Assembly: GCA_964247055.1 (NCBI GenBank)
Contig: OZ176057.1
Location: 930,001 to 994,000 of the forward strand
DNA: 64,000 nt
Direction: 5' to 3'
From: Paragordius varius
Taxonomy: Eukaryota > Animalia > Nematomorpha
The notes beneath the pieces were generated by a model. The model saw only the letters and a list, made by a program, of their open reading frames with translations, did no database searches and was not told where the DNA came from. The position numbers and the translations under genes were made by a program. The first letter of the stretch is position 1, and each line of letters opens with the position of its first letter. Of this stretch, positions 1 through 64,000 are shown piece by piece.

Positions 1-1619
1 AGTAAATAGAACAAAGGGCGGTATTATTAACTTATTATATTTTTCACTTTTTACTATTATTAGCCAATAATACTGCCCTTTGTTGTATTTACTATTTGGC
101 AATAATTAATAACTTTATAGCAATGTTTACTTACTCATATTGTAAAACAAATGTGGGAGGAATGAAGGTTTAAAAAGTATGATTGTTTCCTTTCAAAAAC
201 ATATTTGTCTTTTTAGCTTTTACCTTTGGTGTACATAATTTTAATTTTTACTGCATATAATTTTCAATTTAATTAAATTATAAAAGAAATTTATGGAATA
301 AAGGAGGGTAAATTCCATGAAAAAACTTACATCTCCAAACAAATTTTCCGTCGATTTCAACCCGAACCGGTTTTTTTCCAACCCCACATTGTGGTATACT
401 CGGTTTGCATTCTTTTAATTATAAATATATATAGATATATGGTATATAACATTGTCGCAAAACAGTAATTTTATACGAACGAATTGATTTTAAGTTAGAT
501 AATTAATAAATGGCATTTATTTATATAAAGACATAATATAAATTGAAGTGGTTGAGAGGCCAACTTCAGATAACCACAGTATGAAATTTTTTAGGTTAAT
601 TCTAAATAATATTATTTTAGTAAATTATAGGACATCTAAATTGTTAATTTTATATTTTATTTAATTGTCTACAAATAAAATTTTACTTTTAACCTTTATA
701 TAATACACACAACAATGTCACGTAATATAGGTATTAACATCCATTAACCCAAATTAAAAAATTGAGAAATAAATATTATAAAATTCTTCAATACTTTTTT
801 ATAAACATCAAATATTTCTTTATATAACATATTAGTTTTTAGATTTTCATCTTTAAGTTCTATATTATAGCAAGTACCTGGTGTAAATACAATAAAAAGT
901 GCTTTTATATGCCATATCTGTATTTTAAATGGCTTAAAAGGTATTAAAATTCAAGCTAGCCATGTTTTATTTATCAGTTACACATTTTTAAAAATTGTGT
1001 GGGTAAAAGATGCAGTGTTTAACACTTGTATACAAGACATTCATTTAAGTCATCAGTTCATATAGAGATCCTGACGCTAAGCCTGTTTAAAATCAAATAT
1101 TTCTAAAATTATGGTATTACTTGAAACTATTGCATAAGTTTTCATTAGGATAACACGGATGCACCGAAATTGAAAAAAGACTTATTTTAATTGTAAATAC
1201 CAATTTTAGGGGTAAATATAAAGAATTTAGCCAACATGACATTGCGTTAGTATAAAACTTATAAAATATAAAGTACTTTTTCTCTTTATATATATTAATG
1301 ATTGATGAGATTTATATAAAATATTAGTTTTTAGCTATTGAATCAAATAAACACGATATTTTTTAAGAATATTGTAAAATGGTGTCGAAGTAGTTAGATA
1401 CGGATTTTTCAAAGTTAAATATACATTTTTTCGGCTTATTTATATAATTTTTATAGAAGCATATTTTAAATTTGAACTTTTTATTTCCAATGATTTTTAA
1501 TAATATTAACTTTTCCCTTAATCCATTGGTAAAAATATTATCATTTAGTATATCACTCTGAGACATTTTACACGATCCTTATGACACAAACATAATTATA
1601 TTTTAGCACTTTATTTCTA

Positions 1620-2780
1620 CAGATTACAAGCACGCATAAAAAATCATCCTACACCAGTCATCGACAGTATTTATCCCCGACAAATACTTATTCCCTAAAC
1701 TATTTCAAACATCAATGGACATATCATACTGATTCTTCCTACTGATTCTTACATCTCAGTACACTACTACTATGCTGAATTCCCACATAGAAAGAAATAA
1801 TTCTGAAATGAGCTCCCATAATTTAACATTAAACATGGCGACATGGAATATGCGTGGCAGTTTAGAAAATAAATTGGATATAATAATTCACGAGATGAAA
1901 CGTTTTAACATCCATGTGTTACGGCTGTCGGAGACTCATATGCCATAACTCACACAAAATATTCAACAATCCCTCGTTTTATAACTCAGGTGGTGAAATG
2001 GATGCGGTTTTTAAATATCGAATTATCTCGCCAAACATATCGATATATATAAACCTATGTCCGGTCGAATTATATCCCTACGAATTAACACGAAACCCCA
2101 GGCTATAACAATATATCACTATGCCCCCACAAGTGTCTCATCGAAGATGAATGCGAAAAGTTTAATGGCTTACAAATTGCTCTCAGAGAAACATCTAAAA
2201 AAGACATAATCATCATAGGTGATTTTAACGCCAGCATAGCTAACGATAAAACAGATAAGGTCGGTAGAAAAGGCCTTGGTAAAGTAAAAACCCCCAGGAT
2301 GAAAGATTAGTTGATTTTTCCAATATCTAAATTTCTTTAAAGCAAATTTGTTTTTTTAGCAGCCTAATGACGCCTTTACGCTTGGACCTACCCGTGCCGT
2401 AAATATAGGAAGCAAATAGATTAAAAATTGGGCATGCAAAAAACAAAAACTCATTGCAGAAAATCCGATGCTATGCGAGCGCTGACTGTAATTCAGATCA
2501 TAACCTTTTGATGGCCAAAATAAAAATATATTTACAACTTCATCCACTGAAATCAAAACCAAATTGAACTATAAACTTTTTATCACTTTACAAAATGTCG
2601 CTGCAACTATCTCAAAAAGCCCAAGAAATAACCGAGTGGAGGAATTTTTCTTATAAAATGGCTAATGGATAAACGACTACAAGCTCAACAACAACTCCAA
2701 TTTGAATCGAACCTTTAAATATGTAACTAATAAATCAAAAAAAGTCTCATACATGTCCACACAGACTTGTATTTAGCCCA
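1620..2780 (+). mobile_element. Decayed RTE-type LINE 5' fragment (APE endonuclease remnant)
   Basis: Broken frames read MATWNMRG...LSETH, YAPTS, IIIIGDFNA, ADCNSDHNLLMAKIK. Confidence 0.8.
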
Positions 2781-2824
2781 TTTACAATACAGATATGGCA
2801 TTACTTATATATAATATAAATATA

Positions 2825-3979
2825 CAGTGTACAAAATCGAGAGTCATGAAAAAATATCTTGATGAAATTGTTCTAATAGATAAATCAGGAATCTCATGTT
2901 ATTTTAATTTTAGGGCTAAGTGCTTTATGAGATATTTTCATAATGCTTCATATCAGAAAATGTAAAAATTGCGGACATTTTTTTAATAAAAACTTATTTG
3001 GTGAAAGCTAGATGCTTTATTTCAAAAAAATATTACTAATACTCATAAACGTATAAAAAGCACGACAAAATTTTTCTTTTTTATTTGGCCCCCGAAAGTT
3101 TCACTTTTTTGGCTATATAATGGGCTAGTTTTTTTAAATAAAACGCAAATATGCAGAGCTTGACCAATAAAAATTTTAAATATTCTAAATTTTATCATCA
3201 ACTAAAAGTTTAAAAAGATGCATACTTTTTTCAAAAATTATATTTTGAAAAAATTTTGTTGAAGCATATATACTATATGGGCATTATGGAAACGGTATAA
3301 AAGCGCTTTTATATATTCTAAAAACCCCTTTTCTAAATTCTACAATGCTAAGCATTTCTATCACCTTAAAATTTCGATTTAAGCTTCGTTTGCTTGATGA
3401 ATTTTTTGTAAAAAACACAAATTTGATTCATATGAAGACGAACAAATATTGGAATCAAGATGTTAGAAATGTTTAGCATCATCAAATTTATATTAAAGTG
3501 TTTTAATAATGTAAAGCGTTTTAAACCGTTTCCATCATGCCTCAAAATAGTATAAAGCACGCTCAACAAAATTTTGTAACAATATAATTTTTTAAAAAAG
3601 TAAGCATTTTAAAAAATATTATTAGTTGATCTATCATATGGTTAAATTTTTAGCGACTTGCTTTTTTGGTTTTTACTAAAGAAATCTAACCCAATTTAAA
3701 AGACAATATTTAGAACTATCTCACTCATATCAAAAAATTTATTTTATTAAAAATATTTTTTATAGGTACTTTATGATAAATTGCAGTGATAGTTTTCGAA
3801 CAAAGCATTTATTTACCAAAAAAAAATTATTAGCTCAAATTTTACCATTTTCTGATATAGAGCTCTTAACATAAAAGTGAACTTTCTTAATCATTCGAAA
3901 GCCCTAAAACAAAAAGCACCATGTCCTGATACATTCTATGGGAATATATATTTTTTCATGATATTTTTTGTGTACACTG
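2825..3979. mobile_element. Non-autonomous Tc1/mariner-like element
   Basis: TA-flanked inverted ends CAGTGTACA...TCATGAAAAAATAT with further degenerate inverted similarity over about 90 bp; no transposase frame seen. Confidence 0.6.
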
Positions 3980-6900
3980 TATATATATAGTAATTTTACT
4001 TCGACATTCACAAGCTGGTAATTTCGAAATATCTAATTCGTATCCCAACGGACATGTTTTGGGCCCAATTTTACCCACACATTCTAAAATAATTTTTTTT
4101 GATGATTAAATCTTTCCATATATTCCATTTTTGTTTCAAAAATTATTTTACTAATTAATTGTTGAATCCATGAATTAATAATATAAACGAAAATTAAATT
4201 GAAATTTAACTAAAAATGGTAATAAAATTACATTGAAAATTGAATTTAAAAAAAATTAAAAATAAATTTAACATGATATTTTTTTCATTTAAGGGAATCA
4301 AATTTTGATTATTTTGTGGATATCAGATTAAATTAAAATTTTTAACCGTAAAGAATGAATTTTAGGCTTAGATAATTAAAGAAAATCATTTTTTAGGAAA
4401 TTACTGTTTATTTTAGATTTTAAAAATAAAAAAATTTTGGGTTACTCTTCCCCAATAATTTTGGAATTTAAAAATTTAAATATTTCAAAATAAATGTGTA
4501 GGATTTACTGTTGCATTTGCAGATAGGGCACCCTTTAACCAAAACATTACCAAAAGGGCAAAATAGATCCCCACAATCGATTTTAGGGCATTCTAATTTA
4601 ATTAAATCAATGATTAGAGCTAAAAATAAAATTATAAGGACAAAATGTATATTAAATGAAAAATATATTTTTTAAAGTCAGTTATTTAACTTGATCGTTT
4701 ATAAAAATTATTATCGTTTTCAGTCAATAAATATACAAAAAAATGTAAATTGTTACACTCAAACATATTTAATTTAAAATGTGATATATAAGAAAAATCA
4801 AGGTCCAGAAAAGTAAGGTTGTTTTTGAAAAATATGTTTTTAGTTTTTACGTCTTCTCATATAATTTTATTTTTTGCTGTTAATTAAATATGTTATTTTA
4901 AATTACCTTTTAAGGAGCATGATTTCTTCAAAAGAGGTATTAGGGCATCTATATAGGAAGATTATATAAGTAGATGTATTGTTAACCTTTAGTTTATTGA
5001 TTTTTGTGCCTAAACTAAGCTTAGATATTGAAATTAATTTTTTTATAATATTTTTTTCTGAAGTGTGTTTGTTTTGACAAAAAGAGCAAAAGACCCCTGG
5101 ATATCCTAATAAACAGTATTGCTTTTCGTGTGAAATTTATCAAGAAAAAAGGTAAAACGCTAACTGGAAATGTATAATGCCAAATTAATGCTGGCCAACA
5201 TTAAACCTAATCTTTCACCTCAATTTATTCTTAGAACACTGGTGTTATCCCTTTTTTACAGGTTTTTGTTTTAAGCTCTAATTAATTGTGTTTAATATAC
5301 AGTATGAGTATGCTAGTTTTCCATCATGAATTATTACAAGATAGAAAATAAAGCAAAGGGAAATATTTTTGGTTTATAATTATTTTTTCACTTTTAACTA
5401 CGAATAAATAATTCCCTTTTTTCTATATGCTATCTGGGAGCATTTGATAAAAAATTAGCAAGTATACTTACTCATCCTTATATGTACCATTTGCACTTCA
5501 AGAGTGTCCTTGAACACTTCAAGGTCTTTGAACAATTCAAGTTGGTCCTTGAACAGTTCAAGTTGGTCCTTGAACAGTTCAAGTTGGTCCTTGAACAGTT
5601 CAAGTTGGTCCTTGAACAGTTCAAGTTGGTCCTTGAACAATCCAAGTTGGTCCTTGAACAATTCAAGTTGGTCCTTGAAAACTTCAAATTGATCCTCATT
5701 CAAGTTGGTCCTTTAACACTACAAGTTGGTCCTTAAAAAAAATTTTGCCATAATTTTTGTATTTATTTTTTTATTTTATTATTTATTAACCTAATTTTCT
5801 TTATTTACATATATTTATTCATTTTAAAAGAAAAATTTTTTATTTAAAAACCAATTTTTTGTTTTAGACTATTTTTTTCGATTGAACAAAATTATTGACT
5901 TTTAAATGTTTTGAAAAATTTAAATTAATACCCAAAAAACTTATATATTTTTTTATTTCATGTTAAAATCTTATAAATATCCAAAATTATTTTAAAAAAT
6001 TAATAAAGATATAAGTTTTCTCAAAGATTAAAAGTTGATATCGATTTAAAATTTATGTTAAATAATAGAAAATAGGTTAAAAACAATAAAATAGATGAAT
6101 TATTTACGATTTGATTGATAAAAGTTAAAAACAGAACAAAAACGTCAAAGGACCAAGTTGAAGTGTTCAAGGACCAACTTGAAATGTTCAAGGACCAACT
6201 TGAATTGTTCAAGGACCAACTTAAATTGTTCAAGGACCAACTTGAATTATTCAAGGACCAACTTGAATTGTTCAAGGACACAAATGTTATATATACAGTA
6301 TGCATTTTAATTTCACATACTATAGTAGGGATTTGCAACACTTAGTATATAGAAAAAACAACAAAATAATAAACAATTTTTTCCTTTCATTTTTGCATAC
6401 ACTCCTGTGTTGAAAATATTTTATTAAAATTTATTTTCTTTCGTTAATTGGGGATAAATATTTGTAAAAGAATGGAAACAACAAGAGCTCTATCGTATAA
6501 AAAATATTTCATCAAAAAAGTACAAAAATTACCATAGAGCTCTTGTTTTTTCCATTCTTTACCAAATATTTATACCACCCATTTAACGAAAAGAAATAAA
6601 TTTTTGATAAAACAAAGGATACATGACTGTATATAATGCATACTATAATCAATAGTCGAATCCTTTTTTTCATGGTGAGCACTGATAGTGTGGAATAAGG
6701 TGTTAGCAATCAAAAATAAAGATATTGTAATTTTGAGGCATTTTACGAGTGAAAACATTTTTTCTTTCTTTTAAAATACTGTCTATATATAAATGTCCAG
6801 TGTCTATAATCAAAAAAAGGGGAATCGGAATGTAACTAATGCGAATTAGATAAAGAAATTACGCGGAAAATTTAGCATTAGAAGGGTTAAATGGTATATT

Positions 6901-7940
6901 CATAGAAAAAAATAAAAATAAGATATAGGTTAATAGAGGTTTGTTTAAGATTGTTTGAGGATTCCAGAAATCATAAAATAAACACTATTTATAACATTAA
7001 ATTTACTTTGGCTAAAACTAAATATTTTTATTATTATGTTTGGGTTAATATGCAGGTAAAAAAATTTTTTTCAATGTTTAAATATATAGGGTTTAAGGAC
7101 AAATCTATAAAATTTGAATTTTACTATCATTAATCCAGTAACCTTGTTTTTTTATTATATTGTATTTATATTTGATTAAAATCAGACATCATAAAATTTA
7201 AGCTAAAAAGCATTTTGCAGACTTGATGAATTTCAATTTTAAAAAAAAATGCAAAAATAATAAAGTTTTTAGGCATCGTTTAACGAAAAAATGTAAAAAT
7301 TTTTGATTGAGTTTAAAATATTTGTTAATTCAATACATCATATTAATTATATTGTCAGCCTAATCTTTTTTTTTCCGATTCCATTATTATCATATATTTA
7401 TAAAAATGGAAAATGCTATGCTGGCTTTGTGATCCGTTTCCGGAAAACCACCCAATCTAAATGTCGAAAAAATATAAACATTAATGAATGCCCCGACAAT
7501 AGCTTCGCCCTTTTTTTGCATTAAGCTTTCAGTTGAGGCCCACCCGTGTAAAAAATGGGTTTCTTTGAAAACAGAAGTCCACAAAAATCGTGTCTTTGAG
7601 ACAATTTTCCGGAGAACGTGTTGGACCATTCAATTTCAAATATGATTTTTGTTTACTTTTTTTTCGATTGCACCGAACATAGTCGCCTCGCTTTTTTAAT
7701 TTAGGCCCTCTTTTTAGGCGCTCTCAATATCCCATTTTTTTTAAAATAAAGCAAAATCCACATAAATAATTTTTTGAAACTATTTTCCCCCAAGTAAACA
7801 ATAAATTAGTATGAATGCACCGTTTTTAAAAATCCTATGAGAACATAGCTATTTAATAATGTTTCGACATAATCCACATATGTGGATCATTTTATTGTCC
7901 CTTTTTTCAAATAGTCACCCCCAGAAGTCCGAATGACATT

Positions 7941-7974
7941 CTCGGGCTGCCTAGCAGCAGGAGATTTACACTAG
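7941..7974 (+). mobile_element. Helitron-like 3' terminus
   Basis: GC-rich hairpin CTCGGGCTGCCTAGCAGCAGGAG followed shortly by CTAG|T; 5' end not identified. Confidence 0.4.
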
Positions 7975-9569
7975 TATATAAAAATGGATTCCTAATTTTT
8001 TTTTAAAAAAAATATGTTTTTTAAATGTAATAAAAAGAAAAAACTACACAAAATCCAGATGACAAATTTTTTAAAAACTACCACACCATTTCAAACCTTT
8101 ATTTTTTCCAAAGAAACTATATCACATTGATAATATAATAAGTATTTTAACCATATCCCCGTTTCGTAACCCAAAAAGATTATATTTAAATTTGTAATGA
8201 TTTGGAAATGGGTGTCTTTTTTTAAAAAATATTTGTTCTTTATTTTTATGTTTTGTCCGTATATAATAACTGTATAATTTACATGCGGTAACAACAATAC
8301 AAAAAAATCTGATTATCGATAGCGCACGATTTTTGATATGGGGTACACCAGATAGATGTGAAAAAACTGAAAATGATGTTTACCTCACCATTGTTTGAAA
8401 TTTAGTCCAATAATATTACTCTGGCGTTGAAAAATAGCGTTATTATTATCATTCAAAACTAAATAAAAGATAATCATTATATTAATGAAAAAATAGCTTC
8501 ACGGGATCAATTTATGAAGGGACTAACCAAAAGATTTATTTATGGTATTTTTTGAAAGGCAACGGTAAAGATATAAATTTTTATACACGGGATCTATCCC
8601 TATGTAATGACTTGTCAATTTATAAAAACTTTTGCATTTGTACGGAAAATACATATTTCACTCTTTTTAATCCATGTGTTCTCATTGGTTTTGTGGAAAA
8701 ATTAGTTATAAACTAGCTTATTTATATATGCATTTTACAGAAAGTGAGGTCAGCAATGTTTATGATAAAAAAGAGTGGAATTTTTTTTTGCCTTTGATAG
8801 TAAACTAATAATATTATTTTGATATTGTCTCGTTTGATGGATAATATAATTATTAAAAAAAGCGCGTAACTAATATATTTGCCATTATACGAAAAATATC
8901 CATTCAATTTTTAATCCATATGATCCCATTGATTTTTTGATCTTAAGAAAAATGACCAAAAAAATTTTCATTATTTGATAATCTGTTTAGAATAGCTAAA
9001 AAAATTATTAAAAAGCGGTCAAATGTTTGTCTCTGTACAAGAGTTCCTAAAAAACCATAATTATATATTTCATTATCCCCTAACCCAAAGGTATATTTAT
9101 TGTAAAGTCAACTTTATTTTTATGATGGAAAATTATGAACCTAATTTTTCCGTTAAAAAATAATATTTAGAAACTTGGATTAATAAAAAAGAGCCTGCTT
9201 CCGAAATTTTCACGTTATAGTACTTTGTATTAATTTGCATAGCATACAAAATTTATAGTCAAAAGTTTTTTTTTATTTTCTCTAAATAAATTTGGTATCG
9301 TTCTATATGACTAAATCTTACTCAATAATTAATTTTAAGTTTTCTATTTTAGATAACATTTTTTTATTTCATATTCAAAATACTTATTTTCAAGATCAGA
9401 ATGAACTATGGAGCCTCCTAAAAAATGCTTTTTAATCTAAAACTTATAAGGACCGAAATGAGCCTACACCATTTCCAACTAGGACTGAATAAGGCGCGTA
9501 TAATATAACACTACTCTGGTTAAATCTTGGCCCAATACTAAAACTGTGACCACAAAAAAACTAAAATAT

Positions 9570-10510
9570 ATATTATTCTAATAGGAAAATATATCAGGAT
9601 TATGGTTTTGGTTTTGGCCCCTACCAGTCATATAAAAAAATTATTTACACTTTTGTGTAAGTGCTCGATATCGGAAAATGGCAGAATTCGAACAAATTAT
9701 TAGAAAACTTTTGTTGAAAGCTAAAAACTTAAGTCCGAAAAATATCACAAAAATATAAACAATCTATTAAGCAAAAAATTTTTTACGTCTTCCAATATGG
9801 ACTAGTTCTTTTAAAATCAGCGCGGGATTGATAGTTAAATTTTTTAAATATGCTAAATTTTTGCATCAAAAAAATATTTTTAAAAAATACAAAAATTTAA
9901 TTTTTACCAAAATTTTGTTGGAGCATTCATACCATTGTTGTGCATGATAAAACCGTATAAAAACGCTTTTAGATATAATAAAATGATTTTTTTTTAAAAT
10001 TTGATGACTGAACATTTCCATCATCTCAGAAATTTGATTAAAATGTTCGTTCGTATTTATATTCAAATTAAAAATTGCGTTATAAAAATCACATATATTT
10101 GAAAGTAAATGACCTTTTAATCATAAATATGAGGTAAAAGTAATGTTTAGCATTATCTGTAAGTACTTTAACAAAATATTTTCAAAAAATATTTGTAATG
10201 AAAAATTTTTTTGATGTCAAAATTTAGCATATATATATATATATATATATATATAAATTATCGCTCGATCTCCGCCTTTTTGCTTTGATTTTAAAAGAAT
10301 GAGCCCAGTTTAGAAGTAAGAAAATTTTATGGACTTTCGGAGCCCACTCTATTATTTTGATATTGTTTAAAAAAACATTTTTAATTGTGCTCAAATTTGG
10401 CCATTTTTGATATCGAGCACTTACACAAAAGTGCAAATAACTTTATATGAGCCGTAAGGGCCAAAATCAAAAACACCATGATAATCCTCATACATTATCC
10501 TATAATAATG
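9570..10510. mobile_element. Non-autonomous element with long (about 130 bp) terminal inverted repeats; ends approximate
   Basis: ttttggcccctaccagtcatata...acttttgtgtaagtgctcgatatc (about 9615-9670) is inverted at about 10405-10465. Confidence 0.55.
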
Positions 10511-10799
10511 TATACATTTCATACAAGTTATTTAGTACCCCAATTTCGGACGCAGTGCAATTTAATGTATGCCAAATTATTCATAAAAAATATTTTTAGA
10601 AAAGTTTTGAATAAAATTTTAATTTTAGCAAATATTATGGACGATTTCGTATTTAAAGAATTATGAAAACCTTAATATTATAAAACTTAATGTATTTTAT
10701 TTTTGAAGATTATATTACACATATTTATTGGCCGATTAGTTACTTTTCAATAGAGGCCTATTATTTAAAAAAATAAAAAACATATTTGAACATATTTTA

Positions 10800-11490
10800 G
10801 GAAAAGGATTCAAATTAATTTATGAGATGATAAGCATCATTGAGAGAATATGTTTAATACCACAAATTAAGTAGAAAAATTATCGCTAAAAATAAATTTT
10901 AAAGGAAATATGCACTATTAAAAAACCACCTTTTTAGATGTTTATGTAGCATGTTTAATTGAATGGCCCAATCACGGCATGTTTATAAATTAATAAACCA
11001 TTTTATTTTAGTGAAAATTGTGGAGCACGCAAAAGAACAATATTTTTTATGACTAGTAAGGTTGACCAATTGCACCAAAATCATGTATGTTTATCTGTTA
11101 GAATTAATGGTTATAATTTATTTTTTTTGTTCTCTTTAATTCAATTTAATCCTATAGATGGAACATATAATATTAATATTATATATAGGATATCTTGGGG
11201 TAACTTTACCAAGAGCCGAATTTGTAATAAATTTTATAATATGATCATCAAGCATTTTGATTTAGTTTTCAGAAGAAAGTGAGTTTATCACTTTGATAAA
11301 CCACATTCAATTTAGTTTTCCTTGGGCTCTGGCCTAGGCATGTTAAATTTTAAATACTAAATATGGAACAAATTGAAGCCATTGCAAAAGTTTTCAGAAA
11401 AGATTTATTTATAAAAACTGATATTTTTTCATGGATCACTTCACGGAAATTTAGTTAAAGGAAGTGTCCAAATAAAAATGGCCACCCTTT
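10800..11490 (-). mobile_element. Possible decayed Tc1/mariner transposase remnant
   Basis: Mariner-like end aagggtggccatttttatttggacac on the minus strand near 11490, and weak remnant APQFSLK*N...KHAVIGPF; partner TIR not found. Confidence 0.3.
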
Positions 11491-11970
11491 ATGTTTATTA
11501 CAATATTAGATGTAATTCAAGTAAATTTCTTTAGTTTTAATAATCAAATAAACACGATATTTATCAAAAATGTCATAAGAATGGTTTCGAAGTAGTTTTT
11601 GTCAAACATTTTTTCTTAATTGATTTAATTATATTTTAGTATATTTTTGTCAAGATAGATGCATAAAATTATAGTAGATTTTTTGTTATAGTAGTTGTAT
11701 AATAGATATATTCTCAGATTTCTACTTACTCAATCTATTGAAGTTTTAAACTGTAAATTAAAAAAACATTAGGGTAGTTAGATGAACGATTATTTATTTC
11801 ACTCTGTAAATTATCGGTAAAATACACCTTATTAACCAAATGCAAATTGATTCTAATATCAACAATACATTTAAGTTATACAAAATCGTTCTGGAGTGAA
11901 AACAGCATAAAAGATAATAAATAAACACATTAATATTCATGCGAGCACTTAAACGGCAAGTTTTCACGAG

Positions 11971-12049
11971 ATGAGCGATATTAATACAAATTTGCATGAA
12001 AAAATCACGAATGTTTTGCTTAATGCTCAACGTATTGCAGTAGATATAG
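11971..12049 (+). CDS. PANK4: PANK4 exon 1 (MSDINTN...[10 protein letters not shown])
   Basis: ATG at 11971; [10 protein letters not shown] matches PANK4 NAKRFAIDIG; phase-1 GT donor at 12050. Confidence 0.85.
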
Positions 12050-15000
12050 GTAAAATAATAAATAATTTATGTAAGGCGGATCACTTGTTAAAATTGTCTA
12101 TCTTGTTAATGTGCCACGCAAAAAAATTAATTATGACAGCAATGCAAATACTGATGGTATGGCTATGGTATGTTAAAGCTTTTTACTTTATATTAATTTT
12201 TTATATCATTATCTTTTTTCTATTTATTTTAGCTTAAATATTATATGAAATGGAATTTTTATCCAGATAATCGTTTTTTTTATTTTTAGAGTTTTTTAAA
12301 AATTTGCCGGTTAATTACATAATTATGTTACCAAAATTAATTGACTTTATTTTTGTATCCAAAAAACATTGTTAATCCTGTTTTATATCTAAAACAAAAT
12401 AAAATATTTTTATTTAAAGCAATTCCATAAACCGAAGAGCGTTTTTGATTTTTTTATTAACCTAAAAAAAGATCTTTCATTTAATATACCATTTATGATT
12501 TAAATTCACCTTTGAACAATTCGAATGGACCCTATAAATAAATTATGTGTTCTCGCTAACATAACTCATATTTAATATAAAATATATCTTTATGGCTTAT
12601 TTATTATTTTTTCGGTATTATTTTAATTACAAACAAAATTTAATTTTTAGAAATATGAATATGGGTAATATTTAATCTTAATAATCACATAATTTATTGT
12701 AATATGTTCGTGAGTGAATTTGTGTTTCCAAGGGTAGTTTGAATTGTTTGAGGGTGAATTTGAAGTGTAAATGGTATTTTTTTCTAACATAAAAATCTCT
12801 AAATAATTATCATTATGTTAAAAAAAAACGAAAATTATTTGAAATTTTTTTTTATATCTTGTAAATCCAAATGAAAGAGTATATTAACCAATTATTTTCC
12901 TCTTTTGTACAAATAAAAACCACTAATTATCTCGTAAAAATTGAAAATTCTAAAGATAAAATGTCAAAATAAACTTGGATGAATTGATTTGATACATACT
13001 TTTTAAAACCTTGCAAATTTGAAATATACCATTTACACCTCAAATTCACCCTTAAACAATTCATATTCACCCTAAAATAAATTATTTATTTTTTTAAAAT
13101 AAATACCTATTTAAAATCAAAATAATACTGAAAAAATAATAAACTAAACCATAAAGATATATTTGATATAAGGAATGAGTTATATTAACCTGAAAACACA
13201 TACTGTGTTTATAGGATAAATTTGAATTGTTCAAGGGAATTGTTCAAGGGTGAATATGAATTGTAAATGGTATATATTGAATGCCTTAAACCAATATACA
13301 TTTCTATTCCATATTTTTTGCAATTCAAAACGATAAAATTTACCATTAAAAATATCACGATTTATAATATGGTTGTCTCTGTTATTGTAAAAATAGTCTT
13401 TAAGTTTCTTTAAGTTTTACTGTAAATTTTTTTATTTAAAAAATTCTAGCTTTTTTAAAATATAATACGGGATCATTTATGATTTAAATAATATAAGTTG
13501 TTATATAATAGGTCATTTTTTCTCTATACAGTAGCGTATGTAAAAAAACACCATTTGTCCATAATTTAATAAACATGATCAAAATTGCAGGGTGCAGTAA
13601 AAATTGTTTAATTTTAATCACTTGTTCTTTTTATTCATACGATGCTGTATTGCCAATTAGCCAACATTGCACTGTTACTGTTTTATAAAATAATCCCTTA
13701 GTTTGGAAATAAAATTTCATAAAAAAATTTCTACTTTAATATACCATATACAGTTCAAATTCATTCTTGAACAATTCAAAATCACCCTAAAAATAAATTA
13801 TGTGTTTTCGAACTAATATAACTCATTATTAATATAAAAAATTATTTTTATGGTATAGAATATTATTTTTCAGTATTATTATAATTTTTAACAAAATTAT
13901 TTTGTTTAAAATGTATAAACAGGTAATTTTTAATCTTAAAAAATATATGATATATTTGAGGTTGAATTTGAATTGTTTTTGAATTGTTTATGGTTGAAAT
14001 TGAATCGTTCAAGGGTGAATTTGAATTGTTTAAGGGTGAAATTGAATTGTTTAAGGGTAAATTTGAATTGTTTAAGGGTAAATTTGATTCGTTTTCGAGG
14101 GATAATTTGAATTGTTCAAGGGTGAATTTGAATTGTACAAGGGTACATTCGATTTGTTTTCGATTGTAAATTTGAATTCGAGGGTGAATTTAAATTGAAG
14201 GGTGAATTTAAATTGTTTTATGGTGAATTTGAATTGTTCAAGGGTAAATTTAAAATGTTCGAGGGTAAATTTGAATCGTTCGAGGGTGAATTTGAATTGT
14301 TTGAGGGTGAATTTGAATATGTTGAAGGTAAATTGGAATTGTTCAAGGGTTGATATGAATTGTTTAAGGGTGAATTTGAATTGTTTAAGGGTGATTTGAA
14401 TTGTTTTAAATTGTTCAAGGGTAAATTTGAATTGTTTAAGGTGAATTTATATTGTTTAAGGGTGAATTTGAATTGTTTAAGGGTGAATTTTAATTGTTTG
14501 ATTTGAATTGTTTAATGGGTGAATTTGTAAGGGTAAATTTGATTTGTTTTTGAGGGTGAATTTAAATTGTTTTCGAGAGTGAATTTGAATTGTTCGAAGG
14601 TATATTTGAATTGTTCGAAGGTAAATTTGAATTGTATAAGTGTGAATTCGAATCGTTTAAAGGTGAATTTGAATTGTTTAAGGATGAATTTGATTTGTTT
14701 TTGAGGGTGAATTTGAATTGTTCGAGGGGGAATTTGAATTGTTCTATGGTGAATTAGAATTGTTTGAGGGTAAATTTGAATTGTTCAAGGATGATTTTGA
14801 ATTCTTTAAGTGTGAATCAAAAATGTTTAAGGGTGAATTGGACTTGTTTAAGGGTAATTTTTAATTGTTCGATGAATTAATTGTGTAAGGGTGCATTTGA
14901 ATTGTTTTCGAGGGTGAATTTGAATTGTTTGAGGCTAAATTTTAATTGTTTTCGAGGGTGAATTTGAATTGTTCAAGGGTGAATTTGAATTGTAAAAGGG

Positions 15001-18000
15001 TAAATTTTAATTGTTTAAGGGTGATTCAGAATTTTTTAAGGGTTATTTGGAATTTGATTTGTTTCTGTGTAAATTTAAATTATTCAAGGGTAAATTTGAA
15101 TTGTTTAAGGGTGAATTTAAAGTGTTTAAGGGTGTTTCTGAATTCTTTAAGGGTGAATCTGAATTGCTCAAGGGTAAATAAGAATTGTTTTGGGTGAATT
15201 TGAATTGTTTAAGGGTGAATTCGAATTGTTTAAGGGTGAATATAAATTGTTCAAGGGTGAGTTTGAATTGTTTAAGGGTGAATATGAATTGTTTAAGGGT
15301 GAGTTTGAATTGTTCAAGGGTGAATTTGAATTGTTTAAGGGTGAAATTTGTATTGTTTAAGGGTGAATTTGAATTGTTTAAGGGTGAACTTGAATTGTTC
15401 GAGGGTAAATAATTTTCAAGGGTGAATTTGAATTGTTTCAGAATGAATTTGAATTGTTAAATGGGTGAATTTGAATTGTTTCGAGGGTGAATTTGATTGT
15501 TTGAGGGGGGAATTTGAATTGTTCAAGGGTGAATTTGAATTTAAGGGTTGATTTATTTGAGGGTGAATTTGAATTGTTCAAGGGTGAATTTGAATTGTTT
15601 AAGAGTGAATTAAAATTATTCAAGGGTGTATATGAATTAGGGTAAGTTTGAATTGTTCAAGGGTGAATTTGAATTGTTCAAGAGTGCATTTAAATTGTTC
15701 GAGGGTGAATTTGAATTATTCAAGGGTGTATATGAATTAGGGTAAATTTGAATTGTTCAAGGATGAATTTGAATTGTTCGGGGTGAATTTGAATTAATGT
15801 TATATTTTCTTTAAATTTTCCTGCATCACAGTTGGAAGAACAAGAAGTTATGGGGACTCAATTACATTTTGTTAAATTCGAAACGAAATGTATTGAAGCA
15901 TGTTTGGAGTTTATTCAAAGGCATTTACAAGCCATAAATAATCAGGACAAGCTGATAAAATTTGATTCAAAACAAAAAGTGCTTAAAGCTACAGGAGGTG
16001 GTGCCTACAAATACATTGATTTAATACGAGAACGATTAAATTTTACGTAAGTTTTTTTTCTGCATGTCTTTTTATTTTGGCGAAGTTTTAGAAGTGTTGA
16101 AATTTTTAGAGTGTTTTTACTATTATATATTTTGGTGTAATTTTATGGCAAATTAAACATAATTCATTTAACATATTGATTCGGTAATAGTTTTAATATT
16201 AATTTTATTAAAAAAAGGAACCTATTTTTAAAATGTCTCTTAACTACTATATATATTTTGTAATTTTATGGCAAAGTGTGCATTTTATAAAGCTAGGCTT
16301 TCATTTTATACATTAATTTGATAGGAGAGCGAATAAATTTTACGTAAGTTTTTTTTGCATGGTTTTTATTTTGTTGAATGTGGAAAAGGTTTAAAAGTTA
16401 AAAATAGTTTTTGTTAATAAAAGTTTCTAATTTTGGTGTAATTTTATGGCAAAGTGAGCATTTTATAAAGGTATCAGAATACAGCACATTGCATGGTTTT
16501 TATTTTGGCAAGTTGTTTGAAAAAGTTTTTAGAATGTTTTTATACATTTTGGTGTAGGACAAATTTTTTTTTAAATGACACAACCATACTTTTTTAAACC
16601 CTAATTTATCCTATAAAAATCATTATATTACAGTCGTATTTAAAATGGATTGTGTTACCAATTTACATCTCTATTTTATACCTATTTGCAATTTAAAACA
16701 ATCAGTAATATTCAAAAAAATCAAAATTAAAATGTCTTATATTATTACGGTTTGTTCGTAAGAATTTAAAATATATATATGGAAAAAATTAGATGTTTTG
16801 ACACAAGTTTATTATCAAAATAAATATTTTTATAAATCTAATTTATCATACAGTAAAAATTGAAATTATACGGATGACAAAACGTAAAATTATAAATAAA
16901 TATTTTAATTATTTAACAGACAACCATGCTTTTTTAAACCTCTTTAATTTTTCCCTTTTACAAACAAACACACGAATTAATTACAATTGTTGTAAAATAT
17001 ATAAAAGTGACTTCGTTACCAATTAACATATCTATTATGCTCTCCCTACATTTCAAACAAAAATTAAGATTTAAAAATCTTTTGTTCTTTTAAACAAATA
17101 AATTTTTTTAATCTTTACATTTTACGTTTATTTCAATTTCTTGCAGATATAAACTTAGATTTTTTGCTAATATACAGTCATGTATCCTTTATTTTATCAA
17201 AAATTTATTTTATTTTTTTCGTTAAATGGGGGTGGTATAAATATTTGGTAAAGAATGTGGAAATAACAAGAGCTCTATGGTAATTCTAATACTTTTTTGA
17301 TGAATATAATATATTGTTAATACCATAGAACTGCTTGTTTTTTCCATTCTCCAAATATTTACCATTTAACAAAAAAATAAATAAATTTTTGATAAAATAA
17401 AGGATACATGACTGTATATATATACCATTTTTCAAATACACCCTCGAACAATTCAAATTCACCTTTAAGCAATTGATATTCCTTGAACAATTCAAATTCA
17501 CCCTAAAATAATTTTTGTGTTTAAAATTAAAAATTACCGATATTTTTTCAAATATTAATGAAATAAAATTTTGTTTAAAATTATTATAATACTGAAAAAA
17601 TAATAAACTATGCCCTAAGAATATATTTTATATTAAAGATGAGTTATATTAGCCTGAAAAGACATAATTTATTTCAAGGTGAATTTGAATTGTTCTAGGG
17701 TGAATTTAAATTGTTCAAGGGTGAATTTGAATTGTTCAAGGGTAGATTTGAATTGTAAATGGTATATAACGATTTCTAATTTTTTTTAAACTTTTTTTCA
17801 AACTTTTTTTTACCATAGCATAGAACGCGAAGATGAGATGGATTGTTTAGTGTTAGGGTGTAATTTCTTGCTTAAACACATTCCTGATGAAGCCTTTTAT
17901 TACCATAAGAATGGGACGCCAGAATACGAATTTCATAATATTGTTGTAACAACTTCTCCACCTCTTAAAAATAAAAGTAAAAGTAAAACAAAGAATAATA

Positions 18001-21000
18001 GAAATTCATTAGAACAAATCTTGAATGATGATAGAAAGTTTGAACCTACTAAACAGAATCTTAATTATAAAGAAAACATTTTTGAATCAAAACAATTCGA
18101 GTCGAAAAATCCTGAAAATTCTAAAGAAAAAATGCTTGAATCAAAACTATTTGAGACTGCTAAACAAAATCTTAAAAAACCTAATGAAAAAATGCTTGAA
18201 TCAAAATTTGAGACGAATAATCTTGAACATTCTAACGAAGTAAACTCTAAATCAAAATTTGAGCCTGCTAAAAATAATCTTAATTCTAACGAAAAAATGT
18301 CTGATTTCAAAAACTTAGAACCTAAAAATTTTGTTGAACATTCTAAACAAGTAATCTCCGAATCAAACCAATTTGAACATACTAAACAGAATCTTGAAAA
18401 TTGTAAAGAAAAAATATCTGATATGAAAAACTCAGAACCTAAAAATTTTGTTGAACATTCTAAAGAACTAAACTCCGAATCAAAACCATGTGAGGCTAAA
18501 AATTTTAGCAATTTTGACGTTAAAAAAGGTCCTGAAAACACTGAGAAAGAAAATAGTGAGAAATCTGCCAACAATATATTGTATCCATATCTGCTTGTAA
18601 ATATTGGATCTGGCGTTAGTATTCTAAAGGTAAGACAAGTATGCAATAAGTTTATATGTTTTAAATCAGGTGTAACCAATATGCAGCCTTCTATATTATT
18701 TTAGAAAATTTTTAAGGATGAAATTTTACGAATGCCAAGTAAAAAAAATTTTTTAAACACAATATTTGAAGGAAGCCAAGTAAAATTAAGTTTGGTGAGA
18801 ATTAGTAGGAAAAAAATGTTTAGATAATTAGGATTTTTAAATCTTTCCTATGTTTGAAATTTACCATTTACAATTCAAATTCACCCTCGAACAATTCAAA
18901 TTTACCCTAGAAATAACTCACCCTAAAAATAAATTATGTGTTTTCGTGCAAATATAACTCATATTAATATGATATCTTTTTGGCCTAGTTTACCGATTTT
19001 TCAGTATAATTTTAATTTTAAACAAAATTTCATTTCTTAAAAAGATATGGGTACTTTTTAATCTTAAAAAACACATATTTTAGGGTGAATTTGAATTGCT
19101 CATGGGTGAATCTGAATTCAAGGGTCAATTTGAAGTGTAAATTGTATATTTGCAAGTTATAATCGTTCAAAGATGAAACAGTATTATAAAAAAATCATTT
19201 TTTATGTAAAAAATATTTTTTTCTTCAAATATATCTAATGCGGATATTCATTACTTTACTTTACTATTGTAAGATGATAATAATTAATTATATTAATATA
19301 TGTTTTTATGTTTTAAAAAAAATTTAAAATTTTATTATAAAATTTTATTTATGTCAAAATGTTGTAAAAATTTTTATAAAACAAAATTTTATAGGTTGAA
19401 AGTGAAACTGAATACAGTCGAATAGGGGGTACTTCAATGGGTGGTGGAACTTTTTGGGGTTTAGGATCTCTCCTTACAAGCGCTAAAGTAATAATAATTT
19501 TTTTTTCTTTTAATAGCAAAATTATCACCTTTATATCACCTTTATACGCTATTTTCTCCTTTCAAAGGAGGTAAGCGTGTTAGAGTTTTCCATTTGTTTC
19601 TATCTTGAGCTTGTTCGATATCGATACTAAGGGAATCTAGGTCTTCTTGAATGGTGGATTGCCAGGTTTTATACGGTCTTCCTTTTTTGTTTTTATTATT
19701 GGTTGAATAAGACTGTATGAGCTTGATCCAGTTTGTGTCTTGCGCTCTGTAGATGTGACCAGCCCAACGCAAGCGGTATTCCCGGATAGCTGTATTAATT
19801 GGTTTAATTTTTAGAGTTTGATAGGGGCAGCAAAATTTGGCTTGGAAATTGTATATGTTAGGGTTATGTGCGAAAAGAATGGCGTTTAGGATCTTTTGCT
19901 CACCCTTTTGCAGTAATAGTAGATTTGATTTAGTCATAGGCCATGTTTCCGTACCATATAGTATAGCAGGACGTATAGCCGTCATAAAAATTTTTGCCTT
20001 TGAGCTGAGTAAAACGTACTTATTGTTTACTATTGTGCGCAGACTATGATATTTTTTCCAGGCGGCTTTGATTCTATGCGATAAGGCCGATTCTATACCA
20101 CCACCAGCATCCAAAGTATCGCCTAGATATGTAAATTTGTCGACAATTTCGAATGAAGTGGAGGGTTCGGGGGATTCTATGGTTAATGTATTTGTTGTAG
20201 TGCACGAGGGGCAGATAAAGTTTTTATTATCATATAAACTTTTTAAAGTGGAGCATTTTTTATGTACCCACTTTAAACATTTGTTACACTTTATTGAGTT
20301 TGACTTTACATTTAATGAGCACACGGAGCAGGGCCATTTTATTGTCCTGTTTTCATCGCACATTAGTTTAGTCTTTGATGTATTTACCTTCAAACCGAAT
20401 TTACTAAGGGTATCCTTCCATAAATTTAACTTTTCCATTAATTCCGGTGCAGATGTGGCGCATAATATTAAGTCATCAGCGTACAGAAGTTCAAAAGGTA
20501 AGCCTTTTCGTATGTCTTTTGTGATCTCCTCCATAATTAGAATAAATAAAAGGGGGCTTAATATAGAACCTTGGTGTAGGCCGTTTTTAAGTGGGATGGG
20601 GTTCGTATCGCCAACGCTTGTACGGATTACAGTTGAGGTGTTCTTATATAGTGCTTCTATTATTTGTATCATATTTTCCTCTATACCTTGCCTTCTGAGG
20701 GACCAAGCAATCAGGTGTTGCGGGACTGAGTCGAAAGCCTGTTCCAAGTCTACAAACGCATAGTGGAGAGGAAGATTTCTCAGGTGAGCATTTTGTAATT
20801 GGCGGATTATAAATATTGCGTCTATAGTACCCTTGTTTTTTGAAAATCCAAATTGCATAGAATCTATGGTGCAGTGTCGACGGATTCTGTTGGCTATCAG
20901 ATTTTCAAATATTTTAAAACCATGTTCTAAGATGCGTATGGGACGGAAGTTGGAAACGTTAAAACGATCTCCTTTGCCCTTATAAATTGGAATTGTGTAG

Positions 21001-24000
21001 CTTTTCAGCCAATCACAGGGTATGATATTATTTAATGCTATGTTGTTCGCAAGATTTTTGAAATAGTCCAAAAATAAATTATGATCTAGGGCTTTGAATA
21101 CATCATTTGTGATTTCTGATAAACCTGGGCATTTATTACTTTTTAAATTCTTTAAACAAAATTCTATTTCATCATTAGTAAATGGTTGAAATAAAGAATA
21201 TGTTGGTTCGTGATTTCCACAGGTATTTTAGGTTTATTAAAAATATTAAAAAAGTGGTTATACCATGTGGCTTTTATAACTTGGGCGTCGTGGGTTATAC
21301 TATTATCGGGTAATCAAATTGCATTTGTTTCGGCCCTTATATTATTATCATATTTTACCCATCTATATACAGATTGAGAAGATATGGCATTTTCTAGTTC
21401 CTTCCCTTTTTCTTCACCCATTTTTCTCATCGATGCTCTGATCGCTTTACGGCAATCTTTCTTTGTTTGGAGGTAATTTATTTTGCTGTCAGCACTTTTT
21501 TCTTTTTTCCATTTTTGGAATGCAGATTTCTTTTTCTTAATTATATCTATCAGGGATATTTGCCACCACCATTTAAATGCTTTTTTATTATTAGATTTCA
21601 TTCTCCCAACATTCTTCTCTAGTGATTCAATGCAGCTATATTTTAAGGAATTCCAGAGGTGTTCCGGAGAGGTTGTTTTTAATTTAAGGGAACTTTCCGT
21701 GTCGAGTTTCAATCTATTATTGATATTATTATCGACTAATTTTTTATATCTAAATTTAGGTTTATTTTGTCCAATGGGTGATTGCGTTGATGTAGATTTA
21801 TATAATTCAGCAATAATGAGTTTGTGCTGTAGTTCTAGAGCGGGGATAGATCTAATATTTTTAAAATGGGATTTGTTTTCTTTTCTTGACATAATTATGT
21901 CAATCATCGAGCGATTTGTGCCGGATATATAGGTTATCAAGTTATTATCATTTTTTTTAAAAAAGGTGTTAATGATGGATAAATTATTATTACTTGCGAA
22001 ATCTAATAATATTTTACCATTTTCATTTAAATCATCCATTCCAAAACCTCCATGTACTGAATGTAAAGATTCTTTACCAAAGTGAGAGTTTAGGTCACCC
22101 CCAATAAATATGAAATCAGTGTGTGGAATAGCAGTGACTTTTTCATATAAAGCCAACCAGAATAAATCCTTACAGTTTGAATCACAATTGATTTGTGGGG
22201 CGTATGCTGATAAAATATGAAAGATTTTTTTGTTGATTTGAATTTTTAATACTAATAATCTTTCAGAACAGTAATCGATGGATATGATATTGGATAAAAT
22301 GGAATTTTTGACATAAACTCCGACACCTGATGAACGGCCATTAGATCCAGACCAGAATAATTTATAATCTAGAATGTTTTTGGAACCAGTGTTCTTCCAG
22401 CGAGTTTCTTGGACGCAACATATTTCGATGTTCTTGGAGAAGAGCAAAGCTGCTATTTCCTGACTCCTTCTGGTTAAAGATGTTATATTCCAAGTGGCCA
22501 GACGAATGATATGATTAGTATGGAGTGTGGGATTCGAACACATATTATGTTTCGTTATAATGTAATGATATGATAAGAACAAGCAAAAAGCGAGAAAGAA
22601 AAGTGAATTAGCGATAAAATACTGAAGTAAATTATGGAGCAACCGTTTTTTACGCCGTGTATGCCCTTACTAACCGGCAACCAGAGAATCTGGAGAAAAG
22701 TAAATAAACGATTAAAGAAAGATGGTGGTTACAGCTGTAAAAGCGAATGAATGATGTTTATTTCTAATAGCAAAATTATGATAAAATATACTTTTTTTTG
22801 CAGGTGAGAGTGAGTTTTTAAGAATAATTTGATTTAAATATCAACAGCTGTATTAATAATTTTATTTATGAATAAATTTTGTGAAAAACTTGTGGTTTTT
22901 AACTAAAAAGATAAAACAAAATATAAAATTTAAAGTATTAAATTGTTTTTACGGTTTCACTCATAGATTACTGAATATTTTTATTCATTTAATTTATCAT
23001 TAAATTATCAAAAAATTGCCTTTTTTCTTGTTTTTTCAAATCAAATCCTAAGGATTTGATTTTTGGGAAAGTTAAAAGGAAAAAGAAAAAGGAATATTAA
23101 GATGGCTGGATATTGTAAAGAAGAAATCACTGATTATTTAATTTTCAAGGGAACTCGACCTTATAAAATACCTACCTACTCCTTGCCTCTTTTATAATTT
23201 CCAAAAATGGGCTCTTTAGAGTTTTACCAATTATTATGATTATTCATCAGAAATCCATCATTTTCTCTGTATGAGGTTTATTTTGACAAATTGTTACAAT
23301 TAGCAGACCAAGGCAATCATATTACATTAATATAGCAATAAATCTGTTAAGTTTTTTTCAAAAACACCAAATTGCTGTATATAAACTATAAAATTTGGGT
23401 TTTTTTCGAGTAAAACCAATTATTTTGAGTTTTTCTAAAAAACCAATTATTATTCTTTTTACTCCCCAAATATTAGGGTTTCGATGAATTGCAATTAGCT
23501 GTCTAAGACCATCATACATTAATATAACAATAAATCTATTTTACTTTTTTTTAAAAAACCAAATTATTTTATATAAACTATAAAATTTAAGTTTTGCAGG
23601 GTTCTACCAATTATTTTTGAGTTTTTTTCTAAAAAACCAGATGTTATTCTCTTTACTACCCATAAAATTAGGGTATTGATGAATTGTTTTAATTAGCTGT
23701 CCTAGGCGATTAAACCTTAATATAGCAATAAAACTGTTTAAGTTTTTTAAAAAAAACCAAATATTGCTTTATATAAATTATAAAATTTGGGTTTTCCAGG
23801 GTTCTACCAATAATTTTCTTTACCCTACAATAATTAGGTTTTTGACGAATTGTTACAATTAGCTGTCCAAGGCGATCATATACATTAATATAGCAATAAA
23901 TCTCGTTAAGAATATTAAAATAAAGTATAAAATTTGAATTTATTTTTAGAGTTTTTTTAAAAAACCAATTGTTTTACTCAAAACATAGGGTTTCGATGAA

Positions 24001-27000
24001 TTATTGCAATTAGCTGTCCGAGGTGATCATAGAAATGTTGATATGTTAGTTTACTTTTTTTTATAATAAAAAACAAATTGCTTTTATAAAATTTGGGTTT
24101 TTCCGAGTATAACCAATAATTCTTTGAGTTTTTTTCTAAACCAATCAATTATTATCTTTGCTACCCAAAAACATAGGGTTTCGATGAATTTTTTTAATTA
24201 ATTTAAGATGTTTAAACCTTAAAAATAACAATAAACCTATTTGAGTTTATGTTTAAAAAAATTATTTTACTGAAATTTTACCCTCTAAAAATTAGGGTTT
24301 CGATGAATTATTGCAATTAGCTGTCCGAGGTGATCATAGAAATGTTGATATGTTAGTTCGCGATATATATGGGGGACATTACAGTGCGCATAATTTACCC
24401 GCCACCTTGATAGCTTCGAGTTTTGGAAAAACTGTACGACGATCTTCAAATTATTGGTAAATTTTTTGAACTTTTTTTAAAATTTTTGTTAATAAAATTT
24501 TTTTTGTGGTAAAATTATCATATTTTAAAAGTTTTAACGTTAAAAAAAGTTATCGAGAGTTTTGGAAAAACTGTACGACGATCTTCAAATTATTGGTTGG
24601 TAAAATTTTAAAACATTTTTTTCTAAAAATTTTAAAACATTTTTTTGATAAAATTATCACATTTTGTAATAAAATTTATCATATTTTAAAAGTTTTAATG
24701 TTAAAGTTATCGAGAGTTTTGGAAAAAATGTACGTCGATCTTCAAATTATTGGTGAAATTTTACATCACTTTTTTTTAAAAAAATTTAAAACATTTTTTT
24801 TATAAAATTATTATATTTTGTGAGAAAATTATCATATTTTAAAAGTTTTAATGTTGAAAAAAAGTTATCAAAATAAAATATTATTAGTTAATCTTTTTTA
24901 AATGATGATTTTCTTTCTGTTATATATTTTGGAGAGTAGTGTTCTTGTGTTTTTTTATTAATAAAAATAACAAGAACACCAAAAAGTGATAAATAAAGTT
25001 TTTGTCGTCAAAAAAGTGTGTATATTGTTGTGTGATCAAATTATTAAAGCAAGTTTTTAAATGGAAATTAGAGGGTAAAGGAAATTGATAATTAGATTTT
25101 TGTAGATAACTTTTTTTAATTAAAAACTCTATGGTTTTTTTTAATTTTTACAATTATTTGATTACAAATTTAAATTATATTGTAAAATTTTCATGTTTAG
25201 ATGGTGTGATTATTAAGACGCGTAAAATTAGTTTATTTATCTATGCTAACACTTTGATTCAAATTTGGGTATCTAAATAACCCAGACTATATTAAAGTTG
25301 TTTTTTTTTTTTGAAAAAAAAAATACTGAAAAAGAAACGATCCCAATCTAATTTATTTCAATTTTTATTGTTGTATTTAGGTTACCAGATACCGAATTTA
25401 GCAATGTCAAATCATTTGATAATAATTCCAATCAAAATTATATACCTCACCAAGAAGAAAATATTTCCAATAAAGAAAATGAGAATAATGAGAATAACTC
25501 CAATAAGCATGATTGTTTTACAGCAAAAACATGTATTTTATCAGACCCTGAAAGTAATTTAGAATTGGCAGAAGTCTTACCTACGACCCCAATAAAGTTT
25601 TATAGGGGTGAACAACAATCAGAAAACCATATTACAGATAAAAAACTTGGCGATACAAATGAAAAAACTAAAAATTTTGTTTTGAATAATTCGAAAAATG
25701 GCGACGACGACCACACTCAAAGCAAAAACTTGTCAACTGAAAGTTTAAAGAATAATGTTAAAAGCCGTGAATTTGTTATTAGTCAAAAACTTTTTTTTGA
25801 CCATAATAATTACAATTCATTAATAAATGCAAACAAATCTAAAAATCTCAAAGATAGCAATAATAATTTAAAAAACGATAATAATTTTCAAACATCCACA
25901 AAAAATGTCATTTTAAACATTGAGAATAATGATGAAACAAATTTTGTACCCGAAAATATTTTACGGACAAATGAAAATATGTCACCCACAGGATTTCGTA
26001 AAAATTCGTGCTCAGGTTTTTCCATTTTATATTTTTTCTATTTTTTATAAATTATATTTGAAGGGTATATACGGTAATATAAACAATATTTTTATCTAAA
26101 TGACGATCATATTTTTTTAAATTTTAATTTTTGCTATATAAAATATTTTATTAGAATCGTAAACTAGATAATTGATAGTGCTATTAATTTACATTTCTCT
26201 TTTATATTTTGCAGATTACTTAAACAATCAGTTTTATTTAAAAAATTCAGATTCAAAAAATATGGATTTAATTTTTTTAATTATTACAGTAAAAACAATT
26301 ATACGGATAAAACGTACAAATATAAAGACAAATATTTCTATCTAAATACCATACCTTTTTTAAAACCTTAATTTTTGCTATATAAAATATTTAATTACAA
26401 TTGTTATAACTACATAATTGATTGTGCTATTAATTTACATTTCTCTTTTATATTATGCGCAGTTTAATAAAGTTTTATTTAAAAAATCAAGATTTAGAAA
26501 ATATGGTTGGTTGTATTTTAGAAAAAAATATATGCCTTTATATTTTTACGCGTTTTGTGCGTATAATTTCAATTTTTACTGTATTTTACATTAATAAAAA
26601 CTTGTATGTGTGGTCGTAAGAAATTTTTGTTCGCTTATTAAAACTTTTTTTAAAAAAAACTTTTTTTAGGTTTTTTTATAGAAACAAGTTTTTGGTGTAT
26701 TTTTTTTATAAAAAAGATTTTTTACGGAATTTCACCTTATTTTTTCCTCAAAACTTTTTTTTGTAATTATTTTTTGTCCGTTTTTAAAACCCCAATTTTT
26801 TAAATAGTCAATATGATTTGCTACAAAAAATGTTATTTTGCTTCATTTTTTAACCGGAATTTCACTTTACTTTACTTTTTTTTGGAGGGATTATAAACTT
26901 TATTACATTTTTATTCATAAAAAAATTTCTTAAAAATACTTTTATGTATCTACAATATTTTAGTAAAAAACCCATTTTAAAACTTTATTTCAAAAACTCA

Positions 27001-30000
27001 TAGGTCAAAGTTATCGTGAAGAAGATATAGCTTTACTTTTTTTTTGGAGGGATTATTAAACTTTATTAAAAATTTATTCATAAAAATTTCTATATATTTC
27101 AATTTTTTCCCTAAAAAACGCATTTTAAAACTTTTTTCAAACCAAACTCATTTTCTAACTCATAGGTCAAAGTTATCGCGAAGAAGATATAGCTTTACTT
27201 TTTTTAAAAGGGATTATTATACTTTATTACAAATTTATTAAAAAAATTTCTTGAAAATACAGGTATTTCAATATTTCTTTGCCCTAAAAAACGCATTTTA
27301 AAAACTTTTATTTCAAACTTTTATTTCAAAAACTCATAGGTCAAAACTATCGCGAAGAAGATATAACTTTACTTTTTTGCAGATCTTAATTAAAAATTTA
27401 TTAAAACATTTTCAAAAAAATACAGGTATTTCAATATTTCTTTACCCTAAAAAACGCATTTTAAAAACTTTATTTTCGAATTCATAGGTCAAAGCTATCG
27501 CGAAGAAGATATAGCAAATTCCCTACTCATAATGATTAGCAATGATATTGGACAAATTGCATATTTGAATGCCAAATTCTATGGGTTGACTCGTATAGTT
27601 TTTGGGGGGTTTTTCATCCGGGGCCATCCAGTAACTATGCACACCATAACTTATGCCATTAATTTTTGGTCAAAGGTCAGTAGTTTTTTGTTAAAATTTC
27701 AAGAGAAAATTTTTTATTTGATTTGAAATTTAATCTTTAAAATTCCTATAAAATATGTTTCCTATTAATAATGTAATGTAATTTGAATTTTATATAAGGT
27801 TAGAAAAATCTTTAAAGTTGAAGGTTTTATAAGAAAATCGCATTTTTTTATGTCATTTAACTAACTTATACCATCAATTTTTGGTCAAAGGTGAATTTTT
27901 TGAAAATGTGAATTTGAAGAAAAAAATTTTAAATTGAAATTTTATCTGTAATTCTAAAATGTTGTTTTCCTATGTAATATTGTAATGTAATTTGAAAGAG
28001 AATCTTTAAATTAAAATGGTTTATAAAAAAAATTCATATGTAACTATTATGCAACCATAACTTATGCCATCAATTTTTGGTCAAAGGTAAGTTTTATGTG
28101 AAAAAAATTTAAGAAATTGAAAATTTGTTAGTTTTATATTTTGAAATGTAATTTTACACTTTAATTGCGGATGAAAAACATATTAAACCTGGTTGATTAC
28201 CAAATGTTGAAAAGGTATAGAGCTATGTTAAATTGGTATGTAAGTTTTTCCTCTTTTACAAATTGAAATAAAATTTTATGTTGGGATAAAACGAATTTAA
28301 ATAGTATAAAACTCAGAGTTTTGAGAATTATTTAATTTTTTAGTGTAACTATGGAAACCATAACTTATGCCATCAATTTTTAATCAAAGGTGAGTTTTAT
28401 GTGAAAATTTCAAGAAAAAATTTTTAATACTAAAATGTTTTCTATATATACCATTTACAATTCAAATCACCCTAGAACAATTCAAATTCACCCTCAAATA
28501 AATTATATGTTTTTTGAGAAGGAAAATTACCTATATATTTTTTATAATTTTAAATAATAAAATTTTGTTTTAAATAAAATAATACTGATAAAATAATAAA
28601 CTATGCCATAAAGATATATTTCGTATTAATAATGTGTTATATTAGTTCGAAAACACATAATTTATTTTTAGGGTGAATTTGAATTGTTCGAGGGTGAATT
28701 TAAACTGTAAATGGTATAATATTTTGAAAATAGAATTAAAATAAGTATAAAACATTTCAGATTTATATATTTAGTAGAAAATCTTATTTTAATGAATGTC
28801 TTGTTGTATTCAAGTGTTTTAGAGAATCCCAAAATAATTTATTTTATTTCAAAAATTTATTTCTTATCAAAAACTCTTTTCAAAAAATATTTCTTTTCAA
28901 AAAAAACTTATTTTCAAAAAAAAAATTATTTTTCCCTTAATATTTTTAGGGTACAATTAGACCCCTATTTTTACGGCATGAGGGTTACTTGGGGGCAGTC
29001 GGTGCATTTCTCAAAGGACTAAATCAAAATGGTATATTTAAATATATACACTAAAAATAAATTTTAAAAACCTTTTTTTATATTTCATTATATTATAAAT
29101 ACACTTTGTTTACTAATTTTTTTTTAATTTCGTTTACTTTTTAATTTATTAACTTAAATAAATACATAATGATGTGAAAAATATTATATTAATTTCCAAT
29201 AATAATTTATGATTATTAATTATTAATTTTAAGAAATTTATTTGAAAGTAATTCTTTACTATATATTTTTTTGAATTTAATATAGTATATTTATAATAGG
29301 CAACTATTTGAAAATCCATACTTTTGCTTATAAATCAAAAAAAATATGCAAGAATAGATTTGCCGAATAATATCTTTTGATGGTTTTTTGTTTAAAATCA
29401 TAGGCTATTTCACAACAAATATATACTAGATTTCACAATTTTAATAGTCTGAGAATATATACCATTTACAATTCAAATTTACCCTTAAAAAATTCATATT
29501 CACCCTCGAACAATTCAAATTCACCCTAAAAATATATTATATGTTTTCGAACTAATATAACTTATCAATAATATGAAATATATTTTTATGGAATAGTTAT
29601 TATTTTTTTAATATTATATTAATTTCAAAATTTTTTTTGAAAAAAATATAAACAAATATTGGTAATTTTTAATTTTAAAAAGCACATAATTATTAGGGTG
29701 AATTTGAATTGTTCAAGGGTGAAACTGTAAATGATATATATATTGAAAATTAAAAAAATTTAAAGTTAATTTTGAACATATTTGATTGTACTCTCGTTTT
29801 ATTTAATATTTTTTATCAAAGGAATTCACCAAAATTAATAAGTTCTTAATAATAAATAAATATATATATATATATATATATATATGGATTTTTCAAAATC
29901 ATATAATCTATGATTGAAAAACAAATTATTTATTATTAGGGGGGAGGCATAGTGAAATATTTAAGGGTGAATTTAAGGTAAATTTAATATGTTTTTAAGT

Positions 30001-33000
30001 GTGAAATTTAAAATGCTTAAAACTGTAAAGTATAAAACTTTAATGTTTAATGGTGATGAAATTATTAAATTTTTTTAGATTAAAGTAAATTTGATTAAAA
30101 ATTTAAAAAAATCTAATTTTATTGAAAAAAATTATGAAAAATTTTGCGCTTGACATTTATAAAATTTTTCAAATTTAAAGTAAATTTTAAATGATTAAAT
30201 TATACTGATAAAGAATTGAAAATATATAATTAAAAAAAATTATGAAAAAATTTGTTTTTTTACATTTATATTTCTGTTTAATGATTAAATTTTTTTAAAA
30301 ACTATTATTTAATTATATCGCAAAAAAATATGAAAAATTTTACGTATTACATAATTATATTTGAAATTTTTCAAATTTAAAGTAAATTTGAAATGGAATT
30401 ATTTAAGAAAATTAAATTTTTTAAAAAATATTAAATTATACTGAAAAAAAATTATAAAAAATTTCGCTATTTCTGTTTAAATTAAATTATTAAATTTATT
30501 AAAAAATATTATAAAATTATAATTTTTTTGAAAAATTGTGCGTTTTATTTATATTTAAATTTAAAGTATAATTTTTAATTTATATTTATTTCAAATTTAA
30601 AGTAAATTTGACTCAAAAAATAAAATTATACTGAAAAAAAATTAGAAAAAATTTGTTCAAATGAGTTAATTTTCAAAAAATATTATTATTAAATTTTTTT
30701 TAAAAAAAATTAATTTTTTTATTTTTTGATTTAGACGAGGATGCCTTATATTCCTGGTATGAGAATTATATTGGAAGCAATGATATCCATAATCCACTTA
30801 TAAAAGATTTTTTTAAACTCAATAATAATAATAATCATCAAAATCAACAATCAAACACAACAAATAATTCAAATTCAAATTCTTTAATAAACGAAAAAAA
30901 TGACAATATTAATAAATGTAATAAAATGGGAAAAATATCAAACAATGTATTGCATGAAAAAACTAAGCCTTTGCTATTTAACAAAGTAAGTTTTATACAC
31001 TATTGAAATTTATATAGATATATTTAGAAAAAATGGATTTTAGACAAAAATATTGAAAAAATTTGAAAAAATTGATTAATATATAAAATTAATAAAATAT
31101 TTTTCCTTTTTTTGATTTTAAAGGAAGGATTAAAATATAAAAGAGGCATAAAATAATTTTTGGTTTTAGGAGATTAAAATTTAAATTTAGACAATTTGTG
31201 TGACAAAAATGACGGAAAAAACCTAATAATATACCATTTACACTTCAAGAGTGTCCTTGAACAATTCAAGTTAGTCCTTGAACAATTCAAGTTGGTCCTT
31301 AAACAATTCAAGTTGGTCCTTGAACAGTTCAAGTTGGTCCTTTAACTTTTTTGTTTTGTTTTTAACTTTTATCAATCAAATCGAAAATAATTCGTCTATT
31401 TTATTGTTTTTAACCTATTTTCTATTATTTAACATAAATTTTAAATCGATATCAACTTTTAATCTTTGAGAAACCGTATATCTTTATTAATTTCTTAAAA
31501 TAATTTTGGATATTTATAAGATTTTAGCACGAAATGAAAAAATATATAAGTTTTCTAGGTTATTAATTAAAATTTTTCATTAAAAACATTTAAAAGTCAA
31601 AAATTTTGTTCAATTGAAAAAAAAATAGTTTGAAACAAAAAAAAGGTTTTTAAATAAAAATTTTTTTTTTAAATGAATAAATATATAATAAATAAAGAAA
31701 ATTAGGTTAATAAATAATTAAATAAAAAAATAAATGCAAAAATTATGGTTTAATCAAAATTTATAAATTTTAAGGACCAACTTGAACTGTTCAAGGTCCA
31801 ACTTGAATTGTTCAAGGACATTCTTGAAGTGTAAATGGTTTATAAAGGCAAATATTATAATTCCTAATTTATTAAACTAATTTTTTTAAGAATATAACTC
31901 ATTGTTTATAATATTACAAAGTATAATTATTTTAAAATTTTATTTTTATTTAATTAAAATAAAAAGATATATTTTAAAATTTAATTTTAAATTTATTCTA
32001 GATGGATTTTTTAGTGTTTGAAAGGTTTGAGGGCCAATTAACACCCTTCATATATCTGCCCCCTAGCCTAACTTATTCACCTGATACTGAGGATTTAACA
32101 TGCTGTCCTACAACCCGAAATTATTGGTTATCTTTGTTTCAAAAATCAACTAGCAGAGTAAAATATAATTTTATTTTATAAAAATAAAAATATTAATTAT
32201 TTTTAATATTTTTAATAATTTTTATATAATTTATTAGAATAATAAAAATGTGAAATTATTAATATTTATACAAAATTTGTTGTTTTAATGAAAAATTGTT
32301 TTGAGAGCGTACCTTATAATTGTACTTTTTAAATTTATGTATATTTTTTATATTTTATGGTAAAATTTGATTTTATAAATATAATTTGATTTTTTTTAAA
32401 AAATAAAAATATTTATTATTTTTAATTTAATAATTTTTATACATTTTAATATAATAATCAAAATGTGAAATTAAAATATTTAAAAAGAACAAATATGTTG
32501 TGTTTTAGTGAGGTAATTAAAAATTTGTTTTGACGCCTAAAAAATTTATTATATAAAAGTACATTTTAAATAAATATTTTAAACCTTTAAATTTATTAAT
32601 ATTTTTTATATTTTATGGTACTGTATATCAAACTTTAAAATATATATATTATTTTCAATAATTTTTATATATTTTAGAATAAAAATGTTAAATTAAAGTA
32701 TTTAAAAATAAAATATGTATTGTTTTAGTGAATAAAATGGTTAGCTGTTAATGGAATTTATTATATAATATTACAATACTTTAAATAAATATTAAACCTT
32801 TAAATTTATTAATATTTTTTATATTTTACAGTAATTCAAATTATAATTACAATGTATATTAAACTTCAAAAAATATATATCATTTAATAATTTTTATATA
32901 TTTTATAAAATAAAAATGTGAAATTAAAATATTTACAATATGTATTGTTTTAGTGAAATTTTTTTAAAGGCTACCTTATAATAAAATTTATTACATAATA

Positions 33001-36000
33001 TTACATACATTTTAAATAAATATTTAACTTTTTTTAATTTTTAATATTTTTTATATTTTCAATAAAAATTTAAATTATAAATACCCTCTATATTAAACTT
33101 AGATCGTTTTGGGTTGCAAAAAAGGCATGGAAATTATTAATATTTGCTCAATTTCAGTTTTCTTTTTTAATTTAAATTTTTTGATTACAGTAATAAATTG
33201 TTTCCAATATAAAACATTAAAAGCTTCAAAGATAATATATTTAAAGGAGATATTTTTTGGTTTTTTAAGCTCTTCAAACTGTTTTATTTGAATTAGAAAA
33301 AATGGATATATTTTGTTAAAAAATTAAAGTTTTATATGTTAATCCATATATTTTTTAGTCTAAATTTTTTTCATATTAAAAATATGTGTTTAATCCATAT
33401 TAATTATAATAATATTTGTATATTTTATTTTCATTCGATTTGATATTGTAAAAAATGATATATATATTTACAGTAAAATAAATGAAATTATACGGAAAAA
33501 TCGTAAAAATATAAAATATTCTTTTTCAAAAAAAATGAATTTATATTTTTTTATTAAATACGATTCGGTATTAATTCTAAAGTATCAAATAAAGATGGAT
33601 ATTGGTAGCATAATCAATTATATATTTTACAATTGTAATAATTTAATAATAAGCTATATTATAGAAATATTTAAGTTTTTAAAAAGTATGATTGTTATTA
33701 TAAAGAAAAAAAATATTTTTTGTCTTAAATTTTTAAGTTTTGTCCGTATAATTTAAATTTTTACTTTAATTTTGTATTTTTTTCCTCAATTTATTATATA
33801 TTATATTTAATAAAGTATTTTTTAATCACTTTATTAATCTATCAATCTTATTTTTTTTTCTTTATTATTATAATTTAGTTTACTTAAAAAAAATTTTTTT
33901 TTTAATTTCAATTTAAAAAAATTTTATTTGATTTCTGAAAAACTATGGTTTTGATTATTTTAAATACCATTATTATTTTACATATTACAGAATTGAAATT
34001 ATACGGACAAAACTTCGTAAAAATATAAAGACAATTATTTTTTTAAACCCTAATGTTTCCTATATAAACTATTTACTATTGTATTTTATAAAATTCATTG
34101 TGTTAGAATTATATATATATATATATTATATCCATAACACACTTTACCATTTCAAACAATGAGTTAACATTTAAAAAATAAAAGTTTTAAAAATTATTAT
34201 TGGCTTTTGTTGGAAAAAATATTTGTCTTTATATTTTTACGTTTTTTGTGTCCTTCCGTATAATTTAAATTTTTACTGTACTTTTATATATATATCATTT
34301 ACAACTCAAATTCACCCTTATACAATTTAAATTCACCCTTGAACAATTCAAATTAATTATGTTTTTTTAAAAAATTAAATATTTCCATATTTTTAAAAAA
34401 AGAAATTTTGTTTGTATATAAAAATAATACTGAAAAAATAATAAACTAAGCCATAAAGATATATATTTAATTTAAATGATAAGTTATATTAGCTCGAAAA
34501 ACACATATAATTTATTTTAGGGTAAATTTGAATTGTTCAAGAGTGAATTTGAATTGTTTAAGGGTAAATATGAATACTTTAAGGGTGAATTTGAATTGTT
34601 CAAGGGTAAATTTGAATTGTTCAAGAGTGAATTTGAATTGTTTAAGGGTAAATATGAATACTTTAAGGGTGAATTTGAATTGTTCAAGGGTAAATTTGAA
34701 TTGTTTAAGGGTGATTGTGAATTGTTCAAGGGTGAATTTGAATTGTTCAAGAAAGAATTCGAATTGCTCAAGGGTAAATTTGAATTATTTTAGGGTGAAT
34801 TTAAATTGTTCAAGGGTGAAATAGAATTGTTTAAGGGTAAAATTATTTTGTTTAAGGGTGAATTTGAATTGTTCTAGGTTAAATTTGAATAAGGGTAAAT
34901 TTGAATTGTTTAAGGGTGAATTTGAATTGTACAAGGGGGATTTGAATTATTTTCAGGGTTAGTTTGAATTGCTTAAGCGTAAATAATTGTTCAAGGGTGA
35001 ATTTGAATTGTTCAAGGGTGAATTTGAATTGTTCAAGGGTGAATTTGAATTGTTTAAGGGTAAATTTGAATTGTTCAAGGGGAAATTTGATTTCAAGGGT
35101 GAATTTGGATTGTTCAAGGGGAAATTTTGAATCGTTCAAGGGTGAATATGAATAATGTTCAAGGGTGAATTTGAACTGTTTAAGGGTGAATTTGAATTGT
35201 TCAAGGGTGCAATTGAATTGTTCAAGGGTGAATTTAAATTATTTAAGGGTCATTTTGAATTGTTTAAGAGTGAATTTGAATTTATCAAGAGTGAATTTAA
35301 ATTGTTCAAGGGTGAATTAGAATTGTAAATGGTATATATATTTAGCTTAAAATTTTCTTTTCAAATAATTAGTATGCCGAACAAGCCTTAAGTAGTCAAA
35401 TCGATAGTCCTGATGTTTTAGAGCGTGTTTCAAAATTCAAGGAACTATACATGTCACGCCTATATTATCTATCACAAAATATTTAGTAATTTTTTTTTAT
35501 TTTTAAATTATTTTTATTTTTAAATTAATTTTTAAAAATATATATATATAATATATAACATAAATAATTATTCATATGTTTAATTCTTTTTTCCAAAAAC
35601 AATGTTTTTCAAATTAAAAAAATACTTTTTTAGAAATTAAAAAATATAAAAAGTATTAATCATTTACGTGATGGAAATAATATATGGAAATATTAAATTT
35701 TACAACATTAAATTATAGAATATATTTTTTCTTTAAAATAAAAAATATAAGTAAAAATTGAAATTATACGTACAAAATATGAAAATATAAAGACAAATAC
35801 TTTTAATCTAACTGATAACCATACTATTTAAATCTTGATTTTTTTAAAATATAACTCGTTGATTTTACAAAGTATAGAATAGAAATGTAAATTGGTAACA
35901 AAATCAATTATGTACTATACAATTATAAATAAATGCTTTTTTATGGATAAATTAAGGTCAAAAAAGAGTATGGTTGTTTTTTGAAAAAAAAAATGATTTT

Positions 36001-36235
36001 ATATTTTTACATTTTGTCCGTATAATTTTATTTTACTGTATATATTATATAGTTTTTATGATAACAAAAGTTTATTTTATTAAATTATATTGTAATATCT
36101 AATATATACCATATTGTCTCCAACACGTAAACGATTGATACTTTTTTTCATTTTTTAATTTCTAAAAAAGTATTTTTTAATTTGAAAAAAAAATGTTTTT
36201 GGAAAAAAGAATTAAATAAATAATTATTTATGTTG

Positions 36236-36276
<41 letters not shown>

Positions 36277-37121
36277 ATTAATCACAAAACATTTTTATAA
36301 AATTAATATTTAATAATTAAAAGACTTATTTTAGTTATCATCAAAAAATTTAATTTATTCAAATATGGAGAATATCAAAGCTTCTTTGCTTAAATTTGTT
36401 TAAATTAATTTTTTTTTAAAAAATAATTTATATATTTTTTTTAAAAACCATTTTATAAATTAATTTATGTTTAAAAAAAATAATTTTTTAAAGTTTTTGC
36501 CATTTTTTAAAAAAAAAAAATTTAAAAATGATTGATATTTTTGCGTAGCGCATATGGGCATTTATCAGTTAGATTATTGTTAGATACCTGTCTACAATGC
36601 TTTGTTCAATGTGGATTCAATGATCCATATTTAAAAGTAAGGAAATTTTTAATAAAAAGCGTAAAAATATTATTATTAATAAAAAGCGTAATGATATTAT
36701 TATTTAAAAAGCGTAAAATATTATTATTATTATTTATAAAAAGCGTTAAAAAAAATTTTTGAATTTTAAACTTTGAATTTTTTCAGTAAAAGATTAATAT
36801 TTTTTGAACCAAATAGTATTGAACACAATAAAGGGCAGTATTATTAGTTAATAATGGTAAAAAGTGAAAAAATAACTCTATAAGCTAATAATACTGCCCC
36901 CTTTGTGCTGTATACATGTGCTATTTGGCAATAATTAATAATTTTCCAGCAATGTATACTTACTTACTCATACTGTAAATGGAATAAATGTACAAAGAAA
37001 TATTTTTTTTAAAAGCGGCATGTTTAATATATTGAAATCTTTGAATTTTTATTCATCACTTTTTTTATCGTTTTTAAGTAACTAAATAGCCAATAAAGAG
37101 GCCTAAGTTAGCCCATTCAAT

Positions 37122-37152
<31 letters not shown>

Positions 37153-37820
37153 TTGAAATTGTGATTACGTGAGATTTTGTGAGAAAATAATTAGAAAGTA
37201 TGGATGTTATAAAAAAAATGTAACTGTGTTTACATTTTTTACATTTGTAATATATATATACCAATTACAATTTAATTTACCCTTGAACAATTCAAATTTA
37301 TCCTAAAAAAAATTATATGTTTTCGGGCTAATATAACTCATCATTAATTTGAAATATTATTTTTTTCCAGTATTATATTAATATCACACAAAAATAATAT
37401 ATTTTAAAATTATCAAAGAATAAAGATAATTTTTAATCAACACGTAATTTATTTTAGGGTAAATCTAAGTTGAAGGGTGAATTTGAACTGTAAATGGTAT
37501 AAATTTAATTAAGTTTTGGAAAAGATTTTAGAAAAGAATTAAATATTAATTTTACGATATTAGGTCATAAATAATGTAAAATTAACCCATTTTAATGATA
37601 ATGTTTAAGCTGACTGTGGTTTGGGGGAAATGATGAGTTTGCATATATAAATAATAAAATATTGCAAAATTAATTAATTTATGAACTTTTATCCAAAATT
37701 TAATTATTAATAATGTTGAACAGACAAAAATGGTTTTAATATTTTGTCAAATTTTTACATAAAATTTAATTGTCCATAAAATATTTTTATAATTTCTATT
37801 TATTTTCATAAAAAACGGAA

Positions 37821-37851
<31 letters not shown>

Positions 37852-40800
37852 CACCAATATATATATATATATATATATATATACCATTTACAATTCAAAT
37901 TCACCCTTAAACAATTCAAATTCACCCTCGAACAATTTTAATTTACCCTTGAACCAAATTCACTATCAAGAAAAATTATATGTTTTTTTTATTTTATATA
38001 ATTTTAAAACATAAAATTTTGTTTCCAATTAAAATAATACTGAAAAAATAATAAACTATGCCATAAAGATATATTTCATATTATATTAATAATCAGTTAT
38101 ATAAGTTCGTAAACACATAAAGGGTAAATTCGAATTGTTCGAGGGTAAATTTAAATTGTTCTAGGGTGAATTTGAATTGTTCGAGGGTGAATTTGAATTG
38201 TTCAAGGGTGAATTTGAACTGTAAATGGTATATATATTGTATATGTTTTGCATAGGAAAAACATTATGAAAACGAATTGGCCCTCGAATATTTAGCCAGA
38301 GATGAATCTAATTATTCCGAGAAGCAAAGCCTCCCCCCTTTGAATAATTCTTCACCACCATCATCATCTATATTCATAAGAGCCCAAAAATCAGAATTGT
38401 GGAATAAAGCTTGTTGGTTAAAATTAATCAAAGGTATACTGGCTGGTAATATATTTGATTGGGGTAGTCGGGATATTTTACCCCTTTTAATGGCTAAAAA
38501 AAATGGAATTGAAAATACCTTTAAAAATCCTGAGGAGAACAGTAAAAATGTTGACAAAATAAACCAAAATTCAGTTGTTTTAGATATTGAAAAATCTGAA
38601 AAAGATGAAATTGATATAAACAGCAGAATTGAACATCAATTAACGTTTGATGAGGCTTTGGAAAAAATACCGGGTATATTTTAATTTTATTTGTAGAATT
38701 AAATTTGAATTTGACAATATTTTTGGGGTTATTGTAGATTTTTTTTTAGAGTTTTACAGTAAATGACTTATATTTTTTTTAAAAGGCACATCCATACACA
38801 ATGTTTTTATTAAGTCTCTTCTTAGGAAATTACATTTGAGACCAAAAAAACAATTCATCTATTGAAATCAATTTCATGATTTATTTATTCCCTTATAATA
38901 TGGTATATGGAATCAAGAAAATTAATCAAACCAATATAAATACAAATATTTTAACCAATTTTTTCTGTATAATTTATAAGATATTAGATTTAAAATCGTT
39001 TTATTATTCAACAACTATATATATATATATATGTTAATATAATTTAAAATATTGATGACTTTTATAACCAATGATTTTACACCTTATGAAATATATAGTA
39101 TCCCTTATTTTATCAAAAAATTTATTATTTTTCATAAAATGGGTTAAATATCTGGTAAAGAATGGAAAAAACAAGACTTTTTTGATGAATATGATATATA
39201 GTTAATACCATAGAGCTCTTGTTTTTTCGTTAACAAATATTTATACCACCCATTAAACGAAAGAAAATAAATAAGTTTTTGATAAAATTAAGGATACCTG
39301 ACTGTTTTATATAATATAATATGTGTTAGATCGTCTCTGGTTAGATGATTGTGATGAATGGTTAGATAAATTATTACAATCAAAACCCAACAATAATAAT
39401 AATAATAAGTCAAATCCAAGAATTGAAAAAGTCGAACCCTATTATAAATGTGTTGCTATATTTGTAGACAATAGTGGAGCGGATATATTATTGGGTATTT
39501 TCCCATTTGTCCATGCCTTACTGCAATTGGGTTTAAAGGTTTTTTTTAAAAAAGTTTTTTTTTAGCTTTTTCTTTAACTTTTTTTGAAAATATATAGTAA
39601 GTAACTAAAGATTTTAATAGATGTGTTTTTATATCTTTTAATTTATTAATTGGCTAAAGAGTTATATTACATTTATGGGTATATATGAGATTTTTATTTT
39701 ACCTAGTTAGTTATATAATCAATTGAAATTGTAGAGTTTTATTGAAAGAAAATAAAATGCTAGGAATGATTTTAGGTTACTTATAAAAATATCAAAATCT
39801 GTTTTAGCCAATCAAAAACACGAAATGACCAATAATAATTCTCGTAATTGCCATTTAGTAAGGTTTTTTACCTGCAAAATTTGATTAAATTAAAGCAAAA
39901 ATACAGGCATTTCTTAATAACTCCAGATAAAATTTTATTGTGAAGAGCGAGAAATAAAAATGTTGACTATATTGTATACCATTTAGAATTTAAAACCCTT
40001 AAAATATTGATATTCACCCTTGAACAATTCAAATTTACCCTAAAAATAATTTGTTAAACAAATTTCATTTTTATTTAAGTAATTTTTTTAAAAAAACACT
40101 TGATTAATTTTAGGGTGAATTTAAATTGTTTGAGGGTGAATTCGAATTGTTTAAATGTGAATTTGAATTGTTCAAAGTGGAATTTAAACTGTAATTGATA
40201 TACAATAGCGTATGGTAATAAACGACGAACGGTTTAAGATCAACACTTTATCCCCTATGTGATACCACAAATACTTTAAATATGGGATAAACTTCTTTAT
40301 TACGTTACTGTATATACATTTTACACTTTTTTTAGCAATATACTTTTTTAATCACACATTAAAGTAAAAAGCAACAATATTATTTGTTATATGAATCTTT
40401 GAATTGCTTGAGGAAAATAAGTTGAACAATTATTAATTGTTTTTATTATATTCATTACTTTAATTGCCAAAAATGTGCTTATAAAACACAAAAAAACATA
40501 AAACTTGCACAAATAATGAATATTGATTACATTAACAAATTCAAAGGCTCATATAACCATTAATATTGTTGTTTTTTTACATAAATATTTATTAAACTCT
40601 CACTCATATTTTGAAATACTTTAACGTTTTCAAAAACTATTCTGAACCTTGTGTATAAATTTAAAAGAGAAATGATTGCTATAGAAATGATTTGGGAAAA
40701 AATCTAAAAAAACTTTACCGAAATTAAAACACTATCCTGAAAAAGGTTATACATATATAACCGAAAATTAGATTTGATTTAATTAATTTGCTATTTATTT

Positions 40801-41114
40801 TTTATAAATCATTTTACGCGTTTTTGCCATTTACTTTAACTTGGTTTATTAATGTGTGATTCCTTACTTGTTTAATTTACAATTGTTTTAATATATCTTA
40901 ATTTTAAAATTTGACCGCAACCTGTACTATTTAAGCTTGTTTAAATCTAATTAAAACCAAAACGCTAAAATCGAGGGCAATAAAAAATTACTTTTAACGC
41001 CGCATGCGGCATTTGGATCGCTGTTTAAGTGCCAAATATTATTTCTAAAAAAAGCGTTTAAATTTTTAAAACTATATATATGGTCTTTTAGTGTTTTTTT
41101 AAACAATATATATA

Positions 41115-41145
<31 letters not shown>

Positions 41146-44100
41146 CCTAACTATAAGATTTTAGGCTTTTTATATATTGAAAATATATCCTAAAATGACA
41201 ATAAATTATAATATCTTAAATTTTATAATTATTTTTTAAAATATTTTTAATTATCCTTAATTTTCAATTTTTGCCCAATTTCGATTTTCTCTCAATATTT
41301 TTTAAAAACTAGGTTGTCAACAAATAATAATTTTTGCGGCAAATGAATACGCTGGTCATAAGCTATCTCATGAAAAAAAATTTTTTCGTTAAATTAAAAT
41401 GACCCTCTTTTTTGCACACAGTATATATATACCATTTACAGTTCGAATTCACCCTTAAACAATTCAAATTAACCATCTTGAACAATTCAAATTAACCCTT
41501 GAACAATTCAAATTCACCCTAAAATAAATTATCTGTTTTTTAATTATATACTACCTATACTTTCTTATATTTTAAAAAAAAAAATTTTATCAAAATAATA
41601 CTGAATAAATAATAAACTTTGCCATAAAAATATATTTTATTTAATGATGAGTTATATTAGACCGAAATTTCATAATTTATTTTTAGGATGAATTTGAATT
41701 GTTCGAGGGTGAATTTGAATTGTTCAAGGGTGAATTTGAATTGTTCAAGGGTGAATTCGGTATATATATATAATATGTTTTAGTGTTTAATTTAAATAAT
41801 TTAATTAATTAGGTTATTTTATGTGCAAATTCAAAGCCCGCCTTTAATGATGTAACGTATCCAGAACTCAAAGTATTACTTAATAAAGTCACCCTTTTCA
41901 ATGAGGTTTTTCGAGATGGCGTTTTAAATCAGCAAATTATCTTGTTAGAGACGGGAAGTGCTTCACCTTGCTTAGATTTCATGTAAGTATTTTAAATATG
42001 CCATTTGCAATTCAAATTTACCCTTAAACAATTTAAATTCACCCTTGAACAATTCAGATTCACCCTTAAACAATTTAAATTCACCCTCTTGAACAAATTC
42101 AAATTCACCCTTAAACAATTTAAATTCATTCTTGAAAAATTTAATTTTATCCTCTTAAATTATATAAATTTACCCTTGAACAATTCAAATTCACCCTTGA
42201 ACAATTGAAATTTACCCTTGAACAATTTTAATTTACCCTTGAACAAATCAAATTTACCCTTGAACAAAAGAAATTCACCCTAAAAATATATTATGTGTTT
42301 TCGGGCAGCTAATATAACTCATCATTAAAGAAATGTATATTTTTATGGCATAGATTATTATTTTTTCAGTATATTGATTTTAAACGTAATTTTATTTTTT
42401 AAAAAATATAGGTAATTTTTAATCTTAAAAAACACATAATTCATTTTAGGGTGAAATTTAATTGTTTATATATGAATTGTTATTGTTCAAGAGGTTGAAT
42501 TTGAATGGTTAAAAATTAATAATTAAAAGTTTTTTGATTTTGAGTTAAAATTATTATTGCAAATGGAGCTATATTTTTTACTAAAATTTTTTAATTATTC
42601 ATGTCAAAATTTAATTAGATAAATTAACAGAAATGTTAATGGATGTTAAAATTAATTAAAAAATGTAAAATGATTGTAATTATTTAAAGAGTGATTCCTT
42701 GTCATTTAATTGTCTTTTCTTTAGTTTATTTAGTAAAACAAAGATCAAATTTTCAATATCAAATATCTGTTTTATTGAAATTGAATTAATTATCGATAGA
42801 ATAAAAAACTTTATATTTAAATGAATCCCAAACACAAATTCTATTTTGAAATGCCGAATCAATGATGAAATAAAAAAATTTTTTTTTAGTTTTTACATCA
42901 TCTCTTAACATGATTAAGGAATTGTTTTTTTTAAATAAAAGTATATATTTTTAGCTTTCTATGCTTTTTTTGTCTCGCTTTTTATTTTTTACGTCTCCTA
43001 TGCTAAAATATATAAAAATATGCACATTAATTTACATAACCCAAAAATTAAAATTGGTTGTCTTTTGAAATATGTGTTACCTTTTTTTTTCCATATATTA
43101 TAATTATATTAAAGTAAAAACTGAAATTATACAGACAAAGCACGTAATATAAAGACAAATATTTTTTTGTGTGAAAAGACAACCATACTTTTTCTAAGCT
43201 TAATTTTTGCTCTTAAAAATATTTATAATTGTGCTACAAATTTACATATTTATATTTTATATTTTGCGGTTTAAAACTATGAGTTAAATTTGAAATCAAG
43301 ATTAAAAAAATATGGTGGTTGTCTTTTAGTATAATATTTGTCTTTATATTTTTACGTTTTGTCCGTTTACTGTATGCCTATATATTTTGTTTTTTGTTTC
43401 AAAGCGAAATGACTAAAATTCGAATATGTCCATTAATCGTATGTTGTTTAAAAACTGGTTGTTTTTTGCAAAAAAGGTTTGTCTTTGCAATTAATATTTT
43501 TATATTTTGTAAAGGCGAATTAATACTGTGAAATATGTAAAAATGTGCATTACTAATTTACTTCTCTTAATTAAGAGATAATAAAGCTCAGAAAACATTG
43601 TTTTTTTTCCTTATATAATAATATAAATTTTAGTTTTCAATGCTTTTTTCGTCAATCGTATAATTCATTTTTTACTGTAATTACAACAACTGAAAAAAAT
43701 CAAACGTAAAAAAATTTTGACTCCTTTAACATAAAAAAACATAAATTTTTTTTAGTTTTTTTACTTTTTTTGTCCCCATATATTTCAAATTTCTAATTAT
43801 ATAAACTTTTTCTCAAAACAAGGCGAATCAATAATGAAATATATAAATATGTGCATTACCAATTTCCGTCTCTTAACTCAAAAAATTAACTGTTGTTCAG
43901 GGGTTGGTTGGTTGGTTGGTCTTTTGCAAAACATATTTGTCTGATAGTTTTCAATGCTTTTTTATGCCCCCCTTATAATTTCATTTGTTATTGTAATTAC
44001 AATAACTTTGAAAAACGGAAAATATAAAAATTTCGTTTAAACATATAGTATAAAAACTTTTTAGTATTTTTTATTTCAAATTTTTAATTATAAACTTTTA

Positions 44101-44347
44101 TCTCAAAACAAGGCGAATCAATGATGAAATTAATCAAGTGTTCAAGGGCTATGGCGTAGATCTTATTGTTCTTGAAGGTATGGGTCGAGGCTTACATACC
44201 AATTACAATACCCAATTCACTTGTGATACCTTAAAAATTGCCATTCTTAAGGATAAATGGTTCGCCCGAAAACTGGGTGGCCAAATTTTCTCCCCTATTT
44301 TCAAATTTACCCCGGCTTTTGATAATACTACTATGAAAAAGATCTGA
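11971..44347 (+). CDS. PANK4: Bifunctional type II pantothenate kinase / DUF89 phosphatase (PANK4-like), 17 coding exons, about 1331 aa
   Basis: Exons 11971-12049, 12076-12167, 15832-16046, 17819-18629, 19395-19487, 24296-24456, 25381-26015, 27488-27675, 28950-29031, 30735-30985, 32002-32157, 35373-35485, 36549-36636, 38256-38673, 39330-39538, 41813-41982, 44113-44347. All introns are GT-AG, all phases match, total 3996 nt, no internal stop. Motifs [85 protein letters not shown] and [10 protein letters not shown] occur in PANK4 order. Confidence 0.93.
12076..12167 (+). CDS. PANK4: PANK4 exon 2 ([10 protein letters not shown]...DGMAM)
   Basis: Completes the DIGGSLxK nucleotide-binding motif after a 26-nt intron; GTATGT donor at 12168 in phase 0. 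Confidence 0.82.
13960..15795. repeat. 21-bp satellite array (GGGTGAATTTGAATTGTTYAA)n, roughly 85 units, the expanded arm of a family A MITE
   Basis: Continuous degenerate 21-bp periodicity following a normal family A left arm and core. Confidence 0.92.
15832..16046 (+). CDS. PANK4: PANK4 exon 3 (LHFVKFET...ATGGGAYKY)
   Basis: CAG acceptor, GTAAGT donor at 16047, conserved PanK motifs. Confidence 0.92.
17819..18629 (+). CDS. PANK4: PANK4 exon 4 (EREDEMDCL...[15 protein letters not shown]) with about 207-aa insertion
   Basis: TAG acceptor completes the phase-2 codon from exon 3; open frame to GTAAGA donor at 18630; conserved motifs at both ends. Confidence 0.88.
19395..19487 (+). CDS. PANK4: PANK4 exon 5 ([31 protein letters not shown])
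   Basis: TAG acceptor, GTAATA donor, highly conserved motif. Confidence 0.93.
19526..22764 (-). mobile_element. Full-length RTE-clade non-LTR retrotransposon (APE endonuclease + RT) in PANK4 intron 5, antisense to the host gene
   Basis: TSD TAATAGCAAAATTAT at 19511-19525 and 22765-22779. APE motifs (ATWN, CVQETRW, YAPQ, GGDLN, IDII) and RT motifs ([32 protein letters not shown]). 3' tail is a short tandem repeat. One in-frame TGA (21314-21316) and one frameshift near 21200 split the single ORF. Confidence 0.95.
23270..24760 (+). repeat. Tandem degenerate duplications of both edges of PANK4 exon 6
   Basis: Acceptor-side copies start at about 23277, 23477, 23672, 23838, 23989, 24177; donor-side copies at about 24552-24600 and 24708-24760. 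Confidence 0.9.
24296..24456 (+). CDS. PANK4: PANK4 exon 6 ([27 protein letters not shown]...IASSFGK)
   Basis: The only complete copy among several tandem partial copies; TAG acceptor, GTAAAT donor at 24457. Confidence 0.9.
25381..26015 (+). CDS. PANK4: PANK4 exon 7, 211-aa Asn/Lys/Glu/Ser-rich insertion exon
   Basis: 635-nt open frame between TTTAG and GTTTT. It converts the phase-2 end of exon 6 to the phase-1 start of exon 8, which cannot be joined directly in frame. Confidence 0.75.
26990..28400 (+). repeat. Tandem duplications of both edges of PANK4 exon 8
   Basis: CATAG|GTCAAAGTTATCGCGAAGAAGATATAGC at 27004, 27166, 27340; CCATCAATTTTTGGTCAAAG|GT at about 27870, 28060, 28370. Confidence 0.9.
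27488..27675 (+). CDS. PANK4: PANK4 exon 8 ([18 protein letters not shown]...[10 protein letters not shown]...FWSK)
   Basis: TAG acceptor, GTCAG donor at 27676, conserved motifs. Confidence 0.92.
28950..29031 (+). CDS. PANK4: PANK4 exon 9 ([23 protein letters not shown])
   Basis: TAG acceptor, GTATAT donor, conserved motif. Confidence 0.92.
30735..30985 (+). CDS. PANK4: PANK4 exon 10 ([10 protein letters not shown] plus Asn-rich linker)
   Basis: TAG acceptor in phase 1, GTAAGT donor; matches PANK4 YSWGENY. Confidence 0.85.
32002..32157 (+). CDS. PANK4: PANK4 exon 11 (MDFLVFERF...PDTEDLT...RNYWL)
   Basis: TAG acceptor, GTAAAA donor; matches the PDTVDLT...RKYWL region. Confidence 0.88.
32200..33080. 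repeat. About four degenerate copies of a roughly 230-bp AT-rich unit in PANK4 intron 11
   Basis: Recurring ATAATTTTTATATA...AAAATGTGAAATTAAAATATTTA...TTGTTTTAGTGA. Confidence 0.65.
34518..35332. repeat. Second family A satellite array, roughly 39 units, including an 84-bp higher-order duplication
   Basis: Same unit; 4-unit block repeated near 34520-34690; intact GTAAATGG|TA end. Confidence 0.9.
35373..35485 (+). CDS. PANK4: PANK4 exon 12 (YAEQALSSQ...[10 protein letters not shown])
   Basis: TAG acceptor, GTAATT donor in phase 2. Confidence 0.85.
36549..36636 (+). CDS. PANK4: PANK4 exon 13 ([13 protein letters not shown]...FNDPYLK)
   Basis: TAG acceptor, GTAAGG donor; matches AYGTLTVRSLLDT...FPDPY. 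Confidence 0.9.
38256..38673 (+). CDS. PANK4: PANK4 exon 14 ([10 protein letters not shown]...[12 protein letters not shown]...FDEALEKIP)
   Basis: TAG acceptor, GTATAT donor; DUF89 AGNxFDWG motif. Confidence 0.9.
39330..39538 (+). CDS. PANK4: PANK4 exon 15 (RLWLDD...[17 protein letters not shown])
   Basis: TAG acceptor in phase 1, GT donor at 39539; DNSG metal-binding motif. Confidence 0.92.
41813..41982 (+). CDS. PANK4: PANK4 exon 16 ([15 protein letters not shown]...[10 protein letters not shown])
   Basis: TAG acceptor, GTAAGT donor; NDVT motif. Confidence 0.93.
44113..44347 (+). CDS. PANK4: PANK4 exon 17 ([17 protein letters not shown]...stop TGA)
   Basis: AAG acceptor in phase 2; EGMGR motif; TGA at 44345-44347. 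Confidence 0.92.
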
Positions 44348-46412
44348 TTTATTATATACCATTTACAATTCAATTTCACCCTTGAACCAAATTCAAATTC
44401 ACCCTTGAACCAAATTCAAATTCACCCTAAAAATAAATTTATATCTTTATGGCATATTTTATCATTTTTTCAGTATTGTTTTAATTTAAAAAATTTTTAT
44501 TTTTTGACAAATATATAAAATATAGGTAATTTTTTATCTCAAAAAACATATATTTTATTTGAGAGTGAATTCGAATTGTTCAAGGATGGATTTGAATTGT
44601 TCGAGGGTGAATTTGAATTGTAAATGGTATATAAGTCAAAGTAAATGGCAAAAACGCGTATAAATGGTTTATGGTTAATTTATTTAGCTAATATATAATG
44701 TTTTTGGTTATAATTGAATAACCTTTGTCATGATAAAAAATAAATTTAAAAAGAAATAAAAAAAAATGATAATATAGCGTTTAAAAAATCATTTATACAC
44801 GTTTTTGCCATTTACTTTCTTTAACTTGATTTATACATGCGTGGTAATTCCTTACTTTTTTATAATTCTGAGCAGTTTTGTTAAGCAATTATAAAGGAAG
44901 TGATTAATTTTTCTACACTATTCTTTGCATAAAGATGTGTGCAATCATGGAAATTAATAATATTGGTTATTTAGCCCTCTTTTTTAAAATCTATAATTCC
45001 ATAATGTTTTTTACATTCGTCCGTTGATCGAAAAAAAATGTGATCCATACAGTTTTTTATACATTTTATTACAGTAAAATCTGAAATTATACGGGCAAAA
45101 TGTAAAAATATAAAAACATATATTTTTTTCTAAAAGATAACCATACTTTTTAAACCTTATTACATATAAAATATCTACCTACCACTGTAAAATAAAAAAT
45201 TGATGGATTTACATCTGTATTAGATATATTTCCTATTAAAATAATGAGTTATATTGAAAATAATCAAAATTTAAAAAGTATGGTTGTCTTTTTTAAAAAA
45301 TATATTTGTCTGTATATTTTTAAGTTTCATCTGTATAATTATTATTTTCACTGTACAGTAAGCGAATTATAAAGATCTTCACAATTTTATACATTATATT
45401 TAAAATTTAATGTGCGCATTTTTATACGAAACTAATCTTTTATGATTCAAAATTATTTAACAATATATATATAAATATAAATTGATTAAATTTTTTATGA
45501 TTATTATTACATACAATAATCATGGCTGTAAATATTTAATTCATGTCTTCCACGCAATCATAATTTGAAATAAAGAGTTTCTGACATATCATAATACCAC
45601 CCATTCTTATATTACGGTCAAAATTAATATTATACGGACAAAATGTAACAATATAAAGACAAATATTTTTATTCAAAAGACAAATATACCTTTTTTAACC
45701 ATAATATATGCTATATAAAAAATTAATTACGATCGCAAACTACACCTTTTCTTTTTTATATTTTGCAGTAAAAAAACAATAAGTTATATTATAAAAAACA
45801 TCAAGATTCAAAAAATATGGTTGTCTTTTATAAAAAAAAATTTGTCTTTATGTTTTGACGTTTTGTCCGTATAATTTCAGTTTTTACTGTATTTCTTGCT
45901 ATGTATTGAATGTAATTTTGGCAATAACTAAAAAATGATATATATGGATATACGGTAATCTACAATATTTTAACACAACCTAAATTATTTTTATAGAAAA
46001 TTGTTTTATATATTTACGCATTAATTTAAAACTTTTGTGATTATAAGACTCTTTTAGAGAAAAAATAGCCGATTGACATAAAGACCTGAAAATATAAAAT
46101 TGAGATCAGGGGGTTTATATTAATATGATTGGCTAATTTTGAGATTTAATTATGTTTCCTCAGAATATACTCAAATACACTTATGGTTGTTCTAATATAC
46201 CTTTTTTAATCTATGTAAATTATTTTTTCCTATTACAGTAATAAATTATACGGACAGAACGTAAAAATATAAAAACTATTTTTTTGAAAAGATTAACATA
46301 CTTACCCCTTAATTTTTCCCTTATAAATTATTTTATTCCATAAAATTGTAAAATATATAATTGATTGTGTTACCTTCATACTTTGCAGTTTTAAACAGGC
46401 TAGTTTTATTTA

Positions 46413-47535
46413 ACTAGACAACAAATTTTAACTTTTTTTAACTGCCATTCTTGTAAATTTAAAATTTATTTCATTAAAGTACATAATTAGTATATCTGAA
46501 AAGAAAATTGGTCTAGCATGAAAGAATTTTTTTATATTGGAGTTTATCGATAATTTTTGGCCCCGATTTAACATTAAACTTGAAATTTCGAAAATTTAAA
46601 GTTTTAAATATGAAGCCATGTATTTTATATCATTCGAAAGAGCGCAAAAAACTGAATCTTTTAAATGGTAGTAAGTCATTTAAATCAATCGGATGTAAAA
46701 GTTATTTGGATTTAAATGGTCGAAATTTTCAATCCTTATATAAGTCTAGAATTTTCACAGACCAACTAATTTGAAAATCATAAAAATTATTTTAATATAA
46801 TTATTAGGGTTATATTAGTATTTAATTTAAAAAAAATGTTTGAAAAAGCTTTTGGTTTGCTTTTTAAATTAAAATTATTATTATCATAAATATTTTACCT
46901 CGTGGATACTAAAATGCATAGTTATAACTGTAAATTTATTACATAATGGCTATAAAAGATCAAAATTACCTTAAACTTTGTTTTTATTTTTAAAATTTCG
47001 AAATTATCAGCCTTGTAAAGAAAATAAATTAATATTGATGAGATGGTAATTTTTAAAAAACAAAAAACTTAAAAATGGCTGTTTTGAGTAACATAAAAGC
47101 AATAAAAAATGTTTTAATCAAAAAAAACTTTCTTGTGTTATCTTTTTTGGATATTCATCCTTCTCTAAATAAAGTTTGAGCTATTTTCATCCATTAGATT
47201 TAAAAATATAATAATTTAAAAAAATGCTCTCGCTTCGCGCGTTTGTCGCTCTTTGTGTCCAATATTAACTGTCGATGTAATACATATTAGTATGAATTTT
47301 ATAGAGTTTTTAATACTCTTTCGAATGATATATTACAAATGGGCATTACTTGTATATTTTCAAAGAAAAACATTTTTTAGTAAAATTTTGATAAAGAGGG
47401 CGCATAATCAAAAAAATCAAATTATACAAAATTCTTTCATCGAGTTATAATTTTTATTTCAGATTTACTGTTAGAATGATGCTAAATATCAGAAAATGCA
47501 AAAAACTCGAGTGGCAGAAAAATTTGTTGTCTAGT
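46413..47535. mobile_element. 1.1-kb non-autonomous TIR element (ACTAGACAACAAATTT ends) flanked by a 192-bp direct duplication
   Basis: TA|ACTAGACAACAAATTT ... AAATTTGTTGTCTAGT|TA; flanks 46221-46412 and 47536-47730 are identical except for a 3-bp indel. Confidence 0.8.
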
Positions 47536-47985
47536 TATTTTTTCCTATTACAGTAATAAATTATACGGACAGAACGTAAAAATATAAAAACTATTTTTTT
47601 GAAAAGATTAACATACTTACCCCTTAATTTTTCCCTTATAAATTATTTTATTCCATAAAATTGTAAAATATATAATTGATTGTGTTACCTTCATACTTTG
47701 CAGTTTTAAACAATAGGCTAGTTTTATTTAAATAAATTATGAAATGAAAAATATGATTGTCTTTTAGGGAAAAATACTTGTATTTATATTTTTACTTTTG
47801 TCCAGATAATTTCAATTTTTATTGAAACAAATAGATAATCATACATAGCCAAATATGGTTGTTTAACACACTTTATAAGCGATGATTGGTATCATTTAAA
47901 ATCATTCCAATATTTAAAACATTTACAATAATAAATTTTCATATTAGTCGAAACTAAAATTGTGGATAATACTGGATTTTTTTAG

Positions 47986-48888
47986 GCTTCCAAATTTAAT
48001 TATAAGGAAGAAATTTTTAATATAGAAGAGTTCTTATACTGTAATATGCCTGGTACGTAAAAAATGTTACCTTTTTATTGATTTTTTGGTTTCTTTAATA
48101 TGTATGTATTATACATTTAATATATATTACCATGTAAAATACTATTGATTATTTTTGAATTTTTCTACACCTCTTTTATACCTTATATTATATACAAAAA
48201 TGAACAATTTGCTCTTTGGTAATAAATATACGCTGAGAAAACCGCCACCACGGAGAGCACAAAAATCTAATTTTGATTCGAAACTTTACAGTTTTATCGA
48301 TCAAGATATTCCTGAGAATCAATTCCATTTCAAATTGGGGCCTCATTCTTTCTACCTTAAACGCCACAAATGGAGAGTAAATAGTATATTAAACCAATCA
48401 TTTTCATTTTTATATTCACAATAAAAATTGAAATTATACAGGCAAAATGTAAAAACCAAACGATAAATATTTTTTAACGAAAAAGCAACCATACTTTAGA
48501 AAATCTTGTTTTTGATATAAAAATATATATCTATTGTGTTACAAGCTATTCTCTATTTTGATACCCCAAACGATTTAAAAAAAATAGCTTTAAAAAATTT
48601 TTTAAAAAAACAATTGTCTTTTATTTTTCACATTTTTTCTGTAAAATTTTAATTTTTACTGTTAGTTTTTTTTAACTTGCCATACAAATTGGTCAATATT
48701 TATAAATAAAATTTTAGGTAAAAATGGGAAAAATTGTAGTGATGGTAATGTAACAGATAGAGACGATAGCATACAAAACGAATATGATCATTTAAAGATT
48801 GAAGTACTGTTAAATATGTTAACTCAACTCTCGGCTGAATATCAGATTTTGGAAAAGGAATATAATCAATTGATACAAAATTCTTAAA
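47986..48888 (+). CDS. Putative last two exons (47986-48052, 48719-48888) of an unidentified gene with a coiled-coil-like C-terminus
   Basis: TTTTAG/GTACGT and TTTTAG sites with matching phase give ASKFNYKEEIFNIEEFLYCNMPGKNGK...EYDHLKIEVLLNMLTQLSAEYQILEKEYNQLIQNS*. No homology recognised and no start exon found. Confidence 0.4.
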
Positions 48889-50705
48889 GCCCCAAATTAT
48901 ATACCATTTGCACTTCAAGAGTGTCCATGAACATTTCAAGTTGGTCGTTGACTTTTTTGCTATGATTTTAATTTTTATCAATTAAATGGCATATCATTCA
49001 TTTATTTCATCATATTATACTATTTTGAATTATTTAATTAATTTCAAGAATTAGATTTTAATAAATTTTTTATTAGATGCATAACATATATATATTAATA
49101 TATCCAATAAAATGGGTAGATTTTTCAATGCCTTTGTCCCAGTATACTCAATATGCAAAAAGTGCGCAGATATTCAAAAATCTAAAAAATATAGTTAAAT
49201 CTATTGCTTACCTTCTAAAAAACTTTGGATTTTACATGTGTGTTCCGGATATATTTTTTGAAGCGGTTTAATGCAAGAGATTGATACAATTTCTAAAACC
49301 TCTAAATTATTTGTTATAGATACTAAATTTTCTGTTTTTTAAATTGAAGGAATCAAAAACAGGGTAAATTTTTTTATTTCACAAAGTATCTAAATTTCAA
49401 TTTGCATGACTCAAATAAATCTAAAATAGTTGTGTAATACCTATTTCTTATAAAAAATCTTTATATTTTGCATGCATGTTTAATATCTACTTTCAAAAGG
49501 GGTGTAAACATTTTTTATGTTAAAAGATTGAACTCATACTTTATATTATTTGTTAAATATACTTTAATTTCTATGCTCCAATTTACAGAACACAAAATTT
49601 GCAATCCTTTTAAAATGACACTTTGGATTTTTAATAGTCTAATAGGAGCAGTATTATGATAATGTATGCTGTGTATTTAAATATGTAAGCATAAGAACGT
49701 AAGTAATACTTCCTTGAACATGTTAATCTTGTAGAATTTAACTTTATACCAAATTGACACATAAGGCATATATTGCGATTTCAATAAAATATTTATTTTA
49801 TTGTTTAAAAATATTCACTTGTAATTGATCAAAAATACATATATCTATATACTGTAAATAAAGTGGTGTAATGTATAATAATAATTAATAAAAATTTAAT
49901 TTTGCGTTCGATTATCTAATATCTATATGTCTAATAAGAGAGAATAAACTAAAAATAAAATACTAATAGTTTTACATAAATGATAATCATAAATAAAAAA
50001 TAGAAATGTTTAAGATACCCAATTATAACAAACATATTTCAATATAATTTACACAAAAATGAAGCATTTAAACATATTGTTTTTTATATGGATAAATACA
50101 TCAGTCCTTCACTTTTTTATGTTTTGTCTCTATAATGTCAGTTTTTACTAAAAACTAAAAATTGAGGACAATTGAAGCGAATGAGTTTTAAAAGAATGTA
50201 AGGCGATATGATATGTAATGAAATGATATGCAGAAAAAATTGAATTTATACGGACAAAACGTTGTAAAAATATAAAGAAAAAATTATTTTTCAAAAGACA
50301 ACCATACTTTTTAAACCTTAAAGTATACTATAAATACCATTTAATTACATTCGTATAATACATAAATGATTGTCTTACCTGTAAATTTTTACATTTTGAT
50401 TTATATATTCCAAATATACTAACCGGTAAAGCTGTTTTTCGATTCTCTATTTTTTACTTTGCAGTTAAAACAAATCAGTTATGATTAAAAATTGAGGATT
50501 TAAAAAGTATAATTGTTTTTTAGGAAAAAGTTGTCTTCATATTTTTACGTTCCGTATAATTTCAATTTTTGTCAATCTTTTATAACCATTCTGCATTCAA
50601 AATGTTATAAAACAAAGGATTAAAAAGAAGTGTACATTTAAAAAGCGAGAAAGTTTAAAGTTTATGAAATTATTAATTTCGTGTGCGTTCTTGCATATGG
50701 CGACT

Positions 50706-51750
50706 TTATTTACGACCATAACCCCAAGGACCTCTGTTATATCCACCCCATCCTGGATAACCCCAACCTCTATATCCATACCCATAAGGGCGGCCCCACC
50801 TATTACCTCCGCTATACCAACTATTGTAATAATTGTAGGGCTGATACCAACCCCATCTTTTATTCCGTTTATTTTGGCCTTTTTCATCTCTGCTCTTAAA
50901 GTCAGCAAAGTTCATATTTTCTTCCACACTTCTCCGTTCGTGTTTGGCATCCATTACAACATCTATTTTTTATGGGGGGCGAAATATATAAATTAGATGG
51001 CGTAAATATTGGATTAGATACGAATATTAAGTATTTAACTAAATGAACGAGGTATATAAATTAGATTAAAATTCTAAAACTATAAAATATTTTGACATAT
51101 CATTGACTATACAATCTAAAATTGCGTGTTGAATATAATAATAATCTATATTAAACATAATAATACTTTATTATATAACTAGTCTGCAATATTTGAGATG
51201 GCCTGAAAATGTAAAAAGGGTAAGATTAAATGTTTAAGGGTGTATGAAATGTAGATTTGAATTTGAAATGTTTTAAGTTAATTAAAAGAGCTGAATTTAA
51301 GTGGAAATGCTGTGTATTACTTTAATTATATATTTATATATATACCATTTTTTGCAACCTCATTGGACCCGATATTTTTGTCAGGTAAAGATAATCCATT
51401 TACAATGTTTATTGACGCAAGGCATAGAACGAATAAACAAGCCTAAAAAATATAATACAGTAAATCTTAAAGTTATATAGAGATAAAAACACAAATACAG
51501 TAAATATAATTGATTTTTTACCAAAATACTCAATTACCTACTTTGCGATTTCAAACAATGAGTGTTATTTAAATAAATCAGTATTTTAAAAGTATAGTTG
51601 TTTTGGAAAGAATATTTGCCTTTATATTTTTAAGTTTTGTCCGTATAATTTAAATTTTTACTGTATTTCTTTCTAAAAACCCATTCATAATTTTTAAACT
51701 TAGATTTTTTTAAATAGAACTACATTCATGGTCACCCAATATATATTCAT
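50706..51750 (-). CDS. Secreted prepro-peptide, 122 aa, releasing a Gly/Tyr/Trp-rich cationic peptide with a C-terminal amidation signal
   Basis: Exon 3 50706-50962 and exon 2 51346-51442 join in phase 1 (G+AT = Asp). Candidate exon 1 51736-51750 (MNIYW, GTGACC donor). Spliced N-terminus MNIYWACLFVLCLASINIVNG is signal-peptide-like, RNKR precedes WGWYQPY..., and the C-terminus is Y-GRK-stop. Exon 1 is the least certain part. Confidence 0.75.
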
Positions 51751-52983
51751 TAAAAATTTTATACGGACAAAACGTCGTAAAAATATAAAGACATTTTTTT
51801 AAAGACAACATGCTTTTTCATACACAATTTATCCTATTAAAATCATTTAATAACAATCCTTAAATATGTAATTGGATTGTGTTACCAATATACATCTCTA
51901 TTCTATACTTTGTTGTTAAACTATGAGTTATAATTAAAATAATTAAGATTCAAAAAGTATGGGTATCTTTCAGAAAATATTTATCTTTATTTTTTACGTT
52001 TTGTCCGTATGATTTCAGTTTTTACTGTAAGTTACGTTTTTCCATATGAAATGGATTTATGCAGATAAAACAAAATTAAAATAATATTCTTTAAAAATAA
52101 CAACTATAAACTTGATTTTTCCAAAAAAAAACTATGTAATTAAACTTTTTTATATATAAATATCAACAACTTACATTTCAATTCTCCATTTAGTAACCCA
52201 AAATAAGTTATGACAAAATGATTGATTTATAGATATAGTAAAAATTGCAATTATACGGACAAAACGTAAAAATATAAAAAATATTTTTTTAAAACCATAT
52301 TTTTAAACCTTAATGTTTCCTACATAAGCTATTTTTATTGTAAAAAAATTGTCTTTATATTTTTACGTTTTGTCCGTATAATTTCAATTTTTACTGTAAA
52401 TGTCTTTTAAAATATTTGTCTTATAGTTTTAACTTTTTGTCAGTATTTACACCGAATAATGTAGAAAAAATTGAATTATACGGACAAAACGTAAAAATAT
52501 AAAGACAAATATTTTTTTCCAAAGGATATCCATACTTTTTTAAACCTTAAAATTTCTCATATTAACTATATAAATACAATTATAAATGTATAATTGATTG
52601 TGTTGGTAATTTATATATATACTTATATATAAATCTATTTCTATTTTTTACTTAACTATTCAAACAATGAATTATATTTAAAAAATCAAGATTTAAGATG
52701 TATGGTTATCTGTTGGGATTTTGTCTTTAGTTTTTGATTTTGTCCATATAATTTACACCGTATAATATTTAATTACATAAATTACTTTCCAAAATGTCAG
52801 AATAAAATTCATTATGTATTGCTAAGCTAGGCAGGAGTGTCCAAAATTTTGCTGTGAAAAATTAAAAAATTAAAAATAAAATGACTGTTTTATATTAATT
52901 GTTTAATTATTATAAATAATAAACTCGCTAACTCGAAGCTACTTTTTTTTCAAATTATTATTATTGTTTGATAAATAAAAGAC

Positions 52984-52984
<1 letters not shown>

Positions 52985-53031
<47 letters not shown>

Positions 53032-53093
53032 GTAAAGACATAAATTATATTTCGAAACTGTGCTTCGATCATGATTAATCGAAATTATATATA

Positions 53094-53130
<37 letters not shown>
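52985..53130. repeat. (TA)n microsatellites; similar tracts at about 10229, 29858, 36238, 37123, 37830, 41106
   Basis: Direct reading; several tracts abut MITE ends. Confidence 0.9.
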
Positions 53131-53133
<3 letters not shown>

Positions 53134-53929
53134 TTTTAAATGAAAAATTTATAACCCTTACACCTTTAAGGTATAATTTTTTTAGAGTAAAATATTTTAG
53201 ACAATCAACCCATTTGCGAAAAAAATTCCTTAAACAATTAATTAATTAAAATTAATTATGCAAAAAAATAGCTATTGTTTTCATAAGAGTTGCTGAGTAA
53301 CCAAAATGTCTCTTATTTAACTTAATTATTTTTACCAACAAATTAAATTTTTGATAATTATTTAAAACATAGGTGTTGTTCAATACAAATGGCTTGGGGC
53401 CGCATTTAAAACATATATGGCATATTTATAAATATTTGGATTTTAGACATAAAACACTGTAAACATTTACAGTAAAAATTGAAATTATACGGACAAATCG
53501 TAAAATTATAAAGACAAATATATTTTTCCAAAAGACAATGATAATTTTTTAATCTTGGTTTTTTAAATATAAGTCATTGTTTAAAATGGAAAAATGTGTT
53601 ACAGAGATATATATTACTAACACAATCAATTCTATATTTTACAGTTGCGATTAAATAGCTTAGCAACCCAAACCGATGTGGTTGATTTATAATTGAAATA
53701 AAGTTATGTCCTTAAAACTCTTACTATTATCTATAAATGTGGCCAATAATTTTATTTTTGACATATTATGGTTGATAAAAATTTATGAAAATTTCTAAAA
53801 TTTAAATATTTTAAATTATAATTTTAGTTATGCATTGCTACAGTTGAGGTCGACTTTTTGCAATGTGTATAAATAAAATTTCTCCATAGATTGGAAATTT
53901 TTTATTTTAATGTTGAGTTCTTTTGCCAA

Positions 53930-54230
53930 GATTTCATTTGTTTCCTATAGAATATTATCCAATACCTTACTTGTCCCATTAAACTTTCCTAACATTCCTG
54001 ACTTTTTTTAATGAGTTAGATCTCATAAAGTGGCCAAAGTAGGATAATAGTGATATACCGATTTTTTAAAAATCGTGTTGTTAGCTATTTTGTTCGTTCA
54101 TTTTATTTGCAGGCAGTTTTCTCCACATCCAGAGTTCAAAGGAGTTATTCCGTTCTAAGATTTTTTTAAAGTCCAACCTTCACCACACATATAGAGAAAA
54201 GTTTGAAAAATGATTGCATATGTAGAATTT
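53930..54230 (-). mobile_element. Decayed RTE LINE 3' fragment
   Basis: Minus strand reads LYMCGEGWTLKKS, KITNN-like IANNTIF, YFGHFMRSNSL and MLGKFNG with stops and frameshifts, matching the RTE C-terminal region. Confidence 0.65.
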
Positions 54231-55577
54231 TAGTTATAAAGCTTAGATCATGGGATTCCCAAATTTTGTTATAAATATTTGCCGCTGTTTCGGTTATAGT
54301 AATAATCAATGTCGAATGTATAGCTGTTTTTATCTAAAAAATATTATTATCTTTTATTTTTACGTTATGTCCGTATAATTTCAATTTTCATTATCATCCA
54401 AATTACAAATGTTTAATATATTATAATTCTGAATGAATCCAATTCTAAGCGGCCTATATAAGAAAATTAAACCTATACAAACCAAAAGTAATAATTATTG
54501 TAAAAATCGAAATTATAAGGACAATAATTTTTCCTATCATTAATTTTTTTTATATAACTATTTAATTGTAATTTTGATGAGTTGTTACATTTTTTCTGTA
54601 AAGAATTTATAGTTTAAATAATATTTTTTCTTTGTTCTTTACTCAAATATGATTTCAATTCACAGATAACTATATGTACTATTTTCAGTTCGTTTTCGTT
54701 ATGATATGCATAAACTAATTGTATAGTTATATATGATTATAGTTTAATTAATTAGATGGCGCTTAAGAAATAGAAAATATTAATTAAATTCTTTATATGA
54801 GTTACGATGTAACTTATATATAGATGTTAATCTTAAAACATTTAATTAATGAAGTATTTTAGTTGTAATTGTTAAGGTTATATATTTAATCATAAAATAA
54901 AACTCTATGGCCTTTGAGAAATTATTACAGTAATTGATAAAAATTAATATCAAGAATATTTTTTTATATATGACAAATTTTTTAATAACGACATAACATA
55001 AGGATTATTATCATCTTACTTTTCAATTAAAACGTTGTAATTATTATCAAGCATTAGGTGGCTTTAAAAAGTTTTAAATGAGTTTGCAATTTGTTGTGCC
55101 ATTTATTTAATACCATTTACAGTTCGAATTCACCCTAAAAATAAATTATTTTTGAACTAATATAACTCATTATTAATATCAAATATATGTTTATGTTATA
55201 GTTTATTATTTTTCAGTATTATTTTAATTTAAAACAAAATTATTTTTAAAAAATATATAATAATATTGGTAATTTTTTATATTAAAAAACATATATATGA
55301 GAGTAAATTTGAATTGTTTGAGGGTGAATTAGAATTGTTCAAGGGTGAATTTGAATTGTTTAAGGGTGAAATTAAATTGTAAATGGTATATATAAAGATG
55401 ACGTTTTCTGCCAAAAATATTAGTGAGTAATTAATTATATAAGCCCTATCCTGCCTAATGGATAAAGGAGATATAATAATTGGCTTGATCTAAGTACAAT
55501 CAGTTGCACTCTCCAGGCCTCAGAACTTAATTGATCTTAAGTTAAAAATAGTCAGTATATATAAATACAACCTCCTG

Positions 55578-55660
55578 ACTGACAATATTTGCCCGTGTTC
55601 ATTAGGTGTGACTGATGGATCCACAACAAGGACGAAACGCTACTGACAATATGACCCGTG
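55578..55660 (+). ncRNA. Degenerate hammerhead-ribozyme-like motif
   Basis: CTGATGGATCC-ACAACAA-GGACGAAAC at 55612-55638 versus the canonical CTGATGAGTCC-loop-GGACGAAAC; flanked by a direct repeat ACTGACAATAT..CCCGTG. Confidence 0.4.
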
Positions 55661-57343
55661 GTAATGTAAATTTTCGTTTTCATATACTATTGCTTAATAG
55701 GAAGTACTATGTATGACATCTAATTGCAGAGGTAGGCTACTAATAATAATCTAAATCTTATGTCTTATGGATTAATTAGTATTTATTTTGATTAAAAGTT
55801 ACCTCCGTGTTATATTAATAAATACACGGCATTCTCATTGATTACATCCTTATATATTCGTACATATATATCTTTAAAACTTCGATGCTCAATATTTTAT
55901 CTCACAATTTTAAAAAAACTACTGAAGGAAACGGTCCAATTTAAATTTATGCTTCTCTGCTTTTTAAACATAAGCTAAAATATCTAGATAAAACTTAGTT
56001 TCGGAAAAAATGTTCCGTATCAAACTATTTGGACGCCATTACAATTTTACCGCATCATTGAAAAATATCGTGTTTATTTGATTACAAACCTAAAACTAAG
56101 TGTAATTTTAAAATCACATTTAACCTTGATATAAAAAGATAAGTGGTATGTTCTCATTATTTTTATATTAAGCCTATGCTCACATGTCATGTTGGCTAAA
56201 TTTTTGCCTTTGGGTTCTACCTCTGAATAAATATTATCAACTATTTTTGAATCATTTTTTATTATATTCGGTTCATTAATGTTATATAAAATGGTTCCAA
56301 TTTATATCATATTGGTTGAAATATTTAATTATCAAGCCTAGGGTTAACTACCCCATAAATCCGAGGACTCAAATGTATGTTGTATTTGTTGATATATATA
56401 ATTGTAAAATATTTTAATATGATTTTTCTTGCTTACTTTTTAAAAGTAATAAATAACATTGTTCCAACAATGTATCCAACAAAAAATTTTTAATAATATA
56501 TATTTATTTAAAGATTAAGTATTCAATAAATTTTGTTGATGAGTTCAATAAAGGTAAGGGTACTTCTTTCAAAATACGCAGTTTTATAAATCAAGGGTCT
56601 GGGGGAGATTTTCCTGGTGTACAACAAATAAAAATGTCAAGACTACGGAATGAAAAAAGACTTCAAATATAGTACATTTTGAAAAAGTCAAATAACTGGT
56701 ATTTTTAAAACATACTATAAACATCTTAACACTGTCTTGTGATTACGATAAAAATCCCATTTTAATTTGATAATATTGGGTATTAAATCCCTTTACGTTA
56801 CTGCTTAATTAAGGCCTCAAGACTTAAATATGCTATGTATTTGCCCCAAAATATTAGCTAACTCAATTTCCCAGGATTTGATTAGCTATTACTACACGTT
56901 CTGTCGGTTTTATACCCATAAAACAGGGATATTTTACAAAAGGTGAGGATAAACGTTCATGGACCTATCACATAAAAAATATTCTCGGTAAAACCCCATT
57001 ATATATCCCTTACATAAAGTTAATAAATGTATCATCCATAATATTAAAATTTTACTGATAAAAACAATAATAAATTATAGCGATCGATTTTCATACTTGA
57101 TTATATTAGTTAATTCTGTCTTAAACTTTTGAGTCTTATAAAATATTGTACTTATTGTTATAAATATATCCGCAATAGAAGTCCACTATAATGAGATGGT
57201 TTTTAATTATATAATGCCGAGGTTAGCCCTTAAAATTAATATCCTAAATAGTACATTAAAAAAATTTATAACGCTTAATTTGCTTTGACATTATGTGTTT
57301 AGGGAATTATTTTTGTAAAGCGTATTTTATGTAACTTCTTTAA

Positions 57344-57886
57344 CGCTTCAATTTAAATTGGGGTATCTAAATACCCCAGACTAAATTGAAATTAATATTT
57401 TTAAAAAAAATACTGAAGCAAACCGTCCCAATTTAATTTTATGCCTCTAACCTAATTATTTATATAAATATGCAAAAAAATTTATATAAAATTTTGTTTT
57501 GAAAAAAATTCCATATCAAACGACTTCGACGCCATTTTTATTTTGCAGAATTTTTGCAAAATATCGTTTTCATTTAGTTTTAAGGTCAATAGTAAAGCTA
57601 ATTTTTTATTAAAATTATATCTAACATTGATAGAAATAGAAAAAGCAGTTTATTTTGTATTATTTTTTAATTTTCCTATTTCACACATGTTATGGTGACA
57701 AAATATTTACCTTTCGGTTTTCGCTTAAAATAAGTAATATTTTTGAATAAAATTTTATATATATTACGGTTTATTAATGTTATATAAGTGCAAAATTATG
57801 CCATGGTTTCGATCTCTTCTATACTTCTTAAAGTATTAAGTTTTAAACAGGCCTGGGGTATCCAAACCCCAATTTGAATCGAATGA
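57344..57886. mobile_element. piggyBac-like (TTAA-flanked) MITE; related fragments at about 1190-1560, 11510-11620, 25250-25357, 55960-56215
   Basis: Inverted ends containing AAATTGGGGTATCTAAATACCCCAG / CTGGGGTATCCAAACCCCAATTT; shared internal motif AATCAAATAAACACGATATT; right TTAA degenerate. Confidence 0.5.
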
Positions 57887-58094
57887 CTAAAATGAGTGTC
57901 CTGTCTCCAAGTGTTAAATATCAATGATGCTGAACATATCTATCACGTTGGAAATTAATTTATGCGATTCGTTACCCTAAATTTTTGATATAATTTGATT
58001 TACACTTTAAAATTTATCCCTAGATAAGAAAACTATCATAAAATGGAAAACCTTTAAAAATAATATCTAATATTATATTTTTCACACATTCATA

Positions 58095-60946
58095 ATGAGC
58101 GGCATTGCTATAAGTCGACTTACTGAAGAAAGGAAAGCTTGGAGAAAGGATCATCCTTTCGTAAGTTTATTAATTTTAACTTTTTGAATAAATTTTTCAT
58201 CTTTTAGGGATTTGTTGCAAGACCCTCAAAAAATGATGATGGAACTTTCAATCTTATGAATTGGGAATGCATAATTCCAGGCAAAAAGGGAACACCTTGG
58301 GAAGGTGGTAATTATAAACTTCGTATGATCTTTAAAGATGATTTTCCATCTACTCCACCTAAATGTAAATTTGAACCACCTCTGTTTCACCCAAACATAT
58401 ATCCCTCAGGTACGGTGTGCCTTTCATTACTTGACGAAGAAAAGGACTGGAGACCAGCTATTTCCATCAAACAAGTTTATTGGACTTAAATTTTTATTCA
58501 TATTACTGTGAAATATTGAAAACAATTTAAAAACATTTATATAAACCGTTTTTCTTACAACATATAATATTGATAGCGAATTATTGAATAAAATATATTA
58601 TTCAACACAATATATTTATCATTTAATTTTTACGTAGAAACAATTGAGTTTTTAAAGACATGTCTGTCTTTTAGGCGAAAATTTTTTTTTATTTATAAAT
58701 TCTAATACTTTATCTTAGTTAAATTTTTTTGCATTAGATACTTTTAGGCATTCAAGATCTCCTAAATGAACCGAACATAAAAGACCCGGCACAATCGGAC
58801 GCATATCTTATTTATTGGTGATTTTATTTCATTATAAATTTTTTAAAAAAACCAACTATTTTAAATTGTTAAATTAAGAACTTTTAATATTATTTGTAAA
58901 AAAAATTAAATTTAGGAATACAAATTTAAACGATACGCATGGAATTAACTAATATAACCTCAAATCGAATAAAAATGATATATAAAATCAAATACTCCTC
59001 AATTCATTATACAATGTAATTAGTTAAGTTGTTTGGTTTTTTGTGTGCGCATGCTTATCATCATTAACTTTTAAGTAAATTTGGAATTAAAAAAATAAGA
59101 TGGCCTTTAAATTAACTAAATATGATTTTTTCGAGAAAGAACATATGGGGAACCACCTTTTTTTAGGGTGTGACATCGAAACCGCGTTGTTTAAAAATAT
59201 ATATAATTTTAAATGGAACTTTAAACTAAAATTTTATAATCAAGATTATAAACTCTCTTGTTTATAAATCCTGCATTTTTATGCAATACATTGCCCATAT
59301 ATTTTTCACAGATATTATAAATTAAAATGGGATTACATATTTGATTGGTATTAGGCAGCTCTTAAATTCTAAACTTTTTAAATATATGGTGGTATAGGTT
59401 GAAATTTTAAACTGGCCTTTGTTGTTACTGCACTGAAAAGATCTTATAAATGAAAATTTTAATATTAGTTTAAATTCATCAGCAATTAAACTTATTTAAA
59501 ACATGAATTTTCGATTAAGAATTTGCCACATAACGGTAAAATTATAGCATTGAGACAAATATTTTATTTTAAAAACACCGCTGTATTTTTTTAAACTTGA
59601 TTTTTTAGCCATAACTCATTGTTTTAAATTGCAAAGTATGAAAGAGAGATATAAATTGTTACATAAACAATAGCATATATATATACCATTTGCACTTCAA
59701 AAGGTCCTTGAACACTTCAAGTTGGTCTTTGAACATTTCAAGTTGGTCCTTAAAATTTATAAATTTTGAGTTAACCATAATTTTTGCATTTATTTTTTAA
59801 TTTTATTATTTATTAACCGAATTTTTTTCATTTATTATATTTTTCAGTTAAATAAAAATTTTTACTTAAAAACCACTTTTTTGTTTCAAACAATTTTTTT
59901 TCAATTGAACAAAATTATTGACTCTTAAATGTTTTATAAGAAAAAATTTAAATCAATAACTTGGAAAACTTATATATTTTTTCATTTCGTGTTATCTTAT
60001 TAATATCCAAAATTATATTAAGAAATTAATAAAGATATACGGTTTATTAAAGATTACAAGTTGATATCGATTTAAAATTTATGTTAAATAATAGAAAATA
60101 GGTTAAAAACAATAAAAAAGATAAATTATTTACGATTTGATTGATAAAAGTTAAAAACAAAACAAAAAATCAAAGGACCAACTTGAATTGTTCAAGGACC
60201 AACTTGAAGTGTTCAAGAACCAACTTGAACTGTTCAAGGACCAACGTGAATTGTTCAAGGACACTCTTGAAGTGCAAATAGTATGAGTAAGTATGCATTG
60301 CTATAACGTTATTAATTATTGCCGAATTGCATATACAACAAAGGGCAGTATTATTAGCTTAATTTTTTTCACTTTTACTATTATTTGTTAATAATAATTC
60401 TCTTTGCTCCATATGCTTGGCAATGATAAATAACTTTCTAGCTTTACATACTTTCTCCTACTGTGTATTTTCAATTGTAAAGTATAATTGAAATTACACG
60501 GACAAAACGAAAAATATAAAGACAAATATTTTTTTAAAAAGACAACCAACCATACTTTTTTAAACCTTAATGTTTCCTATATAAGTTATTTAATAATTAT
60601 TGTATATTAATTAATTGTATTAGTAATATACATCTCTATAACACACACTTTACCATTTCAAACAATGAGTAATATTTTAAAAGAAATCAAGATTTTAAAA
60701 TTGTCTTTTGGAAAAAAGTATTTTTCTTTATTGGTTTACGTTTTGTTTGTATTTAATTTTTTACTGTATTTAATTAGTTTATATCGAAAAAGTCATAGTC
60801 TATACAGAAATTTTTATTTAAATGTTTTTACGTTTTGTCTTTATAATTTCAATTTGTAATTTTTATTTTACAGTTCTAACCGTATGGAATATGAAAAAAG
60901 GGTGAAGGCACAAGCTAAAGAAAGGAGCACAGTTACTCTCACATAA
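58095..60946 (+). CDS. UBE2I: SUMO-conjugating enzyme UBC9, 4 exons, 161 aa
   Basis: Exons 58095-58160 ([22 protein letters not shown]), 58208-58474 ([16 protein letters not shown]...[15 protein letters not shown], catalytic Cys), 58738-58817 ([19 protein letters not shown]), 60874-60946 ([14 protein letters not shown]). GT-AG introns with consistent phases. Confidence 0.96.
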
Positions 60947-62172
60947 GATACCCACAAATATTTGTCCATATTCTCAATACATTACAAATCTAAATATTTT
61001 TTTGTTTTATATGAAAATCATTACAGTATGAATGCATATTAATGTTATTCAATTCATATTACTATGGTTTGACATATTGGTAATACAGTAGCGTATGATA
61101 TAAAACGAATTTCGTCCATAATTGAGTAAAAATAAATGTTGTAAGATATGACGAATTATGTAATTTCGACATTTTTTGCATCTTATTCATACGCTGCCGT
61201 ATTATCAATTGACCTAAAATTATGTGAAATTTGACCAACTTTAATGTGCGCGCCTCTACTGAATAACCAAAATTTAAAGCGTATTTCCACATAATGACGC
61301 TCAAGATACTTTATATATGGACAACCTTTAAATATTAAAAAGCAAACAAACCACATATACGGATGTGATAATATTTTTAGTAACAATTGTAAAAGATGAT
61401 TTATTTTTTAATTTTAACGTTTTCAGTGTAGACAAGCCGGATCTTTGTAATACTATTTTCTTTGATGAGATGTAATCAACTATATATATATATATATATC
61501 ACATTTCTCTGTAAATAAATATTAAATTTTATACCTTTTATCCTATGTAATAATAAAATTTGATTTAAACTTATTTGCTACGAATATGATGTGGGTAAAA
61601 AATCTTTTCATTCTAATTTTAATGGTTGAGATATGCCATTTGAACTTCAAGAATGTCCTCCTTGAACACTTTAAGTTGTCATAAACACTTTTATTTTATT
61701 TTTAACTTTGATATGTCAAATCGTTTATATTTCATCTTTATCATTTTTTACATATTCCCCTTATATATAAACTTTTAATTCATCTATTTAATTATTCAGA
61801 AACCGTATCCCTTTATAACTTTCTTGATAAATATTCCTATACCAATAAGTTATTAACATGTAAATTAGAAATATCAATTTTTCTGGGTAATTAATTAGAA
61901 TCGTTCAACATTTTATAAGTTAATTATTGAATTAAAAATTAGTTTACAAAAAAATTGGTAAATGAATAAATATAATATAAGAAATAAAGAAAACTAGGGT
62001 TAAAAATAATAAAATAAATTATGCAAACATTATGGTTAAATCCAAATTTAAAGATTTTAAGGACCAACTAGAAATGTTTAAGGGCCAACTTGAATTGTTC
62101 AGGGCACTTGAAGTGCAAATGGTTTAATTTACATAAAGATTAAATAAAAATATCGGATGCGATTATCTAAGA

Positions 62173-64000
62173 CAGTGATACTCAAACCGCGGCCCGCGGG
62201 CCGCATGCGGCCCTAAGAGTGCTTTAAAATTGCCCTATGGCCATAATGATACTTATTTTTTTTATTGATGAATTTTTAAAATTCACATAATCGGATTTTC
62301 GCTTATTTCAATATTAATTTATTTTATTTAGATTTAATTTTGGCAATTTTTATTTTTACCCAATATAAAATGTAAAAAATTTCCCTACATTTAGATGATT
62401 TAAATTTGGCCGTTGTTTTGGTTTCTGCATTCTATTTTCTTTTATATTTTAAAATTGTCGCATTCCTTTTTTGTATTTAAGCATTTTCACCCAAACTTAC
62501 ATATATATCTTTTCATAGCTATCCTGCATCATTTTTTATAACTCATTCCCATAAAATATTTTTCAAATCAACATCATTAAATTTCGACCTATTTTTTATA
62601 GCATAATGCAAATTTTATTCCTTTTTTTGAAAAATGTACCATAATGTTTTAACATAAATTTAAAGGATGACATCTAATGCTGAAAAACGTAAATTATCCG
62701 ATGAAAATCGCTCTTTTTAAAAAGAAGAATGGAAATTCTTGTCGTTTTAAATAAAAATGTTACCTGCCTTATATATATTAAGACAACATAATTATAAAAA
62801 TACAATATTGAAAGACATCAATCCATCATTAAGAATCAAAAAATATAAGAAGATTAAGAAATTATACCAGAAAGAAAAATCTATTAGCCCATAGCTTTCT
62901 TCCAGTAAAAAGCTTTAACATTAGCTCGTATGAAATTTGCTATATTATAGGAAAAAATATGAAACCGTTTACTGATTTCCAACTAATAAAAGAATGTCTA
63001 ATAAAGGTTGCTTATTTAATTTGATAAATTTCATAGTAACATTAGATCATGAGGTAAATTAAAATACTTCAACTTTCTGATTCAACATGTACTCGACACA
63101 TTGAGGATATGTCTAAATTTATTTACAATACATTATTGGCTGTAAAAAACTGCAAATATTTTAGTATTGCTATTGATTCCAGCACTGATATTAGTTCAGC
63201 GCCTCAGCGTACGCTCATGTGAGATTTTGCATCGACAACATAAACAATGAGGAATATTTATAAAATTTTCCAATTAATAATACGACAAAGAGAGTGATTT
63301 TCTCGAAATAATTAGCACTTTTTTCTATAATAATGATATATCTATAAAAAAATTGGTTATAATCTGAACAGATGGCTGTTCCTCTATGATTGGAATAAAC
63401 AAATGATTTATTTCTCTTTTGAAAAACAAATATAATTTGCAAAATATTTTATCCTTTCACTGCTTTAATCATCAGCAAAACCTGGTTTTGCGTGTAAATG
63501 AATACTCAATTCAGTAATTAAAACGATTGTGGATATAGTTAACCACATCCATGGCAGAGAATTCAACCGCCGTAAATTCAAAAACCTTCTGAAAGATATC
63601 CCCAGTGTGTTTGATGATATTCTTTTGTATACCGGTGTCAGATGATTAAGCCTCAGTTAAATATAAGACATGAAATAATATTTCTAAATGATAACAGAAA
63701 GTATGATGAGGATATCAAAAGTGACAAATTGTGGGTTAACTACACATTACTTATAAACTTAGTATCTTAAATACACTTCAGGAGCAAAATAATAACCAAA
63801 TCTAATCAAATATTTGATGAAGTTTATAAATAAAACACTCCTATATTTTCGAACACTTAAAACAATTCCTGAAGATAATATAAAATTTACCGCGGAAATT
63901 AAGTTAATAATAAGCAATCATTTAACATTTTTATCTAATGAGATGAAATTCAGATTTAAAGAATTAAGAAATATTAAAAATTGCTCAAAACTCGTTGAAA
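62173..64000 (+). mobile_element. Decayed hAT transposon (Buster/SPIN/GTF2IRD2-like), left end and transposase remnant; runs off the window
   Basis: Left end CAGTGATACTCAAACCGCGGCCCGCGGGCCGCATGCGGCCC preceded by ATCTAAGA (nnnTAnnn target). Broken frames from about 62667 read KRKLSDENRSF, KPFTDFQLIKECL, FSIAIDSSTDIS, TDGCSSMIG, HCFNHQQNL, LYTGVR*LS. Confidence 0.88.

Follow-up and report, generated by a model that had tools for sequence, protein, structure and literature searches.

The locus raises the question of whether a short minus-strand segment of Paragordius varius DNA, lying between a PANK4-like gene on one side and UBC9 on the other (both on the plus strand), is a real gene and, if so, what kind of peptide it would deliver. 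The window (the whole stretch analysed, 64,000 nt in length) is eukaryotic DNA with a GC content of 15–34%, many MITEs and a 21-bp tandem repeat; Gordionus, with 27% GC, is comparable. Very probably, the segment belongs to a small gene for a secreted precursor that should release a cationic 46-mer rich in Gly, Tyr and Trp, and we hold with high confidence that this peptide gene is real. Its features and those of the upstream DNA are collected in Table 1.

Table 1. Features of the peptide gene and of the DNA upstream of it; positions are those of the window.
Feature	Position	Strand	Description
Possible 5' UTR	52813..52853	-	GC-richer 39-nt leader behind acceptor-like TTTTTCACAG; read from sequence
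Candidate first coding exon	52786..52812	-	ATG + 9 codons, phase 0, donor AAA/GTAATT
MITE, full-length, ~285 bp	51745..52030		Ends TACAGTAAAAA...TATACGGACAAAA; upstream of exon 2
Exon 1 as earlier proposed	51736..51750	-	5 codons, donor GTGACC; ATG inside MITE end
Exon 2	51346..51442	-	97 nt; acceptor TTTTTTAG, donor GTATAT; putative signal-peptide h-/c-region and start of pro-piece
Intron 2	50963..51345	-	383 nt, GT-AG, phase 1
Exon 3	50706..50962	-	257 nt including stop; acceptor AAATAG
Part of pro-piece in exon 3	50856..50962	-	35 codons, 10 K/R, 7 D/E
Predicted mature 46-mer	50718..50855	-	Between RNKR and G-R-K-stop
G-R-K-stop	50706..50717	-	Signal for carboxypeptidase trimming and peptidylglycine amidation

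Of the three-exon, 122-aa model put forward in the initial annotation, exons 2 and 3 were retained, whereas neither the first exon (51750-51736) nor the length of 122 aa was. The pair 51346-51442 / 50706-50962 is bordered by GT-AG and its phase 1 join keeps the frame, giving 354 nt, that is 117 codons plus the stop. The GC content of exon 2 is 0.34 against 0.22 in the intron, and the last exon is the sole 250-nt interval with a GC content of at least 0.41 among the 1,206 lying outside the LINE region. Several frames are partly open across exon 3. Synonymous codon usage was therefore scored against 851 codons taken from the PANK4 and UBC9 exons of the window itself: the minus-strand peptide frame gained +12.2 bits, or 0.16 per codon (host exons, 0.01–0.23), and the other five of the six frames were all negative, in a test noisy enough that certain host exons reach an equal score in their antisense frame. 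The minus frame is favoured because this score agrees with the in-frame signal exon, with the cleavage site placed at a composition boundary and with the amidation signal placed at the stop. An 82-aa ORF confined to exon 3, starting from the ATG at 50954, was rejected, as it would leave the in-frame hydrophobic exon unaccounted for.

The beginning of the gene is less firmly placed. A phase-0 upstream exon is required, since an in-frame stop precedes exon 2. The five codons at 51750-51736 are doubtful in this role because their ATG sits in a MITE end: it reads as CAT on the opposite strand, within the decayed end of the ~285-bp element at 51745-52030, and in an alignment of eight element ends it falls where the consensus has its TACAGTAAAAA end. 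Repeat matches reach 51738-51745, with a mean repeat coverage of about 10. The donor GTGACC is weak, yet host donors in UBC9 also vary (GTAAGT, GTTTAT, GTGATT). On these sequence features, exon 1 had probably been misplaced. Two other ways of beginning the frame were discarded, namely a micro-intron just 5' of exon 2 (the nearest GT leaves 16 nt, and no ATG occurs in 51443-51537) and an ATG split across intron 1, which runs into a closed frame.

The best candidate for exon 1 is 52812-52786, which has zero repeat coverage, an A at -3 and nine mostly hydrophobic codons including one Lys. Its donor holds the joint second-best score among the phase-0 candidates between 51443 and 58050, on an ad hoc scale where a rival donor at 52777, 9 nt further on, equals it. 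At 53979-53971 the donor alone scores slightly higher, but the signal start is poor. With the candidate exon the precursor would be of 126 aa, and the intron, of 1,343 nt, would be filled with MITEs; besides the full-length element, copies or parts lie at 51501-51665, about 52230-52420 and 52465-52755. A TATA-like TATAAAA is found about 80 nt upstream of the candidate ATG at 52812.

As for the precursor itself, the hydrophobic signal-like segment in exon 2 is present as originally described: it covers 16 codons, with 7-residue hydropathy values of 2.6–3.3 across the first five windows, and ends in V-N-G, consistent with the -3/-1 rule. The pro-piece totals 52 residues, 12 basic and 10 acidic including the junction codon, and is thus charged but near neutral; it contains an additional dibasic RR at 50936-50931 and ends in KR-N-KR, within which the furin-type site RNKR lies at 50867-50856. 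This site, the residue counts of the 46-mer and the G-R-K-stop were all exactly as claimed. The 46-mer is made of 13 G, 11 Y, 7 W, 4 R, 4 P, 4 N, 2 S and 1 Q, with no D, E or C (Gly 28%, Tyr 24%, Trp 15%, and 9% each of Arg, Pro and Asn), and has a mass of 5.63 kDa, a pI of 9.6 and 39% aromatic residues, mostly spaced 1–3 residues apart with weak internal repetition. The change in composition is sharp: G, Y and W account for 1 of the 35 residues before RNKR and for 31 of the 46 after it (p = 5e-10), while the D/E residues in exon 3 number seven before the site and none after. The furin-type site coincides with this boundary and the amidation signal abuts the stop.

A C-terminal Gly followed by two basic residues leads, by an established pathway, to carboxypeptidase trimming and amidation. 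Both hallmarks of the general class of convertase-processed amidated prepro-peptides, R-x-[KR]-R before the mature part and G-basic-basic after it, are found here; in residue shuffles the two occurred together in 0.07% of cases, for patterns that were picked post hoc. The sequence gives good support to the initial proposal of a secreted prepro-peptide that carries both a furin-type site and a signal for amidation. An AlphaFold model of exon 3 alone, made with no alignment and uninformative by itself, gave a pLDDT of 51 and a pTM of 0.12, without secondary structure, which is what one would expect of a peptide of this kind.

No match to exon 3 was retrieved from either 5.8 billion proteins or 1.84 billion representatives, and none to the mature part alone in a protein search. 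Pfam returned no family for exon 2, the pro-piece, the mature part or three overlapping ORFs, the mature part having none at E <= 10; a Baculo_PP31 match (E 0.079) was below threshold and was dismissed. In the ESM Atlas no named cluster was found for the mature part, and a Gly-rich oomycete cluster at 0.80 was set aside as being at chance level. Metagenome contigs gave no homologue, and the 64-kb window contains no paralogue, neither a second G/Y/W-rich frame nor a copy of an exon. The searches ran exon by exon, with exon 2 covered against Pfam and the window; they need shared exact words or are composition-filtered and limited in length, so that distant relatives could escape. Low-complexity peptides are moreover hard to detect, which makes absent homology weak evidence. 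As far as such searches reach, the precursor is an orphan with no detectable relatives.

A likeness to the nematode NLP-29 family and the caenacins had been drawn from YGGW/YGGY motifs. These are absent from the 46-mer, in which YGGY, YGGW and GGW do not occur, GGY occurs once and there is no YGG at all; the tie is compositional only and had been overstated. In shuffles of the same composition, at least two GG[YW] arise in 42% of cases. Peptides of the NLP-29 type begin directly after the signal peptide, whereas the hairworm precursor has a long pro-piece and a furin site. The 46-mer also has much more Trp and Asn and no significant similarity to them, and its gene is single within the 64-kb window, unlike the nlp/cnc clusters. 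What is shared is a putatively secreted, basic, Cys-free and linear peptide of similar size, rich in Gly and aromatics, in sister phyla. In nematodes, NLP/CNC peptides are basic epidermal AMPs rich in Gly and aromatics, and NLP-29 and the caenacins carry repeated GGY/GGW triplets or YGGYG/YGGWG and are encoded in gene clusters (PMC3409374, PMC6780910, PMC11112505). Since the defining YGG[YW]/GGY repeats are missing, we do not file the 46-mer under NLP-29/caenacins; judged by its motifs it is not a member, though it may act alike.

The layout of the precursor is also that of insect Gly-rich prepro-AMPs such as hymenoptaecin, with a cationic mature part and an intron inside the pro-piece; unlike in those precursors, the mature part is far shorter, 39% aromatic and followed by an amidation signal, and there is no sequence similarity. 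Attacin and gloverin are further insect Gly-rich prepro-AMPs. Hymenoptaecin consists of a signal peptide, a pro-piece, a convertase site and a Gly-rich mature part (PMC3415428).

The best reading of the locus, which we hold tentatively, is a furin-released, amidated cationic defence peptide. It ranks first mainly because one short product combining amidation with a pro-piece that can be removed is typical of bioactive peptides. For its working we infer splicing, exon 1, secretion, cleavage, amidation, the role of the pro-piece and the activity of the 46-mer, as follows. A single-copy gene of three or more exons would encode a precursor of about 126 aa, whose signal peptide would be cleaved after V-N-G; a furin/kexin-type convertase would then cleave behind RNKR, with the RR and KR further upstream as possible extra sites, and so take off the 52-residue charged pro-piece, whose task may be to hold the aromatic peptide in a soluble, inactive form. 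A carboxypeptidase would trim the final K and R, and PAM would convert the Gly to an amide. The unstructured 46-mer, cationic (4 Arg, no acid) and studded with Trp and Tyr, would defend the body surface or the reproductive or cyst secretions, with its Arg and Trp binding microbial envelopes. It may also bind nucleic acid inside cells, as has been reported of the Gly/Tyr-rich NLP-31, a bacteriostatic peptide that binds DNA (PMC5019075). Amidation raises the net positive charge of AMPs (PMC6780910).

One compact, non-repetitive, amidation-ready product would fit a diffusible effector more than a bulk structural protein, and the absent homologues would fit a fast-evolving effector; the sharp segregation of pro-piece and mature part also counts for defence. 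Against a defence role stand the lack of YGGY/YGGW with its single GGY, the missing paralogue in the 64-kb window (nlp/cnc genes being clustered), a pro-piece that is near neutral, unlike the acidic spacer of many AMP precursors, a modest charge density (9%) and the very close composition of Mfp-3. Neither does the furin-type site decide function, since cuticle collagens too are processed at such sites (PMC10538796). Of the antimicrobial or neuropeptide-like effector initially called, the orphan secreted design was upheld and the NLP-29 link was reduced to composition, antimicrobial activity being the leading guess from sequence.

The same processing might instead release an Mfp-3-like matrix or adhesive peptide, a distinct possibility. 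Such a peptide would self-associate via Arg-aromatic (cation-pi) contacts and be cured as its Tyr is oxidised to DOPA or dityrosine, whether in the cement of the egg strings, the cyst wall, the sperm drop or the cuticle, with the pro-piece blocking early aggregation. The 46-mer resembles fast and slow Mfp-3 in its Gly/Tyr/Trp/Asn/Pro/Arg composition and in being Cys-free, non-repetitive and unstructured, at 5.6 against 5–7 kDa; it differs in having no Lys and in a precursor with a pro-piece, a furin site and an amidation signal. Mfp-3 is not known to be amidated or to have a long pro-piece, and no Pfam match to Mfp-3 or any other family was found at E <= 10. [quoted passage not shown] Gly amounts to 28% against 25–29% in Mfp-3, Tyr plus Dopa to 24 against 20–27% and Pro to 9 against 6–8% (PMC5132118). 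From the side of the animal, hairworm egg strings turn from white to tan and the composition of the cyst wall is uncharacterised, both of which count toward a matrix peptide (PMC6892959). The resemblance to Mfp-3 is best read as convergence, the cosine showing shared chemistry only. A structural or adhesive role, ranked second in the initial annotation, comes out nearly equal to defence on account of the Mfp-3-like composition. The two roles need not exclude each other, as in egg-string protection.

A neuropeptide-like precursor appears unlikely. In such a precursor, cuts at single Arg would free short peptides, chiefly a C-terminal GPWGY-amide, as ligands of a GPCR of the worm itself, and the extra RR and KR sites of the pro-piece count for it. 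In C. elegans, the GPYGYG-amide of NLP-24 activates NPR-17 (PMC4427864). Recalling NLP-24, the 46-mer has an internal PYGYG and a C-terminal R-GPWGY-G, the GP[YW]GY being flanked by an Arg on one side and the amidation signal on the other; PYGYG occurs in 1.7% of shuffles, GP[YW]GY in 3.0% and both in 0.5%, for motifs chosen post hoc in a low-complexity sequence. Unlike NLP-24, it offers one amidated terminal piece, without a run of amidated copies, and neither YGGY nor the opioid-like YGG[YF] motif is present. Cutting at Arg would give five pieces, and only two of them, the last and one of 2 residues, end beside Gly; the Arg next to the latter's Gly precedes Pro, so that no series of amidated copies results. 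Very improbable is that no such gene exists, either because the locus is a non-expressed relic or because the product is the Thr/Pro/Ile-rich 110-aa ORF at 50664-50996 on the plus strand. That ORF is open for 110 codons with a hydrophobic start, exon 1 of the peptide gene is placed tentatively, and no canonical AATAAA occurs within the first 350 nt past the stop; on the contrary, at -6.4 bits in the noisy codon test the antisense frame falls well below the +12.2 of the minus frame, for which it was rejected as the product, and a frame opposite Gly/Tyr codons would be expected to be rich in Ile, Pro and Thr. We give the least credence, hardly any, to a parasite effector released into the arthropod host to suppress competing haemocoel microbes or to act on host receptors. 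Hairworms do live in the haemocoel of arthropods as juveniles, and as adults they drive the behaviour of the host (bioRxiv 2024.06.11.598342); a secreted amidated peptide is a suitable form for a host-directed effector, but this case is purely circumstantial, and the protein searches linked the sequence to no host peptide.

On a broader scale, it seems rather unlikely, though worth stating, that the 46-mer belongs to a set of Gly/Tyr/Trp peptides released by convertases and peculiar to horsehair worms, being either among the first defence peptides described for the phylum or an independently evolved Mfp-3-like glue. The former would be distant counterparts of the nematode NLP/caenacin peptides; the latter would hold egg strings or cysts under water and, unlike mussel glues, would have a pro-piece and be amidated. 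In the literature, no antimicrobial peptide or adhesive protein of Nematomorpha was found characterised, and the phylum is absent from a review of worm AMPs. Were the role one of defence, it would touch on the debated age of NLP/caenacin-like peptides (PMC3409374); were it that of a glue, mussel Mfp-3 would gain a counterpart from fresh water. A 46-mer can be made by synthesis, which keeps the cost of testing either leading idea low. Unannotated secreted orphans rich in Gly/Tyr are common in invertebrate genomes. The design is familiar and nothing is categorically new: this looks like a real orphan gene, whose first exon had probably been mis-drawn.

The remainder of the window offered some further observations. 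The plus-strand gene whose last exon ends near 44345 is, as we take it from recognisable motifs, a PANK4-like pantothenate kinase gene. A 26-nt GT-AG intron at 12050-12075 splits its D-I-G/G-S-L-V-K motif, and its exons 17838-18704, 25502-26047 and 38256-38681 contain long low-complexity insertions rich in Lys, Glu, Asn and Ser, one of which holds 57/117-bp internal repeats. Inside this gene lies a minus-strand LINE (19542-22642) whose two ORFs, one of endonuclease type (442 aa) and one of reverse-transcriptase type (509 aa), are in different frames; both were named from motifs, and the latter holds a Cys-rich PHD-like finger.

UBC9, at 58095-60919 on the plus strand, starts at ATG 58095-58097 and has a first intron of 47 nt. 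It identifies the DNA as animal, other invertebrates standing beside insects among its best matches. Exon searches gave best matches 87–91% identical, largely to insect-type UBC9 and to an unlabelled Logan transcript; for exon 2, UBC9 of beetles and other insects was best (82/90). This likeness probably reflects plain conservation. Among the matches listed there was no orthologous hairworm UBC9 locus for synteny, and no Gordionus record. Between the peptide gene and UBC9, an island of unique DNA at 55500-55720 (GC 0.44), without a clear reading frame, is possibly regulatory or an untranslated exon. An open, GC-richer frame of 79 codons, from a further gene, was also seen at 7380-7660 on the minus strand.

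The ~285-bp MITE family with TACAGTAAAAA...TATACGGACAAAA ends is very abundant throughout the window, where two related 21-bp satellite units also occur, with the longest array at 13978-15795. Finally, 46220-46397 and 47535-47712 are 100% identical direct repeats of 178 nt, 1,315 bp apart; both copies overlap MITE sequence, the stretch between them has weak inverted repeats, and the pair is either a duplication that came with a recent insertion or an artefact of the assembly.
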